Source: an uncultured Clostridia bacterium (GTDB taxonomy: Bacteria; Bacillota; Clostridia; Christensenellales; UBA1242). Taken from it: a DNA stretch of 64,000 bases. The stretch is taken from positions 35,143 to 99,142 of the forward strand of contig CALVYR010000001.1 in NCBI GenBank assembly GCA_944372325.1. Reading direction: 5' to 3'. Below the pieces are notes generated by a model, which saw only the letters and a list, made by a program, of their open reading frames with translations, did not search any database and had not been told where the DNA came from. The translations under genes were made by a program, and so were the position numbers. How positions within the stretch are numbered: position 1 is the first letter of the stretch; each line of letters begins with the position of its first letter. Of this stretch, positions 1-64,000 are shown in pieces.

Positions 1-1
1 C

Positions 2-514
2 TTTATACAAATTAATGATACTATGCATGCATTTGTTCAAGGCTATAGCGATGGTTTTGCAATTTCTATAGGTAAAATTAATAATGAGGAAGAATTAAAA
101 ATTTCAACTAATATTTTTAAAAAAATGTTCTTCTATTCAACTATTATTTTTACATTTTTAATGATAGCAGTTTCCTTAATAGTTATATTTATCTCGTTCA
201 AAGATCAGAGTTTAATTTACTTATCTTTAGAGCTTTTGCCATTTTTAATACTAACTACAATTTTACTAACCTTAGGAAGTTATTATTTTTCTCACTTAAG
301 AGGTATAAGAAAATTTAAATTTCTTGCAATTAGAAACTTGATTTCCTCTTTTTTAAAGATTGTAATTGCAACTATACTTTCATTTACAATATTAGGGATA
401 TTTGGAGTATGGACAGCGCATATTGTTTATCATACTTCACAGTATATAATATCGCGTATATATTTTGATAAACTAAATAGAAAACCTTTTAATATTAAAA
501 ACACAACATTGTAA
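2..514 (+). CDS. Polytopic membrane protein, C-terminal part (5' end outside window); possibly the C-terminus of a MATE/MOP-type exporter
   Basis: The frame is open from base 2, with no stop before the ATG at 23, and ends at TAA 512-514. The translation is mostly hydrophobic helices (FFYSTIIFTFLMIAVSLIVIFISF, LLPFLILTTILLTLGSYYF, IVIATILSFTILGIFGVWTA). The family call is weak. Confidence 0.5.
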   Translation, partial: FIQINDTMHAFVQGYSDGFAISIGKINNEEELKISTNIFKKMFFYSTIIFTFLMIAVSLIVIFISFKDQSLIYLSLELLPFLILTTILLTLGSYYFSHLRGIRKFKFLAIRNLISSFLKIVIATILSFTILGIFGVWTAHIVYHTSQYIISRIYFDKLNRKPFNIKNTTL

Positions 515-572
515 CTATTATTTAATCTATAAATATAAAAATCAATTAAAAAATTAGTTTAAAGGAGAAAAT

Positions 573-1349
573 ATGGATTTTAATTGTTTAATCCCAGAAT
601 TAAGAGTATTTAATCTTGAAAAGTCTATACAATTTTACACACAAATTTTAGGCTTTAAAATTGAATATTCAAGATCAGATTTTGCAATGCTAGTATTAGG
701 CAAATGCCAAATAATGTTACAGCAATTAACACTACCCTCACAAATTGGCTCTTGGAATGTTACAGATGATATGACTTACCCACTTGGGCGAGGCATAAAT
801 TTCCAAATAATTCTTCCCGATATATCTAAAATATATTTTACAATTAAAGAAAATAATATAAAAACTTTTATAGATTTAATTATAAGTGATTATAAAGAAA
901 ATAATATAAATAATCATGTACTTGAATTTTTAGTACAAGATCCAGATGGATACCTATTAAGATTTCAACAAGATATAGAAGATTGGCATTTTGGAAATGA
1001 TAAGAAAACTGCCAACAAACTATTTGATTTGGTATTAGCTGGAGATAAGATAGCAACTTCTTATTTACTTTTAAAAGATACAAAACTAAGTAAAGGTTTT
1101 TCCGTGCTAACCAATTGGGACAAAACAAAAAAAATTTTAGTATTAACAACAAATATTTATATTACTACTTTTAATGGAATATCCGCAGAACACGCGAGTA
1201 AAGAAGGAGAAGGAAATAAATCTTTAGATTTTTGGAAAAACGCCCATAAAAAATTTTTTTCTAAAGAATTAAAAAAATATAATTTAAACTTTAATGAAAA
1301 TGCAAAAGTTGTTTGCGAAGAATTTAAAGTTGTGAAAGTATTAAGTTAG
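573..1349 (+). CDS. Two-domain protein: N-terminal VOC (glyoxalase/bleomycin-resistance) fold fused to a C-terminal ASCH domain
   Basis: AGGAG lies just upstream of ATG 573. The N-terminal half has a VOC-like pattern (LRVFNLEKSIQFYTQILGF ... VQDPDGYLLRF). The C-terminal half has an ASCH pattern (LVLAGDKIATS ... SAEHASKEGEGNKSLDFWKNAHKKFF). Confidence 0.75.
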   Translation: MDFNCLIPELRVFNLEKSIQFYTQILGFKIEYSRSDFAMLVLGKCQIMLQQLTLPSQIGSWNVTDDMTYPLGRGINFQIILPDISKIYFTIKENNIKTFIDLIISDYKENNINNHVLEFLVQDPDGYLLRFQQDIEDWHFGNDKKTANKLFDLVLAGDKIATSYLLLKDTKLSKGFSVLTNWDKTKKILVLTTNIYITTFNGISAEHASKEGEGNKSLDFWKNAHKKFFSKELKKYNLNFNENAKVVCEEFKVVKVLS

Positions 1350-1450
1350 TGTAGTTTCGATAATTCTAAATTATATTCTATTTTTTAGATTTAAAAGTTA
1401 CAACTATTAGTAGACATCTTAATGAATACAATTTCTCTTACAATAAAAAA

Positions 1451-1478
1451 AATCTAGCAATTGTTAAATTGCTAGATT
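1451..1478. terminator. Bidirectional rho-independent terminator
   Basis: Perfect 12-bp stem aatctagcaatt / aattgctagatt with loop gtta. An A-run lies on the left and a T-run on the right. It serves the + strand CDS ending at 1349 and the minus-strand tRNA-Arg. Confidence 0.75.
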
Positions 1479-1491
1479 TTTAATTTTTTTA

Positions 1492-1568
1492 TGGTGCGTC
1501 CAGAGAGATTCGAACTCCCGACCTTCTGTTCCGTAGACAGACGCTCTATCCAGCTGAGCTATGAACGC
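1492..1568 (-). tRNA. tRNA-Arg, anticodon ACG, with encoded CCA
   Basis: The reverse complement reads GCGTTCA TA GCTCAGCTGGATAGAGC G TCTGT CTACGGA ACAGA AGGTC GGGAG TTCGAAT CTCTC TGGACGC A CCA. This folds as a canonical cloverleaf with anticodon loop CT-ACG-GA. Confidence 0.92.
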
Positions 1569-1694
1569 ATATTTGATTTTTTCCTTTCTCTTTTAAACCT
1601 ATAAGGAACAAAAGGTTTGGGATGCGCAGGCTTTTGCCATAAGTCTTGCTTTTGCGATTAGCAAAACAAGCTAAAGGCAAAATTGGCTGGGCTC

Positions 1695-1735
1695 ATTCGT
1701 AGACAGACGCTTTTGTCCAGCTGAGTTATGAACGC
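1695..1735 (-). pseudogene. Degenerate copy of the 5' half of tRNA-Arg (acceptor 5' strand to anticodon loop), with no 3' half
   Basis: The reverse complement GCGTTCATAACTCAGCTGGACAAAAGCGTCTGTCTACGAAT aligns to positions 1 to ~38 of the intact tRNA at 1492-1568 with a few substitutions. The D-stem and anticodon stem are broken and no T-arm follows. Confidence 0.6.
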
Positions 1736-1755
1736 ATGCTTAAATTTGCTTATAT

Positions 1756-1785
1756 ATAATAACACAGCCCTTTGGGCTGTGTCAA
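1756..1785 (-). promoter_or_regulatory. Putative sigma-A promoter for the tRNA-Arg transcript
   Basis: On the minus strand, TTGACA (1785-1780) is followed by an 18-nt spacer and TATTAT (1761-1756). This is about 20 nt upstream of the tRNA-like fragment. It overlaps the terminator hairpin of the upstream gene. Confidence 0.4.
1762..1782 (-). terminator. Hairpin terminator after the 205-aa gene
   Basis: 9-bp stem acacagccc / gggctgtgt with a 3-nt loop, followed on the minus strand by a T/A-rich tract. Confidence 0.5.
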
Positions 1786-1808
1786 TATTTTTTATTATTT
1801 ATTTAAAA

Positions 1809-2426
1809 TTAAACTTCAGCAATACCAATATCTATTTGTATGTTTTGATTAACATTGATATTTGAATTTTGCCTTAACAATACATAGTAAATATTTAAAG
1901 TTACTGTTTCGCCTGTTTGCACATAGAAAATTACATCTGCGTTATTTTCTTGATCTGCTGCAACTTCTGTTCTTTGCCCATCATCTATCTGCACTTCTGC
2001 AATAAACCTAGGGTCTTCAAAGTAATTTGTGTTTTTGCTATCAGATACTATATCTTTAAAGGATATCTTCAGCACATTACCTACTTGAGTTGATGTATTT
2101 GTGAAAGCAAAGGACATAACCACTTCATTAGTATCAGGAAGTACATTATTGAAGTTTATATCTGGAGCATCCCAACGGTTACTTGGATGAATGTTTCCAT
2201 CTTCATCTACACTGATTGTTATAGAAGGTTCCTTACCACTTGTATCGCCTCCTATTGCCCATGTGGCTTCACATACAACGCTAAATGATAACTCTTGTTC
2301 AGGAACAAAAGTAACTGAATTTGTTATTCCAAAATGTGGTGAAACTGCTACAACTATACCTAAAGTTATTACAGCTAACACAACAACCATTACAACTATG
2401 GAAGATATGAATTTAAACTTTTTCAT
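1809..2426 (-). CDS. N-terminally anchored or secreted beta-rich protein, TasA/camelysin-like, paralogous to the N-terminal domain of the 550-aa protein at 47655-49307
   Basis: RBS GGGGAGG lies upstream of ATG 2426. The N-terminal hydrophobic segment is ISSIVVMVVVLAVITLGIVVAV. WDAPDINFNN...EVVMSFAFTNTS aligns with WAIGDINYTS...VVVYEFTVSNYS of the 550-aa protein. Confidence 0.6.
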   Translation of the reverse strand: MKKFKFISSIVVMVVVLAVITLGIVVAVSPHFGITNSVTFVPEQELSFSVVCEATWAIGGDTSGKEPSITISVDEDGNIHPSNRWDAPDINFNNVLPDTNEVVMSFAFTNTSTQVGNVLKISFKDIVSDSKNTNYFEDPRFIAEVQIDDGQRTEVAADQENNADVIFYVQTGETVTLNIYYVLLRQNSNINVNQNIQIDIGIAEV

Positions 2427-2489
2427 TATCTTATAGTCCTCCCCTTAGAACTATTATATACATTTTAATCAAAATTACAAAACATATTT

Positions 2490-3320
2490 TCACTTTTTTT
2501 CTAAATTTAATAACAAAATATTTTTTAAAAGCATGGCTACTGTCATCTGCCCAACACCACCAGGAACTGGAGTGATAAGATGAGTTTTCTTTTTAACCTT
2601 TTTAAAGTCCACATCTCCGCAGATCTTTCCATTAACTTTATTTATGCCAACATCTATAACTACAGCATGCCTTTTAACATATTTTTTTGTTATAAAGTTA
2701 GGCTTTCCAATTGCAACAACTAAAATATCTGCCTTTTTAGTGATTTTTTTAAGTTTTTGCGTTTTTGAGTGACAGAGCGCAACTGTAGCATCATGTTTTG
2801 TTAAAAGCATTTGTGTAGGAAGACCAACGAGCGCACTTCTACCCACAACAGCCACCCTTTTACCTTGAATGGCAATCTGCTCTGCCTTTAAAATTTCTAG
2901 TATCCCTGAGGCGGTGCATGGAGCAAAGTCTGAAAGCCCAAGAGCAAGTTTACCAAAGTTGGCTTGAGTTAAACAATCTACATCCTTTTCTGGAGATATT
3001 GTTTCAATTATATCTCTTTCATTTAAATGTTTAGGGAGAGGTAATTGAAGAAGTATTGCTGTAACTTCAGGTTTTTTATTTAACTCTTTAATTTTTTTTA
3101 TAACATCTAATTGTTTACAGGTCTCAGCAAAGCGGATAAGTTCAAAATCTATACCCACATCTTTGCAAGCCCTTTCTTTATTGCGTACATAAATTTCACT
3201 TGCAGGATTTTGCCCAACTAGCACCACTGCAAGCTTCAATTTTTTATTAAGTTTTTTAACTTCCCCTGCAACTTGACTTTTTATCACCATTGCTAAGGTT
3301 TTGCCATCAAAAACTTTCAC
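2490..3320 (-). CDS. folD: Bifunctional methylenetetrahydrofolate dehydrogenase/cyclohydrolase FolD
   Basis: 276 aa with FolD signatures VLVGQNPASEIYVRNKERACKDVGI, VVGRSALVGLP and TPVPGGVGQMT. Confidence 0.95.
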   Translation of the reverse strand: MKVFDGKTLAMVIKSQVAGEVKKLNKKLKLAVVLVGQNPASEIYVRNKERACKDVGIDFELIRFAETCKQLDVIKKIKELNKKPEVTAILLQLPLPKHLNERDIIETISPEKDVDCLTQANFGKLALGLSDFAPCTASGILEILKAEQIAIQGKRVAVVGRSALVGLPTQMLLTKHDATVALCHSKTQKLKKITKKADILVVAIGKPNFITKKYVKRHAVVIDVGINKVNGKICGDVDFKKVKKKTHLITPVPGGVGQMTVAMLLKNILLLNLEKK

Positions 3321-3420
3321 AAAAATATATTAACAAATTTTAAAATAAATTGCAAATGTTTTAAAAAGCTTTGAAAACTTTTACTAAAATGCTATACTTT
3401 GAAAGTTGGAGGCAAAAGAT

Positions 3421-4650
3421 ATGAATATTGATAAAAGAGATTTAAAAGAAGTAGATTTAGAAGTTTTTAATGCTATAGAAAAAGAGAAACAAAGACAAGA
3501 TGAACACATAGAGCTTATTGCAAGCGAAAACTTTGTGTCTAAAGCAGTGCTGGAAGCAATGGGAAGTTGTTTTACAAATAAATATGCGGAAGGCTATCCG
3601 AACGCTAGATATTACAATGGGTGTGAAAATATAGATGAAGTTGAAACTCTTGCTATTGAAAGGGCAAAGAAACTTTTTGGAGCAGAACATGCAAATGTGC
3701 AACCTCATTCAGGTTCTAATGCCAACCTAGCAGTTTTTCTAGCATGTTTAAAGCCATGTGATACCTTTATGGGAATGAGCTTAACTGCAGGTGGGCACCT
3801 ATCACATGGTGCGTCATTTAATGTTTCAGGCAAATTTTTTAACTGTGTGCCATATGGTCTAAACTCTGAAACAGAGCTTCTTGATTACGATGAAATTGAA
3901 AGCCTAGCCATTCAACACAAGCCAAAACTTATAATAGCTGGTGGCAGTGCTTATTCAAGAATTATAGATTTTAAAAGATTTAGAGAAATTGCAGATAAAG
4001 TTGGAGCTAAACTTATGGTGGATATGGCTCATATTGCAGGTTTAGTAGCAGCTGGGGTACATCCATCCCCTATTCCATATGCAGATTTTGTTACAACTAC
4101 AACGCACAAAACTTTAAGAGGTCCAAGAGGCGGGTTAATACTCTGTAAAAAAGAATATGCAAAGGATATAGATAAGGCAGTGTTCCCTTGCTTGCAAGGA
4201 GGCCCACTTGAACATGTGATAGCAGCCAAAGCCGTTATGTTAAAGGAGGCTTTAAGCCCTGAATTTAAAGAATATCAAAAACAAGTTGTTAAGAATGCAA
4301 AAGTTTTAGGTGATGAACTTTTAAAATATGGCTTTAAGCTTGTTTCTGGCGGAACAGATAATCACCTACTTTTAGTTGACCTAACTCCTTTTAATGCTAA
4401 CGGCAGAGATGTTGCGAATATGCTTCATAGCGCGAACATAACTTGTAACAAGAATGGTATACCAAATGAAAAACAGCCTTTAAGTGTAACAAGTGGAATC
4501 AGGCTTGGCACTCCTGCAGTTACAACAAGAGGTATGAGAGAAAATGAGATGAAAGAGATAGCAAGGTTTATATATGAAATTGTCAAAAATGGCGAAAGTG
4601 CTGTAGAAAAAATAAAGAGTGAAGTTATTAACTTAACTAAAAATTTTTAA
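3421..4650 (+). CDS. glyA: Serine hydroxymethyltransferase GlyA
   Basis: ATG 3421 sits 8 nt after GGAGG (3408-3412). The ORF-track TTG at 3406 would overlap that RBS. Motifs present: LIASENFVS and [11 protein letters not shown] (PLP lysine). Confidence 0.95.
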
Positions 4651-4658
4651 AAATTAGT

Positions 4659-4689
4659 AAAAAAATCACGGAAATCCGTGATTTTTTTA
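4659..4689. terminator. Bidirectional terminator between glyA and the giant-gene operon
   Basis: Stem atcacgg (4665-4671) / ccgtgat (4676-4682) with loop aaat, flanked by an A7 run and a T7 run. Confidence 0.8.
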
Positions 4690-7600
4690 CTATATTCTAA
4701 CAAGATTGACATTATTTTCTGATGTCTCTGGGTTTTCATCAATGTTTTTATTTTCCCCATCTTCCCAAATGCTTAAATTGATAACATTCTGTGAAGAATC
4801 TGTTAGATTTTTATTTGGATTGTTAGTTCCAGTAGCGTTGTCGAAATAGTAATATAGCTCATGATTAATTTCAGTTTGGTAAATACTGCTATCTTCATTA
4901 AAGAATAAATTTTCTTTATAGGCATCACCTATACCAATAATACCACTATAATAAACATTAACTTGTCCACCATCGCGATAGTTTTGAATATTTATTGTAT
5001 ATGTACATCTTGAACTAAAGTATACTTCTTCACCACTTTCTGTAACATAATCTTCGCTAATAGCGCTTTCTGGCATATAGATGGTTTTAAAATCATTGTT
5101 GTAGATTGCTATACCACTGCTTGTACTTTGAGTTCTAGTTAGGTCTTCAAAGGAAGCTCCAACTATGCCACCCATGCCCACATTCATAAGTCCGTTATAC
5201 ATTGTTGCGTTTACTTCTAGGCTGACCTCTGCATAACAATTCACGATCTGTCTTTCAGGGTATGTTAATGCATTTACAGAACCATCCTCGAGTGCAAACT
5301 CGTATTCATTTATACCAACAATACCACCAACATAAGCTGAGAGGAAATTATCGTTGATTACTAAAATTCTGCCATTTGTTACAGTTGAATTTTGTATTGT
5401 AACATTGCGCTTTGCAATTGTACTATCGTTCGAGCAGGTTTCATTGATATAACCTGCAATACCTCCTGCAACTCCCATTGCAGTGATGTTACCTGTTTTA
5501 TGAGCATTTGTAATAGTTCCGCCTATCATTTCGCCAACTACACCGCCGACTACTTCAAGATTTGGGAAAATTAAATCTACATATACATTTACATTTTGTA
5601 TTGTTCCATTAGACATATATCCAGCAATTCCGCCAACTGCAGAAGGCACTGAAGGCACATATCTAAAGAAGTTACTTGTAGAGCCAGTTATAGTAATGTT
5701 GTTTACTACCCCTGCCACTTCTCCCGCTAAAATTCCGCCATAGTATGCGGCATTAACAAATTGTCCAGTAATTAATTCTATATCTAGGTTAGATACATTT
5801 GAATTTGTGCCTATGCGACCAAAATATAGACCTGCCACTTCAGCTAATGCTCTTGATGTTTCAGTAGCACTGGCGTATCTAACAATACCCTCGCCTTCAA
5901 TTATACCAGCTATAACGCCTGCATAGGAGATATTATTTAAACTGCTACCATATGAAGTATAGAATTTAAATGAGCTTCCATAGTTTATAGAACGGTAAGT
6001 TGCACTTGCAGAAACAGAACTTTCCACATTATATAGTTTGTATGTGTTTGTTGCTATTCCAACTATGCCACCAACTATGTTTTTACCAACAATAACTATA
6101 CCGCTGGCATCATATTCAAAACCGTCCACCCTTACATTGAATAGGAACCCACTTTCTAATGCTCCAGCAACTGTTCCAACTGCCGAGGTGTTTGGCATAT
6201 TGATATATTTTGGTTTTATATTTAAGTTTTTAATTGAGCCAACATAGGCAAGTCCCTCTCCAACTTTTGCAAATAGTCCACCATAATTTAAGTTATCACG
6301 AGTGTCTATTACAAGGCCAGAGATTGTCATACCGTTACCCTCTATATCACCTATAAATGTAGTTTTATAGAGTGCAGAACTAAGAATACCCTCTTCAACA
6401 TAATCGATGTTTCTAACAAATCTGAAATATTTATTATTTCTATTATTTACATTGGTTTCTAATATTAAACTTTCAAAATTTTCAGCTGAAGTGATTATGT
6501 ATGGGTTATATTTAGAACCTTGTTCTTCACCGCCAGAATAGTGATAGATTTCTTCACCAGTTGTTGTATCTGTAGAAGAAGATTCTAAAACCTGGCTTGT
6601 GTTTACTATAATGTTTGGAGCTACAAGTTCAGGTCTGCCATAGGTAAATGTCATAGACTCGCCATTCAATTTAAAGTCAGGCTCTTCATTTGCATTTGGA
6701 TAGAACCAAACACCTTTTGTTTTTTCAGTTTGGTCAGCCATTGCATAAGTTGTAAAGTAGTTTTGATTACCAAAATCTAATTCTGTTAGTGCCTGCAAGC
6801 CAGATATATTTGAAACAAATATACCATTGTTTTTATTTCCTAACAGATATTTACAATCTTTTATTTTCCCAGTTTGATTTGAATAATTATTTGTGTATAC
6901 AAAACCATAGTCTGTTTGTCTATTCTGGCTTAAGAAAGTGCTTGTTGAATAGCTATTTTGAACAAGCCCTGCATTATTAAACACAAACCCTGCTCTCACA
7001 GATTGAGAGTTTATAGGAATATTTGAATAACAGTCTGAAATAACACCCATGTTATTATAAACGAAACCTGAAACCTCAACATTAGACCAAATTTTATTTG
7101 TTTCATCAGCATAGATGTATGTGGAGCAAGTTCCAGTTACATAGCTTGTTAGAATTTGAGGAACATCAAGCCCACCTATTTCTATATCCTGATTTAAAGA
7201 AGTTCCGTTTTCAACAACAAGACCTGCTGTTTTATTTGTGCTTGAAATAGTACTTTCATTTGTTAAATTTGAATCTTTAACATAGCTACTAGCAATGCTA
7301 CCCTCGTTTATGCCTACAAGACCAGCTAAGTTAGACCTTCTTACAACTAAATTTGTTACCACACGAGAATTAGTTATAAACCCTTCATTTAAACCAACTA
7401 AACCTGCAACATAAGTTGTAGAATTGGAATTTGGATTCATAGATACATAGATATTATTGTTATTACCAACTAGTTCACAGTTTGTTATTGTTCCCAAATT
7501 TCTACCAGCCAGGAAACCAAAATAGCTTGTATCATTGGTATTTGTTACAGTAACATTTGTGTTTGCACTGCTATTGAATGCAAGTTTTAAGTTTCTAACT

Positions 7601-10600
7601 ATGGCATCTTCTGAAATTATTTCAAATAGTCCAGCATATTGCAAGCCATCAACACTCCAGTTAGCTCTAAATGTAATGGTATGACCGTTTCCATTGAACC
7701 CTGCTATGCTTACACCTATTGGAGTAAAATCTTCTTCAAGGGTTATGTCGTCTACTAAAATGTAGTAAGCGCCTGCCTGCATAGCCATGAGTTCTTCATA
7801 GTTTGAAATAGGAATTTCATTGTTTTCATTACCGCTTTGATATGCTTCAATTAAGAAATCTGTATTAAAGTTTTCATAATCTTCTATATTATCATTTACT
7901 ACTTGCACAACACCATTTCTATAAGTATAGTAAACTTCATAACTTAGATAATAATTTGAATTATTAGCTGAATTAATATATAGTGGAATTATGCTGTATA
8001 GCCCTGTTTGAGAACTATATTCTATTCTATAATACATATTGCTTGGTAAATTTGAAGTAGTAAGCAATGTTCTATCAGATGAAGTTCTATCCTTAATATA
8101 CCATTTACCATTTTGAGCTAAGGTTTGCTCTAAGGTAGATACTCTTTGAACAATAGTTGGATCTTGAGTGTTATATTCAATTGTACTTCCATTTACAAAG
8201 CCAATGTTTAGCTCACTCCTATTGCCTATAGATACATTTACAACTTCTGCTTCAGAATTTCTTATAACAATGTTAGCATTTTGATTGTTTTCCTCATAGG
8301 AATACGGAACAATGTTGTCCGTTAAGATAACATAATCTACAATCATAAGTTTTAAAGTTCTTACACCGCTTGTATAAACTTTACCATTAACTACTTTTTC
8401 ACCATAACAATCTATCTCTACTGCATATCCTGCCTCGTTAGGTTGAACATAGTTTATTGTAGAATTTATTGTTAGAACATAGTTGTTATCTACCTTTGAA
8501 ATTGAAGCATACTGACTATTTGTGCTTTCAAAATATACTTCATCCTCTTCAAAGCCAACTATTTGAACATCTAAGTTATATGTAAGGCCTCTTGCTACAA
8601 ATATACTTTCACCTTCTATAGCGTCTTCTTTACCAATAATTGTTACATAAACGCCATCTTTAATTCTAACTTCAATGTTGCAAGTAGAACTCTTTTGTAT
8701 AGTGCCATCTTTATAAGCTACTATATTAAATGTAGCAATTGAACCATCTTGAGCACTGGAAGCTATGTTATATTTTACATATACTTTTCCGTCTGTAAAT
8801 TGTGATTTTGGTATTCTTATGCCTCCGTCTATGCTCTGAGCCCCAAACTTATCTACTACTTGACTAGTACCATCGTTTGTTCTAATTTCTGAAAGTGAGA
8901 ATATTGCATTATTTCCATTTGTATAATTATCTTCTGAATTTGTAAGCTCTAAATAGTCAAAATCTGCAATATTAGGATAAACTAAAATTTCTAATAAATT
9001 ATCACCATCTGGACTTATAGTATCAATAGATTCAGCTGTTATATCAAAATCTGAGATATTTATATCATAATAGTTTTTATAAGTTATGCTATTAACTGTT
9101 TGAGTTATAAGGTTTACAATTAGAGTTTGTCTATAACCATTTTCAGCTGTAAAGTTAATATAGTAAACGCCTTCATAACCTTGGCTGTATCTAGTATCAA
9201 ATATATTATATCTGAATGTAAAGCTTGGCATAACGCCTTCTTTATATCTATAAATTACTCTTGTTGTGCCACCATCAGTAATGGTCTCCTTATCTAAGGT
9301 AGAAGATAGCACATCAAAATAGTCGTAATTTATACCTGTATCGGTTATTTTAGCGTAAGTGATTTCAATATAGTCACTTTTATCATCTGTTATCCATTCC
9401 TCTAGATTTATAGTAAACTCGTCATTTGGTTCAACAGAAATCTCAGCTGTATTTAAAAGAATATTTGTTGTACCCTTTTCAACCATGACTAGAGCATTGA
9501 AATCTTTATCTCCAGTTAGGAAGTTAAAATCTAGGGTATATTCATTTCCGTTTACAAAAAAGCTATATCTTGGTGAAATATTTAAATCTATTATTCTAGT
9601 TTCATCTTGATTTGCCTTCAAAACAAGTGTTTGACCAATCAAACTTGAAGTTACTGCAGTTTGAGGAGCCCCATCTATTGTCAAGGTTACATTTGCACTA
9701 AAATCTTTATTGTCCACAAGTTCTACCGCAGTTGGAATGCCATAGTCATCTGTTATTTGAACGCCATCAATTTCCGTAACACTAGGTGTTGAATATTCTA
9801 GTGTTAGTTCTATTGAGCCGTTTAGTTTAACTCCAATGTAAGAACCTTGATTTGCTAGATATGTTTCGCTATAGAGCTTAACTTTAAATTCTTGTGCAAC
9901 ATTTAAAACATACACATAAACAGTCATTCTAACATCAGTGTTTAAAATTGAAGTTACTGTAATTTCAACAAGCCCTGTTCCCCAAAGTTTTGCATTGCCG
10001 TCTTCATCAAAAGTTAAAATTTTGCTATCTCCAGAAGTTAATGTTACATTTTCTGGATTTATAAACTTAACTGGAAACTCTTGTGTGTTGAGAGCTGAAA
10101 TAAGCGTTTGTTCTGAAGAATTTTCTGCTGAGTAGTAGAACATATAGCTTACAACATCATCGCCAGCTAAAAGCGTTGAATTTATTACATCTACTTCAAT
10201 GCTTTCCTCGCTAAATTCAAAACTTCCAAGTTTATACTCTCTTGTTCCAGAATCGTTCATATATAGAATTGGTCTTATAGGTTCATTTTCTGGATATTCG
10301 CTATAGTAGTATGCTTTATTTGTAGCGCTTAAACTTTCTAAGGTATCATCACCTGCAAAGGTATAAGCATAAGTTCCAGTTTTTGCATAAATTAGATAAT
10401 TTAATGTTCCATTGTAGCAAAGTTGAACTATATTATTTTCAATAGTTCCACTAATTGCTTCAGTGCCTGTGCCAGAACCTATTGAATATGTGTTTTTTCC
10501 TGCTATAGCGCCAACATAGTTGCCTGCTTCCACATATGCTCTTGTAATACAGTTTTGAATAGTTCCACCAGTTCCACTTTGGCTAAATGCATTTAAACCA

Positions 10601-13600
10601 ACTATGCCACCAACATTATCCCCAACATTGTTAGCATTTAAAAGTGCAACTAAACTTCCAGAAACTTTTAAGCCATTTAGAGAGCCTACATTTATACCAG
10701 CCACACCACCTAACGCTTTTGTGTTAAAGGTTTGAATTTTACCTGTGAATGTAAAATCGCGTTCTGCATTAACTGAATATTTAGTATCATCCAAGCTGAC
10801 AGTTCCACTGTTATAGCCCACTACACCGCCAACATAGATTCCTAAATCGCCATCTAAGAGCGCGCCTGAATTGCTTACATAGAATATATCTTTAACAGAA
10901 ACAAGCCCCTTGCCATTAGCATTTGTTATTGTACCACTAGACAAGCCTGCAATAACACCTACATACACATTTTCTTGAGAGGTTATACTTAAACTCTCAG
11001 CTCTATTTGTATAATCATTTAAAAGTGATACAGAAAGGTTAGAAAGTGTTCCTCTGTTTTCACCACAAATTAAGCCTATATATTTTGCTGAAGTGGTAGC
11101 TGAAAGCGTGCCAGAAATTGTAAGATTTTCAATGCTCGCGCTGTCTTCAACATAGGCAAATAAGCCTAGATAGCTATTTTCACCAATGGTTGTAGCATTT
11201 GAAATATTTAAGTTTGTAAGCCCTGCTCCAGAACCTACGCCTTTAATTGAACCTCTAAGCACACCAAAAGTAGTTAAATTTCTACCACTAAAATCTAATA
11301 TTGTAGATATAGCATAGTGTTTTGAAAGGCTTTCAGAGTTTGATGCTACTTCTATAAACTCATCTACAGAGTTGATATAAATTGGATGCTCTTCCGTTCC
11401 GTTACTTGCAATTATGGTAATATACTGCAAGCTCTGAGAATTTTCAATAAGTTCGTTGGCTTCTTCCTCTTTAGTTGTATACCAATCTTTTGGCACGAGA
11501 TAAAGTCTACCACTGCCAGCCCCGTAAGTGCTGTTATAGTATATTGTAATTTCATTATCAGTTTTGGTAAAGTTGATAATATTTATATTTGTAGTATCAT
11601 CTGGGATAAATTTTAAATCGAATTCCGTGCAATCGGCGTTAGTTGGGTTTAAGAAATATCCACTTGAATAACTAGGGTTTCTATCATCTAGATATATTGT
11701 GCTTTGATAGTTATAAAGCCCAATAGAATTTAATCTTGTGAATTCTTGAAGTTCAAGAGTTGTAACAGTGTAATAATCTATACCCATTAAATTTAAGTTA
11801 AAAGAGAACCAATAGTCGCGGGTTGAAGCTATGTCGTTAGCGTTACATATTATTCTTAAACTCAAATCGTTTTGATCTATGTTGTAACTACCAAAATTAA
11901 TAAGCCTTGTAGAATATGCTGTTTCATCCGCTCCTTGGATAACTCCGTCAACAAGCACAAGGTTATCGCTTGTAATTGAACTTCTAAAAACATAACTAGA
12001 AGAACTATCTACATTTCTTAGGTAAGCTAAAATATCTTCTCCTCTAAGCATTGCTCCCGATGAAAGTATAAGTGTTGGATATAAGGTTACCATGGAATAT
12101 TCTCTTTCAATACCATAGTAATAGCCCACACCATACGCCCATGCAGTGCTAAGGTTATAGATAGGAAGCCTTGTTACACTCTGGTAGTTTCCAGCATTTT
12201 CTTGTTGGAAACTTACACTTTGCACTGGAACATAACATAAAATATTGATTGTATATACAATAGTACTACTATTATCATCTCTAACAAAGTTTGTGATTGA
12301 ACCAAGCGTTATTGTTAGTGTTACTGTAAAATTGGATACATAGACATCTGTGGCAAGATATGGTGATATACTTAAAGTATTACTAAAGTTTGAATATTCA
12401 CAATCTAAAGATGCTACTTCCTCTGGGTTTATATTATAGTTCTCCTCTCCTGAATATAGCGTTGCTATAGATGGTGATGCTAAAAATCTAAATAGCGTTT
12501 CAGAATAGTCCTTTCTATCCATTAAAGTCATGCTAAACGCGTTATCACCAGTTTCTTGGAAGTTTACTATGTTGTCATTCATCTCAACGCCAAAGTCCGA
12601 GCTGGTAACAGAGGCTTCTACATTTACTCTGAGTTCGGCAGACCTGCCGTTTGGAAGATAAATTGTAACTTTTCCCCCACTTCCCACTGCTAATGGTGTG
12701 ATTCTAAGTGCAAGCTGAGGTTCGCCATCCTCTACCACCTGTTCAACTGTAAAATAGTTTGCATTTGAATAGCGATAGGTGAAAATACCCCAATATGCAT
12801 CCTCAGTTATTGTAAAGCCTTCAAAAATTTTTGTAGGCTCGGCATCGTTTAAGTCGAGATATAAAACATCTTGAGTATTTGGATAATTTACTTCAAATTC
12901 CTCAGCCCCTGGAACTATATCTATTTGATAAGTTTTTTGTATACTATTTCCTGCTGTAATATAAGGGCTGGAAACTTCAAAGCGTATGTAAAGCCCTTTT
13001 AAGCCATCGTACACCTTTTTACCTAAAAGTGTTAATGGACTTATAAGAGCATTGTTTTCAAAATCGGCATTTGGAAGAACTACATAACCGTTGGCATTAG
13101 GCTCTCTGGATACATTATTGTAAGAAAGAGTTAAATAGTCTGTCCAATTTTCAATTTTATTGCCACTTGCATCGCAAAAATCTATATTCACTTGAGTAAA
13201 TGTGGAATCTGTTGAATAGATTATTGGCGTTAAGCTTACGCTTGCAATTGTGACATTATAGTTTACATCAAAAAGTTGAATTGTTTCACCATCTTCTAGT
13301 TCGTTTACACTTATAGAATTTGGCGCACTGACAATATCTATTGCATATTGAAGAGTAACCAAATAGCCCTCATAATTTTCATAGTTAAGGGTTATTGTTA
13401 AAACATCCTCTCCAACATACACAGTTTGAACTTTAAATTTAAAGGAATTGTTTGTTTTTTCTTCAATTTCTACAATTGAAAAATTTGTGCTAGCTGAAGC
13501 AGTAACATTTGTAGCACTTGAATTTAAGGATAGCTCTAACACTGCATTAGCTCTTGAAGAATCGTTGGAAACAAGTTCAAGTGAACTTAGTTCTCCATCA

Positions 13601-14385
13601 CCTGCCTGTTCCCCTACTGGAACAATAAGAACAGGGTTGGCTATAACTAGTCCACCACGCTCTACAAGCCTTAAGCCATCTACGCTAATATCTTCAATGA
13701 TATCTACAGTAAAGGTTTGCTCTAGTGCCGTGTTGTGAACGGATATAGCTTTTAAGGTAAAGTTTGGAGTAAGTACATTAAATACTTCATCGGTTGCTGT
13801 GTAAACCCTTATAGTTAAAATTTCAGCATCGTTTTCTAAAACATTTTCGCAGACGATTTTTGAAACAAGATAGTCTACATCGCCAACAGTGTAGTAATAG
13901 TTTAGATCTGTTTGAACTGTGCTAGCAGGAGTAAATGTGAATAACGATTTTGGATCTAAATTCATTTCAAAGCCAGCTTCCCTTACTACAAAGGCGTTTT
14001 GGCTATTTCTTGAGAAATTTTGTATACTCTCGCTAACTTTAACAGGAACACTTAAGGTTTTTCCACCTTCTAGTGTTCTAATGGAGATATTGCCCTCGCC
14101 CACTGCAAGGGCCTTTATTGTAAAACGAGTTCTGCCAGCATTTAGCGTTTCCGATGAAATAACACTGACAAATTCCCCATCGGGGCTTAAATTTACGCTT
14201 GTGCTTACGCCTCCAGAAATTCCTTCCACGGAAACAGTCAGCTGACGCTCTTCGCCAACTGTCATTTCCAGTGTAGAAAAATCTGTAACAATTTTCATGT
14301 TTTGGTATGGGTCACCGCAGGCAGTGAGCAAAAGCCCACTGACTGCAAGTATAACACCACACAATACCCCGAATAATTTTTTCAT
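4690..14385 (-). CDS. Giant surface lipoprotein (~3,231 aa) with Ig-like N-terminal region and GLUG-like repeat modules
   Basis: Uninterrupted ORF. The preferred start is ATG 14385 (GGAG 7 nt upstream); the ORF-track start at 14397 adds MEKR. Signal peptide MKKLFGVLCGVILAVSGLLLTAC carries lipobox L-T-A-C. There are dozens of G-G-[ILV]-[VA]-G repeats (YVGGIVGINEY, VVGGVVGEMIGG, AVGGIAGYMSNG). Modules are introduced by motifs such as NPYIITSAENFESL and HPIYINSVDEFIEV. Confidence 0.85.
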   Translation of the reverse strand: MKKLFGVLCGVILAVSGLLLTACGDPYQNMKIVTDFSTLEMTVGEERQLTVSVEGISGGVSTSVNLSPDGEFVSVISSETLNAGRTRFTIKALAVGEGNISIRTLEGGKTLSVPVKVSESIQNFSRNSQNAFVVREAGFEMNLDPKSLFTFTPASTVQTDLNYYYTVGDVDYLVSKIVCENVLENDAEILTIRVYTATDEVFNVLTPNFTLKAISVHNTALEQTFTVDIIEDISVDGLRLVERGGLVIANPVLIVPVGEQAGDGELSSLELVSNDSSRANAVLELSLNSSATNVTASASTNFSIVEIEEKTNNSFKFKVQTVYVGEDVLTITLNYENYEGYLVTLQYAIDIVSAPNSISVNELEDGETIQLFDVNYNVTIASVSLTPIIYSTDSTFTQVNIDFCDASGNKIENWTDYLTLSYNNVSREPNANGYVVLPNADFENNALISPLTLLGKKVYDGLKGLYIRFEVSSPYITAGNSIQKTYQIDIVPGAEEFEVNYPNTQDVLYLDLNDAEPTKIFEGFTITEDAYWGIFTYRYSNANYFTVEQVVEDGEPQLALRITPLAVGSGGKVTIYLPNGRSAELRVNVEASVTSSDFGVEMNDNIVNFQETGDNAFSMTLMDRKDYSETLFRFLASPSIATLYSGEENYNINPEEVASLDCEYSNFSNTLSISPYLATDVYVSNFTVTLTITLGSITNFVRDDNSSTIVYTINILCYVPVQSVSFQQENAGNYQSVTRLPIYNLSTAWAYGVGYYYGIEREYSMVTLYPTLILSSGAMLRGEDILAYLRNVDSSSSYVFRSSITSDNLVLVDGVIQGADETAYSTRLINFGSYNIDQNDLSLRIICNANDIASTRDYWFSFNLNLMGIDYYTVTTLELQEFTRLNSIGLYNYQSTIYLDDRNPSYSSGYFLNPTNADCTEFDLKFIPDDTTNINIINFTKTDNEITIYYNSTYGAGSGRLYLVPKDWYTTKEEEANELIENSQSLQYITIIASNGTEEHPIYINSVDEFIEVASNSESLSKHYAISTILDFSGRNLTTFGVLRGSIKGVGSGAGLTNLNISNATTIGENSYLGLFAYVEDSASIENLTISGTLSATTSAKYIGLICGENRGTLSNLSVSLLNDYTNRAESLSITSQENVYVGVIAGLSSGTITNANGKGLVSVKDIFYVSNSGALLDGDLGIYVGGVVGYNSGTVSLDDTKYSVNAERDFTFTGKIQTFNTKALGGVAGINVGSLNGLKVSGSLVALLNANNVGDNVGGIVGLNAFSQSGTGGTIQNCITRAYVEAGNYVGAIAGKNTYSIGSGTGTEAISGTIENNIVQLCYNGTLNYLIYAKTGTYAYTFAGDDTLESLSATNKAYYYSEYPENEPIRPILYMNDSGTREYKLGSFEFSEESIEVDVINSTLLAGDDVVSYMFYYSAENSSEQTLISALNTQEFPVKFINPENVTLTSGDSKILTFDEDGNAKLWGTGLVEITVTSILNTDVRMTVYVYVLNVAQEFKVKLYSETYLANQGSYIGVKLNGSIELTLEYSTPSVTEIDGVQITDDYGIPTAVELVDNKDFSANVTLTIDGAPQTAVTSSLIGQTLVLKANQDETRIIDLNISPRYSFFVNGNEYTLDFNFLTGDKDFNALVMVEKGTTNILLNTAEISVEPNDEFTINLEEWITDDKSDYIEITYAKITDTGINYDYFDVLSSTLDKETITDGGTTRVIYRYKEGVMPSFTFRYNIFDTRYSQGYEGVYYINFTAENGYRQTLIVNLITQTVNSITYKNYYDINISDFDITAESIDTISPDGDNLLEILVYPNIADFDYLELTNSEDNYTNGNNAIFSLSEIRTNDGTSQVVDKFGAQSIDGGIRIPKSQFTDGKVYVKYNIASSAQDGSIATFNIVAYKDGTIQKSSTCNIEVRIKDGVYVTIIGKEDAIEGESIFVARGLTYNLDVQIVGFEEDEVYFESTNSQYASISKVDNNYVLTINSTINYVQPNEAGYAVEIDCYGEKVVNGKVYTSGVRTLKLMIVDYVILTDNIVPYSYEENNQNANIVIRNSEAEVVNVSIGNRSELNIGFVNGSTIEYNTQDPTIVQRVSTLEQTLAQNGKWYIKDRTSSDRTLLTTSNLPSNMYYRIEYSSQTGLYSIIPLYINSANNSNYYLSYEVYYTYRNGVVQVVNDNIEDYENFNTDFLIEAYQSGNENNEIPISNYEELMAMQAGAYYILVDDITLEEDFTPIGVSIAGFNGNGHTITFRANWSVDGLQYAGLFEIISEDAIVRNLKLAFNSSANTNVTVTNTNDTSYFGFLAGRNLGTITNCELVGNNNNIYVSMNPNSNSTTYVAGLVGLNEGFITNSRVVTNLVVRRSNLAGLVGINEGSIASSYVKDSNLTNESTISSTNKTAGLVVENGTSLNQDIEIGGLDVPQILTSYVTGTCSTYIYADETNKIWSNVEVSGFVYNNMGVISDCYSNIPINSQSVRAGFVFNNAGLVQNSYSTSTFLSQNRQTDYGFVYTNNYSNQTGKIKDCKYLLGNKNNGIFVSNISGLQALTELDFGNQNYFTTYAMADQTEKTKGVWFYPNANEEPDFKLNGESMTFTYGRPELVAPNIIVNTSQVLESSSTDTTTGEEIYHYSGGEEQGSKYNPYIITSAENFESLILETNVNNRNNKYFRFVRNIDYVEEGILSSALYKTTFIGDIEGNGMTISGLVIDTRDNLNYGGLFAKVGEGLAYVGSIKNLNIKPKYINMPNTSAVGTVAGALESGFLFNVRVDGFEYDASGIVIVGKNIVGGIVGIATNTYKLYNVESSVSASATYRSINYGSSFKFYTSYGSSLNNISYAGVIAGIIEGEGIVRYASATETSRALAEVAGLYFGRIGTNSNVSNLDIELITGQFVNAAYYGGILAGEVAGVVNNITITGSTSNFFRYVPSVPSAVGGIAGYMSNGTIQNVNVYVDLIFPNLEVVGGVVGEMIGGTITNAHKTGNITAMGVAGGIAGYINETCSNDSTIAKRNVTIQNSTVTNGRILVINDNFLSAYVGGIVGINEYEFALEDGSVNALTYPERQIVNCYAEVSLEVNATMYNGLMNVGMGGIVGASFEDLTRTQSTSSGIAIYNNDFKTIYMPESAISEDYVTESGEEVYFSSRCTYTINIQNYRDGGQVNVYYSGIIGIGDAYKENLFFNEDSSIYQTEINHELYYYFDNATGTNNPNKNLTDSSQNVINLSIWEDGENKNIDENPETSENNVNLVRI

Positions 14386-14403
14386 TCTTTTCTCCATTAA
14401 ATT

Positions 14404-17400
14404 TTAAGAATTAGTAAGTTTTAGGAATAAAAGTCCGTTAGTTCTGCTTGAATAGGTATAGAAATCTGAAGAGAATTTTGTTTCAGCCACATTAAAGTCC
14501 TCCCAAGATGTCCAATATTTTTTATTAGTTTCATCATAGTAAACCACATAAGTAATGTTATCGCCATTTTGGATGTAGCCGATGTAAGGAACATCTGTAT
14601 CATCCACAACCCTATAACCGTCATTGAAAGCAACAAAGCTTTCGCCCTCAGCTAAAGTTTTACCCTCAGCTTCTATAGGAGTTGTATAGATAGAATATTC
14701 TTTTGTAGCAACATCATAATCAATATAGCTAAATTCTATTGGAAGATTTTTAAGATAAGGCAAGCCATCATTGATAGCCGGGTCAATCGCCCATGGGCTA
14801 GTATCATTACCTATACTCCAATAATTTACAGTAATAGTCTTATTTCCTCTATCTATTTTAGCTACATTTTCATCTGCGGAAATTCTTCTATCTGCTCTAT
14901 AATAACCTATAATGTAAGCATCATCCTTTTCTCTGTAAACTAAATATGCAAGAGAACTTTCTGCTATATCTTCTCCTTCTGGGAAAATATAATCTGGGTT
15001 TATTGATATTGTAGAACTATTTCCATTTGTTCCTTGATTATAAACATATAAAGCTATTCCTCTATCCAATTGCAAGTTGGAATCATTATACCCTGAATTA
15101 AGTGTAAAGTAAGCCCGACCTTCATCCTCATCAAAGTTTATAGTATAACACTCGCCTAATATTTCTCCTATATATAAAGTAGTATAGCTATCAGAATTTT
15201 GATTAGGAATTTGGTAAATCTGTGCAAGAGTTATATCGCTAAACTGTACTCGTCTTAATGAGGTTAATGTGGTTTGAGCACTAGGTAAGGTGCCTTTTAA
15301 TTTAAACATGCCAGCATATAAATCTCTATGATTAATCATATTTGCATCCTCATATAGTCCATCATCGCCTACAGTTATGGTTATTTCATCAGCTAATCTA
15401 ACATGTACTGGGTTTTCGTAAACTTCAGGACTGGTTTCTCTTTCATATATAACCACATACGGGTTAGTAATAGTGTACCCAGTTATTCTTGAAGTAGGAT
15501 CACCCTCAACTTCATACACTGGTGTTAAATCAAATTCATTTTTATAATAGATTTTAATAAAACTTTGATCACTATTATCGTTACTTATTAATATACCATC
15601 TGAATTACCTTCTGTAGGCATCTTAATAACAACATAATCATCTAAAGAATATATTCTATTTATTTGTCCATCTAATTGCCAAGCATATTTCTTTAATGAT
15701 TGTTCTGTTGCATTACCCACATCATAAATTAGATTTTTATACAAATATTGTTGTCCCATATGAGTAATTAATGAATAATCTTTATTTACATCATTTGGAT
15801 TTGTAGATACATTATCTTTTGAAACAGACATTTCATCTTCTTCCAAATAGTAAGTATAATATCCGTCAACTGCATCAGACTCAATATAACTATAGTTAAA
15901 GGTTACCTCAGATTGATAGTTATTAGAATTAGTTAAATTTTCATAAGATTTCTTTGAATTGGGTTCTCCACCTAGATTATTGTATCCATAATTATAATCA
16001 TATATATCATCACTTGATACAAAAGCGTTATCTTCTAAGAAATAAGAACCATTTATATTTGATTTATAACCAATCGGTGCCACAAATGAATCTGTATATA
16101 TTTTTCTCATCTCACTAGATAAATTTAGATTTAAATAATTAGTACTAGACGAGTAGAAATCATTATTATTATTACTTAATAAATTTTGAGAATAGCTATC
16201 AACAAAGTAATAAGATTGTGAACCATGACTACTATTAATTGTTATATTATAAGCAGAAGAATCTTCACTTTCACCACTATATAACAAGAAATAATTTTGT
16301 TTGTCATCTGGTAGAAATAATGCACACCCAATTTCCACAAGAATAGCAACGCCAACCACAATCCATCCTACAACAGGAACTGTTCCAGCAGCTGCAATAC
16401 CAGCTTTTAGAAGAAGTGCTGAACCTATACTATAAATAATACCTTGTATTGCAGCAGATTCACCCAAAGTATCAAGTATACTGTCTTCATCAAGATAGAC
16501 CTTTCCTGTTTTTACAACATTTACAATTTGAGCATACAATTTGTCACTTAAAACCCTTACATCTTCTTCAGTAGAATTAATAATACTAAAGTTATAATTA
16601 TTTACATCTTCAGCCTTATCACCAATTTTTTCTAAGTCATTATCATCAAAAGCTATTCCACTCATTGTAAAGTCTATTCTACTATTAGTTGTACCAGCTT
16701 CTGTTTTTATAAATTCATCTACATCTTCTTCATTATTTTGAACAACTCCATAATTATAGCAAGCATTTATAGAACAATTAGTACCAATACCAGAAGCATA
16801 AGATTCTCTCATTAACATATGTACATTTATCAAATATACATTATACCTAAAGTTAGATCTTGTACCAATAGCATTTTCCCCATATTTTCTTTCTAAAATA
16901 TAAAAAGATGATACTAATTTATAAGCAGTATTAATTGTAATTTTTCCATCATCACCAATCTTTACAGCTTTATATTCTTTATTTACTGGAATTGGTTCTT
17001 TAGCATTAGATAAAATATATCCTTTATTGTAACAATTGTTTATTACAACATATTTTTTATCCATTATAATAGAAGGAATAATTTCTGCTCCATCATTATT
17101 TCCATAATCAGTTATTATGGCAGAAGTCCCTAAAATACCACTAGCGTAAGCATAAAGTGGAAGGTTTGCTTCCGTTGTTGTTTCTTGCCCTGCAACAATG
17201 TTTCCTGTGTTATAACATTCCTCTATTGTAACAAATATTGTTATTATATTTGTATTTTCATCTCCAGTCCTATCTATAACATAGCCTAGTATTCCGCCTG
17301 CGGTGGTTAAGGTGTTTGGTATGTCTGTTGTGCATTTTCCGTTACTAAATATCTTACCACTGCTACCTGTGTTTGAACACTGCTCGATTAACACATTGCC

Positions 17401-20400
17401 CTCTATTATTGAGCCAACTATACCACCAGCATTGTTAAATGCAGTTACATTGTTGTTTACGCTATGGCAATTAGTTATGGTTAAGTTTCTTCCAATTCCT
17501 ACAATTGAACCTGCAGAGGTTGTGCTTGCATCTGCTTTTTTAGCTGTTATGGTGCTATTAGCTACTATAACATTTTCTATTGTAACAAAGGTTGGGTTGG
17601 TTCCTGTTTCGCCAACATATCCAAATAAGCCCACAGCGTTTTCACTAGAGTTAGCAATGTTTATATTGCTAATTGTCTTATTATTTCCGTTGAAGCTACC
17701 TATAAAGTAGTTATGATCTGCATCAGAAATAGAGCCTGTTTTTTGCGCTGTACCTACAGCAGTTACTGAAGTTATACCGGTGTTAGTAAAATCTATGTCG
17801 TAAACAAGCTCGTAGTTTGCACTCCAGCTGTACATATACTTAGTTTGTGTGCCTATTGTTACAGATGCACTGTTATCTCCAGCTTTGGTCAACTGTTGCC
17901 ACTTGCCCGCACTTGGAATTTGGAATGGATTATTTTGCGTGCCATCACCAGTATCTATTTCCATATATTCAGAATTTGAATCTGAAGATGTGTAAGCCGT
18001 TCCACCAAAATATGGATAACCATAGTTAATGCTTGGATCTTGTGCAAATTTTACAGGTGATAGATATTTAGATACTGTTACACCATTATTTGTAGTAGTT
18101 GCAGTTAAAACCTCAGTATTAATGCTAAAGCTTGTACCATCTGTGCTTACTGTGTAAGCAGACATTTGGTCAACAGTTAATACTGTTCCATTTTTTGATG
18201 TATTTTCTGTAGCAGATTTATCGTAATAGTTAGAACTATTTGCGCCCACGCCAAACACGCCAGTATCTGAGTTATGTAGCCTAGATTTTGCCTTGGCTAT
18301 TGTATAGCTGTTTGCTACAGTTGCTGAGTTTTCATCATAGCTAAATGAATAAACTTTTTCTTTTTCTGCAGGAGAAGTTAAATTAGATTGAATATAGCCT
18401 GTGCTATAGCAAGAATCTATTTGACCACGGTTTTTACCAACAAGTCCGCCAAGATAAGCGTTGTCGATTACAGAGTCGTCGGTTACAATATCAACCATAG
18501 AGAAGGACTCTGAAATATAGCCAGTAGCTTCGTTGATAGCAACTAAACCACCTACAACCAATTCTTGAATATCATAAGTAAGCAAGCCACTTACTATAGT
18601 TTCAGGAATGTTATTTACGCTAATTCCACCAGAAAGACCTTTAGTTGATTCTATTTCTGGGTCATCGGATGCTTCTGTAGAATTTATTGAGTTACAAGCA
18701 TAAACTATACCCTCATTAATTCCAACAAGACCAGCATAGTAAACTGTGCCAGTATTTACTTGACTTTCACCTGTGCCTGTGCTTATGCCAGTGAAATGCT
18801 CTGAATCGTTGTTAGCTCTTGTATCTACTAAAACGCTAACGCCAGTTACAAAGCTATCGGAATCTAGTTCGTTTATGAAAGTGTTGGCTATATAATTGCT
18901 ACTTCCGTCTTCTGGTGTTTCAGAAGTAATTTGAATTTTAGTGCCATCACCAAATATTGCAGAATTTACTAAGTTTAGATTATATAGGTTTCTAGCAAAG
19001 GTGGAATCCGTTGAAGTTTCTACTTTAAAGTATTTTCTCTCAACTGTATTTGTTGAGAATGGATCATCACCTGCAGAACCTAAATAGGTGTTGTATACAG
19101 AGTCTGGAGCATCTGTGTTATTTTCTATTGCCCAAGTATTTTCAGTTTCATTGTATCTAGCCACAGGTTGCCTATTGCCATTTAAATTGATCTCAATAGA
19201 ATTATCTTTAACATAGAATGGGTTTAGTTTACTGCCAAAGTGAGCAGAAGTTATAAGATTTGATACGCCAAGTCCGCTTTCTGTGCTTGTTACAACTTCT
19301 AATATTCTTCCGTAGCTAATATTTGTAGCTTTTAATGAGTTGGCTTCCACTTCTGAGTCAGAAGCTGTCATTAAGCTTAACTGGTTAGAATAATAGTTTT
19401 CCATACCACCATTATTAGTAGTTCCGTTTAAAGAGCCAGCAATAACGCCTATAGCAATAACGCCTATGTTATCTGCACTAGTTCTTGCGTAAGGATAAAT
19501 TATACTTGCTAAAGAGTAGTTCGTGTAAAGTTGAGCACCTTGAACGCCTATTCCTATAATTCCACCTAAGTAAATGTTTGCAGGTTTAATTTTAAATTGT
19601 AGATCGGTGTAAACAACATTAGAACTTATATCAATGTTAGCTGTGTTTGAGGTAGAACTATCGCTATTACCATCCAATGAACCAACAAGTCCGCCAGCCT
19701 TAGCAGAATTAACAATTAATTTATCGCCTACTTCAAGACCACCGCCTGAAACGGAATTGGTAATCTTTAATAATGGTTGAGTGTTATTTGATGCATTTTG
19801 CTCTGGAATTAAACCAACAAAACCACCATAGAAAAGATCCTTTGATGAAACATTAAACAAGCTTTCATTTAAGGAAGATGTAATGCTTGAAATTGTTGTG
19901 TCTAATATATCAACAGAGCCATACTTAAAGTCTATTACAGCAACTATTCCACCAAAGATATTGTTTTTAGCAGTAACAGATGAATTTTGCGTGAAGTTTA
20001 CATTGTTGCCTGAAATTAAGTTTGTAGCATTAAACCTTTGACCTACATAGCCAACTACGCCACCTACATAGGATAGTGCAGAAGAATTTATGGTTGTAGT
20101 GCCCTCGGTTTGAATATTATTTAGTAATATACTGCCATCTACTCTACCAATAGCGCCACCATAGAAGAAGAATTTGTTATTTGTACTGCCACTTACTGAA
20201 GTAGAATCTTCTACGCCTGTGATATTTAGGTAAATTTCGTTATTTACATAGTATCTAAAGGTTGGGTTATCTAAGGATATAGCCTCTACAGTAAATTGAG
20301 AATTAGTTGAGCCAGTAATTCTACCAAATAATCCACCAACGCTAGCAAACTTAGCAGTTACTGCTTCTATCTTATCAGCTGTCTCTTCGTCGTCGCCGTC

Positions 20401-23400
20401 TAATTTATAGTTTATTGATAGGTTGTTTTGTTCTGCTACTCTTTGCAATAGATTTGCTTCCAAAATACCATTTGTAATACCAAATAGACCGCCAGCATTT
20501 AAAGTGTCAATTAAGTTTTTATCCTGAGTGTCAATTTTAGTTCTTAAATTAAAGAAATTATCATCCTCTTCATAATTTACAAGGTCTAAGTCCATACCAC
20601 CAGTTGAGCCTGCAATATGGCCAACATTTAAGGTTAAAGGTTTTTCAGTGCTAGTATTGCCTGTAAAAGCAATATTAATATTGCTACCATAAGCAGATGT
20701 GGCTCCAGCACCAAATTTAATTCCACTTACAACTGTCATAGTAGAACTTGATGAGGTAGATGCACCAATATTTCCTGCAACCATACCTACAGACACTGTA
20801 AAGTTTGAAGTTGGAACATTATCATAATTTATAGTTAAATCTATTTCATTATTCGTGCCTTCAAAACTTATGTTACTGAAAGAACATCTGCTAGCAGAAC
20901 CTACAAGCAAGCCTACATTGTATGCTTCACTTAGCCCTGAAGACATAGTTGGAGCTATAGAACAATCTTCAATTGTAATATTATCAAAGGTCGTGCCAGT
21001 TGCACTTTCTACCAATATTGCGTTTATATTTGGTTTAGCATCTTCTATTCCAGTGCTAGCTCCCATGCCTTTTATAACAAAGTTAGAGAATTGAGTGCCA
21101 GTATAAGTAGATTCAAATAATGGGCTAGTAATTAAATTTGTAGAATTTGTAACTGTGAAATCTAAACCATAATTACCTGAATCATCTCTACCGCGAAGTA
21201 AGCCAGAGAAGCCAGCTACCGTAAAGCCCTGTCTGGTTGTTGCAAGCCAATCGCCAACCTGTACAATGCCATCGCCATCTTGACCTATGATTATGAATGT
21301 TTTATTTTTATAAAGTTGTAAATATTCAAGATCGGAAGCCTCTCTAATATAAATTACAGAAGGTTCAATTCTAAAGGTTAGGTGTGGGAAAAGATGTGGA
21401 ACATCTGTATCAGTTTCTGTGAACCAATACTCTTGATCCCAACCAGCATTTCTAAAGATTTTACTCATTTCATTTGAGTAATCTGCGTTATTTGAATTTT
21501 TAAGCTCGCTTACCTTTTGAACAGCTTCGCTGATAATATTTCCGCTTGTAGCGGTAACACCACTGCTTCTTGAATTATTGAAATAGTAAGTTGTATCGTT
21601 AACAGTAAAGCCTTCTAAAGCATGGACATCGTAGGTAGTTTGATTTAATGTGATGTTTATCAAACCAGAATCTTCTGGCATATAGTAAATGTCGTAAACA
21701 TTATTAATATATGCTTTGTCATCTACTATAGAATACTCACCACTTGCAGTTCCCTCAGTTGTTGGAACAGAAAGATAATTTAATGCATTTATTTTTTCAA
21801 GTGAAATCTTATTCCAAACATCCTCTTCAATGTATCCAAATATTCCACCTGCACCTTCACTTGCAAGTAAATCACCTGTTGAATAGAGTTCTATAAAGCT
21901 TAAGGATAGAGTTTGAGCATTGCCATAGTCTTCAAGTCCACCAAGAGCAGAATTATCTCTACCTGTAATACCACCAATGATACCACCAGCATAACTTGCT
22001 ACACTAGATCTAACATTAAGTTTAGAATAGCTTTTTTCAAGTCTACCTGTTACAAACTCACCTACAATACCACCAATATATTTTGGTGTGTAATTTGTGT
22101 TATCTTCATATTCAAATAAGGTTAAGTTACCTCTATTTACTGTTTCAGATGGGTTATTGTAGTAAGTTGAATATCCATTTTCAATTGCAAGTTGATCTTC
22201 AGAAGAATGTTCTGATCTAACCATGAATAAGTAACCATAGTTTTCACCAACAATACCGCCTGCTGAGAATTTGTATGCAATTAATTTTTGAGAATAGTTG
22301 TCTTGACTAGATGATATTTCAAATAGGGCATCTTGAAGCATAGTTTGTGGACCTAAGAAGCCAACAATGCCACCAACAGTTGCTCCATAGACATTCATAT
22401 TTCCGCTTGCCTTTAATGCAACAACATTTGGATCGGATAAACCGCTAGAGAACCTGTAATCGTTTACATTTGTATAGATATCAATTACACCAGCAACGCC
22501 ACCTGCATAAGAGATGTTGTTTCTAATAACACGATTATAGAATTGTTGTTCTACCGCGCCAACATCGTTGCCAGCAATGACAGTAAGGTTTTCTACAGAG
22601 ATGTTACTTAAATAGCTATCTCCAACTACTCTTCCAACAACACCACCAGCAATATTATAGCCATAAATTACAGCATTTTGATCAGCTGAACCGCTAGATA
22701 CGCTAACATTGATAACTCTTGAATCTGTTACAGTTCCTGCTAATGCACCAACATAGTTTACACCAGTGGCATTAACACCCTCAATTTCAAGGTTTAAATT
22801 CATTACAACGGCACCATTTTCAAGCTCTTTAAATAGGCCATAGCTTGTATTAGATCCACCTAAAGTAGATACAAGCTCTATGCCAGAAATAGTAAAGCCG
22901 TTTCCATCTAATAGACCTAAACCATTTATTTCATTTTGATTGCTATAGGTTGGAGTTAAAGACATTTCAGTAGATCTTAGAGTTAGACCTGTTTCATCTG
23001 AAAGCAAGTTTGTAAGATCGATATCGTTTACTATTCTATAGTTACCATATACTTTATTTTCAACTAGATCATAATAGTAAGCAACGCTTGAACTTACATT
23101 TGCAGTGTCACCCCCGAACACTTGATTGAATTCCGTTTCATCTCTAATAATAATTGGATTTTTGCTACTACCATATCTGTATCCGTCTGCATAAGAGAAG
23201 CTATAGTCTACAATTTCTCCTTCAGCATTTGTTTCTTCAACAACTAAAATTCTTGAAGATACTGCTATGTTGTTTGCGCTAACAAGCTCTGGACCTCTTG
23301 ATGTCATGTACCAAACGCCATCTGAAGTATAACCAACAACAGAGCTATTTGAGAATGCAAAGCCATAGAAGCTATCTCTTACATCTGGGTCTAGCACTCT

Positions 23401-26400
23401 GTTTACAGATGTGTCATATAAAGATTCCATATCTGATGCTGCATATTCATCATCTAGAGAAGTATCTGAATTGTAGTAATAACAATTTTCAACTAAACCA
23501 TAGTTTTGAAGATCTAGGTTAACATCAACACCTAGGAAGTTCATCTGTGTACTATTAGAATTTTCTATTCTTGAAGCAGAGTAAGATCTTCTTACTACAC
23601 CATTAGTATTGTTAATGTATACAAAACCTGCACTTAACCTTCCACTTTCTTTATCACCTATAGTTGTAAGCATGATATTTGAATAGGAATCTTCAACAGT
23701 GCCACCATTTTCATACACAAAACCTGCAGCAACACTAGCTGTTTCTATTCCTCCACCAGTAGCGTGAATTTCAGAATCGCTTGCGTAAACACCTCTTGCG
23801 TAACTCAATCTAATTGTGCCATTATTGCTTACAGCAAAGCCAGCAGTAGAAGTATCTGAACCGCTTGAAGTTTGGTTAGTTATAGTTCCGTTCATAAAGA
23901 AACTAGAAGCAATTGTGCCAGAGTTTTCATAAACAAAACCTGCTACATTTCCTTGAGCAACTATATTAAATACTGTTGGAGTTATAGCTGTACCATTAGC
24001 TATTTCAAGGCTTGTTCCGCCTACCCTACTATTGGTAATAGAGCCGTTTTCGTTATTGATAACAAAACCTGCAACTCTGCTATGAACATTTTCTACATTT
24101 ATGCTTGAATAGCCATAGTTTACAGTGAGTCCTGGAACATCAGGAACTGGTCTATCTGCCCCTGTGTAACTATAGGATACAACTTCACAGTTTGTAATTG
24201 TACCATTATTGGTTATTGCAAAACCTGCAATATCTACAGAGGTTACATTTGTCATGTTAAGGTCTATTTTGCCACCATAGAAGGTGTTAACTCTAACATT
24301 TTTAAGCGTTGTGTCTTCAGTTACTTCATCAAATAGTGCTAAGCTAATTGATGCCTCTTCGGTAGGAATTGCATAGCTTAAAATGTGAATTGTTTTGTTG
24401 TTACCATCAAGGCTTCTGATACCAGAAGTGCTGAATGGTTCATAATCTAATAGATAGATATCTTCTGTTAAAATATAATCTAGTGGCTCAGTAGCATTTC
24501 TTAAATCATTAAACTTTTCAGCTGTGTCTATAATGATTGGTTTATCTTCATTTGTTTCAAGCACAACATCAATTGTGAAGTAATATTCAAGATATGTTTT
24601 AGTTGGTTCATCTGTGCCATTAGGAATTTGAATAGGAATTCTTAAGAGCATTTCCAAACTTGTATTTGTAGCTTGAAGACCGCGAACATATAGATCTGAG
24701 CCATCAAATGTAAATGCACAGAAATTATTTGAAGAAACCTGTCCGCTTTCTCTATTGAATACCTTGCTAAGCTCTATTCTATCTGGATTATATGTATCCG
24801 CATAGTAGAGGTTATCTATGAAGTTTGCCAAAACCGTGCTATTTGAACTATCATAGTCAAAATCGTAAGGCATTGAATCATAGAATCCATTCACAATATA
24901 ATTTCCAGTTTGATCTTCAGCTTGAGGGTTAGAGTTATAGTAATTATAGTTATAAAAACTATTCAAACTATCATTTGTGAGATAGAAATCTATATCAAAA
25001 TCAAACTCAAGTTTTTGAGTTGTTCCAACATAGAGAGTTAGTACATCCTTATTGAAAGCATCCGTTTTAAGTTGAGTGTTTTCAGTGTTTATAACAAAGT
25101 CTACCACAGCAACATAAACAGTGTCGGTAGCCCTCTCTACTGTACCATTGATTGTTCTTGTAGTTTCAGCAGAAATAGTAATATAGTTATTACCTTCAAA
25201 GGCAACTAGATCTGAACTTAAATATACGGTAGTTGTATAGTGTTTTAAGCCAGTAGTTTCATCTATGGTATATGTTAATGGGTCGTAACTTGCATTTCCA
25301 GATTCTATACCATTTATTGTTAATGAATCTATATTTTGGTCAGCGTTTACAGTTATAGTTACCTCACCAGAACCGCCTCTTGGAATAATAGCTTGTTTAG
25401 AGCCATTTACTGTAAGTTCAGGTTTTGCAACATGCTGAACTGAAAGCATAAAAGTATCTGTTTTAAGAGCATCGCTATTATCGTTGTAGGCAATAATTGT
25501 GATCTCATAGGTAGAATCTTCATCTATGCTTGATGGTATGAAAGTTCTCAAATATAGTGAGCCAATGCTATTTGCTAAATTTGGATTGAAAACTCTTATA
25601 CCGTTAGTAATAGTTTCATAACCAGTTGTCTTTCTTATATAACTATTTGAACCTTCAACTTTTTCCATTAAACCAAGCCTTACTTGATAAGAAGAGCCTA
25701 AAACAGTTCTTGTTGTTATTTCAATATAGCTATAGTTAGAGTAAGCAGGATAAAGTTCTACATTTAATAGACCTTCCTTTCCTGGAGCTAATAAAGATTC
25801 TGGTATATTATCATAAGTATAATATAACCTTTGATTATCCCCTGTCCCGCCCCAAAGTGCAGTATCTAAAGAATAATGAGTTGTATTTATATAGGATAGT
25901 TTTTGAGTTTCTACAGTTAAATCAAATTGTGTAGAAACGCCTGTGCTATCTGCGTACAAAAGAATTTCAAATAATTTACCATTAAAATCTCTTGATCTTA
26001 TAGCATTATCATCTACAATTCCAAAAGATACCTTATAAGTTTGTTTAAAGTATTTAGCTGTATCTGAGGTTATGTCACTTACAATTGTAGACATTGTTTT
26101 ATCTGTATAAGCTATTACAGATGGGTTTTCAATTCTTACAACAACATAGCCATTTGTAAATTCTCTGTATGTATCGTAGATATCAATATTAGTAATTCCA
26201 GCATAATATGGGCTTTGAGTGATGTAGTTTTCATCATCTGGATCTTCAATTCTATGGTCTGTTATAATTGTAACACCATTGTAATCTGAATAACCATCGG
26301 CTTTTAGTTTTTCATCATTTATTACACTAGCAACTAAATCGTGGATATCATTGTTATCTGTGTAAAGAGTTACATCTACTGTTTGAGCAAAGGAGTCTAC

Positions 26401-29400
26401 AGGCTCAATAGAAAGTTCATCTGTTTCAGGCTCTATTGCATCGGCACCATTAAATAGTTGAACTCTGAATTGCTTTGTGAAGTTTTCTGTAATAATAGCT
26501 TTAAATGGATCAGCAAGATTTGCAACATTTAATGTTAATGAAACGCTAATAGGATCTTGAACAAAGTTCTCCATACCAGCAGTTAATATGTTATGCACGC
26601 CAATTTGAGTTCCGTCTACTATTAAACCTGTGTTTCCACTAATACTTGCTTCAACTGTAATGTCATTTTGTGTAAGATTTATTGCCCTGTTTGTTGCAAT
26701 TCTTGAAGTAGAAATAGAAGTTGATACAACATCTGAACTACCATATTTTATTGAAATATCTGTACTTGAACCAAGCTCTGTTCCGTAATATGAAAGTGTA
26801 TAATCAGATATCTTATATATAATAGTAGCATTAAAATCTTTCTTTAAAGTGTAATCGTATTTAGAGAACACGCTAAAGGTGAAGCTACCATTTAGCACAT
26901 CTTGTATGCTAATATAATTAGAACCTGCAAAGATAGGTGCATCCCCTACAGTTATTCTTATTGAAGAAGTGTTAGTTACACCAAATAAACTTGTGAAGTT
27001 CACACTATTCCAACTTGCAAGCACAGCATTTTCCATATCTGTAAGCGTCATGCCGTTTGCTTCATAGTAGAAGAAAATTACATTTCCATTATCATCAGTT
27101 AAAGTTAAATCTGTGTTTAAAATGTTAAACTCAGAGATATCATCTAATTCCGCATCCTGCATTATTGCATTGAAATATGGATATCCGTTATTAACATTTG
27201 CTGAGAAATTCCATAACTGATTAGAGCCAAAGGAGATATCTTTGTATACATTTTTTAAATCTGGATAGGTAGAAGGAGTAGCAATTTCACTGTAGTTAGC
27301 TATTATCTTATATGGATTTTTAATATCATTTGTAAAGATATACGCATTTTGAAGATAACTTAATCCAGAACTATTTCCCACAAAGTTAGAGGTGTTCACT
27401 TTAGCAAAACTTGCATTTACATTACCACCTAAAATTTCACCAACTAGTGCACCAATATTGGTTCCTGTTAAAACAGTATCTGAATTTGCAATATTATTTC
27501 CCTCACCATCTTGCAGTGGTTTAACATAAGAGTAGGCATAGCTATAGTTTAGTGTACCTGCAGTCATTTGACCAACAAGTCCACCTACTGTAGTTCCGTT
27601 ATAGTTTGAAATAGAATTTGAATATCTATAGAATTCCACTTCAGCGTATTCGATACTGCCTGTGTTTAAACCAGCTATACCACCAACATAGGAAGTTGCA
27701 TTTGTATTTTCTATAGAACCATAAAATTTAACATTGGAAATTATTCCACTATTTATAGCAACTATACCACCAGTAATAGTTTCAGTTGAAGCCTGAGTTA
27801 CAGTGCTTGGTAAATATTCATCGCCATTTGACCAGGTATCAACTGTGACATTTCTAATTGTACCTCTATTTTCTTGAGCAACAAAACCCTGTGTAGCCTG
27901 GCCAATTAAGGTTATATCTTCTATAACGGCGTTTTCACCCAAAACTGTAAATAATGAGGTTCCATTAATAAGTAGTGTATGGCAAGTTTCCTCGCTTACA
28001 AGCTTTCCAAAAAGTCCACCAGTAAACACAACAGTGTTTCCGTCTAATGTGTCAAGAGGAGTAGTTATAGCTTCATTTAATTCAATAACATCTATTGTTA
28101 ATGTATAGTAAAGCTCTGGATATGTCTGTATCCAAGTTCTTAAGGTGTCTATATTTGAAATTCTATAAGAAGTTTCCCTTGAACGACCGTCAGCTATTGT
28201 AATTGGAATGTATTTTGCTACATCTACATCTCCTGGAACATATCTGCCACCAATATAGGAATCTTCAGGTGCAACTCTTATGTATCCTGAGCCACCAATT
28301 GTTTGATTTCTAGAGAGTGTTACAAGACCTGTAGTTCTATTTAATGTAATAACATTAGAGCTAGTACCGTCATTGGGTATGAATTCATAAATAAGATTTG
28401 TATTTAATGGATTATTAGATGTATCAGCATGAGCATTGATATCATATTGTTGATCTTGAGAATCTTCAAGATCTCTTTCAATTTCTAGATAAATTCCTGT
28501 TTCTACAGTAACATTATCTAGTATTATATTTTCCACTTTATTTGCCTTGCGAATAGTTAATAAGAATGACCTATTTACTTCGCTATTAAACTCTGAAGCC
28601 CTAGCAAGCAAGCTATCTGTAATAACATTGGCTATAGCAAGCCCACCAGATGTAAGTTCATAGGTGCTTTTAGCAGAAATTGATACTTGTTTTAAATCTT
28701 GAGAGAATGTTACTGTATAAAGCGTTCTAGTGTCTGTAATATTTTCACTACGATATGTAATTGTTATATCATGCTCACCTGCACCATATTCATTGTTTTG
28801 AATAAACCAAGTGAGTTTATCATAAGTTGGTTGATTTAAGTTATCACCATTATTAAATACTAAATTGAATGTGAGTTTTGAATTTTCTAAGTTTGCATCG
28901 CCTACACTATCTTCTGAATATAGAGTTGCACTTGACCTAGATAATAACATTGAAGTTATAGGAATATAACTTTCTATAACAAAATATCTATAAACATCTT
29001 TACTAACTTTTTGGCCAGTAGTTGTGTCCAAAATATAGCCAGAAATTTTAGCTCTAACTAAAACCTTTCCCTCACCAGACACTATAAGTTGATTATAATT
29101 ATTTAGATACAAAGCATTAAGTATTGTAGATGTATTTACAAAATCTGTTGGTAAATTAGCAAGGAAAGCATCTTGATATTCGCTAGAATAAACATCATAA
29201 TCGTCAGCAAAGATTTCCTGAGCAAAATCGTATGTAACACTTACGCTAGTATTTGCTTCTATGTTTAAGTTTACACTATTGCCTCTTTTGATTGACGCAA
29301 CAAACACATCTTGCCCGTCAACTACTGCATCACGCACATTGCCAATAACAGATGTAACTTGAGGAGATGGAACGGAAATGCTAACACTTTCATCCATAGC

Positions 29401-31158
29401 TTTAAAGACTTCAACATTTGCTCTTAAAAGCTGACCATTAGATAGTCTAATTCTAAGTTCTCCAACCTCTTCAAAACCTGTTTTAGATACAATTTCAATG
29501 CTGTAACGGTTGAATGTTATATCCTCGCCGTTAACATTAACAACGGTAGTTCCTAGATATCTAGGAGTATCGGAAACCACTTCAAAAGCATTGCCTGAAG
29601 GTATTACACTCACCTCTCCAAGGTTTATATTTGTTGGAGCTACCAAGAATTCTACCTGTTTGGTCATTGCTTGATTAGAAGTTAAATAGTATGAGTAAGT
29701 TCCATCGTCTTCAAGTATTGCATTTCCAAAAGCAACCTGTTTAGCTCCAACTTTAGGGTCTAGCCTGAACCTTATTGAAACATCACTATTTGCTTTGGAG
29801 ACAACTGTAACATAGCTAGATGCTGTAACATCTTGATTTGCTGTAACATATATTGTAGCTCCGCTTACAGTGTCAAAGGTATAAATGCCCTCCGCATTTT
29901 GAGTTGGAGTTATCACATTACCGTTTGCATCATAGAAAGTATAGTTTTCATATGCACCAGTTTCAAGCTCTACTGTAAGTCCTCTATCACCTTCTGGAAC
30001 TGTTGTAGGTCCTATTTCAAATCTTAACTCAAGGCCTCTAACATTTGCATAGAAATCGTAAACATCAAAAGCAGAAACATCTTCTACAAGAGCGCCATCC
30101 TTATATGTTCGAATTGTAGAAACGGTATCGTAAGCAGAAATTATAAGTTTTTCAGTAGTTATCTTTTCGTTATAATCGGAATGTTTGACTTCAAATGTAA
30201 GTTCATCTGAGCCTACACTGCCTTTTGGCTTAATTGTAAAACTATATGTTGTGCCAGTTATCTGAGAAGCTACAACTTCTGCAATATTGCCGTACTTAAA
30301 TTTTGGAGTTATTATATAGTCGTCGCTGTTGGCAGAAATGTTAATAAGTATACTATTTTTGCTCTGCAAGTTGTTTGCAATTTTTAATTCGTAATATCCG
30401 CTAGCATTTTGCTCTGGGATAATTTCCTCCATAGGAATTATGTTTGCATAAAAATATGTTTGGCTAACCTCAATTGGCTCTATAATCTTTAAAGTAACCC
30501 TTGTTGTAACCTGAGGGTTAGTTTTTGAAGTAGCTATAACCTCGATTGTGTCGTTATCAGAGATGTATTCATCTGTTACTAATAGCACATTGTTTTCTAT
30601 TGATGCACCAACTACGCCATCAGGAAGAGAAAACTCTATATCTTTTTCCGTAGTATCTGAAGGTGTAAAGGCTATAAGTTCATTGGTTAAAGTTTTGGGA
30701 GTGTTTAAAACGGTGTAAGCAACAGTAAGATCAGAGCTTTGTTGCAAGTTAGTAACCCTTTTAATAGAACTAACATAAAAACTTGAACTCTTTTGCCCGT
30801 CCAAAGCTGTAACTGTTACTTGAACATTGTTTACTATGCCAGAAACTGTTATAGTTAGATTGCTAACATTTCCTCTAACAAACTCTGTAGACACTGTAAC
30901 ACGCTCGCTAGTTGAGCTAGCCATAACTTCTTTGCTAACATTGTTAGGCGCCCCCTCTACAGTAATTGGCAAAACAGAAGTTGCCGTGTTGTTATCATCT
31001 AGTTCCATAACAAGCTCGCCCTGTGTTACAGAATCTGGAAGCACGACTTTAACATTCTGATACGGATCGCCACAAGCTGTTAGCATTGTAGACATTACAA
31101 GCGCCAACATGAATACTAGTGCGATTGGACCTTTAAAAATTTTCTTTAAGAGTTTCAT
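14404..31158 (-). CDS. Giant surface lipoprotein (5,584 aa) with Ig-like region, multiple GLUG-like repeat modules and a late internal hydrophobic hairpin
   Basis: 16,755-nt uninterrupted ORF. RBS GGGGAGG precedes ATG 31158. Signal peptide ends in lipobox M-L-T-A-C (Cys29). Repeats include YVGGIAGLNTGSI, VGGLVGQMTAGTL, AGGVVGRVVGDS and AGGIVGSIIEGN. The stop lies 6 nt before the ORF-track start (14397) of the next giant gene and 18 nt before its preferred ATG 14385. Confidence 0.85.
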   Translation of the reverse strand: MKLLKKIFKGPIALVFMLALVMSTMLTACGDPYQNVKVVLPDSVTQGELVMELDDNNTATSVLPITVEGAPNNVSKEVMASSTSERVTVSTEFVRGNVSNLTITVSGIVNNVQVTVTALDGQKSSSFYVSSIKRVTNLQQSSDLTVAYTVLNTPKTLTNELIAFTPSDTTEKDIEFSLPDGVVGASIENNVLLVTDEYISDNDTIEVIATSKTNPQVTTRVTLKIIEPIEVSQTYFYANIIPMEEIIPEQNASGYYELKIANNLQSKNSILINISANSDDYIITPKFKYGNIAEVVASQITGTTYSFTIKPKGSVGSDELTFEVKHSDYNEKITTEKLIISAYDTVSTIRTYKDGALVEDVSAFDVYDFYANVRGLELRFEIGPTTVPEGDRGLTVELETGAYENYTFYDANGNVITPTQNAEGIYTFDTVSGATIYVTANQDVTASSYVTVVSKANSDVSIRFRLDPKVGAKQVAFGNAILEDDGTYSYYLTSNQAMTKQVEFLVAPTNINLGEVSVIPSGNAFEVVSDTPRYLGTTVVNVNGEDITFNRYSIEIVSKTGFEEVGELRIRLSNGQLLRANVEVFKAMDESVSISVPSPQVTSVIGNVRDAVVDGQDVFVASIKRGNSVNLNIEANTSVSVTYDFAQEIFADDYDVYSSEYQDAFLANLPTDFVNTSTILNALYLNNYNQLIVSGEGKVLVRAKISGYILDTTTGQKVSKDVYRYFVIESYIPITSMLLSRSSATLYSEDSVGDANLENSKLTFNLVFNNGDNLNQPTYDKLTWFIQNNEYGAGEHDITITYRSENITDTRTLYTVTFSQDLKQVSISAKSTYELTSGGLAIANVITDSLLARASEFNSEVNRSFLLTIRKANKVENIILDNVTVETGIYLEIERDLEDSQDQQYDINAHADTSNNPLNTNLIYEFIPNDGTSSNVITLNRTTGLVTLSRNQTIGGSGYIRVAPEDSYIGGRYVPGDVDVAKYIPITIADGRSRETSYRISNIDTLRTWIQTYPELYYTLTIDVIELNEAITTPLDTLDGNTVVFTGGLFGKLVSEETCHTLLINGTSLFTVLGENAVIEDITLIGQATQGFVAQENRGTIRNVTVDTWSNGDEYLPSTVTQASTETITGGIVAINSGIISNVKFYGSIENTNATSYVGGIAGLNTGSIEYAEVEFYRYSNSISNYNGTTVGGLVGQMTAGTLNYSYAYSYVKPLQDGEGNNIANSDTVLTGTNIGALVGEILGGNVNASFAKVNTSNFVGNSSGLSYLQNAYIFTNDIKNPYKIIANYSEIATPSTYPDLKNVYKDISFGSNQLWNFSANVNNGYPYFNAIMQDAELDDISEFNILNTDLTLTDDNGNVIFFYYEANGMTLTDMENAVLASWNSVNFTSLFGVTNTSSIRITVGDAPIFAGSNYISIQDVLNGSFTFSVFSKYDYTLKKDFNATIIYKISDYTLSYYGTELGSSTDISIKYGSSDVVSTSISTSRIATNRAINLTQNDITVEASISGNTGLIVDGTQIGVHNILTAGMENFVQDPISVSLTLNVANLADPFKAIITENFTKQFRVQLFNGADAIEPETDELSIEPVDSFAQTVDVTLYTDNNDIHDLVASVINDEKLKADGYSDYNGVTIITDHRIEDPDDENYITQSPYYAGITNIDIYDTYREFTNGYVVVRIENPSVIAYTDKTMSTIVSDITSDTAKYFKQTYKVSFGIVDDNAIRSRDFNGKLFEILLYADSTGVSTQFDLTVETQKLSYINTTHYSLDTALWGGTGDNQRLYYTYDNIPESLLAPGKEGLLNVELYPAYSNYSYIEITTRTVLGSSYQVRLGLMEKVEGSNSYIRKTTGYETITNGIRVFNPNLANSIGSLYLRTFIPSSIDEDSTYEITIIAYNDNSDALKTDTFMLSVQHVAKPELTVNGSKQAIIPRGGSGEVTITVNADQNIDSLTINGIESGNASYDPLTYTIDETTGLKHYTTTVYLSSDLVAFEGNNYITISAETTRTINGTVERATDTVYVAVVDFVINTENTQLKTDAFNKDVLTLYVGTTQKLEFDFDIDFYLTNDSLNSFYNYNYYNSNPQAEDQTGNYIVNGFYDSMPYDFDYDSSNSTVLANFIDNLYYADTYNPDRIELSKVFNRESGQVSSNNFCAFTFDGSDLYVRGLQATNTSLEMLLRIPIQIPNGTDEPTKTYLEYYFTIDVVLETNEDKPIIIDTAEKFNDLRNATEPLDYILTEDIYLLDYEPFSTSGIRSLDGNNKTIHILSYAIPTEEASISLALFDEVTEDTTLKNVRVNTFYGGKIDLNMTNVTSVDIAGFAITNNGTITNCEVVSYSYTGADRPVPDVPGLTVNYGYSSINVENVHSRVAGFVINNENGSITNSRVGGTSLEIANGTAITPTVFNIVAQGNVAGFVYENSGTIASSFFMNGTITNQTSSGSDTSTAGFAVSNNGTIRLSYARGVYASDSEIHATGGGIETASVAAGFVYENGGTVEDSYSNIMLTTIGDKESGRLSAGFVYINNTNGVVRRSYSASRIENSNSTQMNFLGVDVNLDLQNYGLVENCYYYNSDTSLDDEYAASDMESLYDTSVNRVLDPDVRDSFYGFAFSNSSVVGYTSDGVWYMTSRGPELVSANNIAVSSRILVVEETNAEGEIVDYSFSYADGYRYGSSKNPIIIRDETEFNQVFGGDTANVSSSVAYYYDLVENKVYGNYRIVNDIDLTNLLSDETGLTLRSTEMSLTPTYSNQNEINGLGLLDGNGFTISGIELVSTLGGSNTSYGLFKELENGAVVMNLNLEIEGVNATGVNYVGALAGTVTDSRVINVSVSSGSADQNAVIYGYNIAGGVVGRVVGDSYLSNISVENLTVIAGNDVGAVEQQFYNRVIRNNISYAGGVAGVIDIYTNVNDYRFSSGLSDPNVVALKASGNMNVYGATVGGIVGFLGPQTMLQDALFEISSSQDNYSQKLIAYKFSAGGIVGENYGYLFMVRSEHSSEDQLAIENGYSTYYNNPSETVNRGNLTLFEYEDNTNYTPKYIGGIVGEFVTGRLEKSYSKLNVRSSVASYAGGIIGGITGRDNSALGGLEDYGNAQTLSLSFIELYSTGDLLASEGAGGIFGYIEEDVWNKISLEKINALNYLSVPTTEGTASGEYSIVDDKAYINNVYDIYYMPEDSGLINITLNQTTYDVHALEGFTVNDTTYYFNNSRSSGVTATSGNIISEAVQKVSELKNSNNADYSNEMSKIFRNAGWDQEYWFTETDTDVPHLFPHLTFRIEPSVIYIREASDLEYLQLYKNKTFIIIGQDGDGIVQVGDWLATTRQGFTVAGFSGLLRGRDDSGNYGLDFTVTNSTNLITSPLFESTYTGTQFSNFVIKGMGASTGIEDAKPNINAILVESATGTTFDNITIEDCSIAPTMSSGLSEAYNVGLLVGSASRCSFSNISFEGTNNEIDLTINYDNVPTSNFTVSVGMVAGNIGASTSSSSTMTVVSGIKFGAGATSAYGSNINIAFTGNTSTEKPLTLNVGHIAGSTGGMDLDLVNYEEDDNFFNLRTKIDTQDKNLIDTLNAGGLFGITNGILEANLLQRVAEQNNLSINYKLDGDDEETADKIEAVTAKFASVGGLFGRITGSTNSQFTVEAISLDNPTFRYYVNNEIYLNITGVEDSTSVSGSTNNKFFFYGGAIGRVDGSILLNNIQTEGTTTINSSALSYVGGVVGYVGQRFNATNLISGNNVNFTQNSSVTAKNNIFGGIVAVIDFKYGSVDILDTTISSITSSLNESLFNVSSKDLFYGGFVGLIPEQNASNNTQPLLKITNSVSGGGLEVGDKLIVNSAKAGGLVGSLDGNSDSSTSNTANIDISSNVVYTDLQFKIKPANIYLGGIIGIGVQGAQLYTNYSLASIIYPYARTSADNIGVIAIGVIAGSLNGTTNNGGMENYYSNQLSLMTASDSEVEANSLKATNISYGRILEVVTSTESGLGVSNLITSAHFGSKLNPFYVKDNSIEINLNGNRQPVARYNETENTWAIENNTDAPDSVYNTYLGSAGDDPFSTNTVERKYFKVETSTDSTFARNLYNLNLVNSAIFGDGTKIQITSETPEDGSSNYIANTFINELDSDSFVTGVSVLVDTRANNDSEHFTGISTGTGESQVNTGTVYYAGLVGINEGIVYACNSINSTEASDDPEIESTKGLSGGISVNNIPETIVSGLLTYDIQELVVGGLVAINEATGYISESFSMVDIVTDDSVIDNAYLGGLVGKNRGQIDSCYSTGYIQSNLTSPAEKEKVYSFSYDENSATVANSYTIAKAKSRLHNSDTGVFGVGANSSNYYDKSATENTSKNGTVLTVDQMSAYTVSTDGTSFSINTEVLTATTTNNGVTVSKYLSPVKFAQDPSINYGYPYFGGTAYTSSDSNSEYMEIDTGDGTQNNPFQIPSAGKWQQLTKAGDNSASVTIGTQTKYMYSWSANYELVYDIDFTNTGITSVTAVGTAQKTGSISDADHNYFIGSFNGNNKTISNINIANSSENAVGLFGYVGETGTNPTFVTIENVIVANSTITAKKADASTTSAGSIVGIGRNLTITNCHSVNNNVTAFNNAGGIVGSIIEGNVLIEQCSNTGSSGKIFSNGKCTTDIPNTLTTAGGILGYVIDRTGDENTNIITIFVTIEECYNTGNIVAGQETTTEANLPLYAYASGILGTSAIITDYGNNDGAEIIPSIIMDKKYVVINNCYNKGYILSNAKEPIPVNKEYKAVKIGDDGKITINTAYKLVSSFYILERKYGENAIGTRSNFRYNVYLINVHMLMRESYASGIGTNCSINACYNYGVVQNNEEDVDEFIKTEAGTTNSRIDFTMSGIAFDDNDLEKIGDKAEDVNNYNFSIINSTEEDVRVLSDKLYAQIVNVVKTGKVYLDEDSILDTLGESAAIQGIIYSIGSALLLKAGIAAAGTVPVVGWIVVGVAILVEIGCALFLPDDKQNYFLLYSGESEDSSAYNITINSSHGSQSYYFVDSYSQNLLSNNNNDFYSSSTNYLNLNLSSEMRKIYTDSFVAPIGYKSNINGSYFLEDNAFVSSDDIYDYNYGYNNLGGEPNSKKSYENLTNSNNYQSEVTFNYSYIESDAVDGYYTYYLEEDEMSVSKDNVSTNPNDVNKDYSLITHMGQQYLYKNLIYDVGNATEQSLKKYAWQLDGQINRIYSLDDYVVIKMPTEGNSDGILISNDNSDQSFIKIYYKNEFDLTPVYEVEGDPTSRITGYTITNPYVVIYERETSPEVYENPVHVRLADEITITVGDDGLYEDANMINHRDLYAGMFKLKGTLPSAQTTLTSLRRVQFSDITLAQIYQIPNQNSDSYTTLYIGEILGECYTINFDEDEGRAYFTLNSGYNDSNLQLDRGIALYVYNQGTNGNSSTISINPDYIFPEGEDIAESSLAYLVYREKDDAYIIGYYRADRRISADENVAKIDRGNKTITVNYWSIGNDTSPWAIDPAINDGLPYLKNLPIEFSYIDYDVATKEYSIYTTPIEAEGKTLAEGESFVAFNDGYRVVDDTDVPYIGYIQNGDNITYVVYYDETNKKYWTSWEDFNVAETKFSSDFYTYSSRTNGLLFLKLTNS

Positions 31159-31234
31159 TTTTCCTCCCCTTTATTTTGCATCAATAAAAAATAAATAACC
31201 AAAAAATCGACACAAAGTTAAATATTTTTATTAT

Positions 31235-31263
31235 ATTATATAAAAACATAGTTTTTATGTCAA
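31235..31263 (-). promoter_or_regulatory. Consensus sigma-A promoter of the giant-gene operon
   Basis: On the minus strand, TTGACA (31263-31258) is followed by exactly 17 nt and TATAAT (31240-31235). This is about 75 nt upstream of ATG 31158. Confidence 0.7.
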
Positions 31264-31350
31264 ATCTATTTTGCTAGTTTTGATTAAAAATATATATTTT
31301 TTTGACATCAAATTATTGCTTTTTCAAAGAATATTTAGTATGATTTTAGC

Positions 31351-32061
31351 ATGAATATTCAAAGAGCTATAAGTGCAATGCATAGAGGAATAGAAAAGTT
31401 TAATTTTATTGAAGATGGCGACAGGGTTGCCATAGGCCTTTCCGGCGGGAAAGACAGCATGCTTCTCACCGCATGTTTAGGCACATACAGGCGTTTTAGC
31501 AATAAAAAGTTTTCACTTATGGCACTATGCATAGACACCTTTAACGACGCGAACAAAGAGGCTTTACAAGCCTTCTGCAAAGAATATAGTGTGGAACTTA
31601 AGATAATTCCCTCAAACATCGGCGAAGTTGTGTTTGATATCAGAAAAGAGAAAAACCCCTGCAGTTTATGCGCAAAAATGAGGCGTGGAGCACTTTGCTC
31701 AGCCTGCAATGAACTTGGCTACAACAAGTTAGCACTTGCTCATAACGCAGATGATATGATAGAAACTTTTATGCTAAGTTTGAGCCATGAAAATAGGTTA
31801 AATGCCATGCAACCAAAAAGCTATATGTCTAAAACGGATGTTACAGTTATACGCCCATTAATCTTTCTTTGGGAAAACCAAATTAAGGAGTACACAAAAG
31901 ACTTTAAGATATTAAAAAACTCCTGTCCTATAGACAGAAAAACAGAGCGTGAAAATATGAAAGAAACTATTAAAAAAATTAATAAAATATTCCCAGATTT
32001 TAATAAAAAATTATTTGAAGCAATAATAAATTATGAGCGTTATAATTTAATAAAAAATTAA
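31351..32061 (+). CDS. PP-loop ATPase of the TtcA (tRNA 2-thiocytidine) family
   Basis: Contains PP-loop SGGKDS, the CSLC motif with MRRGAL, and ALAHNADD. Confidence 0.8.
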   Translation: MNIQRAISAMHRGIEKFNFIEDGDRVAIGLSGGKDSMLLTACLGTYRRFSNKKFSLMALCIDTFNDANKEALQAFCKEYSVELKIIPSNIGEVVFDIRKEKNPCSLCAKMRRGALCSACNELGYNKLALAHNADDMIETFMLSLSHENRLNAMQPKSYMSKTDVTVIRPLIFLWENQIKEYTKDFKILKNSCPIDRKTERENMKETIKKINKIFPDFNKKLFEAIINYERYNLIKN

Positions 32062-32081
32062 AAAAATAATCAAAAAATAAC

Positions 32082-32120
32082 AAAAAATGGGCTGAAATTT
32101 CAATTTTTTGCCCATTTTTT
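32082..32120. terminator. Probable bidirectional terminator (TtcA-like gene / spoIIID)
   Basis: aaaaaatgggc (32082-32092) pairs with gcccatttttt (32110-32120). The intervening loop is long and itself palindromic. Confidence 0.5.
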
Positions 32121-32142
32121 AATAAATTTTACATTTTTAAAG

Positions 32143-32400
32143 CTATTTTTTATTAATTTTTAAATATTTATTTTTAGTAGAATTTCCGCCTCTTATATGT
32201 TTTTCATTAAAGTTTTTTTCTAATATTTTATTTACCTTTTTATATAAATTATAATCTATTTTTTTTAGCCTATAACTAACATCATAGTGAACTGTACTTT
32301 TACTTATACCAAATATAAACGCCGTTTGCCTGACAGTGTCACCAGATTCTAAAATATGATTAGCTAAAGTTACTGCTCTTTCATTAATATCTGCTTTCAA
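32143..32400 (-). CDS. spoIIID: Stage III sporulation protein D (SpoIIID), small HTH transcription factor
   Basis: 85 aa. TTG start at 32400 follows GGGGGTG. The HTH segment VRQTAFIFGISKSTVHYDV and the C-terminal HIRGGNSTKNKY match the SpoIIID pattern. Confidence 0.9.
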   Translation of the reverse strand: MKADINERAVTLANHILESGDTVRQTAFIFGISKSTVHYDVSYRLKKIDYNLYKKVNKILEKNFNEKHIRGGNSTKNKYLKINKK

Positions 32401-32421
32401 TAGTCACCCCCATTTTCTATC

Positions 32422-32451
32422 ATAATATGAGGGTTTTTGACAAAATATGAC
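32422..32451 (-). promoter_or_regulatory. Sigma-E-like (mother-cell) promoter upstream of spoIIID
   Basis: On the minus strand, GTCATATT (32451-32444) is followed by 14 nt and CATATTAT (32429-32422). Compare the Bacillus sigma-E consensus kmATATT-14-CATACAhT. Confidence 0.45.
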
Positions 32452-32463
32452 AAGCTAAATTAA

Positions 32464-32490
32464 ATAAAAAGCCTTGGAATAACCAAGGCA
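32464..32490 (-). terminator. Terminator after acpP
   Basis: Stem gccttgg (32471-32477) / ccaaggc (32483-32489), followed on the minus strand by a T5 run. Confidence 0.7.
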
Positions 32491-32495
32491 CTAAT

Positions 32496-32723
32496 CTATT
32501 GTTTACTTTCTATTACTTTAATAATCTCAGCAACAGTTTTCATGTTTACTGTTTCTTCATCTGGTATGCTAATTCCAAATTCCTCTTCAAGCGTCATCAA
32601 CATTTCAACGATATCTAGAGAATCTGCACCTAAGTCTTCAACAAGCCTTGAGCCGTCTTCAACTTTTTCTACAGGAATATTTAGTTGTGATGCAATAAGA
32701 GATTTAACTTTTTCTTCAACCAT
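32496..32723 (-). CDS. acpP: Acyl carrier protein
   Basis: 75 aa from ATG 32723, preceded by AAGGAGG. The ORF-track start at 32777 lies inside the promoter. Phosphopantetheine attachment motif LGADSLDIVEMLMTLEEEF is present. Confidence 0.9.
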   Translation of the reverse strand: MVEEKVKSLIASQLNIPVEKVEDGSRLVEDLGADSLDIVEMLMTLEEEFGISIPDEETVNMKTVAEIIKVIESKQ

Positions 32724-32748
32724 TTTCTCCTCCTTACAAATCAAACTT

Positions 32749-32777
32749 ATTATATCACAATAATAATATGAAATCAA
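32749..32777 (-). promoter_or_regulatory. Putative sigma-A promoter of acpP
   Basis: On the minus strand, TTGATT (32777-32772) is followed by 17 nt and TATAAT (32754-32749). Confidence 0.5.
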
Positions 32778-32826
32778 CCATAAATTGATGACAAAATAAA
32801 AAAATGCGGTGTTTTACCGCAGTTTT

Positions 32827-33408
32827 TTACTTAGGCTCTAATTCTAAATAGTTGTTTGGGTCTATTTTAGAACCATTTTCAATAAGCTCAAAGTGTAAGT
32901 GAGCTCCTGTTGCTGTTTCATTTCCAGCAGTATCTGAAGCATTACCTATTTGGTCACCCTTTTTAACCTTATCACCCTGTTTTACTTTTACATCAGATAA
33001 TGAGCTATAAACGCTCTCAAGTCCGCTGGAATGTTCTATAACAACTTTTGTTCCCTCGAAAACATCTTCAGTTACAGATATCACTTCACCATCAGCTATA
33101 GCAAACACTATTGGGTTATCTGAAGTTAAATCCATACCCTCATGGGTTTCCCACCAACCATAGGTTGCATTCCACATAACATCAGTTCCAGAAAAGTCTT
33201 TTACAATGCTTGGGTTTTCCATAGGCAAAGTAAAGCTTAAGGTTTCTGGACCTGACACACTTACAACTGGGTTATCCGCAGGGTTTGTGCTGAGTGTGTT
33301 ATCTTCTGTTCCAGCTACTATACCGATAGTTACACCTAGTGCAATTACAAGCACTCCTACCATGCAATAGTAACCATACTTTTTCATGAAAAGTTTAAAT
33401 TTGTTCAT
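32827..33408 (-). CDS. Membrane-anchored M23/LytM peptidase, possibly a SpoIIQ-like forespore protein
   Basis: ATG 33408 is preceded by GGGAGG. An N-terminal TM segment (YYCMVGVLVIALGVTIGIVAG) is present. Intact HxxxD (HEGMD) and HxH (HLHFE) motifs. The gene is located next to spoIIID. Confidence 0.8.
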   Translation of the reverse strand: MNKFKLFMKKYGYYCMVGVLVIALGVTIGIVAGTEDNTLSTNPADNPVVSVSGPETLSFTLPMENPSIVKDFSGTDVMWNATYGWWETHEGMDLTSDNPIVFAIADGEVISVTEDVFEGTKVVIEHSSGLESVYSSLSDVKVKQGDKVKKGDQIGNASDTAGNETATGAHLHFELIENGSKIDPNNYLELEPK

Positions 33409-33459
33409 AATTTCCTCCCGCAAAAATTATTGACACAAAATTTAAACTTTAAACATTTT

Positions 33460-33918
33460 TTAATAAGAACCTAAAATTATTGGATACCCCACAATAAGTT
33501 TTCCCTGAATATCATCATATGCAACTTGAATGTTTACCTTTTTTCCGTTTAAAAACAAGAATTTGTCCTGCCCTGTAATGTAACCATAAAAAGTGCAATA
33601 ATTATCATCTTCTTGAATATTCTGTATTTTTACATCTTCTTTTAAACTTTCATATGTACTAAATTGCTCATCAAAAATAAATGTAACACCATATATGCCA
33701 CCAACTTCATTCATTATTGCATTAAAGCTATTTTCATTTGCTTTAACAATATAGCCTTCACCATTTTTTATAACTTCGCCTTTAATATTGTTTGAAATAT
33801 CTGTAACAAAAAGCTCTGCAGTAAAACTTAAATTCAAATCAAAAAACTTAATTTCCTTTCCAAGTGAGCAAATTGCTACAATTATTAATAGAAATATAAA
33901 AACAATCAGTTTTTTCAC
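33460..33918 (-). CDS. Small secreted protein, possibly YwmB/DUF1779-like
   Basis: Signal-like N-terminus MKKLIVFIFLLIIVAICS. The C-terminus KVNIQVAYDDIQGKLIVGYPIILGSY resembles the YwmB family end. Weak assignment. Confidence 0.45.
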   Translation of the reverse strand: MKKLIVFIFLLIIVAICSLGKEIKFFDLNLSFTAELFVTDISNNIKGEVIKNGEGYIVKANENSFNAIMNEVGGIYGVTFIFDEQFSTYESLKEDVKIQNIQEDDNYCTFYGYITGQDKFLFLNGKKVNIQVAYDDIQGKLIVGYPIILGSY

Positions 33919-33954
33919 AAAAATAGTTTAGACACTATTTTTTAGTTTTAAACA

Positions 33955-35103
33955 TCAATCTAAAATTCCAACGCAAGAGAGCATGTTTACAAGTAGATTT
34001 TTATTATTAAACATTGGAATAACGCTTATAGCATTAAAACAAATATCAATATCCGGCATTTCTGGTGAGATATTTATAATTTTTTTAATGCAATTTTTAA
34101 TTTTATCCTTATAAATTTCTGCCATATAATAGCATTTATGCTTTATTACATTTATTTTTAAAAATAATTCTTTATTTTCAATAATTTTATCAAAAAAAGC
34201 TAAATTTTTGATTTTCCCCATTAAAATATCAAAATTATTTAATTTTTTTTGTAATTTTTGTAAATCTGGTAATATTTTAGGCTCTATCTTCTTTAAAGAA
34301 AACATTTCTTTATAACAGCATATTAAAAGATCGGAAGCTATTAAATAATTTAAATTTAAATTTTTATTTTGTTCTGATAATTTTTTATATTTTCTTATAA
34401 TTATATTTTCGCTAGCAAAATTATCTGATAGATCTAAAAGATGAGCAAGCGTTATTATTGCGCTTAAATCTAGCTTTAGTTTAGCTATTTCAATCATGAA
34501 GTCCATAACCTCTAACTTACTTTCACGCTCACCTGAAGCAAGTTTGCTTGCACCCTTTTCTAAAGTGACCAAAAGATATTTCAAATCTTCCAAATTTTCA
34601 TTTTTATTAAATAATAAATTGTAAATTTCTTTTTCATATAAAATTTCATTTATACTCAGTCCAAACAAAAAGCCTCGCTTGGCAAGATATAATGGTGCTG
34701 TTTGAATTATCTTTTCATCAACAAAGGCATATTTTGCCTCAGCCTCCTTTATAATTTCCAATGAGTTAAAGTCTTGTATGTAACACTCATCGTTAAAATA
34801 TATAGGGCTAGTAGGCGCGGTGGGAACTACAATTAAATCTATACCTCTTTCTTTTGCAAAAAGCTTTGCCTTATTACAAACTCTTCCTCCACCTACAGCA
34901 ATTACTAAGTCATATTCCCCTCTTTCTTCATTTACTTTAAAAGGGCTTTCTGCAGAATTCAATTCATTTGCAACCAGGCTTAAATATTTATCTTTAACGC
35001 CATTTGAAATCATAACTAAAACAGATTTACAGTAATAGTTTTTTCTTAAAATTTCTGACAGTTTATTTATTGCATCTTGCTTATAATATATCTCCATGTT
35101 CAC
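33955..35103 (-). CDS. Iron-containing alcohol dehydrogenase / glycerol-1-phosphate dehydrogenase-fold protein (possibly degenerate)
   Basis: DLVIAVGGGRVCNKAKLFAKERGIDLIVVPTAPTS matches the GGGS-type nucleotide-binding region of the Fe-ADH/DHQS-like fold. I could not identify the metal-binding histidines. Confidence 0.55.
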   Translation of the reverse strand: MNMEIYYKQDAINKLSEILRKNYYCKSVLVMISNGVKDKYLSLVANELNSAESPFKVNEERGEYDLVIAVGGGRVCNKAKLFAKERGIDLIVVPTAPTSPIYFNDECYIQDFNSLEIIKEAEAKYAFVDEKIIQTAPLYLAKRGFLFGLSINEILYEKEIYNLLFNKNENLEDLKYLLVTLEKGASKLASGERESKLEVMDFMIEIAKLKLDLSAIITLAHLLDLSDNFASENIIIRKYKKLSEQNKNLNLNYLIASDLLICCYKEMFSLKKIEPKILPDLQKLQKKLNNFDILMGKIKNLAFFDKIIENKELFLKINVIKHKCYYMAEIYKDKIKNCIKKIINISPEMPDIDICFNAISVIPMFNNKNLLVNMLSCVGILD

Positions 35104-35231
35104 CTCTTGATAATTTTATCAAAAAGTCTATAAGAAATGTTTAAGAAATCTAAGCGAATAACAGCTTAAAATAGCGAAAAAATTCGAATTATTATATGTA
35201 TAATTTTACTTATTTAATAAATAATAAAATT

Positions 35232-36308
35232 ATGAAGAAAATTGTTATTTTTTTATTAATTTTAATACTTTTTGCTCCATTTTATGGAAATTTTTCTTTT
35301 GCTTTGGCAGAAGATAAATTTTACTACACAGATAACGTTGAACACCTTTTCACTCATTGCCTGCTTGCCTATCCTGAAACAGCTCTTGCGAAGAATAATG
35401 AAATGCGACTTCATTATAACCAAGATTGTATTACCCACAATGAATTTAAAAACATTTTAAAAGAGCTATATAAAAATGATTATGTACTTGTTGACATAAA
35501 CAAATGTTTTAAAATTGAAGACGGAAAAGCTTTAAAAGATAAGGTTAAAGTTCCAGTTGGAAAAAAGCCAATCATCTTCTCTTTTGACGATGTAAATTAT
35601 GACCATAAAAAATTGCATCTTGGCATGATTGATAAATTAATTTTAGATGAAAACGGAGAGATAGCAGAACTTACAAATATAAATGGTAAAGATAAAATTA
35701 CTTATGATAGAGAATTTGTGTGTATTATGGAAGACTTTATTAAAAAGCATCCAGATTTTTCTGTGGATGGAGCGCGAGGCACATTAAATTTAACTGGCTA
35801 CGACGGCATTTTAGGCTATAGAACACAAAAGAAAAATTTAGAAAATAGAGAAGAAGAAATAAATTCTGCAAAAAAAGTTATTGAAAAACTTAAAGCTAAT
35901 GGCTGGACATTTGCTTCACATTCATATGGTCATTACCATATGAAAAAAATTTCAACCAGTGCATTTAAAGAGGAACTTCAAAGCTGGAAGGATGAGGTTG
36001 AAAGCCTTGTAGGAAGCACTAAAGTTTATGTCTACCCATACGGCGAATGGGAAATTATAGATGATAGCGGAGAGATATCTGAAAAACATAAACTACTTGA
36101 GGAATACGGCTTTAAATTGTTTTGCGGAGTAGGAATGCAACAATTTTATAGTTATTTGCCCTTCAATAAAAACATAAAAGAAAAAACACTATTTATGGAT
36201 AGAAAAGTTATAGACGGCTTTACATTAAAAAATCGAACAACTGCCTTAAAGCCATTGTTCGATACAAACGCCGTTTACGATTATGCAAATAGAAGCCTTG
36301 TAAATTAA
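35232..36308 (+). CDS. Secreted polysaccharide deacetylase (NodB-like) family protein
   Basis: A signal peptide begins at ATG 35232 (MKKIVIFLLILILFAPFYG); the ORF track starts at 35196. FSFDDV and HSYGHYH resemble NodB motifs 1 and 2. Confidence 0.6.
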   Translation: MKKIVIFLLILILFAPFYGNFSFALAEDKFYYTDNVEHLFTHCLLAYPETALAKNNEMRLHYNQDCITHNEFKNILKELYKNDYVLVDINKCFKIEDGKALKDKVKVPVGKKPIIFSFDDVNYDHKKLHLGMIDKLILDENGEIAELTNINGKDKITYDREFVCIMEDFIKKHPDFSVDGARGTLNLTGYDGILGYRTQKKNLENREEEINSAKKVIEKLKANGWTFASHSYGHYHMKKISTSAFKEELQSWKDEVESLVGSTKVYVYPYGEWEIIDDSGEISEKHKLLEEYGFKLFCGVGMQQFYSYLPFNKNIKEKTLFMDRKVIDGFTLKNRTTALKPLFDTNAVYDYANRSLVN

Positions 36309-36718
36309 AAGATATTTGTTGGTGGAGTGTTTAAAAGAATTATTAACACAATTAGAAGAATTAAAAATACTCCTGCTACACCAAGTGTTATAAAGAATAA
36401 TATCTTCCAAACTTTAGGATCAATATCCTTAACCTCTTTTTTCTGTTTTTTCTCAAGTTTTTTTTCTAGCTTTTTATTTTCATCAGCCTTTGCTTCACTA
36501 TTTATTTCTTTATTATCTATAGCCTTTTTCTCTTCAGGCTTTATTTCATCAGACTTTTTTTCTTCAGGTTTTGAAGTTTCAGGTTTTGTCTCTTCAACTT
36601 TTTCATCCACTCTATCATCTGAAGTATTATTAGCCTCGTCCACTTTTAAACTGAAAAAGCCCTCAAAAAGATCTTGAGATTGTTTGTCTGTATTTTTTTC
36701 CTTACTATTTTTACTCAT
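36305..36718 (-). CDS. Lys/Glu-rich tail-anchored membrane protein, unknown function
   Basis: 137 aa. A low-complexity KPE-rich region is followed by a single C-terminal TM (ILFFITLGVAGVFLILLIVLIILL). Its 3' end overlaps the convergent deacetylase gene by 4 nt. Confidence 0.5.
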   Translation of the reverse strand: MSKNSKEKNTDKQSQDLFEGFFSLKVDEANNTSDDRVDEKVEETKPETSKPEEKKSDEIKPEEKKAIDNKEINSEAKADENKKLEKKLEKKQKKEVKDIDPKVWKILFFITLGVAGVFLILLIVLIILLNTPPTNIF

Positions 36719-36772
36719 AATGCTATCCTTTGTTAAATTTTAATATATTTAAAAATTTTTGTCTACTATTTT

Positions 36773-37378
36773 TTATACATTACTTAGATAGTTCTCTGGA
36801 AGATTTGTCCAAACCTCACCTACATCATAGGTTCCAGAATTATATAAAAGCGTTTCGAATACAATAATTATTTCATAATATTTTTCTGCATTAAAAAAAT
36901 CTTCATCTGTAGGAAGTGTTATGCTCTGGCTAAAGTTAGTGGTAACACCAGCAGTTAAAATATCATTGTAGTAATAATAATTCCCCTGCTTTAACCAAAC
37001 CTCATCTGCAACTGTAACTTCAACTTCTGTAACATTTCCACCCTCATCGCATGTAAACACTCTGGCTCTTACCACGGCGTCTTGACTATTCAACGGCAAC
37101 GCTATTTTAACTAGCTGTTTTATTTTTGCTCCAGGTATATTAGAACCATCATAGGTTATAGAAGTAGCATAGGCACCTTGAGAATTTAAATTTACAGTTA
37201 TTTGCGTGCCCAATGGAATATTGCCAGGAATTGTTACACGCTGTTTAAAAAAATCTGTAAATAAGAAAATTGAAGCTATTAATAGTAGTACACTTAAAAT
37301 AATAATCACAAAAATAAACCACTTTGTTTGAGTGGTCAATTTGCTTTGTTTTTTTGGAAAAGCCTTTATTTCTTCCAT
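36773..37378 (-). CDS. N-terminally anchored beta-rich protein, unknown function
   Basis: 201 aa. One TM (WFIFVIIILSVLLLIASIFLF) is followed by a predicted extracytoplasmic domain. Confidence 0.55.
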   Translation of the reverse strand: MEEIKAFPKKQSKLTTQTKWFIFVIIILSVLLLIASIFLFTDFFKQRVTIPGNIPLGTQITVNLNSQGAYATSITYDGSNIPGAKIKQLVKIALPLNSQDAVVRARVFTCDEGGNVTEVEVTVADEVWLKQGNYYYYNDILTAGVTTNFSQSITLPTDEDFFNAEKYYEIIIVFETLLYNSGTYDVGEVWTNLPENYLSNV

Positions 37379-37436
37379 GTTTTAATTATTAGCTAAAAAA
37401 ATTAATATTAAACATAAAAGGTTTAAAAGAAAACTT

Positions 37437-38759
37437 TTAAACCTTTAATTTATTTTTACTTCTTTGATAATTTTTTAATTTTTGTTCCCTAAATTCTGCA
37501 CTTTCAGCTTCAAGTTCCCATTTACGCTTGAGCCAACTATATTTTTTGTTACCAATAAAATAGTCATACATAATTATAGCTATGCCTTGAATTATATAGA
37601 TATAGTAACTCATGAAGCGCCATAATATTAATGCCCAGAAAAGTGTTCCTTCCGTAAATAATGAGGCAAACAGTGCAGTAAAGGAAAGTTCACTTACACC
37701 AGATCCACCAGGAATAGGAATAAAGCTTGCCGCCATTTCTATCATGACACCCATAATAAATACCTGTAAAAATAAGTCTGGACGCCAACCTAAGAAGAAA
37801 CAAACTATTCCAAACGGAATTGCATAAGTTAAAATATATTGAAGAATTGATATAAATAACAATAAAACAAACTTACCCTTTGCCTTTGCATATTCCTGCA
37901 TTGTTGTTTGATAATCAGATACAACTTTTAGTACTTTATTATATTGCTTATCATAATTCTTTACTATCTTTATCTTTTTTAGAAATTTAAGCACCCAGCC
38001 TACAAGTTTTTTGCCCACGCTTTTACTAACTGAAAGGAATATTGTAACTAAACAAATTCCTAAATTTAAACCATACCCAATGTAGAAAGCAACGGAAATT
38101 ACATTCACTCCGCCTACAACATCTGTGGTAGTGGCTACGATTAAAACAATAGTACACATTAAAATTGTAGCTATTTGAGCCAAAACATATCTGCCCATCG
38201 GTACAGATATAGCAGATGCCGCGCTTAAGCCCCTATTTTTCAAATATAATATTTGGAATGGTTCTCCTCCTGTGGCGAGAGGTGTAATAACATCGTAATA
38301 TCTGCCAATAGCAGACACCTTATAACTTAAAAACGGGCGCCACTTGCCAGAAGTATGCTTAACTAAAATGCTTGTTCTAGCCGTTTCAGTTAGCATTGTA
38401 AGCCCAAATATTACAAGTGTTAAAAGTAAAAACCAAAAGTTAAAACCACTATTAAACAGTGTGGCTAGTGGCATGACTTCTTGAGTTAAAAGTTGATAAA
38501 CTAAAATTCCTACTACTACGGCAATATTGATTAAAAAGAAAATTAGGTTTGATATTTTCTTTTTCTTACTCTTTTGCTTTGCAACAGTCTGCTCTGCCTC
38601 GTCTAGTTGATTTTGATTATTTTCTTGTTTTTCTATAATCTCTTTAACTTCTTCCTCAGTTAAAGTTTCTACCTGCGTATTTTCTTCATGAGAAAAAGAC
38701 TCCTGCGCACTTTGAGGAGTTCTAACCTTAACATTCTTTTTTCCGTCTCTTTTTCTCAC
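37437..38759 (-). CDS. Flippase-like / lysylphosphatidylglycerol-synthase TM-domain (UPF0104, MprF N-terminal-like) membrane protein
   Basis: Polytopic. Carries the family pattern YKVSAIGRYYDVITPLATGGEPFQILYLK and IPIPGGSGVSE. The GTG start at 38759 is uncertain. Confidence 0.7.
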   Translation of the reverse strand: MRKRDGKKNVKVRTPQSAQESFSHEENTQVETLTEEEVKEIIEKQENNQNQLDEAEQTVAKQKSKKKKISNLIFFLINIAVVVGILVYQLLTQEVMPLATLFNSGFNFWFLLLTLVIFGLTMLTETARTSILVKHTSGKWRPFLSYKVSAIGRYYDVITPLATGGEPFQILYLKNRGLSAASAISVPMGRYVLAQIATILMCTIVLIVATTTDVVGGVNVISVAFYIGYGLNLGICLVTIFLSVSKSVGKKLVGWVLKFLKKIKIVKNYDKQYNKVLKVVSDYQTTMQEYAKAKGKFVLLLFISILQYILTYAIPFGIVCFFLGWRPDLFLQVFIMGVMIEMAASFIPIPGGSGVSELSFTALFASLFTEGTLFWALILWRFMSYYIYIIQGIAIIMYDYFIGNKKYSWLKRKWELEAESAEFREQKLKNYQRSKNKLKV

Positions 38760-38840
38760 TAGACACTATAATAACAAATAAATTAACTCTTGTCAAAGTA
38801 TTTCTTGAAAACAAAAAAAAGATAAGCCAAAAAAATTGGC

Positions 38841-40511
38841 TTATCCTAATAAATCTTGATAATTTGAAATATGAATTGTTAAGTTTTTAATATCCTTTTT
38901 CAAAACATCTAAATTCATTGTTTCAAAAATTGAATAAGTGTCTGTTGCAAGTTCTTCATAAATTTTATCAAAAAGTGTTTTATTATTGAACACATTTAAA
39001 TATGTGTTTTGAATGGTGTTTACAATTTCTGTTAGTTCATCAAAATTTGCTGTATCTAAATTAAAGTTATCTGGGTCTGAAATTGTAAAAGCATTGGTAA
39101 CTGGGCCAGCGTAGAAGATAATGTGAACACCATATTCAGATACACAATATCCAATAGAGCCATACTCTCCGTTTCCATTATCCCAAAGCTCACGAGATGT
39201 TTCTGTAAAAGAATCAACCATTTGGCTATCGTTTTTCCCTATAACATAGCAGTAGTCTGCATTCATGTTACCAGTATCTTCGTTATAGGTATAGATATAG
39301 TCCTTAAAAATTTGTGTTTTTTTGTCGTCTGATACCCCAGTCATTTCAGAAGTTAATTGGTTATAAATATCAGTTGGTGAATAAGATGTTGCTTCTCCTG
39401 TTTGAATGTTTTTAGCTTTAATTTTATCAGCTTCTGCTTCTAAAGCATCGTTATATGCCTTTTCTGTAATTGTTCCGTTATTTAATTTTGCTTCTAGTTC
39501 ATCTATATAAGCTGTAGTTTCATCGTCATATTGAAGTAAGATATGATTTACATAAAAGTAATCGTTATTAATTATATAGTCTACATCTTCCCTACTGCTT
39601 AAAATATCTGTGCTAAACTGTGATGAATTTAAAGTGTATTTGGTATAACTTGAAATCATATCTGAAGTAAGTTTCCTTAAAACTTGGCTTACAGAAATGT
39701 TAGAAATATCGTTATCACCTTGAAGTTGTTCGCTATAGAGTTCTATATATTTGTTTTCTGTTACAACCTCGTATATTCTTTCAACTTCTCTTTTAAACAC
39801 TTCATCATTATTTGTTGAAAGGCCTCTACCTTCCTCTGTTGCTTTTAATGCTTCTATATACTGCCTTTTTGCTTCTGTGAGAACATCTTTGTTTGCTGAT
39901 GAGTTAATTCTGTTATTTACAGTTTCTATTAGAGAATCTATCTCTTTTCCTTCATCATAGTAAAGATCTACATTTTGGCCTACACTTGTGTTTGTATCTA
40001 AAAGTTTAATAACATATTTTCCGTCTTGTAATACAATTTCCGCTTGTTTATCATAAGGGGTATATTCTGTTGTGCTTTCCTCTTCTTCATCTAGAGTGCT
40101 TGGAATATTTAATTTCCATTGTTCTATAACTAGTTCTTCATAGGAAGAAAGATTGGATATAATTGTATCGTAAGCATCATCCCAAATAGCGTTTAGATCG
40201 CCATTTCCAAAGGTTATAGAATTTTTAGCAGCAACAAGCATTACCTCACGATTTGTTAAAACTTCTATAGTTGCATCTATAGCATCTTGCATTGAATAGC
40301 CGTAGCTATTTACAAGTTGAGCGCCGTAAGAACTGAATGCCGTAATTAAATCTTCCTTAGTTATTTTTACATCTTCCCCGTCTGCCGTTTGAAAAGTTAC
40401 AATAGGGGCGTTTAAATAGTTCGCTTGATTTGTTGGGAATAGATTACACCCCGTCAAAACAAAGGAAAAACTTATTAAACATATAAAAGCCAGTGTTAAA
40501 AATTTTTTCAT
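38841..40511 (-). CDS. Lipoprotein, probably a PrsA/SurA-like foldase with a parvulin-like core
   Basis: Lipobox L-T-G-C (FVLTGCNLF). VNHILLQY and GYCVSEYGVHIIFY resemble parvulin PPIase boundary motifs. Its position downstream of pth-mfd matches that of prsA-like genes in many Firmicutes. Confidence 0.55.
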   Translation of the reverse strand: MKKFLTLAFICLISFSFVLTGCNLFPTNQANYLNAPIVTFQTADGEDVKITKEDLITAFSSYGAQLVNSYGYSMQDAIDATIEVLTNREVMLVAAKNSITFGNGDLNAIWDDAYDTIISNLSSYEELVIEQWKLNIPSTLDEEEESTTEYTPYDKQAEIVLQDGKYVIKLLDTNTSVGQNVDLYYDEGKEIDSLIETVNNRINSSANKDVLTEAKRQYIEALKATEEGRGLSTNNDEVFKREVERIYEVVTENKYIELYSEQLQGDNDISNISVSQVLRKLTSDMISSYTKYTLNSSQFSTDILSSREDVDYIINNDYFYVNHILLQYDDETTAYIDELEAKLNNGTITEKAYNDALEAEADKIKAKNIQTGEATSYSPTDIYNQLTSEMTGVSDDKKTQIFKDYIYTYNEDTGNMNADYCYVIGKNDSQMVDSFTETSRELWDNGNGEYGSIGYCVSEYGVHIIFYAGPVTNAFTISDPDNFNLDTANFDELTEIVNTIQNTYLNVFNNKTLFDKIYEELATDTYSIFETMNLDVLKKDIKNLTIHISNYQDLLG

Positions 40512-40585
40512 AATTCTCCTTGTTTAGTTTATACCAAAACATTATAGCCATAAAATAGAAAAAAATCAACAAATTTTATTAGATT

Positions 40586-43500
40586 TTAATTTTTTAGTAA
40601 TGAAATCAGTTTTTTAACCTTATCTTTAGCATTTAAAGGCATGTATAATTCAATTATTGGCACATCTTCAAATTTCAAAACAGCGATATCCTTATTTTTT
40701 TCTATTAAGTTTGCAAGTTTTGGAGATAAGATTTCATCTCTCTTATAGAGATATAGTTTACAATAATTATTGTTTATAAACACCCTCTTAACATCCTCTT
40801 CCTGTGCTAAATTCTTTAAATATGCAATAAGTATAATGTTCTCAACTTCTTCTGGAAGTTCGCCATAGCTTGTAATAAGCTCTTTTTTAGTTTTTTCAAG
40901 CTCTTCAAGGTTAGAAATTTCACTAATTTCACTATATCTTCTAATTCTCTCCGCCTCGCTGGTAATGTAATTTTCTGGAATGTATGCGCTAAGAGAAATA
41001 TCCATTTTAATTTCTTTCTTTTCCTTAACTTTTTCACCTTTAAGCTCTTTAACTGCGTCCTGTAAAAGCTTGCAGTACATATCATAGCCCACTTTTTCCA
41101 TGTGTCCGTGCTGTTCTTTTCCAAGCACATTGCCAGCTCCTCTAATTTCCAAATCTCGCATGGCAATTTTAAAACCACTACCAAGGTCTGTAAACTCCAT
41201 GATAGCTTCCAGTCTTTTATACGCCTGTTCAGTTAAAACCTTACTTCCATTGAAAGTAAAGTAGGCATAAGCAAGCCTATTGCTTCTACCAATTCTGCCA
41301 CGAAGTTGATAAAGTTGAGATAAACCAAGTTTGTCTGAGTCTATAACAATTAGTGTATTAGCTAAAGGCAAATCTACCCCATTTTCAATAAGAGTGGTGG
41401 CAATAAGTATTTGGAAATCACCATTATAAAGCTTTAAAATTGTATCCTCTAGCATCTTTTGAGGAAGTTTTCCATGAGCTACACCAATTTTTACATCTGG
41501 GAGAAGTTCCTTAATTCTGTTTGCAAAATCGTAAATAGTTTCAACACGATTATAAACTATTAAAATTTGACCATCTCTACTGAGTTCTTTTTTACAAGCA
41601 TCCACAATTAACTCTTCACTTTCCTCCACAACAAAAGTTTGAATTGGGAGCCTTTCCTTAGGTGGAGTTTCTATAATGCTAATATCCCTAATACCTGAAA
41701 GCGACATATGAAGCGTTCTAGGAATAGGCGTCGCGCTTAAAGTTAAAACATCTATATCCTTTTTAAGAGCTTTAATTTTTTCCTTATCTCCAACGCCGAA
41801 CCTCTGCTCCTCATCAAGAACTAGTAGGCCTAAATCTTTAAATACAACATCGTTTGCTAGAAGTTTATGTGTGCCTATAACAAGGTCTAAGTCCCCTGAA
41901 GCGATGCTCTTTTTAATCTCTTTAACTTGAGTTTCTGGCACTAACCTATTTAATTTGTTTAGCCTAACCATAAAGCCTTCAAAACGCTTTTTCGCCGTGG
42001 CATAATGTTGCTCAGCAAGTATAGTTGTAGGACATAAAAATGCAACCTGCTTACCATTTAAAATTGCCTTATATATTGCCCTTAGCGCAACTTCAGTTTT
42101 ACCATAACCAACATCGCCACAAATCAGCCTATCCATAACCTTGCCTTTTTCCAGATCGGATAAAACATCGGATATAGCGCTAAGTTGATCTTCTGTTTCC
42201 TCAAATTCAAAGGCCTGTTCAAACATATCATATAAATATCCGCCCTCAGTGTACTTAAAGCCCTTTTGTTTTTCTCTTTCTGAATATAGCTCTAAAAGAT
42301 TGATTGCAAGTTCTTTTACATTTTTATAAACCTTTTCCTTTATTCTTTCAAACTCAGCCCCGCCAAGTTTATTTAATTTTGGCGCTGTATCTGAGCCTAA
42401 GAAAGCGGATATACTTCCCGCCTGTTCGCTTGGAAGATAAAACTTATCACCGCCGGCATATTCAATTACAAAGTAATCTTTTTCCACATCGGCAAGTTTC
42501 ATTCTTGTAAGAGCTATACATTTTCCAACACCGTGAAGCTCATGAACTACATAATCGCCAACTTTTGGAGTATAAAATACCTTTTGCTTCTTATTAGATT
42601 TTACAACATTCTTCTTATAAAGGTCATCTGTTCCTATTAAAACGCTGTCTAAGCTAAGTAGCCAAGCGGACTGTGGAAGATAATCTGAAAAAACTCGAAC
42701 ACCAGCATCTAAATGATCGTCATCTACTGTGGTTATTGAATTTTCAAGCAAAAACTTTTGCATTTTATTTTTGTTATTTTCATTGCCACAAAATAAACTA
42801 ATCTTATAGCCACCTCTTAAAAAGATGGATATATCTTTAACAAGTTCGCGATAGTCAAATAGATATTTTTTTGCACTAGCTGTTTTAAAACTTAAAACCT
42901 CATCTGGTTTAAAAAAATTTGTTTGAGCTAAAAGATTATTAAAAGAAATAAGCGAGTTATTTTTGCTTTTAAAAATATCATCAATGCTTAAAAATAGTTT
43001 TTTATCTTCACCCAAACTTGAATTAAAATTTTCAGCTTCTTGCACTAGTTTTTTAGGTTCATCATAGAAGATATTTGCTTTAAAACTTAATATATTTTCC
43101 TTAGTTAAATTTTTAAGCACGGCTGGATATATTTCTATATCATCTACCTCTTCAAGTAAAGAAAAATCTTCTGAACTTACAATTTGCAATTTTTCTAGGT
43201 CATCGCCAAAATACATAGCTCGAATTAGATTTGTTCCAGAAATTTCCCAGATATCAATTATATCTCCTCTTACAGAGAATTGCCCTTTTCTAGCAGGCTG
43301 TTCTACCCTAGTATAACCATTTTCAATTAGCCTAGATATTAAACTATTGAATGTTATGTTTTTATCTAGCTTTATGATAGATTTTAAAATATCCTCTTCC
43401 TTAGGAACGCGCTCAAAGAGCACTTCAGGAAGAACTATTAAGCCTTGAAGTTTGCCAGTTAAAAAGTCGCATAGCGAGGCTATAAATTCATAGAAAGTAG

Positions 43501-43756
43501 AATTATCTTTAATGCCAAATAAATTTGTAAAAGATGAGGTTAAAATTTTGTTTTTAGCCCCAAGCGCATTTGCTTGAGCTGAAATTGTTTCCGCCGTCAC
43601 AAGATCGCCAGCCATTAAAATTCCATGTTTAGAAAATGAAAAAAATATGCCTTCTGTAGGTGCATTTAAACCAAAAAGGCATTGCTTTTTACCATCTTTT
43701 AAGGCTTGCTTAAAGCTTGTAAGCTCACCAGATTTAAGTAAAATTTCTAAGTTCAC
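40586..43756 (-). CDS. mfd: Transcription-repair coupling factor Mfd
   Basis: 1056 aa. The GTG start overlaps the pth stop. Helicase motifs GDVGYGKTEVA, DEEQRFGV and LSATPIPRTL are present. Confidence 0.95.
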   Translation of the reverse strand: MNLEILLKSGELTSFKQALKDGKKQCLFGLNAPTEGIFFSFSKHGILMAGDLVTAETISAQANALGAKNKILTSSFTNLFGIKDNSTFYEFIASLCDFLTGKLQGLIVLPEVLFERVPKEEDILKSIIKLDKNITFNSLISRLIENGYTRVEQPARKGQFSVRGDIIDIWEISGTNLIRAMYFGDDLEKLQIVSSEDFSLLEEVDDIEIYPAVLKNLTKENILSFKANIFYDEPKKLVQEAENFNSSLGEDKKLFLSIDDIFKSKNNSLISFNNLLAQTNFFKPDEVLSFKTASAKKYLFDYRELVKDISIFLRGGYKISLFCGNENNKNKMQKFLLENSITTVDDDHLDAGVRVFSDYLPQSAWLLSLDSVLIGTDDLYKKNVVKSNKKQKVFYTPKVGDYVVHELHGVGKCIALTRMKLADVEKDYFVIEYAGGDKFYLPSEQAGSISAFLGSDTAPKLNKLGGAEFERIKEKVYKNVKELAINLLELYSEREKQKGFKYTEGGYLYDMFEQAFEFEETEDQLSAISDVLSDLEKGKVMDRLICGDVGYGKTEVALRAIYKAILNGKQVAFLCPTTILAEQHYATAKKRFEGFMVRLNKLNRLVPETQVKEIKKSIASGDLDLVIGTHKLLANDVVFKDLGLLVLDEEQRFGVGDKEKIKALKKDIDVLTLSATPIPRTLHMSLSGIRDISIIETPPKERLPIQTFVVEESEELIVDACKKELSRDGQILIVYNRVETIYDFANRIKELLPDVKIGVAHGKLPQKMLEDTILKLYNGDFQILIATTLIENGVDLPLANTLIVIDSDKLGLSQLYQLRGRIGRSNRLAYAYFTFNGSKVLTEQAYKRLEAIMEFTDLGSGFKIAMRDLEIRGAGNVLGKEQHGHMEKVGYDMYCKLLQDAVKELKGEKVKEKKEIKMDISLSAYIPENYITSEAERIRRYSEISEISNLEELEKTKKELITSYGELPEEVENIILIAYLKNLAQEEDVKRVFINNNYCKLYLYKRDEILSPKLANLIEKNKDIAVLKFEDVPIIELYMPLNAKDKVKKLISLLKN

Positions 43757-44286
43757 TTTTTTAACCCTTTAATATGATTTAATATATAGTCCGCTGAAAG
43801 GTCTATAACTTCATCTATTATTTCTCTAGACTGTTCGTCCATGTTTGAAAGTACATAGTCAGCAAGGTCAAAAGGCTTTTCTTCTGGTTTTATACCTATT
43901 CTAACACGCTTAAAGTCTGTGCCGATGTTTTGAACAATACTTCGCATTCCGTTATGTGTGCCTGCACTTCCCGCCTCACGATAGCGAAAGGTGCCCTTAG
44001 GTAAATCTATATCATCAACGACAACTAGAATTTGGTTATTTTTTAATTTGAATTTATTTTTAAATGACTGCACGCTTGCGCCAGATAAATTCATGTAGGT
44101 TTTAGGTTTAGCTATTATAATCTTCTCGCCATCTAAATTTCCTTCTGCCACGCTTGCTTTTGAATAAGTTTTAGAAAACTTTACACCAAGTTTATTTGCA
44201 ATTTTATCCGCAGTTAAAAAACCTATGTTATGATAGGTATTAAAATATTTTTTATCTGGATTTCCAAGCCCTACAATTAAAAACAT
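43753..44286 (-). CDS. pth: Peptidyl-tRNA hydrolase
   Basis: 177 aa with GLGNPDKKYFNTYHNIGF and the GTHNGMRS motif. Ends in TGA. Confidence 0.95.
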   Translation of the reverse strand: MFLIVGLGNPDKKYFNTYHNIGFLTADKIANKLGVKFSKTYSKASVAEGNLDGEKIIIAKPKTYMNLSGASVQSFKNKFKLKNNQILVVVDDIDLPKGTFRYREAGSAGTHNGMRSIVQNIGTDFKRVRIGIKPEEKPFDLADYVLSNMDEQSREIIDEVIDLSADYILNHIKGLKK

Positions 44287-44297
44287 AACTTTTCCTT

Positions 44298-45080
44298 TTA
44301 ACTAGACTTTGCTACAACGCTTTCATATGGCCCTACTACTGTCTTTTCTGAAATTCTGCTTTCGCTGATGTATGAACACTTAATGATACATTCATCTGAA
44401 ATTATACTATTTTCTATTACACTGCCAAACTCGATTTTGCAGTTCTTTCCTATAAAACTAGCGCCCTTTATATAGGTGTTAGGCTCAAGCACTGTGCCCT
44501 TTTCTATCATGACATCGGCATCTATAAAAGTGCTTAAGGTGTCATTAATTTGAACGCCGTTAGAAAGATGAAAATTTATTATTCTATTTTTTAAAATTTT
44601 AGACACCTTTGCAAGCCCAGCATAGTCCTCTACCACAGTGAAATCATCTGTTCCAAAATCTTCTTGGACAAGCACGCGAATGCTATCTGCATTTCTAATG
44701 TAATCTGTATTAAAAACATACCCACGCCTGAGTGGCAATACATTTAAATCTCTTTGGCGGACATAGGTCATGATTTCATTTAAAGTTTGCCTTTTAAATA
44801 GTGGTGTGTCTGAATATAACACAACTGTGTATTTGCTATCCGTTAGAAGTGGCTTAATTAGTGTGAGTACATCAGATTCTGGAGTGCAAGGAATGGTTTT
44901 AATCATGTAGCCATCACAGGATAGAGCTACCCATTCCCACATCTTTTTACCCCAAATTTTTAAATCGTACGACTTCATAAACTCGCCGAACTTCTTTTCA
45001 AGCATAATTATTACTGAAATTTCATTATCTACAAGTTTTGTTTCCTTTTCCATAACAGTTAATGTTTCAATAACAGCCAT
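44298..45080 (-). CDS. Truncated GlmU-like protein with a degenerate motif (nucleotidyltransferase-like domain plus start of the left-handed beta-helix)
   Basis: 260 aa. Aligns by eye to roughly the first 330 residues of Bacillus GlmU (YSDTPL vs GDTPL; NRIINFHLSNGVQINDTLSTFIDADVMIEKGTVLEPNTYIKG vs the GlmU LbH onset). The LAAGxGTRM signature is replaced by IMLEKKFGEFM, and the acetyltransferase C-terminus is absent. Confidence 0.6.
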   Translation of the reverse strand: MAVIETLTVMEKETKLVDNEISVIIMLEKKFGEFMKSYDLKIWGKKMWEWVALSCDGYMIKTIPCTPESDVLTLIKPLLTDSKYTVVLYSDTPLFKRQTLNEIMTYVRQRDLNVLPLRRGYVFNTDYIRNADSIRVLVQEDFGTDDFTVVEDYAGLAKVSKILKNRIINFHLSNGVQINDTLSTFIDADVMIEKGTVLEPNTYIKGASFIGKNCKIEFGSVIENSIISDECIIKCSYISESRISEKTVVGPYESVVAKSS

Positions 45081-45090
45081 AAATTCACCT

Positions 45091-46389
45091 CTACTTATTA
45101 TACTTCTTTACATCAGCTTTTGCAAGCTTTAAAGCGTCCTCATAGCTTCTGCCACCTTTTACATAGAGCGCAACATAGCTTAAAAGTTTTACTTTATTCT
45201 TGTAATTGCCTTTTTTATAATAGCTTTTCCAATAATTCCAATACTCTCTAGCGCCCTTTTTATCATAGATATCCAAAGATATATCAACCGCCTTTATGTG
45301 CTCGCGCTGTTTTTTAGAGAGCTTTACATTCTCTGGATAAACCCATAGGAAATCTCTAACCTCAGCTTTATCTTCAGGCGAGGTTACATCGTAGAAATAA
45401 ATTTTATCAAACTCACGCATTTCGTAGCCAACATTGGCTTTTATGGACTCCTCATCATCAAATTTCATTTGTCCTGCCACAACTTTTCTTTCCGTCATGA
45501 GCGCGCTTACTTGTTCAAGGAGGCTTAACATTTGCATGAATATGAGAACTGTTAGTGGAAGTATAACTAAAATAATCATACCAATTCCACTTGCGCAAAA
45601 TTTAAACACAGAGCGTATCCATTGCGGAGTGTTTATATACTTTCCCACAACTAAATCTTCTCTTATTAGATAGCTATCCGCTGAAGAGTTGCTATCACCC
45701 TTTGTTTCAAAAAATCTAACACCGCTTTCATCTACATAGACAGCTACAATTCTGTGGAAATAAATTCTAGTATACTCTGTTATAAGTTCATCTGCAGTCT
45801 TTCTATTTTCATATTCCCCGCGCGTTGGCTCTTCAATGTTATCAAAATCTGTAATCAAAGTAAAGGTTGGCCTTAAGCCTCTATCCACGCTATCTTGAGC
45901 ATAGTAGAAAGCTATGATATCTCCCTCGTAGTCATCGCTTTTAGGCCTGAGATTATCTGTGTTTGTTTTGTTTATTATAACAATATCATTTATTTCAAAC
46001 CCACCTGCACGCATACTTCCGCTTTGAATTGCAGCAAAGCCAACACCAAACACAGTGTTTACTTCATTCTTTCTTTGATTTGAATACAAAACAAAGCTAG
46101 AAAATAGTGCAATTATTATAACCGGCACAATTATGCAGTCGGAAATAATGCCTAGGATAGCATAAAATGTCCTCTGCTTCTTTTTTGGTTTATTTTGACT
46201 ACTTAAATTAATTTCACTTAGGCTCTTCTGGTCTTTTTGGTCTTTTGGGGAGTTTTGGTTTTTCTTCTCCTCTATCTCCGCCGTCTGCTTGCTTGTTTTC
46301 AGCTCCTCCTTGTTCTCCACTTTGGGCTGAGATTGAGCCTTCTTTGGTGGTCTCTTTGGCAGAGCCTTGCTCGTTTTTTTCTGTTCCAA
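45091..46389 (-). CDS. SipW-type (ER/archaeal-type S26) signal peptidase paralog 1, with a second TM and a conserved C-terminal cytoplasmic domain
   Basis: Contains the Ser box SGSMRAG, the His box FHRIV and ETKGDSNSSAD. TTG 46389 has AAGGAG 6 nt upstream. The first in-frame ATG (the M of SGSM) lies after the N-terminal TM and inside the Ser box, so it cannot be the start. Confidence 0.7.
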   Translation of the reverse strand: MEQKKTSKALPKRPPKKAQSQPKVENKEELKTSKQTAEIEEKKNQNSPKDQKDQKSLSEINLSSQNKPKKKQRTFYAILGIISDCIIVPVIIIALFSSFVLYSNQRKNEVNTVFGVGFAAIQSGSMRAGGFEINDIVIINKTNTDNLRPKSDDYEGDIIAFYYAQDSVDRGLRPTFTLITDFDNIEEPTRGEYENRKTADELITEYTRIYFHRIVAVYVDESGVRFFETKGDSNSSADSYLIREDLVVGKYINTPQWIRSVFKFCASGIGMIILVILPLTVLIFMQMLSLLEQVSALMTERKVVAGQMKFDDEESIKANVGYEMREFDKIYFYDVTSPEDKAEVRDFLWVYPENVKLSKKQREHIKAVDISLDIYDKKGAREYWNYWKSYYKKGNYKNKVKLLSYVALYVKGGRSYEDALKLAKADVKKYNK

Positions 46390-47491
46390 GTTTTTCTCCT
46401 TGCTTTAAATTTTTTGCGTCCGCTTCTTTTATTGCGCTTTTAATTCTCCATTCCTCTCTATAGAAATTTAGCTTTTCTTTATTGCCCTTACCCTTAATTT
46501 TTTCTATCCACATATCAAAATATGCTTCTGGGTTAGTTTTAAAAGTGGCAACCGCTTTCTTTACAAACTTGTATTCTTCCTTTTCCTTTTTACTGCCCGA
46601 TTCAAGATGTTTCCATAAAAAGTCCTCCACGCCTTGCTTATCTTCCTCAGACGCCAGCGCATAAAACCGGACTTTTTCTATGTCATTCATCTCTATTCCA
46701 ACATTGGCTTTCAAGCTTTCTGGAGCGTTGTATCTAATTTTACCCTGAATGACAGATTTTTCTATCATCATATTATTAGTTTGCTCAATCAAGCTAAAAC
46801 ATTCAAATAAAATTAAAATTCCAAGTGGTAAAACAACTAAAAGTATCATGCCCATTTGAGAAGCGCAAAACCTAAAAGTTGCCCTTAGCCAATTTGGAGT
46901 GTAGGAATATCTCCCCAGCACATAATCAGCCCTAATTTTTGTTGTATCCTTGCCAACATTTCCCGTGCCCTTTGTTTCTAAAAACAGCGTGCCATCGTCA
47001 TCTACATATCTTCCCACCACTTCGTGAAATACAATTCTTGTGGTTGTGGGAAGCTCGCTTGCGCTCAACCTATCTTCCGCCCCACTAACTGTCAGGTTAG
47101 AACTATCTGGCGCAGTTAAAACCTCATCATTGCTTACTTCAGTTAAATGGATGTTTCTATCCGCAGGGTCAGCATAAGAATAAAAAGCAATTACATCGCC
47201 AAGCTCGTCTTCTATATCATTTGGCGTGCCCACCTTCAAGGTGTAGGGGTCGCATTTAGTTAAAAACAAAACATCGCCCTTCATAAACCCGCTAGGCTCC
47301 ATGCTTTCAGAGGCAACAAACACAAGTGATAAGCCAAATATGCTAGGAAGAGTGTTTTGACTTCTTGCCACAAACATAGCCGAGCTTGAAATAAGCGCGA
47401 TTAAAATAACAGGAATTAAAATAATATCCCCGATTATACCAAGAACTTGATAAAAAGTTTTATTCTTTTTAGTTTTCTCTACATTAGTCAC
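46214..47491 (-). CDS. SipW-type S26 signal peptidase paralog 2, with a Lys/Glu/Gly-rich C-terminal tail
   Basis: GTG start. Contains SESMEPSG, FHEVV and ETKGTGNVGKD. It has the same TM / catalytic domain / TM / ~130-aa tail architecture as paralog 1 (KANVGIEM...DFLWKH vs KANVGYEM...DFLWVY). Confidence 0.7.
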   Translation of the reverse strand: MTNVEKTKKNKTFYQVLGIIGDIILIPVILIALISSSAMFVARSQNTLPSIFGLSLVFVASESMEPSGFMKGDVLFLTKCDPYTLKVGTPNDIEDELGDVIAFYSYADPADRNIHLTEVSNDEVLTAPDSSNLTVSGAEDRLSASELPTTTRIVFHEVVGRYVDDDGTLFLETKGTGNVGKDTTKIRADYVLGRYSYTPNWLRATFRFCASQMGMILLVVLPLGILILFECFSLIEQTNNMMIEKSVIQGKIRYNAPESLKANVGIEMNDIEKVRFYALASEEDKQGVEDFLWKHLESGSKKEKEEYKFVKKAVATFKTNPEAYFDMWIEKIKGKGNKEKLNFYREEWRIKSAIKEADAKNLKQGEKLGTEKNEQGSAKETTKEGSISAQSGEQGGAENKQADGGDRGEEKPKLPKRPKRPEEPK

Positions 47492-47654
47492 GCTAGTAGT
47501 TTACCACCAAAGCGCTAAAAAAACAAATAAAATTGAAAAAAGGTTAAAAATAATATATTAAATTAAATAGTTTTATAAAATAGCAAACAAAAAAGCTGAA
47601 GTTAAAAATTAAAACTTTAGCTAATTGTTAAATATTAGTGTCAGCCCGCAAGAT

Positions 47655-49307
47655 TCAAGATTGGAGATTGAAGAGCAAAGCCGGGCGCGCGCCGTAGGGC
47701 TCAAAGGACACATAGTAGTAGTCCACATCACCATAGTAGTACACGTCGTATGCGATTTTGGTGGCGGAGGCCGCGGAAGATGTCCAGTAGTACGAGCTCC
47801 CTAGTCCATGAATGTCTGGGTAGTTGCTTGTAGTTTTATATGCGCAGTTTGCCATTGCAAAGTCTGTTGCACTCGCTCTTCTTTGTTGGTCTTGGTTACT
47901 ATATGATGAATTAAATCCATAGTCTGTATTTATCATATCATAGTAACTTGGTGCAAATACGTTTAATTTTTCTGTTGATGCTATTGTTAAACTGGAATCA
48001 TTAGGATTAGTTTGACCATATTTTGTTGCATCTAAATCTGCATCTGTTAATGTTCTTTGTGCTATTAAAGCTTGCTCTTCTGCTGTAAATGCGTCTGAAT
48101 AGAACACTTCATTTAAAAATGGTCTTAATGCATTTGTTTCTGCACTATAATGTGTGTGGTTTGTATTACTTGTACTTGGGTTAAAGGTTGTATTAGCACT
48201 TAATACATATTCACTTAGTAAATATGATACTGGGGTTGTATTTTCTGTATCTGTGTAGTTCTCAGTTAATACTCTCCACTGTATTGGCTCTACTTTAAAC
48301 CAGTAAGTTTCTCCGTTCTCTATTGTTGTTCCGTCGTTAAACGTTTTTGCTCCACTTTTATATAAATCTGCTTGTGGTACTCGGCAATAGGTGTTGCCGT
48401 CTATATATTCGTAAGCGTTATATACTACTGGTTCGTTTAATGTTGAACCTGAATAACCTTTATACGCTGTATATGTTTCTGCTACTGGCTGGTTTGTATA
48501 CCATGCTTCTAAAGTAGCGTTCATTGTGTCGCCTACATAGGTTTGTGGGTATTTGCCAAAGTATACAAAGGTATATGTTTGCCCATTTATTACTTCTTGC
48601 TCTATTCTATATGGGGGTTCTTTTTGTTTAAAACTAACATTCATTTCTATCGTGCTAGTGGCTAAGTCGCTCATAAAGTTATTTAACGTTACTGCTATTT
48701 TATAGCATGCTTGCCCAGGCGTTGTTTCGTTTGTTCTTGCGGGTATTGTAAAGTTATATGTAGGCGAGCCAGTGGCAGTGGCAGAATTTGAAGTTGTGCC
48801 TGTATATGTTGCAATAGTTAGCTGACCTTGTTCTACATAGGTTGCTAGCGCTTCGCTTATGCCAGATACTGTTCCTTGCACTTCAAACGGAGAATAGTTT
48901 GATACTGTAAACTCATACACTACAACTTTATTTGTACTTGTGTAGTTTATATCCCCTATTGCCCAAGTGTCTACTTGCGTGCCACTTTGGTTTACAAAAT
49001 ATGTTGTAGACGGCTCGCCGTTTGGTGCGTCTGGCGTTGCACCTGTTGCCATTCTTGGATAGGAATAAGCCTTAAATGTATTTTGCCCTGTGGGCGCTTC
49101 TGTACCAGATAGTACTTGCGCACTGCTTACGTCTGTCCCTTGTTTTAAGCTTGCGTCTACCATTACATACACGCCATCAGCTTCAAACCTAAGCGTGCTT
49201 GTAACATTTAATGTTGCAGTAGTTGCAGATAGCACGCCCACAACAAATAAACTAAGGCACACGCAAAGTGTTGCAACTATTGCTGTTATTCTTACCCTTT
49301 TACTCAT
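47655..49307 (-). CDS. Secreted 550-aa protein: TasA/camelysin-like N-terminal beta domain plus C-terminal domain with GKYPQ...WRVL...RPAL motifs (DUF6273-like)
   Basis: RBS AAAGGAG. Signal-anchor ITAIVATLCVCLSLFVVGVLSA. The N-terminal domain is paralogous to the 205-aa protein at 1809-2426. The C-terminal half contains YFGKYPQTYVGD, WFKVEPIQWRVL and GARPALLFNL. Confidence 0.7.
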   Translation of the reverse strand: MSKRVRITAIVATLCVCLSLFVVGVLSATTATLNVTSTLRFEADGVYVMVDASLKQGTDVSSAQVLSGTEAPTGQNTFKAYSYPRMATGATPDAPNGEPSTTYFVNQSGTQVDTWAIGDINYTSTNKVVVYEFTVSNYSPFEVQGTVSGISEALATYVEQGQLTIATYTGTTSNSATATGSPTYNFTIPARTNETTPGQACYKIAVTLNNFMSDLATSTIEMNVSFKQKEPPYRIEQEVINGQTYTFVYFGKYPQTYVGDTMNATLEAWYTNQPVAETYTAYKGYSGSTLNEPVVYNAYEYIDGNTYCRVPQADLYKSGAKTFNDGTTIENGETYWFKVEPIQWRVLTENYTDTENTTPVSYLLSEYVLSANTTFNPSTSNTNHTHYSAETNALRPFLNEVFYSDAFTAEEQALIAQRTLTDADLDATKYGQTNPNDSSLTIASTEKLNVFAPSYYDMINTDYGFNSSYSNQDQQRRASATDFAMANCAYKTTSNYPDIHGLGSSYYWTSSAASATKIAYDVYYYGDVDYYYVSFEPYGARPALLFNLQS

Positions 49308-49450
49308 TTTTCTTTTACTCCTTTTGATTATTGTTTATATTTTTTTAATTTTTATGTAAGTTTGCCGAGTTTTCAACTTACAGCTCTATAGTTTCTCTTA
49401 AAGGCTACTTAAAATGTTATCCTTACCTTAAAATTTTTTTTGCCTAGCCT

Positions 49451-49477
49451 ATTCTACCCCCCCCGCATTTTTGTCAA
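49451..49477 (-). promoter_or_regulatory. Putative promoter of the 550-aa gene with a G8 (C8 on +) tract in the spacer
   Basis: The minus strand reads TTGACA aaaatgc GGGGGGGG TAGAAT. The spacer is 15 nt. The homopolymer spans 49457-49464. Confidence 0.35.
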
Positions 49478-49501
49478 GCGAAATTAATTACTTTTCTAGT
49501 T

Positions 49502-49567
49502 TTTTTATTTTTCCATTTCTCCCACCCTGAAGCTTGAACAAAAATTCGGGGCTTAGAAGATTTTTTT
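49502..49567. repeat. Dispersed ~65-nt repeat, copy A
   Basis: tttttatttttccatttctcccaccctgaagcttgaacaaaaat... aligns with 56450-56513. The two copies share an identical 15-mer agcttgaacaaaaat (49531-49545 / 56478-56492) and a shared aagatttttt tail. Confidence 0.7.
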
Positions 49568-49620
49568 GATAGGCTAGTGCTTCTAATTTTTTTAGTCCTC
49601 ACTCTTGCCTGCCCGCGTAA

Positions 49621-49902
49621 TCCCCACCCCAGCGCCTTTAATTCTGACGGACCCTCGCCCCCTGCCGTCATTTCGACCGTAAGAAATTATCCCCTTTTCT
49701 TCTATTTAAGCTTTTTGCTAGATGTTTTGTTTAAACTTTACCTTTCCTTTATATGTAGTGGAGAAATCTCAGCCTTAGAAAAAAGTAGCCGAGATTTCTC
49801 CGCTTCATACTAACTTTTACTAATAACCTTAATCCCCATCTAGCATTAACTATAACAAAAAATAAACACTATTTCCTTTCGGTCGAAATGACGAGGGTGA
49901 GG
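49621..49902. repeat. Nested-palindrome element E1 (GC-rich ends, AT-rich spacers)
   Basis: The outer arms are a perfect 14-bp inverted repeat: cgtcatttcgaccg (49666-49679) / cggtcgaaatgacg (49880-49893). The inner arms are a perfect 11-bp hairpin: ggagaaatctc (49760-49770) / gagatttctcc (49791-49801). The spacers between them are nearly symmetric at 80 and 78 nt. Confidence 0.8.
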
Positions 49903-49967
49903 CGTTGCTATTAAAAAAATAAAAACTAATCTTACTATCCGCGTTCAAAACTCTTTTTTTTAATTAT

Positions 49968-50198
49968 GCGGGTCACGGGAGGAGATCCTTCGGCTTCGCT
50001 CAGGATGACAACGGAGTAACGCCTACGCTAGAGCCCTCGAAGCCTCTTGCAACGCCAAGCTTTCACACACCAGCAAAGCCATGCTCCGCCCTCCACCCAC
50101 GCGAGCCCTGCCCACGCTAGCCGTCATTCTGAGCGGAGAGCGTTTACGCGACTATCCGCGAAGAATCTCCTTTTCGCCCGAGCTAGCCAGACTCTGCC
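49968..50198 (+). repeat. GC-rich direct repeat R1 (231 nt), upstream of the GIY-YIG gene
   Basis: About 90% identical to R2 apart from one indel. Internal inverted arms are ggagatccttcggcttcgctcaggatgac (49981-50009) versus gtcattctgagcg...cgcgaagaatctcc (50123-50170). The first 60 nt are 37/60 G+C, whereas the adjacent 50201-50260 is 7/60. Confidence 0.85.
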
Positions 50199-50293
50199 AA
50201 TTTTTCTTGTAAGTATATTATTTATTATCTACTCATTAATAAAAAGTTAATTTATTATTTGCAAAATAATTTTTGCTATTGTATTATTCTTAT

Positions 50294-50587
50294 ATGAAAA
50301 AAGGCTATGTTTACATTCTTACAAATAAATATAACAATGTTTTTTATGTTGGCGTAACATCAAATATAAAAAGAAGAATTTATGAACATAAAAATCATAA
50401 ACTTAAAGGCTTTACTAATAAATATGATGTTATTAAAGTTATTTATATTGAAGTTTTTGATAAAATAACAGATGCTATTACAAGAGAAAAACAAATTAAG
50501 GGTTGGTCTAGACAAAAAAAGATTGATTTGATAAAAACTTGTAATTCAAGTTTTGACGATTTATATAATACAATTATAAATTCCTAA
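50294..50587 (+). CDS. Small GIY-YIG nuclease family protein (UPF0213/YhbQ-like)
   Basis: 97 aa from ATG 50294. GYVYILTN-x8-FYVGVT forms the GIY-YIG motif, followed by RRIYEH and REKQIKGWSRQKK. Confidence 0.85.
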   Translation: MKKGYVYILTNKYNNVFYVGVTSNIKRRIYEHKNHKLKGFTNKYDVIKVIYIEVFDKITDAITREKQIKGWSRQKKIDLIKTCNSSFDDLYNTIINS

Positions 50588-50604
50588 TTTGTTATTTTTT
50601 TCAA

Positions 50605-50858
50605 GCGGGTCGCGGGAGGAGATCCTTCGGCTTCGCTCAGGATGACGAAAAAGGAAAACCTTTTTCGCTCGCAACGGAGTAGCGCCTCCGCCAGAGCCCT
50701 CGAAGCCTCTTGCAACGCCAAGCTTTCACACACCAGCAAAGCCATGCTCCGCCCTCCACCCGCGCAAGCCCTGCCCCAGAGCCGTCATTCTGAGCGGGGA
50801 GCGTTTGCGCGACTATCCGCGAAGAATCTCCTTGCTACCCTTGCTAGCCAGACTCTAC
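50605..50858 (+). repeat. GC-rich direct repeat R2 (254 nt), downstream of the GIY-YIG gene
   Basis: Collinear with R1. It carries a 26-nt insertion (50647-50672) that contains its own perfect 8-bp hairpin gaaaaagg/cctttttc. Confidence 0.85.
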
Positions 50859-50870
50859 TTTCCCTGCAAC

Positions 50871-50925
50871 GCCTCGCCCCAGCGCATTTTTATTCTACCA
50901 AGTGTGCCCGCCGTCCTTTCGGTTA
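50871..50925. repeat. Partial copy (C2) of the left end of element E1
   Basis: gcctcgccccagcgcatttttattctacc...gcccgccgtcctttcgg resembles 49621-49679 (ccccaccccagcgcctttaattctgac...ccctgccgtcatttcgaccg). Confidence 0.55.
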
Positions 50926-50986
50926 AAATAACAAAGAAAAAGTTTACTTTTAACTCAAAACATAAAAAATAGCCAAAAGTTTTTGG

Positions 50987-51847
50987 CTACTTGGTTTTAT
51001 TTTTGTTTGTTAAGTTATTAAACTCTTCTTCACTTACATATCTATAATATTCATAACTTGGGTTTTCATCTAACATCTGTTGCATTGCTTGCTCAGCTCG
51101 CTGACTTAAGTCCTCTATTTGCTGTTTACTATCTAAACTTGCGTTCGCATAGAGCGGTTCGCCAACAATTATATTTAATCTGGGTGCACGCCTTACTAGC
51201 TTTTCTATACCCTTTGGTTTACGAAAAGTTATTAAATATGGTATTATTGGCACATTATATTTTACAGCAAAGTAAAAGGAACCTCGCTTGAACGGCCTTA
51301 GCTTATTATAGTAGGGCCACAAACTTGCCTCTGGGAAAAGATGAACTATTTTGCCTTCATCTAAAGAGCGCTTTATACATTTATAGAATAAAACCCAATC
51401 GGAGGGCGTTTCTGCAAGTGGCAGACAGCCGTAAAGTTTACAAAGGTGCCTAACGGTTGGAATTTTAAAGTTATCCTTTAGGGTTACAACAACCACACTT
51501 TTTTGCTTAGATAAAAACACAGGACAAACACTCCAATCAACATAGTGCACATGATTGGATATTGTTATTGCTCCGCCCTTTAAGCCTTTTAAATTTTTTT
51601 TGCCTTTAACTTTTACTCCAAGATAAATTTTATCGTAAAGGTAAAGTAGAGGCAAGGCTATACATTTTTGCGCAATATATTTAAATGCGCGAGTAAAGAC
51701 ATTTGGTTTTTTATATATCTTTTTATAATTTAATTTTATATCTAAAACTCGTGTGTGATAAATATCTTCATTTAAATCTTCGGGCATGCACACAAGTTTA
51801 TGTTTTTTATCTATATTTTTTTGCTTCATGCAAAGTAATTTTAACAC
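50987..51847 (-). CDS. 1-acyl-sn-glycerol-3-phosphate acyltransferase (PlsC/LPLAT family)
   Basis: GTG start. Contains the HX4D motif NHVHYVD and an FPEASLWP block. Confidence 0.8.
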   Translation of the reverse strand: MLKLLCMKQKNIDKKHKLVCMPEDLNEDIYHTRVLDIKLNYKKIYKKPNVFTRAFKYIAQKCIALPLLYLYDKIYLGVKVKGKKNLKGLKGGAITISNHVHYVDWSVCPVFLSKQKSVVVVTLKDNFKIPTVRHLCKLYGCLPLAETPSDWVLFYKCIKRSLDEGKIVHLFPEASLWPYYNKLRPFKRGSFYFAVKYNVPIIPYLITFRKPKGIEKLVRRAPRLNIIVGEPLYANASLDSKQQIEDLSQRAEQAMQQMLDENPSYEYYRYVSEEEFNNLTNKNKTK

Positions 51848-51959
51848 ATTTTTATAACTTTAAAAACTATTTTAACAGAATTTTTAATAAAAGTAAGGTT
51901 TAATTGTTTACAATTTTTTATTTTTTTATTATACTAAATAGGTTTTAAAAGGATAGAGT

Positions 51960-53744
51960 ATGTATACAGTTAAACAAATTAAAGACACTTTTTTAAATTA
52001 CTTTGAAAAAAATGGTCATAAAATTATAGACGGCGCATCAATTGTGCCAGAAGATGACCCAACACTACTTTTTATCAACGCTGGCATGGCGCCTATGAAA
52101 AAAGTTTTTACTGGCGAGCAAGCCCCACAAGCTAAAAGAATGTGCAACATTCAAAACTGCATTAGAACTATAGATATAGATAGCATTGGCGACCGACATC
52201 ACCTTTCAAGCTTTTATATGCTCGGTTCTTGGAGCATTGGCGACTACTTTAAAGAGGGCGCTATCCACTACGCTTTTGAGCTTCTAACTAAAGGTTTTAA
52301 CATACCTAAAGAAAAACTCTATGTTACAGTTTTCTCTGGTGATGAAAAGCGTGGAATACCTGCAGACAACGAAAGCATAGAACACTGGAAGAAAAACGGC
52401 ATTCCAGAAAGCCATATTATAAGATGCGGTTTTGAGGACAACTTCTGGCGCATTGGTAGCGACCACGATGCAGGACCTTGCGGACCTTGCACTGAGATGT
52501 TCTATGATACAGGCGCAGAACACGGGCCAAGCTATGAAGAAACAGGCATATTTGATGATAAAAATCGCTACATTGAAATTTGGAACGCTGGCGTGTTTAT
52601 GGAATATTATCAAGATGAGAACGGAAACTACACAAAGCTTAAAATGAAGAGCGTAGACACAGGCTCTGGCTTAGAGCGTATGATTATGACGCTAAATGGT
52701 TTAGAGAGCGCATACGATACTGAAGTATTCCTTCCAATAATTGAGTATTTACAAAATAATTCTAAAACTCCAATACTTGAAAGTTTAAGAATTATAGCTG
52801 ACCACATTAGAACTTCTATATTCATATTAAACGCAGGCGTAGAGCCATCTAATGTTAAGCGTGGGTATGTGCTTAGAAGACTAATAAGGCGTGCTATTCG
52901 CCACATGAGAACTATTGGACTTGAAGATAGTAAAATTCCAGAGCTTTTAACTCTTACCATGGATAACATGAAAAAAATAGACCTAGAACCTAAGTGGAAC
53001 TACTCTAAGAATGAAATTATAGATAAATTCATGGCAGAGTTTGCAAAATTTTCAAAAAGCTTAGAGCAAGGCGTTAAGGCATTTAACGACTATATTAAAG
53101 ATGAAAATAACATCCAAAATGGAAAACTTGATAGCAAAATTGCCTTTAAACTTTTTGATACATTTGGCTTCCCTCTTGAAATTACCAAAGAACTTGCAAT
53201 CGAAAAGGGTTTAAAAGTAGACGAAAAGGAATTTAACGAACTTTTTGAAAAACATAGAGAGATTTCTAAAACGGAAGGCTCGTTTAAGAGCGGACTTGCT
53301 GACCATAGTGAAGAGACAATAAAACTTCATACCGCCACTCACCTTCTTCAAGCAGGGCTAAGGCATGTGCTTGGAAATCATGTATATCAAAGAGGTAGCA
53401 ACATTACACCAGAAAGGTTAAGGTTTGACTTTAACTTTGAAAGAAAGATGACCCAAGAAGAAATTAAAGAAGTTGAAGACTTTGTAAATAAGGCAATTTC
53501 TGACGCCATTCCAGTTGTGCGCGAAGAGATGAGCTTAGAAGACGCGAAAAAGACGGGTGCTATTGGGCTATTTACAGACAAATATGGCGATAGAGTGTCT
53601 GTGTATACAATAGGAAATATAAGTAAAGAACTTTGCAGTGGTCCTCATGTGAACAACACAAGCGAGCTTAAACATTTTAGAATTTTAAAGGAAGAGAGCT
53701 CGTCTAGCGGAGTTAGAAGAATTAAAGCTGTTGTTGAAAACTAG
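51960..53744 (+). CDS. alaS: Alanine--tRNA ligase, short form (594 aa) lacking the C-Ala domain
   Basis: The N-terminus has DPTLLFINAGMAPMKKVF and the class II core. The editing-domain motifs HTATHLL (HxxxH) and CSGPHV (CxxxH) are present. The ORF ends just after GVRRIKAVV. Confidence 0.85.
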   Translation: MYTVKQIKDTFLNYFEKNGHKIIDGASIVPEDDPTLLFINAGMAPMKKVFTGEQAPQAKRMCNIQNCIRTIDIDSIGDRHHLSSFYMLGSWSIGDYFKEGAIHYAFELLTKGFNIPKEKLYVTVFSGDEKRGIPADNESIEHWKKNGIPESHIIRCGFEDNFWRIGSDHDAGPCGPCTEMFYDTGAEHGPSYEETGIFDDKNRYIEIWNAGVFMEYYQDENGNYTKLKMKSVDTGSGLERMIMTLNGLESAYDTEVFLPIIEYLQNNSKTPILESLRIIADHIRTSIFILNAGVEPSNVKRGYVLRRLIRRAIRHMRTIGLEDSKIPELLTLTMDNMKKIDLEPKWNYSKNEIIDKFMAEFAKFSKSLEQGVKAFNDYIKDENNIQNGKLDSKIAFKLFDTFGFPLEITKELAIEKGLKVDEKEFNELFEKHREISKTEGSFKSGLADHSEETIKLHTATHLLQAGLRHVLGNHVYQRGSNITPERLRFDFNFERKMTQEEIKEVEDFVNKAISDAIPVVREEMSLEDAKKTGAIGLFTDKYGDRVSVYTIGNISKELCSGPHVNNTSELKHFRILKEESSSSGVRRIKAVVEN

Positions 53745-53831
53745 CTTCGGAAGTGCTCTGGGTGGAGCCCAGAGCAAAGCGCCTTACAGGCGCTTAAAAA
53801 TTTCGCTAACGCGAAATTTTGCTTCCGAAGC
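53744..53831 (+). other. 88-nt perfect four-way-junction (cloverleaf-shaped) palindromic element between alaS and leuS
   Basis: The closing stem is gcttcggaag (53744-53753) / cttccgaagc (53822-53831). Hairpin 1 is 53755-53775 (8 bp), hairpin 2 is 53777-53795 (8 bp), and hairpin 3 is 53797-53820 (10 bp). All stems are perfect and are joined by single-nt linkers. Confidence 0.8.
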
Positions 53832-53848
53832 GTATTTAAGGAGAAGAT

Positions 53849-56251
53849 ATGAATTTTAAAGAAGTAGAAAAAAAGTGGCAAAAGATATGGGAAGAAGAGC
53901 ACCGCTATCATGCCATAGATTTTGATAAAAAGCCAAAGTACTATATTTTAGTAGAGTTCCCCTACCCAAGCGGAGCTGGCTTGCATGTTGGGCACACACC
54001 AAACCAAATAGCAATGGATATTTTAGCTAGAAAAAAGCGTGCTGAGGGCTATAATGTCCTCTACCCAATGGGCTGGGATGCCTTTGGTTTGCCAACGGAA
54101 AACTATGCAATAAAAACTGGCATACACCCAAAAGAAGTTACAAGAAAAAACATAGAACACTTTAAATCTCAAATAAAGAGCCTTGGCATATCTTTTGACT
54201 GGGATAGAGAGATAAACACCACGGACGAAGACTACTACAAATGGACACAGTGGATATTCTTGCAGTTCTTTAAAAAGGGCCTCGCTTACAAAGCAGAAGC
54301 CAACATAAACTGGTGTCCCAAGTGTAAAATAGGTCTTTCTAATGAAGAGAGCGAAGGTGGCGTTTGTGAAAGATGCGGAACGCCAACAATTCAAAAGCCA
54401 AAGAGCCAATGGATGCTGAAAATGAGCGAATATGCTGAAAAACTTCTAGAAGGCTTAAATGAAACGCACTACTGGGAAAACATAAAGGCAATGCAAAGAA
54501 AATGGATAGGCAAAAGCGAGGGCACTACCCTTCACTGCAAGCTAGAGTGCGGAGAAAGCTTTGACATATTTACCACCTGTATAGAAACGGTGTTTGGCAT
54601 AACCTACTTTGTGCTTGCTCCAGAAAATCCACTTGTAGACAAACTTAAAGATAAAATACAAAACTGGGACGAAGTGCTAGCTTATAGAGAAAAGGCAGCA
54701 AAAAAATCTGAGTTTGAAAGAACGGAGCTTGTAAAGGAAAAATCTGGTTGCGAGCTTAAAGGGATAACGGCAATAAACCCAATAAACGGCGCAAAAGTGC
54801 CCGTGTTTATTGGCGATTATGTGCTAGCAAACTACGGCTCGGGTGCCGTTATGGCAGTGCCTGCCCACGACCAAAGAGACTACGACTTTGCTAAGCTTAT
54901 GAACCTTCCAATGATAGAGGTTATCTCTGGCGGAGATATAAAAGAAAAGGCATTTGAAAAAGGCGACTATTTAGGAAAAGGCTGCAAACTTATAAATTCT
55001 GGCGAATTTACAGGCTTAACTGTTGAAGAAGCAAAGGTAGCGCTAAATAAATATCTTGAAGAAAAAGGCTTAGGCAAAAAGGAATGCACATATAAGATGC
55101 GTGACTGGGTGTTCAGCCGTCAAAGATATTGGGGCGAGCCTGTGCCACTAGTTTACTGCGAGCATTGTGGCTGGGTGGCTGTTCCAGACGAAGAGCTTCC
55201 TGTAAAGCTTCCTAATGTAGATAAATATAAGCCAACAGACGATGGTGAAAGTCCACTTTCTAGAATTACAGACTGGGTAAACACCACTTGCCCACAATGC
55301 GGAAAACCTGCAAAGCGTGAAACCGATGTTATGCCAAACTGGGCGGGTTCCTCTTGGTATTGGCTACGCTATATAGATCCACATAACGACAATGCCTTTG
55401 CCGACTTTGACAAAATGAAATATTGGGGCAAGGTAGATATCTACAATGGCGGAGGTGAACATGTTACAAGGCACCTACTCTACGCAAGATTTTGGCATAA
55501 ATTTTTATATGATAACGGCTTAGTTCCATATAGTGAGCCATTTGATAAGCGCGTACAACAAGGCATAATTTTAGCTAAAGATGGCTCTAAAATGAGCAAG
55601 TCCGCAGGAAACACCGTAGACCCAATGGAATATGTAGAAACTTACGGCGCAGATGTATCTAGGCTTGGACAGATGTTCATGGGTGACTACACGGAAATGA
55701 AGCCTTGGAGTGATGCCACAATGAAACCTTGCGAAAGGCTACTTAATAGAATAGTTGCATTAAAAGATAAAGTTCAAACGGGCGAAATAAGAGATGAACA
55801 GAAATTCATATGTGCAAGCAGTATAAAGAAAGTTAATGAAGACATAGAGAACTTAAAATTTAACACGGCAATTTCCCAGATTATGATCTTCACAACCGCG
55901 CTAGAAAAACTAGATAAAATAACTTCTGAAGAATATAAAGTACTACTTAGAATTTTAAACCCATTTGCTCCACACATCACGGAAGAACTTTGGGAAGAAT
56001 GTAAATTCACGCCTTCAATAGAAAACACACCTTGGCCAAGCTATAACGAAACTGACCTTATTCAAAACGAAGTAGAGATAGCTGTTCAGCAAAATAGTAA
56101 AATTATAGGCAGAATAAATGTCTCCCCTACAAGCAGTCAAAGTGAAGTTGAAGAAAAGGTGAAAATAGAGTTTGCTTCAAAATTCCAAGGCAAACAAATA
56201 ATAAAAGTAGTGCTTATTCCGTCAAGATTAATAAACTTTATAGTAAAATAA
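53849..56251 (+). CDS. leuS: Leucine--tRNA ligase
   Basis: 800 aa. RBS AAGGAG. Contains the HIGH-type motif (GLHVGH) and KMSKS (GSKMSKSAGN). Confidence 0.95.
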   Translation: MNFKEVEKKWQKIWEEEHRYHAIDFDKKPKYYILVEFPYPSGAGLHVGHTPNQIAMDILARKKRAEGYNVLYPMGWDAFGLPTENYAIKTGIHPKEVTRKNIEHFKSQIKSLGISFDWDREINTTDEDYYKWTQWIFLQFFKKGLAYKAEANINWCPKCKIGLSNEESEGGVCERCGTPTIQKPKSQWMLKMSEYAEKLLEGLNETHYWENIKAMQRKWIGKSEGTTLHCKLECGESFDIFTTCIETVFGITYFVLAPENPLVDKLKDKIQNWDEVLAYREKAAKKSEFERTELVKEKSGCELKGITAINPINGAKVPVFIGDYVLANYGSGAVMAVPAHDQRDYDFAKLMNLPMIEVISGGDIKEKAFEKGDYLGKGCKLINSGEFTGLTVEEAKVALNKYLEEKGLGKKECTYKMRDWVFSRQRYWGEPVPLVYCEHCGWVAVPDEELPVKLPNVDKYKPTDDGESPLSRITDWVNTTCPQCGKPAKRETDVMPNWAGSSWYWLRYIDPHNDNAFADFDKMKYWGKVDIYNGGGEHVTRHLLYARFWHKFLYDNGLVPYSEPFDKRVQQGIILAKDGSKMSKSAGNTVDPMEYVETYGADVSRLGQMFMGDYTEMKPWSDATMKPCERLLNRIVALKDKVQTGEIRDEQKFICASSIKKVNEDIENLKFNTAISQIMIFTTALEKLDKITSEEYKVLLRILNPFAPHITEELWEECKFTPSIENTPWPSYNETDLIQNEVEIAVQQNSKIIGRINVSPTSSQSEVEEKVKIEFASKFQGKQIIKVVLIPSRLINFIVK

Positions 56252-56286
56252 AAAAAATATCACGATTAAATTCGTGATATTTTTTT
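56251..56286. terminator. Rho-independent terminator after leuS (bidirectional shape)
   Basis: Stem atatcacga (56257-56265) / tcgtgatat (56272-56280), flanked by an A7 run and a T6 run. Confidence 0.8.
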
Positions 56287-56449
56287 GATATAAACAATTC
56301 TTTAATTATGTTGCACTCTCCCAACCAGACTTTTGGTGATAATAACCTATGCTATCTGAAGCCGAAATGCTAGTTACTACATTTGTAGTCCAACTAGTAG
56401 GCATATCCGCCGAGTCCGTTTTTACCCAAGTGCCACTTGGGAGTGTAAA

Positions 56450-56513
56450 TTTTTATTTTACATTCCTGCCAACCTGTAGCTTGAACAAAAATGCACCTTT
56501 TAAAAGATTTTTT
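56450..56513. repeat. Dispersed ~65-nt repeat, copy B
   Basis: See copy A at 49502-49567. Confidence 0.7.
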
Positions 56514-56584
56514 ATTACACAATCTAATTATTTTGTTTTGTATTTTAAATTTTTTTGTATATACTATCTTTCAAGAGGTGCTTT

Positions 56585-57337
56585 ATGGATGAAACTTTAG
56601 AAAATCAAAATAATAAACCTAAAAAAATTTCTAAAGGTTTACTAGCTGAATATATTGTGTTTGGAATTACTCTTGCATGCTTTGTTTTTGCTGTAATTTA
56701 CTTTTTAATTTCTCCAGGCGGACATGACGGCTATGTGCTTGGAATTCTTCAACGATTAGGCATGATTATTTTAATATTTTTGCCTATGATCCTTGAAAGA
56801 ATCTTTAAATTTAAATTCCCAGTTTTTTTTAATATCTCTATCTATATTTTTTTTATAATGGCAGTTTTTATTGGCACTTTTATGGATATTTACTCCGTAT
56901 TTCGCCATTGGGATACCGTTCTTCACGGGCTTAGCGCTTGTTTGTTTGGCTTGCTTTCTATGTGTTTGGTTTGCGTTTGGTTTAAAAATAGAGACGACAT
57001 CTCTCCATTATTTTTGCTAATTTTTGCCTTTTGTTTTTCACTTGCAATAGAGGCCGTGTGGGAAATTTATGAATACACCGTAGACGCTATAATTGTTGGC
57101 TATAACGCACAGCGCTACATTGAAAATGGAGTTGAACTTGTGGGTAGAGCCGCACTTTACGACACGATGAAAGATATTATAATTGGTGCAGTTGGAGCTC
57201 TAATTGCAGGCATTGTTTGTGCTATCTGTCAAAAGAAAAACAAAAACTTTTTAAACGCCTTTGAAATTAAAAAAATAAATAGAAAAAAATCTGTTGAAAA
57301 AATTGATATAGAAAAAAATGAAAACTCGCTTTCATAG
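56585..57337 (+). CDS. Polytopic membrane protein (possibly DUF2238/YjdF-like)
   Basis: ATG 56585 follows AGAGGTG. About six hydrophobic helices. WDTVLHGLSACLFGL and WEIYEYTVDAI are candidate family motifs. The family call is weak. Confidence 0.6.
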   Translation: MDETLENQNNKPKKISKGLLAEYIVFGITLACFVFAVIYFLISPGGHDGYVLGILQRLGMIILIFLPMILERIFKFKFPVFFNISIYIFFIMAVFIGTFMDIYSVFRHWDTVLHGLSACLFGLLSMCLVCVWFKNRDDISPLFLLIFAFCFSLAIEAVWEIYEYTVDAIIVGYNAQRYIENGVELVGRAALYDTMKDIIIGAVGALIAGIVCAICQKKNKNFLNAFEIKKINRKKSVEKIDIEKNENSLS

Positions 57338-57426
57338 CGAGTTTTTTAATAATTTTCTCTAATAAGTTGAAATAAGCTAAAAAATATTGTATACTAATTT
57401 TACTCACAAACTTAAAAGGGGAAAAT

Positions 57427-59067
57427 ATGGAAGATATGCAACTTGTAATTCTTATGGGAGGAAAAGCAACTAGGCTTGCTCCACTTTCCTACTCTCTCCC
57501 AAAAGGACTACTTACTATAAATTCAAAACCAGCAATTTTTAATATGATGTCAGAGTACATCAAACGCGGGCTTCATGACATAATATTTGTTGTTAGCCCT
57601 AGCAACGAAGCAATTGTTAAAAGTTTCGTTGAAAAGAGCTTTGAAGGCTTAAAAGTAAAATATATTGTTCAAAACGACCCCAAAGGGCCACTTCACGCTT
57701 TTCAACTATGTAAAGACTATATTGAAAAGCCCACTCTTTTACTTCTAGGCGACACGCTCTGTGAAGCTGACCTAGACTATTCTTACGACTGGCTAGGCTA
57801 TATGACGATAAGCGATAACTCACACAGCCGTTGGTGCTTAATTAAAACAAATTCAGATGAGGATGTTACTGCAATTATAGATAAACCAAATTATACACCA
57901 GAAACAAACAAGGTACTAATTGGCCTATATAACTTTAGAAACCCTGAAGTTCTTAAAGAATGTTTGGGTAAAGATTATGAACTCCACCGCGGAGAACTTC
58001 AACTTAGCTCAATGATTGAAGAATATTCTAAAAAAGTTCAAATGAAAGGTCTTTTAATAAAATCTTGGTATGACACAGGCACGCTTCGTGACTATAACAT
58101 GACCATGGCAAAAAACATTGCAGGAAGAAGTTTCAACAGATTTAAATTAGATGAATTTGGTGTGCTAACTAAAGAAAGCGAATATAGCAAATTAAAAACA
58201 GAAATTAAATGGCTAGATACCATTCAACACTCCGACCTTGCTTTTTTAATTCCACAATTCTTTGGCTACACAATAGACGGCAACAAAACCACTTACAAAA
58301 TAGAAATGGTAAATGGTAAAACCTTAACAGAATATTTCAACTTCTATGAAATTAGTGAAGACAACTGGACATATATATTTGATAAACTTTTAAAAACAGG
58401 CAACTTAATGTGGAGCAAAAAAGCACCTAAGGACGCACCAAACATTGAAGAACTTTCAAAATATATGTACATAACAAAAACAATAGACCGCATTAAAGAA
58501 TGGCACAGACAAGACATTCTTGAAAAAGATTATATCTACGCCAACGGCGAAAAACTTTTAGGTTTTAACATAGTTTTTGAAAAGCTTCAGGATAAAATAA
58601 ATAATCTTATCAAAACAAGTAAGAACTATTATTCAATTATTCATGGCGACATCTGTTTCAGCAATGTTATCTACTTTCCTGAAACAAATACCTTTAAATT
58701 TATAGACCCAAGAGGCAATTTTGGCACAGATACTATTTATGGTGACGCTAGATATGATGTTGCAAAAACGCGCCACAACTATCATGGGCTTTACGACTAT
58801 ATCACGCTTGATATGTTTAAACTAAAAGAAAAAGCGCCAGATAACTTTGAGTACTCCTTCTTTACCGGTAAAATGATAAACCCTATGCTTTTTGATGAAA
58901 TAGTAGAAAAGCATGGCTATAATATAGATGAAATTGAACTTATTGAAGGCTTACTATTTATATCTATGATACCACTACACAGCGATGACCCAGAGGCTCA
59001 AATAATGTATTACATAACAGGCTTAAAGTGTTTAAATAGTCAGTTAGAAAAAGAAGAGGCTAAATAA
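57427..59067 (+). CDS. Fusion of sugar-phosphate nucleotidyltransferase (N-terminal) and APH/choline-kinase-like phosphotransferase (C-terminal)
   Basis: The N-terminus LMGGKATRLAPLSYSLPKGLL matches the GxGTRLxPLTxxxPK signature. The C-terminus IIHGDICFSNVIY...FKFIDPRG matches the kinase catalytic loop HGDxxxxN...D. Confidence 0.8.
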   Translation: MEDMQLVILMGGKATRLAPLSYSLPKGLLTINSKPAIFNMMSEYIKRGLHDIIFVVSPSNEAIVKSFVEKSFEGLKVKYIVQNDPKGPLHAFQLCKDYIEKPTLLLLGDTLCEADLDYSYDWLGYMTISDNSHSRWCLIKTNSDEDVTAIIDKPNYTPETNKVLIGLYNFRNPEVLKECLGKDYELHRGELQLSSMIEEYSKKVQMKGLLIKSWYDTGTLRDYNMTMAKNIAGRSFNRFKLDEFGVLTKESEYSKLKTEIKWLDTIQHSDLAFLIPQFFGYTIDGNKTTYKIEMVNGKTLTEYFNFYEISEDNWTYIFDKLLKTGNLMWSKKAPKDAPNIEELSKYMYITKTIDRIKEWHRQDILEKDYIYANGEKLLGFNIVFEKLQDKINNLIKTSKNYYSIIHGDICFSNVIYFPETNTFKFIDPRGNFGTDTIYGDARYDVAKTRHNYHGLYDYITLDMFKLKEKAPDNFEYSFFTGKMINPMLFDEIVEKHGYNIDEIELIEGLLFISMIPLHSDDPEAQIMYYITGLKCLNSQLEKEEAK

Positions 59068-59076
59068 CCTCTTCTT

Positions 59077-59517
59077 TTATATTTTTCTAATAATTCTTGT
59101 GTTTGGTGTTGGAATAGGTGGAGTAATAAATGGTGCACCACCAAAGCTTGAAGTTATGCTAGCAAATATATAAGACATATTTGCAAAAGCAGTGTTCACA
59201 AGATTTGCTAGATTGTGCTGAATAAATTCGTTTAAACCATCATAGGAAGTTAAGTCTATCTCTTCAGTGAGCTTTGGATCTATACTTCTTTTAATAAAGC
59301 AAGTTGCCTTAGCTTCAAAAATAGATTTTGGGTCCATAACCAAATTTCTTGAGCATTCAAAAGTTATGCTGTTTTTTTCAACTTTTGTAATGTTTACTTC
59401 ATCTTGCACTGTTAAATTTACAGTTGTTCCTACCGAGATAGGTAAAACATCATAATTCAATTTTAAAAGTCTTGCCTCTGTTTGAGGTATAAAATTTTTC
59501 ATTTCTAATTCTTGCAT
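59077..59517 (-). CDS. Hypothetical 146-aa protein
   Basis: ATG 59517 lies 7 nt after AAGGAG. The longer ORF-track start (59604) would run into the tRNA-Leu promoter. Confidence 0.5.
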   Translation of the reverse strand: MQELEMKNFIPQTEARLLKLNYDVLPISVGTTVNLTVQDEVNITKVEKNSITFECSRNLVMDPKSIFEAKATCFIKRSIDPKLTEEIDLTSYDGLNEFIQHNLANLVNTAFANMSYIFASITSSFGGAPFITPPIPTPNTRIIRKI

Positions 59518-59597
59518 GTATAATCTCCTTAATCTTAAATAGTATAGCATAGAGAAAAAAATAAACCAAATATTTAAGCAAAATTTAATAAAATTTC

Positions 59598-59626
59598 TTG
59601 ACAAAGGGTGCTAGTTATAGTATATT
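59598..59626 (+). promoter_or_regulatory. Sigma-A promoter of tRNA-Leu
   Basis: TTGACA (59598-59603) is followed by 17 nt and TATATT (59621-59626). This lies 13 nt upstream of the tRNA 5' end. Confidence 0.65.
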
Positions 59627-59639
59627 AATAGAGCAAAAT

Positions 59640-59721
59640 GCGGGCGTGGCGGAATGGCAGACGCGCTTGTTTAAGGGGCAAGTGGGAAACCGTATGGGTT
59701 CAAGTCCCGTCGCCCGCACCA
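59640..59721 (+). tRNA. tRNA-Leu (class II), anticodon AAG, with encoded CCA
   Basis: GCGGGCG TG GCGGAATGGCAGACGCG CTTGT TTAAGGG GCAAG TGGGAAACCGT ATGGG TTCAAGT CCCGT CGCCCGC A CCA. The anticodon loop TT-AAG-GG (AAG at 59673-59675) was parsed by analogy to E. coli tRNA-Leu(CAG). Confidence 0.85.
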
Positions 59722-59728
59722 AATAAAA

Positions 59729-59757
59729 ATAATCCAAACCTTCCTGGTTTGGATTAT
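59729..59757 (+). terminator. Terminator after tRNA-Leu
   Basis: 12-bp stem ataatccaaacc / ggtttggattat with loop ttcct, followed by a T-run. Confidence 0.8.
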
Positions 59758-59891
59758 TTTTATTTGTACTCTTATTTTTTTATTTTTTCTTTTTTCACTT
59801 TTATTAAATTTTAATAATTATTTTTAATAATAAGTAAAAAATATAATATTATGTATTTTTTATTAGTTTATTAATAACCATTATAACCAGA

Positions 59892-60059
59892 TTATTTCTC
59901 TCTATCTAAATTTACAATTGGCAATGTTTTAGAATTATCTAATCTATAAAATTCATCTGATATATTTTCAAGCATGTTTGAAAATTTTAGGCTTCTTATG
60001 TACCTTTCTCTAATTTTATCTTCTGGAACATCATGGCCACCTTGGCTAGTTCTCTTTCT
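59892..60059 (-). pseudogene. C-terminal remnant of a zeta-toxin/COG4185-like P-loop ATPase
   Basis: The minus-strand frame reads RKRTSQGGHDVPEDKIRERYIRSLKFSNMLENISDEFYRLDNSKTLPIVNLDREK*. It is preceded by an in-frame stop and has no start codon or N-terminal domain. QGGHDVPEDKIRERY..SL is the conserved C-terminal block of that family. Confidence 0.5.
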
Positions 60060-60173
60060 TTAAAAAATTATTTAAGTTTTCCATTATATCTCCTTATATT
60101 ATTATAACAAGAAATATTCAATTTTTAATACTAAATTAACACAAAATTGTAGATTTTTACATAAAAATTAAGT

Positions 60174-61262
60174 ATGAATAAAAAAATATGTGTTTATGCT
60201 ATTGCAAAAAATGAAATTAAATTTATTGACCGTTGGTATGAAAGTGTGAAAGAGGCAGACTATGTTTGCGTTTTGGATACTGGAAGCCAAGACGGCTCTT
60301 TTGAGCGTTTTAAAGAGCTTAACATTATAACAGAGCAAAAAAAATATAGTACATTTAGATTTGATGTTGCTAGAAATGATAGTTTAAAACTAATTCCTGA
60401 AGATACTGACATATGCGTATGTGTAGATATAGATGAATATTTTGAAAAAGGCTGGAGTAAAATTCTTAGAAAAAAATGGAAAGAAAATGCTGGGCGTGCA
60501 AGATATCGCTATACATGGAACTTCAACCCTGATGGAAGTGAAGGCTATGTTTTTATGGCAGACAAAATACACAAGAAAGATGCCTATATCTGGACACATC
60601 CTGTTCATGAAATTTTAACTCAGATCGATGATAAAGAATATGAATTTATAGATATTCCAGAAATTCAATTAAATCATAAAGCAGATAATAGTAAATCTAG
60701 GACCAACTATCTTCCACTACTTGAACTATCTTTAAAAGAAAGACCTTTAGATGATAGAAATGCTCACTACCTGGGTAGAGAGTACATGTTTCATAACGAG
60801 TATGATAAAGCCATTGAAACACTAAAATATCATTTATCACTTCCAACCGCCACTTGGGCTGAAGAACGCTGTGCAAGTTTAAGATTTATTGCACTTTGTT
60901 ATAAGTATAAAGGAGATTTTGAAAAGGCTGAAGAATATTTTTTAAAAGCTGTGTTAGAATGTGATACAACAAGAGAACCATATTACGATTTAGCACTATT
61001 ATATTTTGAAGAAAAAGAATTTTTAAAATGTGCAGTCACCTTTAATGAAATGTTTAAAATAAAAACTAGAAATTTAACATATATATCCTCTCCCACCTGC
61101 TGGAGCAGTTTACCCTACGACTATCTTTCACTTGCATATTACAATTTAGGCGATTTTAATAGGGCAATAATTGCCGTAGATGAAGCAATAAAATTAAATG
61201 ACGATGAAAGATTAAAAAATAATAAACAAGCCTTTTTAGAAATGAAATTAAATAAAAATTAA
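60174..61262 (+). CDS. Glycosyltransferase-like (GT2-type N-terminal domain) protein with C-terminal TPR repeats
   Basis: The N-terminus is CVYAIAKNEIKFIDRWYESVKEADYVCVLDTGSQDGS. TPR-like helices follow (AHYLGREYMFHNEYDKAIETL, CYKYKGDFEKAEEYFLKAV, AYYNLGDFNRAIIAVDEAI). Confidence 0.65.
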   Translation: MNKKICVYAIAKNEIKFIDRWYESVKEADYVCVLDTGSQDGSFERFKELNIITEQKKYSTFRFDVARNDSLKLIPEDTDICVCVDIDEYFEKGWSKILRKKWKENAGRARYRYTWNFNPDGSEGYVFMADKIHKKDAYIWTHPVHEILTQIDDKEYEFIDIPEIQLNHKADNSKSRTNYLPLLELSLKERPLDDRNAHYLGREYMFHNEYDKAIETLKYHLSLPTATWAEERCASLRFIALCYKYKGDFEKAEEYFLKAVLECDTTREPYYDLALLYFEEKEFLKCAVTFNEMFKIKTRNLTYISSPTCWSSLPYDYLSLAYYNLGDFNRAIIAVDEAIKLNDDERLKNNKQAFLEMKLNKN

Positions 61263-61264
61263 AA

Positions 61265-61615
61265 TTATTTTAATAATTCTGAAGCGCAATTTGAATACGC
61301 TCTAAAAAGCCCTCCTGCTCCAAGTTTAATTCCTCCAAAATATCTTATAACAACTATTAAAATATTATTTAAATTCTTTTTTTCTATAATATTATATATT
61401 GGCTTACCCGCTGTGCCACTAGGTTCTCCGTCATCATAATATTTGGCGCTTACCCCTACTTTATAGGCATAACAAATATGCGTAGCTTTTTTATGCTCTT
61501 TTTTTAAATTATTTAATATTTCTTTTATTTCCTCTAAATTAGAAATTTCATATAAAAAACCTAAAAATTTTGATTTTTTTATTATTATTTCATTATTTTT
61601 TATTAAATTTATCAT
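61265..61615 (-). CDS. IMPACT/YigZ family N-terminal domain protein (UPF0029)
   Basis: Contains KSKFLGF, ATHICYAY, DDGEPSGTAGKPI and RYFGGIKLGAGGL motifs. Overlaps rlmN by 4 nt. Confidence 0.8.
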   Translation of the reverse strand: MINLIKNNEIIIKKSKFLGFLYEISNLEEIKEILNNLKKEHKKATHICYAYKVGVSAKYYDDGEPSGTAGKPIYNIIEKKNLNNILIVVIRYFGGIKLGAGGLFRAYSNCASELLK

Positions 61616-62652
61616 ATATTTTCATCTTTTAATATTTTATTTCTTAATTGACCGCAAGCACCTTCTATATCTTCACCCATAGTTCTTCTAACTGTTGTAC
61701 TAATTCCAAGTTTCTCTAGTGCATTTTTAAATGTGTAAGCATTTTTAGAAGATTTAAGCCCGCGTTCTTTTACTTCATTTAAAGGAATTATATTTACATG
61801 AAAAGAATAGTCACCCTTTAAGTTTTTAGCAAGTTCTTCTGCATTTTTTAAGCTATCGTTCACCCCTGCAATTAGGGCATATTCATACACAACTCGTCTG
61901 CCAGTTTTATCAAAATATCTTTTTGCCGATTTAATTACCTCATCATATTTATAAGCCCTTGCTACTGGCATGAGTTTTTCTCTTATTTGACCATTTGGTG
62001 AATGCAGAGAGATTGTAAGTGTGATAGGCAAATTTTCTCTTGCTAGTTTATCTATTTTATCTACAAGCCCACAGGTTGAGAGTGAAATGTTTCTAGGAGA
62101 AATATTTAAACTATCGGGCGAGCTAATTAATCTTAAAAAATCTATAACGGCATTATAGTTATCTAGTGGTTCACCACTGCCCATTAATACTATATTTGTT
62201 ATCTTTCTATCCTTTACACTACCACCTAAATCTCTGTTTACAAGTAAAACCTCGGAAAGAATTTCACCGCAAGACAAATTTCTTATTAACCCGTTTAGCC
62301 CAGAGGCACAAAATGAACAGTTCATTCTGCATCCCACTTGAGTTGATACACATAGTGTGTAGCCGTATTTATATTTCATTAAAACGCCCTCAACTATGTT
62401 TCCATCCAAAAATTTAAAAACATATTTTTTAGTGCCGTCTTTGCTTTCTAACTTTTTATAAATTTGCGCAGGAAAATTTGAATAACTGGCTAAAAGCTTT
62501 TCTTTAAAGGCTTTGCTTAAATTTGTAATTTCCTCTAAACTTTTTCCTGAATGAAGGCCTTCAAAAAGTTGTTTTGCGCGGTAAGTCTGCTCGTTTAAAC
62601 TTTTAGTAATGGCTTTAAGTTCTTCTAAATTAAAATCTAATATTGTTTGCAT
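61612..62652 (-). CDS. rlmN: 23S rRNA/tRNA A2503 methyltransferase RlmN (radical SAM)
   Basis: Contains CRMNCSFCASG (CX3CX2C), MGSGEPLDN and GEDIEGACGQL. Confidence 0.9.
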   Translation of the reverse strand: MQTILDFNLEELKAITKSLNEQTYRAKQLFEGLHSGKSLEEITNLSKAFKEKLLASYSNFPAQIYKKLESKDGTKKYVFKFLDGNIVEGVLMKYKYGYTLCVSTQVGCRMNCSFCASGLNGLIRNLSCGEILSEVLLVNRDLGGSVKDRKITNIVLMGSGEPLDNYNAVIDFLRLISSPDSLNISPRNISLSTCGLVDKIDKLARENLPITLTISLHSPNGQIREKLMPVARAYKYDEVIKSAKRYFDKTGRRVVYEYALIAGVNDSLKNAEELAKNLKGDYSFHVNIIPLNEVKERGLKSSKNAYTFKNALEKLGISTTVRRTMGEDIEGACGQLRNKILKDENI

Positions 62653-62739
62653 AGGTAAAGTATAGCTTTTTTATTAAATTTTTGCAATATTTTTGAATAA
62701 TATTTAGCTTTCTACACAAATTAATAGTGGAGGTAAAAA

Positions 62740-62901
62740 ATGGATAATCAAAAATGGCGTCCAGGTGAACAGGCTCCAGAAAGCGGAAATTACACTGCTT
62801 ATGATAGCCAAGGTCACAATGGCGGTACAACTTACCTTGAAAAAGGTCAAAGATTTCCAGCAACTCAACATTCTGGAAGTTATTACGAATTAGAAAAATA
62901 A
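62740..62901 (+). CDS. YjzC-like small protein (53 aa), not in the ORF track
   Basis: GGAGG lies 7 nt upstream of ATG 62740. The translation is MDNQKWRPGEQAPESGNYTAYDSQGHNGGTTYLEKGQRFPATQHSGSYYELEK. The PGxxAPxxGxY...G-x-FP pattern matches the YjzC family, and a terminator follows. Confidence 0.65.
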   Translation: MDNQKWRPGEQAPESGNYTAYDSQGHNGGTTYLEKGQRFPATQHSGSYYELEK

Positions 62902-62937
62902 TTCTTGTTACTCTTCTCCTTTTTTGCCTTTAGGCAT

Positions 62938-62973
62938 AAAAAATCGGCTTTATTTTCTCCGAGCCGATTTTTT
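62938..62973. terminator. Bidirectional terminator (yjzC-like gene / gpmI)
   Basis: aaaaaatcggct (62938-62949) pairs with agccgatttttt (62962-62973). Confidence 0.65.
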
Positions 62974-62986
62974 ATGCTTTTTGCTA

Positions 62987-64000
62987 TTAGTTTAATAAAT
63001 CATCTTCCATAACATCTGGTTTTTCTATCCCTAAAAGTTTAAGCACAGTAGGAGCAACACTTGCAAGTTTTCCACCAGATTTTAGTTTTGAGTTTTTATA
63101 TCTTTCGCTTACCAAAATAAATGGCACTGGGTTTGTGGTATGTGAGGTAATGGGCTTACCATTCTCATCTTCAAGGCACTCTGCATTTCCATGGTCTGCT
63201 GTAATAATACAATCTCCACCAGCTAAAAGAGTTGCCATTGCCACAGCATATGCGCATTTATCTACAATTTCAATAGCTCGCTTTGTTGCCTTTAGGTTTG
63301 CAGTGTGTCCAACCATATCAGGATTAGAAAAGTTTATTAACACAAAGGAATATTTATCCTCGCTTATTGCGGTCATAGCATCTTCAGCGATTTCACAAGC
63401 ACGCATTTCTGGAAATTCACTAAAATCTTTAACATCTTTAGTTTCAATAAGTTTGCGCGTTTCACCTTCAAAAGGTTCCTCTCTTCCCCCATTAAAGAAA
63501 AAGGTTACATGGGCATATTTTGTGGTTTCTGTAACATGATACTGCTTGAGGCCTGCTTTTGAAACTGTTTCGCTAAGCCCCTCTTTTATTTCTTCTTTTG
63601 GATACGCAACATGAACATTTTTAAATTCATCGGAATATTCCGTCATGGTCACAAAATATAGGTCGTCAAGTTTTTTTGTGGGGAATTTATCAAAGGCTTT
63701 TTCAGTAATGGCTTCAGTTAACTCTCTTGGCCTATCCGTTCTAAAATTAAAGAAAATTACGCTGTCACCAGAATTGATTGTTTTAGGCTTGCCTATTATA
63801 GCAGGCTCTATAAATTCATCATAAACTCCATTTTGATAACTAGCCTCTATTGCCTCGCTAGCGCTTTGAAAGTAATTTTCCGCCTGTCCCAAACAGATTG
63901 CATCGTATGCCTTCATAACGCGCTCATAGCGTTTTTCACGGTCCATAGCATAAACTCTGCCAATCACTGTGGCAATCTCTGCGTTTTTACCTTTCATAAA
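62987..64000 (-). CDS. gpmI: 2,3-bisphosphoglycerate-independent phosphoglycerate mutase, C-terminal part (5' end outside window)
   Basis: The ORF is open to the window edge. Motifs NFSNPDMVGHT and ITADHGNAE are present. Confidence 0.9.
   Translation of the reverse strand, partial: FMKGKNAEIATVIGRVYAMDREKRYERVMKAYDAICLGQAENYFQSASEAIEASYQNGVYDEFIEPAIIGKPKTINSGDSVIFFNFRTDRPRELTEAITEKAFDKFPTKKLDDLYFVTMTEYSDEFKNVHVAYPKEEIKEGLSETVSKAGLKQYHVTETTKYAHVTFFFNGGREEPFEGETRKLIETKDVKDFSEFPEMRACEIAEDAMTAISEDKYSFVLINFSNPDMVGHTANLKATKRAIEIVDKCAYAVAMATLLAGGDCIITADHGNAECLEDENGKPITSHTTNPVPFILVSERYKNSKLKSGGKLASVAPTVLKLLGIEKPDVMEDDLLN

Follow-up and report, generated by a model that had tools for sequence, protein, structure and literature searches.

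Paired SipW/Sec11-type signal peptidases with a fused cytoplasmic domain and a candidate leader-defined class of exported proteins in uncultured Clostridia

The window analysed here is a 64,000-nucleotide stretch of DNA from an uncultured Clostridia bacterium. Its minus strand carries three open reading frames just where the original prediction had placed them, namely a gene for a 550-aa secreted protein and two paralogous signal peptidase genes, termed pepA and pepB (Table 1). The first of these is separated from pepA by 158 nt. The 5' end of pepB, whose TTG start has an AAGGAG 6 nt upstream, overlaps the 3' end of pepA by 176 nt in a different frame, and the pepB stop is followed after 10 nt by a glmU-like gene.

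Table 1. Features of the peptidase locus and of a second candidate substrate, in window coordinates
Feature	Position	Strand	Remarks
550-aa secreted protein, candidate substrate	47655..49307	-	open reading frame as originally predicted
N-domain of 550-aa protein, aa ~28-232	48612..49226	-	beta-sandwich, AF2 model
DUF6273 of 550-aa protein, aa 363-545	47673..48221	-	Pfam E 1.5e-10
pepA, SipW/Sec11-type (S26B) signal peptidase, 425 aa	46214..47491	-	GTG start
pepA Ser box SESM, aa 61-64	47300..47311	-	family conservation and SEC11C alignment
pepA His box FHEVV, aa 155-159	47015..47029	-	family conservation and SEC11C alignment
pepA tail domain, aa 232-352	46436..46798	-	eight helices; motifs KANVGIEM, DFLW
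pepB, pepA paralog, 432 aa	45091..46389	-	TTG start
pepB tail, aa 288-411	45157..45528	-	same architecture as pepA
glmU-like (260 aa) and pth	43753..45080	-	directly downstream of pepB, then mfd
205-aa protein, second candidate substrate in window	1809..2426	-	leader HMM E 5e-7

The two peptidases are 40% identical across 336 residues (E 1e-74), in an alignment that includes their tails. All of the boxes quoted in the original prediction, together with the KANVG and DFLW motifs of the tail, are found in both paralogs: the Ser box reads SESM (within SESMEP) in pepA and SGSM (aa 123-126) in pepB, the His box FHEVV and FHRIV (aa 211-215), and the TKGD-like Asp box TKGTGNVGKD and TKGDSNSSAD, respectively. 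Residues S61, S63, M64, H156, T173, G175, N178 and D182 (pepA numbering) are invariant in 14 family members. A family profile run against the PDB retrieves SEC11C (E 1e-3) with the Ser and His boxes aligned, SEC11C and SEC11A (7P2P/7P2Q) being the only solved relatives; the Ser box aligns with SGSMEPA of SEC11C, and the His and Asp boxes with its VHRV...TKGDNNEVDD. On sequence grounds, S63 is the probable catalytic serine of pepA and H156 its probable general base, as in S26B enzymes.

Among the NCBIfam models, pepA matches TIGR02228 (archaeal type; E 1.4e-12) and SipW NF046067 (E 3e-11), and pepB matches the latter (E 5.6e-14), which bears out the claim that the pair is of the ER/archaeal S26 type and not of the LepB type. 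The LepB-type model TIGR02227 (S26A, Ser-Lys dyad) reaches E 0.028 for pepA and does not match pepB, and the base position is occupied by His. The scores of the pair lie below the curated cutoffs, both for TIGR02228 (47.8 and 47.7 bits against 51.85) and for the SipW equivalog NF046067 (52 and 43 bits against 190), and a Pfam S24/S26 search of both proteins gives no match at E<=0.1. By their sequences, pepA and pepB are divergent S26B relatives and not equivalogs of Bacillus SipW.

Each peptidase has two hydrophobic segments, which in pepA span aa 11-44 (TM1) and aa 206-238 (TM2). Since the net charges of pepA/pepB are +3/+10 at the N-terminus, -10/-7 in the middle domain and +2/+3 in the tail, an in-out-in topology fits, with the tail on the cytoplasmic side. 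In order, pepA consists of TM1, an ecto-domain with a ~50-aa insert, TM2, the helical tail and ~70 aa of low-complexity, K/E/P-rich sequence at the C-terminus, while pepB begins with ~70 aa of basic low-complexity sequence and then follows the architecture of pepA. The extra conserved C-terminal domain after the second TM helix, originally put at about 130 aa, is indeed present in both, with a conserved core of ~120 aa that is all-helical (AF2 pLDDT 91, pTM 0.81). Foldseek against the PDB gives no fold match for it (best E 1.5), and a comparison with Pfam gives no match either. A search of 1.84 billion proteins with its profile yields 139 cluster representatives, in which the tail starts at residues ~220-290 of proteins that are mostly 350-560 aa long; most of these representatives carry the peptidase motifs, and nearly all have a SipW-like architecture, frequently as tandem pairs. 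The tail is a genuine domain, conserved and confidently folded, and restricted to this peptidase family. The contrast originally drawn with Bacillus SipW holds in part: SipW is not known to have a long folded tail, but it does have a C-terminal TM helix. The tail would most likely serve as a docking or regulatory surface, the candidate partners being the other paralog, the translocon or some further partner. As a new domain, it sits on the cytoplasmic face of an enzyme whose own action is outside the membrane, a position that calls for explanation.

The 550-aa protein consists of a leader (aa 1-27, MSKRVRITAIVATLCVCLSLFVVGVLS↓A, the arrow marking the putative cleavage site; HMM E 7e-26), a beta-sandwich N-domain (AF2 pLDDT 89), a linker and DUF6273. 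Its leader and N-domain are common to more than 150 homologs, whose C-termini are either DUF6273 or LRR_5/LRR_8. What is more, the leader, …VGVLA↓ATsAtfNVtStLnF, is also seen on proteins of ~200 aa, and hhalign joins the cargo N-terminus to these small proteins with a probability of 97% (E 8e-11). The leader class, as defined from an alignment of 120 N-termini, has a K/R-rich start, a hydrophobic segment of 20-24 residues, often with SLCL or TLCLCLS, and a site with Gly at -4 followed by [VI]-[LWFY]-[AS]↓A; only 4-6 residues further on begins a beta-strand whose residues alternate in polarity (x-F/L-x-V-x-S-x-L-x-F/Y). A hydrophobic segment of this length could also remain uncleaved and anchor the protein in the membrane. 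The window holds a second candidate substrate, a 205-aa protein encoded 43 kb from the peptidases, which combines a leader of the same class with a single beta-rich domain; as it is among the 17 sequences that built profile A7, its membership rests on the leader HMM match. Its near-identical homologs (P0282-P0298) are unnamed and without a Pfam domain.

Which genes accompany the peptidases differs among relatives. Tandem peptidase pairs occur at loci L001-L005, L007-L009, L014, L015 and L031; the sole apparent A-B fusion protein is a gene-calling artefact. Six relatives have glmU-like–pth–mfd immediately downstream of the pair and no adjoining cargo gene, and within the window's own clade no cargo adjacency is seen in L001, L003-L005 and L007-L010. 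The gene abutting pepA is plsC in L001, L003, L004 and L005, alaS in L002 and rplL in L008, and so the 550-aa gene, which adjoins the pair only in the window, together with the repeat-flanked GIY-YIG gene that accompanies it, is a local insertion. The three-gene arrangement is therefore not co-conserved, and what is conserved around the pair is glmU-like–pth–mfd, a genomic setting and not part of a secretion module. Since cargo paralogs are numerous in these genomes, any one adjacency, that in the window included, could be due to chance. In the sister subfamily, the ~200-aa N-domain makes up the whole secreted protein; one to five tandem copies of it, together with a divergent paralog anchored in the membrane, share an operon with the peptidase, and 1-5 cargo genes lie no more than 4 kb away in 9 of the 12 loci with upstream DNA. 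At L011, three tandem cargo genes are followed by an accessory gene, the end of which shares 17 nt with the start of the peptidase gene. Cargo also follows pepA-pepB at L015 and L031, after gaps of 173 and 375 nt. All of the leader matches in the fetched loci (24/24, E<=1e-5) are on the peptidase strand.

Could pepA and pepB simply be the general housekeeping type I signal peptidases of this lineage, alongside which the 550-aa gene, one secreted-protein gene out of many, was inserted by chance? We consider this rather unlikely, though well worth keeping in mind. It would account for the operon-like block that the pair forms in company with glmU-like, pth, mfd and the gene of a foldase-like lipoprotein in L001-L005 and L007-L009, for the tight spacing between pepB and the glmU-like gene, for the changing upstream neighbour, and for the fact that the 550-aa and GIY-YIG genes occupy a slot that is empty in relatives. 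However, the sister subfamily, as well as L015 and L031, consistently pairs this peptidase architecture with same-strand leader proteins, and general and dedicated roles are not mutually exclusive. It should be noted that, in the window's own clade, housekeeping genes flank the pair closely and in the same orientation, an arrangement that would suit a general secretion role equally well.

The original prediction went further and read the N-domain of the 550-aa protein as TasA/camelysin-like, in which case the locus would belong to a true, if very divergent, TasA/camelysin-SipW system, its N-domain being homologous to TasA and forming fibres by donor-strand exchange. Some features do recall such a system. 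In particular, the operon logic is that of tapA-sipW-tasA (PMC4551309) and sipW-bsaABC (PMC7395162), and the cargo is ~200 aa long, beta-rich and secreted, with tandem paralogs and a divergent accessory paralog. TasA has a 27-aa signal peptide (PMC4551309), and when the leaders are aligned the cargo site, x-[W/L]-A↓A, resembles the experimentally known TWA↓AF of TasA, a likeness at the level of the motif only. Finally, Foldseek gives weak matches of the N-domain to the pilins and donor-strand subunits PitB, FimA, FimG and CanA (E 4e-3 to 4e-2). The direct comparisons, however, speak against homology. Neither the Peptidase_M73 HMM nor NCBIfam TIGR04088 (the SipW-cognate signal peptide) matches the 550-aa protein or the six related small proteins, even at E<=5; the cargo profile does not retrieve TasA from the PDB sequences; hhalign of cargo against TasA gives probabilities of 0.3-4.9% (0.3% for the domain); and TasA is absent from the best 50 PDB matches of the N-domain model, all of which have TM-scores <0.3. 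By these comparisons, relatedness to TasA cannot be detected for the cargo in sequence or in fold, and we regard membership in that family as improbable. Less probable still is that the leader stays uncut as an N-terminal membrane anchor and that the peptidases are unrelated to these membrane-tethered surface proteins. In favour of this, the hydrophobic segment exceeds the usual length in signal peptides and is without a polar c-region. Against it, nearly all members comply with the type I cleavage rule (Gly at -4, small residues at -1/+1 and V/I at -3), and a plain anchor leaves the conserved adjacency to a signal peptidase unexplained.

It is our belief that pepA and pepB, a duplicated pair of membrane-anchored signal peptidases of the ER/archaeal (Ser-His-Asp) type, are, somewhat more probably than otherwise, dedicated to one leader-defined class of exported proteins. 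Of the originally proposed module, the pairing of a dedicated peptidase with its cargo is backed by the neighbourhoods in relatives, namely the nine sister loci, L015 and L031, and the TasA identity of the cargo is not supported. The evidence suggests a peptidase-cargo system analogous to tapA-sipW-tasA, new in its cargo family and in the tail. In such a system, the A and B peptidases, which may work together, would recognise exported proteins by their near-invariant four-part leader, and cleavage at [VI]-[LWFY]-[AS]↓A would leave the strand of alternating polarity at the newly made N-terminus of a beta-sandwich domain of ~200 aa, whereupon the released N-domains would assemble at the cell surface. 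In the window's lineage, this domain would have become the N-terminal part of larger proteins that end in one or another payload (DUF6273 or leucine-rich repeats), with the cargo genes dispersed in the genome and the peptidase pair fixed in a housekeeping operon, pepA-pepB-glmU-like-pth-mfd. One can take this further, on a speculative note that is rather unlikely to hold: the N-domain might be a new self-assembling subunit whose N-terminal strand, once cut by the pair, enters a neighbouring subunit, as in TasA and chaperone-usher pili, giving a sortase-independent surface fibre that, in this gut clostridial lineage, displays swappable adhesin payloads (LRR/DUF6273), with the cytoplasmic domains of the peptidases as a platform coupling export or assembly to an intracellular partner.

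To our knowledge, the matrix proteins with a dedicated SipW-type peptidase are few (TasA/TapA, CalY and BsaA). The present analysis delimits two unannotated groups in uncultured Clostridia of the gut and rumen: a separate subfamily of peptidases that has a cytoplasmic domain of its own fused to it, and a cargo family with a sharply bounded leader. Leader and N-domain together form, in the window's lineage, a common cassette ahead of various putative adhesin domains, which points to a lineage-specific route for placing proteins on the cell surface. The system also provides a testable substrate-recognition motif for S26B enzymes.

How does this system compare with those already described? The tapA-sipW-tasA operon of Bacillus subtilis, with its B. 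cereus variant sipW-tasA-calY, likewise has an ER/archaeal-type peptidase with N- and C-terminal membrane anchors, encoded beside a few beta-rich secreted proteins to which it is dedicated, as the peptidases here may be to theirs. Shared features also include a major subunit with a divergent accessory or anchor paralog, and a cleavage site, putative in the present system, that is bulky at -2 and flanked by Ala on both sides of the cut (TWA↓A). In Bacillus, the cytoplasmic C-terminus of SipW reportedly has a second, non-proteolytic role (Terra et al. 2012, as cited in PMC4551309). Unlike Bacillus SipW, the peptidases described here add a folded cytoplasmic domain of ~120 aa and disordered basic extensions, and their catalytic domain has a ~50-aa insert. 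They are, moreover, tandem-duplicated within a housekeeping operon in the window's lineage, and the cargo proteins of this genome combine several domains (with DUF6273 or LRR payloads) and are encoded at dispersed sites. In Clostridium perfringens, SipW is needed for export of BsaA, a beta-rich protein of ~23 kDa that polymerises outside the cell, and the sipW-bsaABCRSD operon also encodes the secreted paralogs bsaB and bsaC (PMC7395162). The likeness to our system, a clostridial SipW with beta-rich cargo paralogs, is drawn from the published description of that operon, which differs in having a single SipW, its own two-component system and no described C-terminal tail domain (PMC7395162). Finally, Sec11, the catalytic subunit of the eukaryotic and archaeal signal peptidase complex, has the same Ser...His...TKGDxNxxDD boxes as pepA and pepB, but it spans the membrane with a single TM helix, and its cytosolic domains are supplied by accessory subunits on which it depends, whereas here a cytosolic domain is fused to the peptidase itself.

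The two neighbouring peptidases of the window, pepA and pepB, are clearly paralogous (40% identity across 336 residues, E 1e-74), and all the motifs quoted in the original prediction of paired signal peptidases are found in them, which confirms that observation. Neither protein has a match in Pfam. Among NCBIfam models, SipW (NF046067) matches pepB at E 6e-14 and pepA at E 3e-11, archaeal signal peptidase I (TIGR02228) matches both at E 1e-12, and the bacterial type (TIGR02227) matches only pepA, at E 0.028, with all of these scores lying under the curated cutoffs. When PDB sequences were compared with a profile of 14 family members, only SEC11C and SEC11A matched, their Ser box and His/TKGDxN box lining up with those of the family, throughout which the catalytic Ser, His and Asp are invariant. 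Given these NCBIfam scores, SEC11 matches and invariant residues, pepA and pepB are, judged by their sequences, divergent S26B enzymes, neither LepB-type nor equivalogs of Bacillus SipW, and the ER/archaeal type first proposed for them stands. In both, an insert of ~50 aa separates the GDxIxF strand from the His box. Each has two hydrophobic segments, which together with the charge distribution give a predicted topology with the N-terminus inside, the ecto-domain outside and the C-terminal tail inside.

Over 176 nt, the end of the pepA coding sequence and the beginning of pepB share the same DNA; they read it in different frames, which both encode low-complexity, K/P/E-rich sequence. The best choice of start for pepB is a TTG, with AAGGAG 6 nt 5' of it. 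Similar overlaps of 98-248 nt, by tblastn coordinates, are found in the pairs of five related loci (L001-L005), and more distant pairs overlap by at most 14 nt or not at all. Upstream, the gene for a 550-aa protein, the candidate substrate, is separated from pepA by a 163-nt AT-rich gap with promoter-like hexamers, and it is because of this gap that separate transcription of the two genes is likely. A consensus scan found no terminator there, and the A/U-rich hairpin in the gap is weak (-10.9 kcal/mol, z -0.8). At the other end of the run, the 556-aa lipoprotein is syntenic in all close relatives and has no Pfam family; it occupies what we take to be the place where a PrsA-like foldase often sits in clostridial genomes. 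A lipoprotein-type signal (…LLLTACGDP) also opens the first of two giant adjacent minus-strand ORFs elsewhere in the window (4690..14397, 3235 aa; 14404..31158, 5584 aa).

Features of the window, and accessory genes of related loci (L-numbers)
Feature	Position	Strand	Remarks
Gene run	38.8-49.3 kb	-	In order: 550-aa gene, pepA, pepB, GlmU-like, pth, mfd, lipoprotein
550-aa protein	47655..49307	-	First of run
pepA	46214..47491	-	Paralog of pepB
pepB	45091..46389	-	Paralog of pepA
pepA/pepB overlap	46214-46389	-	Different frames
GlmU-like protein, 260 aa		-	Between pepB and pth
556-aa lipoprotein	38841..40511	-	Signal …LTGC; downstream of mfd
205-aa protein	1809..2426		Second cargo member
GIY-YIG-like ORF, 104 aa	50273..50587	+	Between direct repeats
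Direct repeats, GC-rich, ~250 nt	49944-50195; 50581-50856		78-100% identical in pieces; flank the GIY-YIG-like ORF
~190-aa accessory genes	L011 3119-3682; L013 9257-9829; L017 7498-8124; L018 9429-9986; L027 2067-2642		Adjoin peptidase gene upstream

The extra C-terminal domain is real. Namely, this tail (pepA residues 232-352, pepB residues 288-411) is conserved family-wide, and AlphaFold2 gives a confident model of eight helices (pLDDT 91, pTM 0.81) from an input of just 11 sequences. Pfam found no domain in 11 tails, and Foldseek found no match to the model in the PDB (best E 1.5, TM 0.2-0.39). Searched exhaustively with HMMER, 1.84 billion cluster representatives gave 139 matches to the tail profile; in almost every match the tail begins at residues ~220-290 of proteins mostly 350-560 aa long, and most also contain the peptidase boxes. 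As far as can be seen from these sequences, the tail is private to this peptidase family, whose clusters derive without exception from metagenomes or MAGs of uncultured Clostridia, with Candidatus Caccopulliclostridium gallistercoris as the closest named relative; the names of 10 family clusters are uninformative, the sole one recorded being 'hypothetical protein'. The family comprises two groups of about the same size: a window-like one, often in tandem pairs (L001-L005, L007-L009, L014, L015, L031), and a single-copy sister subfamily around P0195. Many members bear long disordered K/P/E/T-rich extensions. In particular, a pepA ortholog (P0013, L008 10001-11740) has an N-terminal cytoplasmic extension of ~230 aa with six KKRGRPKK repeats resembling AT-hooks, a DNA-binding motif, and in others the extensions, of up to 400 aa, are PQ-rich or K/P/T-rich. 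From the cytoplasmic location of the tail, its restriction to the family and the basic, disordered segments joined to it, we speculate that it might serve in docking or regulation. An apparent natural pepA-pepB fusion (P0138, 775 aa, L034 4050-6377) proved to be two adjacent genes merged by the gene caller, probably through a wrong genetic code: the contig translation has an in-frame TGA and then an ATG 17 nt further. It was therefore dropped as evidence for cooperation between the two peptidases.

The 550-aa protein consists of a leader, an N-domain of ~205 aa and a C-terminal DUF6273 (Pfam). Leader and N-domain are common to more than 150 homologs, often at ~80% identity, and the C-termini vary between DUF6273 and leucine-rich repeats (LRR_5/LRR_8); some short homologs have the leader and first strand fused straight to DUF6273, and some contain a related beta-sandwich domain as an additional, internal copy. 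The constant N-domain, switching C-terminal half and extra internal copies suggest that domain shuffling may be frequent in this large paralogous family (homologs P0018-P0137). The N-domain itself is modelled confidently as a beta-sandwich (pLDDT 89). Its proposed likeness to TasA was borne out by none of the methods applied. Namely, the cargo proteins match neither Peptidase_M73 (Pfam) nor TIGR04088 (NCBIfam); TasA is absent from the matches of the cargo profile to PDB sequences; hhalign against TasA, with a sequence identical to 8AUR residues 1-234, gave the domain a probability of 0.3% and the leader by itself 4.9%; and Foldseek did not place TasA among the top 50 PDB matches of the N-domain, where pilins, flocculins and APC10 matched weakly (E >= 4e-3, TM < 0.3).

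Nor do the three genes form a conserved module, judged by the test of co-conservation that came with the original prediction. The pepA-pepB-glmU-like-pth-mfd-lipoprotein block is kept in six related MAG loci, and in none of these is the 550-aa gene found upstream of pepA; plsC, alaS or rplL is there instead, and in one (L002) an N-domain homolog lies 4.7 kb distant. In the window, the slot between plsC and pepA holds the 550-aa gene and the repeat-flanked GIY-YIG-like ORF. As this slot is empty in related genomes, the 550-aa gene, repeats and ORF together look like a mobile insertion.

The case for dedicated cargo comes from other loci. In L011, three tandem ~205-aa proteins precede the single-copy peptidase P0195 on the same strand, and their leaders, MTKKKLIITITSLCLVVVAAVAAVVGIIAATNVGINSNLSVSYTP, clearly belong in one class with the window leader, MSKRVRITAIVATLCVCLSLFVVGVLSATTATLNVTSTLRFEA; the profile-profile match of such small proteins to the window cargo (probability 97%, E 8e-11) covers the leader plus the N-terminal half of the domain. 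An N-domain HMM built from alignment A4 alone did not detect the small proteins from other lineages, which were reached with a leader-plus-first-strand HMM and profile-profile alignment. For the peptidases, the genome scan was run with the closer alignment A2, the family alignment A1 being too divergent for it. Scanning metagenomes with the P0195 subfamily gave 15 loci; among these and L011 and L013 are 12 whose upstream DNA extends to 1 kb or more. In nine of these 12, the 4 kb upstream of the peptidase gene contain one to five leader-bearing genes of ~200 aa on its strand. A ~190-aa membrane-anchored protein with an N-terminal membrane segment, a remote paralog of the cargo, is usually encoded in between; in L011 its gene overlaps that of the peptidase, and the window has no equivalent. 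In the window-like group, one or two cargo genes directly follow pepA-pepB in L015 and L031, and L014 has one 9 kb distant. Cargo genes also occur by themselves: a small-protein profile search yielded 143 unnamed proteins of ~190-220 aa, all without a Pfam domain, and two of three contigs examined hold dispersed copies with no peptidase nearby.

This recurrent same-strand adjacency of two rare, unannotated families is best explained, at the level of gene neighbourhoods, by a dedicated enzyme-substrate relation between the tail-type peptidases and leader-bearing cargo. The main rival explanation is that the pair of the window's clade became, or always was, a general signal peptidase, which fits its housekeeping gene context. 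The dedicated relation is also the part of the original prediction that survives, along with the peptidase type and the extra domain, while the TasA homology and the conserved three-gene module do not. The cargo leaders, with Gly at -4, V/I at -3, A/S at -1 and A at +1, conform to the rule for type I cleavage. Cleavage would leave a beta-strand nearly at the new N-terminus, and one can speculate that the released N-domains polymerise.

In their logic, these loci are analogous to two known operons of a dedicated peptidase and its cargo, tapA-sipW-tasA (PMC4551309) and sipW-bsaABC (PMC7395162). The cargo leaders have a bulky residue at -2, as does TasA (TWA|A), and the ~190-aa accessory protein of the sister subfamily is a possible counterpart of TapA. 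In other words, the system would be analogous to the known SipW-cargo modules, but with two uncharacterised protein domains.

Follow-up and report, generated by a model that had tools for sequence, protein, structure and literature searches.

The window, by which we mean the whole 64-kb stretch of DNA that was analysed, carries a small nuclease gene bracketed by two copies of a G+C-rich composite repeat. Each copy contains two short hairpin modules, designated SRM. In their order along the DNA, the parts of the locus are:

49968-50198, + strand: R1, upstream composite repeat, consisting of a reverse hairpin module, a 113-nt spacer, a forward hairpin module and a tail ending GCTAGCCAGACTCT
49981-50009, − strand: SRM on the left of R1, reading GTC-ATCCT-GAGCGAAGCCGA-AGGAT-C-TCC (detector match 49984-50009)
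50123-50170, + strand: SRM on the right of R1, directly upstream of the promoter region of the gene, reading GTC-ATTCT-GAGCG[GAGAGCGTTTACGCGACTATCCG]CGA-AGAAT-C-TCC
50259-50287, + strand: promoter-like site TTGCAA-17 nt-TATTAT, a consensus match only, from a consensus scan; it ends 6 nt before the ATG
50294-50587 including the stop codon, + strand: ssnA-type gene for a 97-aa single-domain GIY-YIG nuclease, assigned by PF01541 and homology
50605-50858, + strand: R2, downstream composite repeat, with the layout of R1 plus a 26-nt hairpin insertion
50618-50646, − strand: SRM on the left of R2, 31 nt past the stop codon, of the ATCCT/AGGAT stem type
50647-50672, no strand assigned: 26-nt hairpin indel, GAAAAAGGAAAACCTTTTTCGCTCGC, which abuts the GTC end of the left module of R2 and is missing from R1 in the window
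50784-50831, + strand: SRM on the right of R2, of the ATTCT/AGAAT stem type

R1 and R2 were compared by blastn, which gave 82.7% identity over 254 columns including the 26-nt gap and about 93% over the shared columns; the ungapped blocks measured 105 nt (95%) and 77 nt (90%). The sequence-only reading of this DNA had described collinear direct repeats of about 90% identity around a 97-aa GIY-YIG gene, and the comparison bears this out; the gene is intact. The G+C content is 0.60-0.62 in R1 and R2 and 0.18-0.21 across the gene, against a window mean of 0.337, so the contrast between G+C-rich repeats and A+T-rich surroundings drawn in that reading is real. The long-range inverted arms that it had pointed out, GGAGATCCTTCG..GCTCAGGATGAC and GTCATTCTGAGCG..CGAAGAATCTCC, occur in each copy and are paired in the predicted fold. 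A search for GTCATTCTGAGCG with up to two mismatches found four sites in 64 kb, all of them within R1 and R2, where 0.56 would be expected. Module sequences of the window include GTCATTCTGAGCG...CGAAGAATCTCC and GTCATCCTGAGCGAAGCCGAAGGATCTCC. Spurious open reading frames across R translate as ...SRHSER..., the kind of peptide (...RHSER...) mentioned in that reading. The insertion that R2 was said to carry forms a 9-bp hairpin of its own; as ssDNA it folds at -9.0 kcal/mol (z = -4.2), and none of 200 shuffled sequences was as stable. A compensated variant of it, GCAAAGGGCAAACCTTTGC, was found in the R1 of another strain (L001), as well as at loci L114 and L115.

The protein, its repeats and the Ssn/SRM system

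The Ssn/NTS (SRM) system was described by Chenal et al. (Nat Commun 2025, PMC11893778). Its SsnA is a site-specific ssDNA endonuclease with a single GIY-YIG domain, which recognises and binds a hairpin repeat in ssDNA and makes a nick just 5′ of the repeat. The enzyme from Neisseria binds neither RNA nor dsDNA, has no cleavage activity on dsDNA, and its cut lies outside the repeat; mutation of Y6, Y17 or E64 in N. meningitidis SsnA abolishes cleavage. In the published repeat, a palindrome stands between GTC and C, and such repeats typically border ssnA genes. In CDD, the family corresponds to cd10448 (GIY-YIG_unchar_3). Besides Neisseria, an enzyme from Wolbachia has been characterised, and the members described are mostly from Gram-negative bacteria (PMC11893778).

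A profile search of the open reading frame in the window gave a PF01541 match at E = 3.4e-19 over residues 3-77 of 97 and no second domain. The length fits the size of about 94-100 aa expected of the single-domain ssnA family. Compared with the product of the N. gonorrhoeae ssnA locus, which was used as the ortholog rather than N. meningitidis SsnA itself, the window protein showed 44% identity over 90 aa in a gap-free alignment (BLASTP E = 5e-30). In tblastn it matched two N. gonorrhoeae chromosomes, filed as plasmids in the plasmid collection, at E = 8e-20 and 1e-17; both values are below the tblastn E < 1e-10 by which homologs were defined in PMC11893778. The gonococcal ssnA locus has canonical NTS repeats on either side. 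Residues Y7, Y18 and E65 of the window protein align one residue on from the catalytic Y6, Y17 and E64 of the N. meningitidis enzyme and are invariant among 24 homologs. A search seeded with the protein of locus L088, which is 51% identical to that of the window, returned only environmental sequences among its best 120 matches, with no named Neisseria protein. PADLOC gave only weak partial matches. Our literature search found no relevant paper that linked GIY-YIG to REP or to COG2827/YhbQ, or that contained the motif string.

In all four modules of the window, as in the published NTS, the palindrome is immediately preceded by GTC and immediately followed by C. They are palindromes of 20-50 nt with a 5′ GTC and a 3′ C on both sides of an ssn gene, which is how an SRM is recognised. 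Since the two modules of each R face outwards, the gene lies in a forward SRM - ssnA - reverse SRM arrangement. The informative unit is the 26-48-nt GTC-hairpin-C module, two per R, and not the whole repeat of 230-255 nt, on which the sequence-only reading had placed the emphasis. The right module of R1 (50123-50170) folds as ssDNA at -10.4 kcal/mol (z = -2.0). The short modules reach only -1.8 to -3.6 kcal/mol as free ssDNA and are no more stable than shuffled sequences, so that hairpin formation rests on the covariation reported below, a pattern also expected from a symmetric dsDNA-binding site. The published SRM search string, HGTCWYN(0-2)YYVSBRHN(0-5)WNVSBRGN(0-2)RNCYNB, which is a search heuristic rather than a definition and models the long-stem NTS type, had no match in the window and matched in only 4 of 80 homolog loci. 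The repeat of the window thus represents a divergent variant of the short-stem type, in which a long loop is closed by a stem of only 5 bp.

Taking the homology together with the repeat anatomy and the association described below, we consider it very probable that the locus belongs to the Ssn/SRM system, being composed of an SsnA-type single-domain GIY-YIG endonuclease and of R1 and R2 as carriers of its cognate hairpin repeats. The cassette is, on this assignment, the gut Clostridia copy of a system already described in 2025, and the earlier statement that the mechanism of such an arrangement had not been described was overtaken by PMC11893778. The likeness to the Ssn/NTS system comprises the single-domain GIY-YIG protein of about 95 aa, the same catalytic Tyr/Tyr/Glu, the clustered GTC-palindrome-C repeats and their position on both sides of the gene. 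The differences are what is new here: the host belongs to the gut Clostridia (Bacillota); the stem has 5 bp (ATTCT/AGAAT or ATCCT/AGGAT) with a long, partly conserved loop, as against about 9 bp in the NTS, and is missed by the published string; and the modules are paired inside a composite R unit of 230-300 nt, itself directly repeated around the gene.

Other stand-alone GIY-YIG proteins are more distant. The UPF0213/Slx1-like group (BH0048, 1zg2; EF2693, 1ywl; YhbQ) shares the minimal architecture of about 100 aa. It is probably a different subfamily, with remote similarity only (E = 3.7e-5 and 4e-3), and repeat association is known for none of these proteins. In a 2006 phylogenomic study of the GIY-YIG family, the prokaryotic stand-alone proteins were regarded as vertically inherited and Slx1-like.

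Gene-repeat association across phyla

The association of gene and repeat was analysed in a set of 80 homolog loci, which represent about 25 phyla. Modules numbered 7.6 per kb at distances of up to 150 nt from the gene and 0.07-0.22 per kb at distances above 600 nt, i.e., an approximately 40-fold enrichment, and 353 modules were observed against 27 in shuffled sequence. A forward module was present upstream of the gene in 53 of the 80 loci, a reverse module downstream in 57, and both in 42. The corresponding figures in PMC11893778 are 71% for any SRM and 42% for SRMs on both sides. The sequence-only reading was thus correct in associating this motif with small GIY-YIG genes of several phyla.

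Stem pairing was assessed with a covariation test that did not presuppose it. Of 171 sites near the genes that consist of GTCAT and a triplet, 129 were followed within 75 nt by the complement of their own triplet and then ATC; for foreign triplets the rate was 2.2%. Fourteen triplet types paired in this way. At locus L088, the sequence CGTCATTCCTGCGAAGGCAGGAATCCAG differs from the published NTS in a single, compensated base pair. In another Clostridia lineage, a 69%-identical homolog (L008) is encoded at another site (rsmH-cysS), where R-type composites once more enclose its gene, which suggests that R and the gene share a history. The tail of R1 matches the terminal inverted repeat of a 298-nt R-type element at that locus (AGAGTCTGGCTAGC...GCTAGCGAGACTC), the 3′ end of this inverted repeat running into AGACTC(T/C). 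The same locus has a matching promoter layout, TTGCAA...TATAAT-6 nt-ATG; the leader of the ssnA-type gene in the window would be very short or absent. Direct repeats of at least 30 nt surround the gene in 26 of 77 loci.

R1 and R2 are two copies in direct orientation with a period of 637-663 nt, as would also result from an incidental local duplication that had no functional tie to the gene. This reading is already contradicted, and we give it almost no credence, since the gene-repeat association recurs in dozens of unrelated genomes and at a different locus in a related lineage, and R occurs elsewhere without the gene.

The sequence-only reading had also offered a structured RNA working with the nuclease. 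In this case, transcripts of R1 and R2 would serve the GIY-YIG protein as guide, regulator or ribozyme, a reading that would suit G+C-rich islands with long-range pairing in A+T-rich DNA, the stem covariation and the non-random orientation of modules relative to the gene. DNA hairpins, however, explain the covariation equally. R had no Rfam 15 match at the gathering threshold and chance-level matches only at E ≤ 10, and whole-R folds gave z-scores of -1.75, -1.99 and -1.20, whichever strand was used. In the long-range arms, the + and − strands have one G-T each, which gives no preference for either of them. Modules are found in both orientations, also far from any ssnA transcript, and the characterised enzyme does not bind RNA (PMC11893778). 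We therefore judge an RNA role of R very improbable. Of the two suggestions made earlier, the structured RNA found no support in Rfam or in the folds (z = -1.2 to -2.0), and a selfish or mobile nature of the cassette is plausible.

The variable block, possible mobility and proposed mode of action

The locus, which is present in the metagenomes ERZ24773289, ERZ24773329, ERZ28615067 and ERZ1090861, lies in a segment that varies between related genomes and contains further repeat material:

47557-51869, no strand assigned: variable 4.3-kb block with a DUF6273 gene, the gene-less element, R1-ssnA-R2 and an acyltransferase gene; missing at this position in related genomes
49666-49893, no strand assigned: gene-less palindromic element adjoining R1, with inverted repeats I1 and I2 and a central hairpin at 49752-49809
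50866-50932, no strand assigned: decayed repeat modules downstream of R2 (GCAACGCCTCGCCCCAGCGC...; TCCTTTCGGTTAAAATAAC), with repeat families D4 and D7 and inverted repeat I6

The sequence-only reading had suggested looking for further copies of the repeat and for relatives that lack the cassette, and both were found. Gene-less R copies are present in a near-identical strain, so the repeat is not confined to this locus; beside the same left flank, a strain of 98% identity carries a single R without the gene. In four related sequences (L120, L121, L124 and L127; 76-93% nucleotide identity), window position 47556 is joined directly to about 51870, and the whole block is missing. The gene-less element at 49666-49893 ends in inward-facing module-like sequences, GTCATTTCGACCG..GAAAT, forward at 49667 and reverse at 49892, which do not have the 3′ C; this element is found again in L115, L116 and L121. 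Modules related to the decayed set at 50866-50932 were found in L114 and L115.

These observations bear on the possibility that SRM-ssnA-SRM, or a circular R-ssnA, is an autonomous mobile element, namely a minimal IS-like transposon that moves via ssDNA with the GIY-YIG nuclease as its transposase. R, the 49666-49893 element and tight gene-less SRM pairs would then be non-autonomous, MITE- or REPIN-like derivatives, and R-ssnA-R would have arisen from a one-R circle integrating into a resident R. The block missing in relatives, the strain with a single R and the direct repeats around the gene all fit such an element. So do the scatter of homologs at 47-62% identity through about 25 phyla, the different loci of the gene in related Clostridia, and the families of gene-less forward-reverse SRM pairs (e.g., five copies in L085). 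The left and right ends are consistently unlike in several phyla (ATTCT versus ATCCT stems), and an IS-like architecture was remarked on by the authors of PMC11893778, who left the question of mobility open.

Several results speak against it. We observed neither transposition nor an excision circle nor a clean empty site; where an empty site was sought via the acyltransferase gene, all seven contigs ended inside R2. The solo R in L114 is followed on its right by repeat sequence and then by unrelated genes. No insertion motif was found, and any target-site duplication would be hard to recognise, as the flanks of the unit are themselves repeats. GIY-YIG enzymes hydrolyse DNA and are not reported to rejoin strands, so mobility would need host functions. 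The spacers of gene-less pairs are unlike gene-proximal sequence; simple internal deletion of a gene copy was rejected as their origin because the spacers are unrelated. The phage collection held no homologs by tblastn, a search blind to remote ones, and viral contigs had no exact match to an R-specific pattern taken from the right-hand SRM of the lineage, a search blind to divergent SRMs. Matches in the plasmid collection were mostly to large replicons or mislabelled chromosomes. On balance, we regard autonomous mobility as possible and rather doubtful; it extends the Ssn/SRM assignment and is compatible with it. Its most specific form is slightly less probable still. Here, SRM-ssnA-SRM, at only about 400-650 bp more compact than every autonomous IS known, would mobilise itself by means of cuts made by its GIY-YIG ssDNA nickase, with an ATTCT-type left end and an ATCCT-type right end distinguished as in IS200/IS605; gene-less R, the 49666-49893 element and the hairpin pairs would be its progeny, and R-ssnA-R the product of an R-ssnA circle entering a resident R.

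A known parallel to the locus is found in the REP/BIME repeats with their RAYT transposases (IS200/IS605-related), which have short hairpins with a conserved 5′ tag, mosaics of alternating orientation, a small nuclease gene flanked by its own repeats and presumed ssDNA recognition. They differ in that the window enzyme is a GIY-YIG hydrolase and not an HUH/Y1 tyrosine transposase, that the tag is GTC...C and not GTAG, and that no strand-transfer chemistry is known for an enzyme of this type. Membership in the REP/RAYT group was rejected, as the GIY-YIG gene is the sole gene between the repeats and the tag is GTC.

A free-standing homing endonuclease would produce a similar picture by cutting uninterrupted forward-reverse SRM pairs, with repair from an occupied copy placing the gene between them. 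Indeed, gene-less forward-reverse pairs with 10-60-nt spacers occur on the same contigs as occupied ones, the gene always lies between two modules, and GIY-YIG is a classical homing-endonuclease fold. With I-TevI and the phage Seg proteins the window protein shares this core, a small gene and a patchy, HGT-like distribution. Unlike them, it has neither a DNA-binding domain nor a linker and is associated with neither an intron nor a phage, and its substrate is predicted to be an ssDNA hairpin instead of a long dsDNA site. Membership among the group I intron homing endonucleases was rejected: TIGR01453 (group I intron endonuclease, NCBIfam) scored 25.1 bits against a cut-off of 56, over the N-terminal 37 residues only, and no intron model matched at the locus. 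Furthermore, the Neisseria enzyme leaves dsDNA uncut and cuts outside the repeat rather than between repeats, and on each side of the gene lies a complete R unit instead of half of one. Homing of this kind is improbable.

For the Ssn/SRM member that we consider the locus to be, a mode of action can be proposed by homology from the enzymes characterised in Neisseria and Wolbachia. To bind an SRM, the window protein would require single-stranded DNA with the hairpin formed, as arises, e.g., during replication, repair or DNA uptake. It would sense the sequence and structure of the stem together with the flanking GTC and C, and it would nick the SRM strand a few nucleotides 5′ of GTC. At a flanking pair of SRMs the cuts would fall outside the unit, one per strand. 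The likely outcome would be breakage and recombination at repeat-bearing ssDNA, which would explain the local repeat pile-ups, the indels on the GTC side, and gene gain or loss between direct R copies. The 26-nt indel adjoins the side on which Neisseria SsnA cuts and, by analogy with PMC11893778, may be connected with the cleavage site. The system may in this way contribute to recombination control or to the spread of the repeats.

The assignment extends the Ssn/SRM system to gut Clostridia. It provides a name and a tested biochemical precedent for the very common genes annotated as "GIY-YIG nuclease family protein", and likewise for the G+C-rich repeat remnants in their vicinity, which in metagenome assemblies are routinely mis-translated and interrupt contigs. 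A large short-stem class, including the common GTCATTGCGAG...GAAGCAATC type, escapes the published search string. The gene-less R copies, the solo-R strain, the block missing in relatives and the asymmetric ends bear on the question of mobility left by PMC11893778, and the new enzyme-repeat pairs are candidate tools for cutting ssDNA at defined sites.

The nuclease gene and its bracketing repeats

The window contains a single GIY-YIG gene, ssnA, which lies in a 1.68-kb intergenic region. The features of this region are listed below.

Features of the ssnA region (window coordinates)
47655-49307, minus strand: DUF6273 gene, left border of the intergenic region
49666-49893: gene-less palindromic element of ~230 nt, adjoining R1 and also present in contigs L115, L116 and L121
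49981-50009, reverse: left module of R1, stem ATCCT/AGGAT
50123-50170, forward: right module of R1, stem ATTCT/AGAAT
50294-50587, plus strand: 97-aa GIY-YIG ORF (PF01541, E = 3.4e-19), inside the intergenic region
50618-50646, reverse: left module of R2, stem ATCCT/AGGAT
50784-50831, forward: right module of R2, stem ATTCT/AGAAT
50987-51847, minus strand: acyltransferase gene, right border of the intergenic region

The G+C content is 18-21% in the gene and 60-62% in the flanking direct repeats R1 (49968-50198) and R2 (50605-50858), with a window mean of 33.7%. The repeats are collinear and, with a 26-nt gap counted among the 254 aligned columns, 82.7% identical; on shared columns the identity is ~93%, in line with the ~90% of the sequence-only reading. 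The two longest gap-free blocks span 105 nt (95% identity) and 77 nt (90% identity). Only R2 has the 26-nt insertion, which forms a hairpin of 9 bp (z = -4.2 against shuffles), and the core motif is confined to R1 and R2 in the 64-kb window. The feature is real and was correctly described: collinear repeats flanking the ORF, the hairpin insertion and the G+C contrast were all confirmed.

A TTGCAA-16/17 nt-TATTAT/TATAAT site, with its 3′ end 6 nt from the ATG, is found at 50259-50293 and at 2968-3000 of L008, the locus of a 69%-identical Clostridia homolog. This promoter-like site suggests that the ssnA mRNA is leaderless or nearly so. Spurious ORFs of 53-94 aa cross R1 and R2 (50047-50250, 50642-50926 and, on the minus strand, 50584-50745). 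They read …SRHSERRAF… and …VILSEAEGS…, in agreement with the mis-translated ...RHSER... peptides named in the sequence-only reading, and pollution of protein databases by such peptides is likely.

The hairpin module and its association with the gene

The repeat was compared across homolog contexts from the sporulating Clostridia lineage with the 69%-identical protein, Sulfurimonas, Omnitrophota, Patescibacteria, Scalindua and Legionella. The conserved part was a 26-48-nt module, GTC-AT-xyz-(loop)-z'y'x'-AT-C, exemplified by GTCATTCTGAGCG...CGAAGAATC, GTCATTGCGAGG...GAAGCAATC and GTCATCCCGAGCGTAGAGAGGGATC. We therefore take this short module, not the whole R, as the informative unit. Each window R comprises two outward-facing modules separated by a 113-nt spacer, then a tail with a GCTAGCCAGACTCT end; ssnA thus has a forward module upstream and a reverse module downstream. 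Folded as free ssDNA, the 5-bp-stem modules gave -1.8 to -3.6 kcal/mol, not better than shuffles, while the longer right module of R1 gave -10.4 kcal/mol (z = -2.0) and its R2 counterpart -8.6 kcal/mol (z = -0.1). Since the short stems are thermodynamically marginal, the hairpin case depends on covariation.

A homolog scan with one genome per species gave at least 595 relatives, of which the best 80 loci, from ~25 phyla and with 47-62% identity to the window protein, were used. A strict detector, which required an exact GTCAT, three or more additional complementary pairs and ATC, found 353 modules in 756 kb of these loci, compared with 27 after shuffling. Up to 150 nt from the gene there were 7.6 modules per kb; past 600 nt the density fell to 0.07-0.22 per kb. 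Among these best 80 of at least 595 loci, an upstream forward module no more than 150 nt away was present at 53, a downstream reverse module no more than 120 nt away at 57, and both at 42. Covariation was assayed without presupposed pairing at GTCAT+triplet sites near the genes. The complement of the site's own triplet, followed by ATC, was present within 75 nt at 129 of 171 sites, against 2.2% for triplets from other sites; 14 different triplets paired in this way. Module and gene are generally associated, and the stem shows covariation. Covariation by itself would also be compatible with a symmetric double-stranded binding site.

At 26 of 77 loci, the gene stood between direct repeats 30 nt or longer. 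With modules and bracketing repeats both recurrent, the arrangement in the window is therefore an extended form of a recurring pattern.

The sequence-only reading had also proposed a structured RNA, to which we give little weight. R matched no Rfam family, and folds of the whole R, on either strand, surpassed shuffled sequence by no more than 1.2-2.0 SD. The long-range arms have one G-T per strand, so neither strand is favoured. Moreover, modules occur in both orientations, also away from ssnA transcripts, and the characterised enzyme is described as ignoring RNA (PMC11893778).

In the GTCATYCTGAG class (window, L035, L038, L085, L099), the left module of the unit has the stem ATTCT/AGAAT and the right one ATCCT/AGGAT. 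The difference holds for gene-flanking modules as well as for gene-less pairs, in at least 4 phyla; Results parts 1-3, the Discussion and one Methods section of the Ssn paper (PMC11893778) contain no mention of it. Half-module stutters (GTCAT, 5′ arm and part of the loop; period ~22-26 nt) were seen at many loci directly upstream of complete modules, on the side cut by SsnA (among them L012 2570-2960, L061 5900-5990, L028 upstream of the gene, L085 3400-3560, L021 2430-2490). In Sulfurimonas, a PF05635 gene (23S rRNA intervening-sequence protein; L012 1176-1451, L013 1155-1511), from another small and frequently multi-copy family, is found 1.5 kb away from the array of ssnA repeats.

Correspondence with the Ssn/SRM system

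SsnA of Neisseria meningitidis is a 94-aa single-domain GIY-YIG protein (CDD cd10448; Chenal et al., Nat Commun 2025, PMC11893778). As described there, it binds the NTS repeat CGTCATTCCCGCGMAVGCGGGAATCYRG solely as single-stranded DNA, cuts a few nt upstream of it, and is inactive on dsDNA and RNA. Cleavage is controlled by the GTC triplet directly 5′ of the palindrome, and binding by the C directly 3′. NTS-like Ssn-related motifs (SRMs) flank the bacterial homologs, most of which are in Gram-negative bacteria: 71% have at least one and 42% have them on both sides. The authors likened NTS-ssnA-NTS to an insertion sequence and drew an analogy with REP/RAYT (PMC11893778).

The window protein matched two N. 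gonorrhoeae chromosomes in PLSDB (tblastn E = 8e-20 and 1e-17). It is 44% identical to the gonococcal product over 90 gap-free residues (E = 5e-30), and canonical NTS copies surround the gonococcal locus. Y7, Y18 and E65, invariant in the family alignment, align one residue after residues whose mutation abolished SsnA activity (PMC11893778), and homolog locus L088 carries the NTS with one compensated base pair. From these correspondences with the published descriptions, we assign the conserved module to the SRMs and the window locus to the Ssn/SRM system, with nuclease activity predicted. The mechanism, held undescribed in the sequence-only reading, had thus been characterised in 2025 (PMC11893778). 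The two matched chromosomes (L118, NZ_CP119142.1; L119, NZ_CP119140.1) are complete, at 2.17 Mb, and PLSDB lists them as plasmids. The nearest ATG upstream of ssnA in L118 is in another frame, so the gene may be a pseudogene in that strain.

The window differs from the published system in several respects. Its host is a gut Clostridia bacterium close to Candidatus Caccopulliclostridium, whereas published homologs are mostly Gram-negative. The published degenerate SRM string had no match in the window and matched only 4 of the 80 homolog loci; the short-stem class (the window locus and the abundant GTCATTGCGAG type) escapes it. Unlike in the published description, the window modules sit within a 230-300-nt composite R (PMC11893778). 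The 69%-identical homolog of another Clostridia lineage, at a different locus (rsmH-cysS), is also bracketed by R-type composites; these have AGAGTCTGGCTAGC/GCTAGCGAGACTC as terminal inverted repeats, and their nested insertions vary from strain to strain. R and the gene appear to have diverged jointly. Another, unrelated palindromic element (…AAATTTCTGCGCTTTTGG…GCAAACTCCAGC…GGAGTTTGGTGCG…), also strain-variable, is inserted within R/module sequences (L004 2617-2770; L008 3560-3720 and 3790-3920; L121 11545-11700), which indicates nesting of small repeat families.

Copies, synteny and possible mobility

The pattern for the lineage's right-hand module retrieved four metagenome contigs, none with the nuclease gene. 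In L114, 98% identical to window 42959-47792, one R stands beside the same left flank, with repeat remnants and unrelated genes after it. L117 has a lone module with tail. In L115 and L116, the order of R, a partial R and the gene-less element that adjoins R1 differs from that in the window. The ends of that element (49666-49893) are inward-facing and module-like (GTCATTTCGACCG..GAAAT, stem ATTTC/GAAAT), the next base being T or A, not C; its centre is a hairpin, GGAGAAATCTCAGCC/GCCGAGATTTCTCC. With gene-less copies present and the gene rarely found without repeats, the repeats are therefore not unique to this locus, and the gene does not occur equally often without them.

In four relatives lacking the cassette (L120, L121, L124, L127; 76-93% nt identity), window 47556 is joined straight to ~51870. 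They therefore lack the whole 4.3-kb block (47557-51869) that in the window separates the 425-aa gene from the AlaRS-like gene and contains the DUF6273 gene, repeats, ssnA and acyltransferase gene. These relatives have a shorter DUF6273 paralog downstream of leuS, with similar upstream sequence and repeat fragments; together, the two arrangements suggest a repeat-associated rearrangement. All 8 related loci examined lacked ssnA within 8 kb. The acyltransferase-gene contigs (L107-L113) all end 13-208 nt past the gene, 6 of the 7 (157-208 nt) inside R2; short-read assemblies are systematically interrupted by the repeat. Likewise, contigs below 2 kb were the sole source of many homolog proteins.

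By homology with SsnA, the window protein would nick ssDNA on the forward-reading strand of each module, 5′ of the module. With the two flanking modules, one cut per strand would be expected, both outside the unit. A hairpin indel abuts the GTC of the left module of R2; R1 has none, and other strains have a compensated variant. This indel, the half-module stutters, the solo-R strain and the mosaic element order could be traces of repeated breakage and repair at the modules.

That the SRM-ssnA-SRM unit is an autonomous mobile element is plausible but less likely than not. The patchy phyletic distribution, the presence/absence data and the left/right asymmetry shared by gene-less pairs favour mobility, but there is no clean empty site, no target duplication and no strand-joining chemistry. 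The window locus is no new kind of system: it adds to the Ssn/SRM system characterised in 2025 (PMC11893778) a Clostridia member whose repeat variant is divergent and whose repeat unit is composite.

Follow-up and report, generated by a model that had tools for sequence, protein, structure and literature searches.

A perfectly paired four-way-junction palindrome between cistrons in an uncultured clostridial lineage

The alaS–leuS junction

The window, the whole 64-kb stretch of DNA analysed here, comes from an uncultured gut lineage of the GTDB family UBA1242 (PMC8035907). On its forward strand two aminoacyl-tRNA synthetase genes, alaS and leuS, lie one after the other, and between them is an element in which a closing stem encloses three hairpins (H1–H3). 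The features of the junction are as follows.

alaS, 51960–53744, + strand: short AlaRS of 594 aa, identified from the open reading frame list, its translation, and Pfam tRNA-synt_2c and tRNA_SAD on an identical product
Closing stem, 5′ arm, 53744–53754, + strand: GCTTCGGAAGT, pairs with 53821–53831
Hairpin H1, 53755–53775, + strand: GC-rich, stem GCTCTGGG / CCCAGAGC (arms 53755–53762 and 53768–53775), loop TGGAG
Hairpin H2, 53777–53795, + strand: stem AAGCGCCT / AGGCGCTT (arms 53777–53784 and 53788–53795), loop TAC
Hairpin H3, 53797–53820, + strand: A/T-rich, stem AAAATTTCGC / GCGAAATTTT (arms 53797–53806 and 53811–53820), loop TAAC
Closing stem, 3′ arm, 53821–53831, + strand: GCTTCCGAAGC, pairs with 53744–53754
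leuS ribosome-binding site (RBS), 53838–53843, + strand: AAGGAG, unpaired, 6 nt past the element
leuS, 53849–56251, + strand: 800 aa, ATG at 53849
Terminator of leuS, 56251–56286: perfect A-tract/T-tract hairpin

The four-way junction described at 53744–53831 in an earlier, sequence-only reading of this DNA is genuine and not a product of chance. RNAfold of 53735–53840 returns exactly the fold proposed, with no mismatch in the 36 core pairs, hairpins linked by single A residues (53776 and 53796), and a closing stem of 11 bp, comprising ten Watson–Crick pairs and one U–G. The element starts, as had been noticed, on the last base of the alaS stop codon: TAG occupies 53742–53744, and G53744 is the first base of the closing stem. 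Its minimum free energy is −57.6 kcal/mol, compared with −27.3 ± 3.5 kcal/mol for 200 dinucleotide shuffles, none of which is as good (z-score of −8.8). In a sliding fold scan of the 64-kb window (100 nt, GC-corrected) it is the top outlier, with a z-score of −8.3; the next-best fold, a tRNA plus terminator, reaches −5.9. Folded as DNA, the two strands are equally stable (z-scores of −9 to −11).

The element had been called much more GC-rich than its surroundings, which is true of only part of it: GC is 0.52 overall (against 0.34 for the window and 0.38–0.40 for alaS and leuS), and H3 by itself is at 0.29. That it is not a tRNA is borne out by ARAGORN and Rfam, which have no match at the element and place tRNAs in the window only at 1492–1568 and 59640–59721. 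Nor is it a standard terminator, as had also been argued: a scan of 51000–57500 for a GC-rich hairpin followed by at least five U in 8 nt makes no call there. The remark that no U-tract follows is correct for the element as a whole, but H3 is itself an A-tract/T-tract hairpin (AAAATTTCGC..GCGAAATTTT) in the style of this genome’s terminators. No family in Rfam 15 fits the element, the best being freshwater-2 (22.7 bits, below its gathering score of 49.9; E-value of 0.21), and the T-box model RF00230 has no match in 53600–53950 even at E ≤ 10, nor any window-wide at its gathering score. No relevant paper emerged from literature searches on structures in SCIFF spacers, palindromes with four-way junctions in Clostridia, or intercistronic stabilisers of the REP kind. 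The element is undescribed and structure-only.

Orthologues, a second locus and copy number

In Candidatus Caccopulliclostridium and in a sister clade, the orthologous alaS–leuS spacers show the same architecture. Relatives whose AlaRS is 89% identical or more carry the element, and it is missing from a 36-nt spacer at 83% identity and from a 12-nt spacer at 76%; relatives with 66–68% identical AlaRS have no alaS–leuS synteny and are uninformative. Across these orthologues the loops diverge freely and two hairpins are swapped for unrelated sequences, with the pairing intact. In clade B, H2 has a wholly different sequence (GGCACC / GGTGCC) with double changes at eight of eight pairs, the distal stem of H1 has another sequence yet still forms a perfect hairpin, and the closing stem carries a compensatory change from T:A to A:T. 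Clades A and B share the sequence of the H3 stem but not that of its loop, which varies freely. The gap between the element and the downstream RBS is 6 nt in clade A and ~60 nt in clade B.

A second copy is found in three clades between the gene for the SCIFF peptide and that for its radical-SAM maturase, downstream of SCIFF’s own canonical terminator, and its presence there leaves a role specific to synthetase cistrons unsupported. Rfam 15 finds nothing at these copies, in which H2 is an A-tract/T-tract hairpin. The closing-stem core TCGGAAG/CTTCCGA, of which TCGGAAG lies in the 5′ arm, and the A/T-rich H3 are conserved in sequence between the two loci; an exact pattern of 21 nt drawn up from just one of them matches both. 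The SCIFF copy of C. gallistercoris (L059 and L060) is inverted relative to those of clades B and C (L019, L035 and L061–L068), and its orientation is uniform within each clade (2/2 in clade A, 8/8 in clade B and 2/2 in clade C). The interior of the element, ~65 nt long, is shorter than known invertible DNA switches. On a smaller scale, the H3 loop is flipped between L059 and L060 (GAA/TTC). L060, which comes from the same sample as the window, matches C. gallistercoris at 98.9% identity, the window itself at only ~90%. At both loci the flanking genes invariably point the same way and the next RBS follows the element at a short distance, a positional regularity that rests on two loci and is anecdotal.

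The refuting outcome named in the sequence-only reading, related genomes without the element at this junction and no other copies, is not what is seen: relatives carry it at the same alaS–leuS junction, and another copy lies elsewhere. In the DNA scanned, the element is low-copy. A covariance model run with filters off finds one copy in the 64-kb window and no further copy in ~160 kb of other loci, and a genome scan gives one exact-pattern match per metagenome-assembled genome (MAG). In the exact-pattern scans, weakly folding chance matches predominate, making up 19 of 22 in genomes, 21 of 25 in metagenomes and the only one in viral contigs. Plasmid, phage and viral collections hold no match to the element (BLAST for plasmids and phages). 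The two known loci are both perfectly maintained. The closing-stem arms, of 10–13 bp, form inverted repeats at the ends of the element; by inspection, none of five flank types shows direct repeats where it meets the element, and no GTAG/CTAC head is visible.

Membership in the GC-rich repeats at 49.6–50.9 kb, also proposed earlier, is not supported by the covariance model (at most 10.7 bits, E-value of 0.84, for 49.9–50.9 kb with model R1). Those sequences are direct repeats of ~240 nt flanking a GIY-YIG open reading frame, and relatives that carry the junction element are without them. A link to the GIY-YIG gene itself was rejected, its island being missing from relatives that carry the element.

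Covariation and selection on the fold

Among 14 distinct sequences from two loci and 3–4 species-level clades, pairing holds in 510 of 512 pair cells, double-sided changes occur at 23 of 42 pairs and G–U appears in only 4 of the 512 cells, counts that lean towards structure because the alignments are N-padded and structure-fitted. Controls with slid partners are 28–53% paired. Plain MAFFT alignment misaligned the replaced hairpins, and structure-fitted alignments were used instead; the count was also made in an 8-sequence version. Each sequence independently folds into the same shape.

Between the window and L002, a C. gallistercoris-type relative for which alaS dS is 0.63, 2 of 76 stem positions differ, both at U–G/C–G helix ends, compared with 5 of 12 loop and linker positions plus one indel (Fisher p = 4e-4). 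L019 and L035 differ at 0 of 70 stem positions and 5 of 10 loop positions (p = 1e-5). Mismatches in L060 and L061 and one G–U in L062 are strain-level, none of them fixed. Judged from these comparisons, purifying selection acts on the structure and not on the loops, and the element appears to ‘work’ in either orientation.

This combination of a perfect four-way junction, near-zero wobble, loops drifting at about the synonymous rate while stems stay static, and a flipped copy that still seems to ‘work’ is unusual. The element adds a well-supported, unannotated structure from an uncultured gut lineage and, within the limits that its narrow distribution sets on immediate impact, offers a clean natural case in which RNA-level and DNA-level selection on palindromes could be told apart, and a test case too for uncoupling inside operons that pair a RiPP precursor with its maturase, or two synthetases.

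Possible roles and related systems

The role that we tentatively favour, while holding it short of probable, is that of a REP-like intercistronic structural block, which would act as folded RNA, either as a decay barrier or as a processing site, and would evolve by DNA-palindrome dynamics. On this view the host maintains the element, a strand-symmetric ‘cloverleaf palindrome’, within operon spacers in Ca. Caccopulliclostridium and its sister lineages. Folded within the polycistronic transcript, it would form a sequence-nonspecific and very stable block between cistrons, halting 3′→5′ exonucleases where the upstream message ends and shielding the start of the downstream one, whose 5′ end lies only 6–45 nt past the element in most versions. 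Coaxially stacked helices of ~20 bp may additionally provide a site for a double-strand RNase. By either route, the stability of one cistron would no longer be tied to that of its neighbour, as with REP elements or the intercistronic hairpins of phage T7. Sequence change would come about as the stretch enclosed by the closing-stem arms inverts, as loops flip and as whole hairpins are replaced. The earlier list of roles had included an mRNA processing or stabilising structure, which corresponds to this best guess, and a DNA cruciform site, which is a live rival; both stand as proposals. The RNA-level role is one that we infer, and the scarcity of G–U pairs, the folding of both strands and the in-place inversion are equally or better explained by constraint on the DNA or on both strands. 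Occurrence in either orientation fits a role that needs the helices alone. Strict conservation of the closing-stem core and H3 across saturated divergence hints at sequence-specific recognition, and counts against a pure stability role, which would need no such conservation. The spacing to the downstream RBS, which differs between clades A and B, and regularities of position known from two loci only are further points against the favoured reading.

Each rival accounts for part of this evidence. A functional DNA structure, whether a cruciform or a single-stranded cloverleaf on either strand, could be bound by a structure-specific protein (a junction- or hairpin-binding recombinase or transposase, gyrase or a nucleoid protein) or serve as a supercoil sink between transcription units. 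It is favoured by the equal folding of both DNA strands, by the near absence of G–U, which is a mismatch on the other strand, by function in either orientation at the SCIFF locus and by the core and H3 shared between loci, as would be expected of a protein recognition site. However, extrusion from duplex DNA would be costly with arms of 8–10 bp and closing arms 66 nt apart, no recombinase or transposase gene was seen beside either locus, and location strictly within operons, adjoining an RBS, is a better fit to a role in the transcript; we consider a DNA-level function unlikely, if a serious contender. It is improbable that the element is the substrate of a dedicated junction- or hairpin-specific recombinase or nuclease reading the TCGGAAG/CTTCCGA core and the A/T-rich hairpin, in which case the inversion at the SCIFF locus would be enzymatic rather than a replication accident, and the element would represent a miniature DNA module of a new kind, invertible or mobile, that sets expression of the gene immediately downstream. 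A low-copy, non-autonomous mobile palindrome of the MITE or REP kind, lacking a host function, spread from the SCIFF spacer to the alaS–leuS spacer and persisting passively, would explain the presence and absence at alaS–leuS among relatives, the architecture and 21-nt pattern common to two unrelated loci, both orientations, a GC content above that of the host and a closing stem resembling terminal inverted repeats. We regard it as rather doubtful: a dead insertion would decay, but in orthologues separated by saturated synonymous divergence the pairing is still perfect and the loops have drifted, no target-site duplication is visible at the five flank types, and neither the ~160 kb of other loci nor the plasmid, phage and viral collections yield further copies beyond the single one in the window.

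Regulatory readings fare less well. The A-tract/T-tract form of H3, and of H2 in the SCIFF copies, recalls the bidirectional terminators of this genome, and it is plausible that the SCIFF precursor and its maturase have to be expressed at different levels, an outcome that a transcription attenuator or complex terminator reducing read-through into the downstream gene would provide. Only UUUU follows H3, however, before GCUUCC, what comes after the closing stem is GUAUUUAAGG, with no U-tract, the terminator scan is silent, a canonical terminator already lies upstream at the SCIFF loci, and there is no obvious reason for attenuating leuS after alaS, which makes attenuation a poor prospect. The cloverleaf shape between two synthetase genes, beside the leuS RBS, invites comparison with a tRNA-like operator for AlaRS or LeuRS autoregulation, or with a T-box-like leader, but neither tRNA nor T-box models match, the stems measure 11, 8–9, 8 and 10 bp against 7/4/5/5 in tRNA, all loops vary among close relatives, and the same element sits, inverted, in the SCIFF operon; loop variability and the SCIFF copies effectively refute the idea. 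More generally a sequence-specific protein-binding RNA, which had been among the suggested roles, or a tRNA mimic, is unlikely since the loops are not conserved and either orientation works. A riboswitch, ribozyme, thermometer or trans-acting sRNA was rejected on the varying loops, the excessive stability of the fold and the lack of conserved unpaired nucleotides, which also excludes a ligand or ribozyme site. An operator for a dimeric repressor was rejected because half-site sequences change while complementarity is kept.

Several known systems resemble the proposed intercistronic block in part. REP and BIME sequences of enterobacteria and pseudomonads are extragenic palindromes found in operons in both orientations, with partners at the DNA level as well; once transcribed, they fold into stable stem-loops able to protect the mRNA upstream from 3′ exonucleases. 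They are single imperfect hairpins of 20–40 nt with a GTAG/CTAC head, present in hundreds of copies, associated with RAYT (IS200/IS605-like) transposases and lacking a closing stem. The present element is likewise extragenic (alaS–leuS and SCIFF–maturase spacers) and occurs in both orientations, but is a perfect four-way junction with at least two copies per MAG and no transposase seen. REP-containing mRNAs are mentioned as structured exonuclease substrates (PMC12320835).

The element also shares with MITEs its small size, non-coding and intergenic nature, terminal inverted repeats and presence/absence polymorphism in relatives. MITEs that fold as RNA include the Correia elements of Neisseria, pneumococcal RUP and BOX, and bcr1 of Bacillus cereus; they can alter the stability of neighbouring transcripts, and they have target-site duplications, many copies, decayed ones among them, and a cognate IS. 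In the loci covered here none of these last hallmarks was found for the element, whose orthologues are under strong purifying selection. The RNase III hairpins of phage T7 early mRNA and the 5′ and 3′ stabiliser stem-loops of Firmicutes are intercistronic, define transcript ends and depend on structure over sequence. Those stem-loops are single, often bulged and orientation-specific, whereas the element occurs in either orientation and its processing is putative. AT-rich fungal mitochondrial genomes contain double-hairpin elements and GC clusters, which are organellar, multi-copy and evidently mobile. Like the element, they are multi-hairpin palindromes richer in GC than the AT-rich genome whose spacers they occupy, and they occur in either orientation, but they lack the closing stem of a four-way junction.

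Plastid non-coding DNA undergoes hairpin-associated ‘flip-flop’ inversions between short inverted repeats, as described in reports such as PMC6342102 and PMC12928735. These inversions are mutational and do not define a functional family; the cases described are organellar and involve simple hairpins, unlike the bacterial three-hairpin junction. The likeness to the plastid cases described there lies in an interior inverted between lineages with the stem kept, as in the SCIFF copy of C. gallistercoris relative to clades B and C and, within a single hairpin, in the H3 loop of L059 and L060.

Fold of the element in the alaS–leuS spacer

Between alaS and leuS lies a palindromic element (53744–53831) whose sequence agrees with the sequence-only reading, and for which RNAfold of 53735–53840 predicts one dominant four-way junction. 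It is composed of a closing stem and three hairpins (H1, H2 and H3), with a single A linking each hairpin to the next.

Predicted helices of the element (RNAfold, window positions)
53744–53754 / 53821–53831: closing stem, 10 Watson–Crick pairs and a terminal U–G
53755–53775: hairpin H1
53777–53795: hairpin H2
53797–53820: hairpin H3

The stop codon of alaS (51960–53744) shares its final base with the first base of the element, and the leuS ribosome-binding site begins 6 nt past the last. At −57.6 kcal/mol (53735–53840), the minimum free energy lies far below that of 200 dinucleotide shuffles (−27.3 ± 3.5; z = −8.8). Among 100-nt sliding folds the element is the top GC-corrected outlier of the window (z = −8.3), and a perfect-hairpin scan identified H1–H2–H3 as the sole adjacent trio of perfect hairpins there. 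RNA folding is equally good on both strands (−57.6 and −55.4 kcal/mol), and the two strands also fold equally well as DNA. The GC enrichment noted from the sequence applies to the element as a whole (52% GC versus 34% for the window) but not to H3, which alone has 29% GC. The runner-up of the sliding scan (z = −5.9) comprises a tRNA and its terminator; in this second strongest fold (59640–59766), tRNA-Leu(AAG) is immediately followed by a perfect 21-bp A/T-rich hairpin (59720–59766), presumably the terminator.

The sequence-only reading had discounted a tRNA and a standard terminator, correctly in both cases: ARAGORN and Rfam at gathering scores return just two ordinary tRNAs in the window, and a terminator scan makes no call at the element. 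Permissive Rfam searches of 53600–53950 and of the copies at other loci gave no score near the gathering threshold, and we found no Rfam family and no paper describing the element. With filters off, model R1, a covariance model built from the element family, detects a single copy across the 64 kb of the window, the remaining matches being terminator hairpins with E ≥ 0.009; it finds no extra copies in the other loci, and plasmid, phage and viral collections contain nothing similar. The proposed kinship with GC-rich repeats does not hold, as the family model has no match at 49.9–50.9 kb. That region is made up of a GIY-YIG ORF between two direct repeats of ~240 nt each, an island absent upstream of alaS in relatives that have the junction element.

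Copies in relatives and at a second locus

AlaRS homologues and relatives' contigs group the window with an uncultured AT-rich Clostridia lineage. Among named genomes, that of Candidatus Caccopulliclostridium gallistercoris (L026, DVOJ01000004.1) is the closest, and as alaS is only 90% identical in nucleotides, the window represents a sister species. This genus, first reported from chicken faeces, is assigned to GTDB order 4C28d-15, family UBA1242, in PMC8035907.

The sequence-only reading had staked the element on its recurrence in related genomes or in further copies, and both are found. Relatives keep it at the alaS–leuS junction: L001, another assembly from that strain group, has an identical copy, and in the C. 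gallistercoris type (L002, L026, L047 and L055) the stems are as in the window, with all three loops changed and C–G in place of the terminal U–G. In clade B (L003/L025, from MAG E13__bin66, and L006; AlaRS 89% identical) the spacer is 211 nt and the element begins 57 nt past the stop codon. Here the closing stem shows a compensatory change from T:A to A:T, H1 retains only its base, H2 is unrelated in sequence and H3 is unchanged except for its loop. Spacers of 36 nt (L004 and L005, AlaRS 83% identical) and 12 nt (L008, 76%) are without the element, and at 66–68% AlaRS identity the synteny is gone.

Across 51960–56251, L001 and the window agree fully in alaS and the element (100% identity) and to only 98.9% in leuS, suggestive of recombination between strains, with the breakpoint close to the element or downstream of it. 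In L007:3135–3401 (AlaRS 80% identical), alaS is followed not by leuS but by a GC-rich terminator hairpin, beyond which the sequence is GC-rich and similar in character to the 49.9–50.9 kb repeats.

An exact pattern derived from the alaS copies alone (TCGGAAGYGC, 40–70 nt, TTTGCTTCCGA) was scanned against GTDB genomes and JGI metagenomes. Most matches fold weakly and are due to chance; beyond the alaS copies, it was found in L019 (MAG E14__bin321) and L035, both perfect four-way junctions with other hairpin sequences. Located between the gene for a 48-aa SCIFF peptide and that of its radical-SAM maturase, these have the same orientation as at alaS, and the SCIFF gene has its own canonical terminator after it. 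SCIFF peptides of relatives led to two more sets of copies. Those of clade B (eight strains, including contig CALVMK010000072.1 of MAG E13__bin66) share the place and orientation, with altered stems. Those of C. gallistercoris (L059, DVOJ01000007.1, same assembly as L026; and L060) occupy the same place inverted, with the sense-strand order H3–H2–H1 and stems nearly identical to those of L019. Two MAGs thus carry two copies each, as MAG E13__bin66 and the C. gallistercoris assembly have both alaS and SCIFF copies.

Overall identity between L059 and L060 is 98.9%, and in hairpin H3 (L059:2894–2914; L060:2893–2913) their 3-nt loops, GAA and TTC respectively, are exact reverse complements; judging from these sequences, the difference is a loop flip and not three point mutations. 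Small inversions between short inverted repeats are known from plastid spacers (for example PMC6342102 and PMC12928735), and the SCIFF inversion and loop flip resemble them.

The 334-nt C. gallistercoris SCIFF–maturase spacer (L060:2645–2985) is strongly structured over its whole length (z = −7.2); upstream of the element it forms another long hairpin that is almost perfect (AAAAAUGCCUAAAAGCAG...CUGUUUUUAGGCGUUUUU). In a more distant relative (L069:1647–1720), the 72-nt spacer holds just a plain terminator-like hairpin (GAATGCCGCC..GGCGGCATTC, then T-rich), whose 5′ side (CCTCGGAATG) has 10 nt in common with the 5′ end of the clade B element. This hints at a possible ancestral state, from which the junction might have arisen by insertion of two A/T-rich hairpins.

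Selection on the structure and possible roles

The alignment of 14 distinct sequences was fitted to the structure, a procedure that biases pair counts upwards. Of its 512 pair cells, 510 are standard pairs and only four are G–U; the two mismatches, both in the closing stem, are strain-level variants. Double-sided changes occur in 23 of the 42 pairs. When partners are shifted by 1–3 columns, pairing falls to 28–53%, and no shuffle reached the observed covariation score. All cells (292/292) are paired in an eight-sequence alignment, likewise structure-fitted, and each sequence folded singly adopts the same architecture. Between the window and L002 (alaS dS = 0.63), 2 of 76 stem positions differ, both at helix ends, against 5 of 12 loop and linker positions plus an indel (Fisher p = 4 × 10⁻⁴); between L019 and L035 the stems are invariant (0/70) and half of the loop positions differ (5/10; p = 1 × 10⁻⁵). 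Set against alaS dS, loops drift at about the neutral rate and stems are under strong purifying selection. At saturated divergence (alaS dS, window versus clade B), the closing-stem core and H3 are conserved in sequence, and H1 and H2 in pairing only. Simple palindrome self-correction by template switching would be expected to give paired changes at about the neutral rate, and within clades these are not seen.

The element is real, selected for structure, low in copy number in the sequences scanned, positioned inside operons and tolerant of inversion, with irrelevant loops. These properties exclude a tRNA mimic, riboswitch, ribozyme, trans-acting sRNA, thermometer or protein operator and leave roles needing only stable helices.

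Tentatively, we prefer to see it as a REP-like structure acting in the transcript, as an exonuclease barrier and possibly a double-strand RNase site, owing to the operon-internal position, the frequent siting just upstream of the next ribosome-binding site and host-level selection at orthologous sites. Such an RNA barrier would separate the fates of adjacent cistrons. A function at the DNA level is a less likely reading; it would agree with the near absence of G–U pairs, with two strands that fold equally well and with an inversion in place. Less probable again is a passive mobile element: the presence/absence pattern and the occurrence at two loci agree with it, but orthologous copies stay perfect over the long term, target-site duplications are lacking and copy number is low. 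The element falls within the broad known class of intergenic palindromic structured elements, but its architecture, its copy number and how strongly it is maintained set it apart from REP/BIME elements and MITEs. Its significance is moderate, given the narrow clade and a role proposed from sequence and predicted fold.

Other features of the window

The GC-rich repeats (49944–50200 and 50581–50860; ~240 nt, ~60% GC, direct, 90–95% identical) lie in AT-rich surroundings and flank an ORF (50273–50587) for a 104-aa GIY-YIG nuclease. The island has no Rfam match and seems to be a mobile insertion of recent date, since neither clade B nor C. gallistercoris has it in the corresponding region. An insertion of 26 nt (50647–50672) sets the second repeat apart from the first and gives rise to a perfect A/T-rich hairpin (CGAAAAAGG AAAA CCTTTTTCG) in the style of H2 and H3; small perfect hairpins may arise within this genome or be acquired by it. 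Occupying 26 kb of the window are two giant adjacent ORFs on the minus strand (4690–14397, 3235 aa; 14404–31158, 5584 aa).
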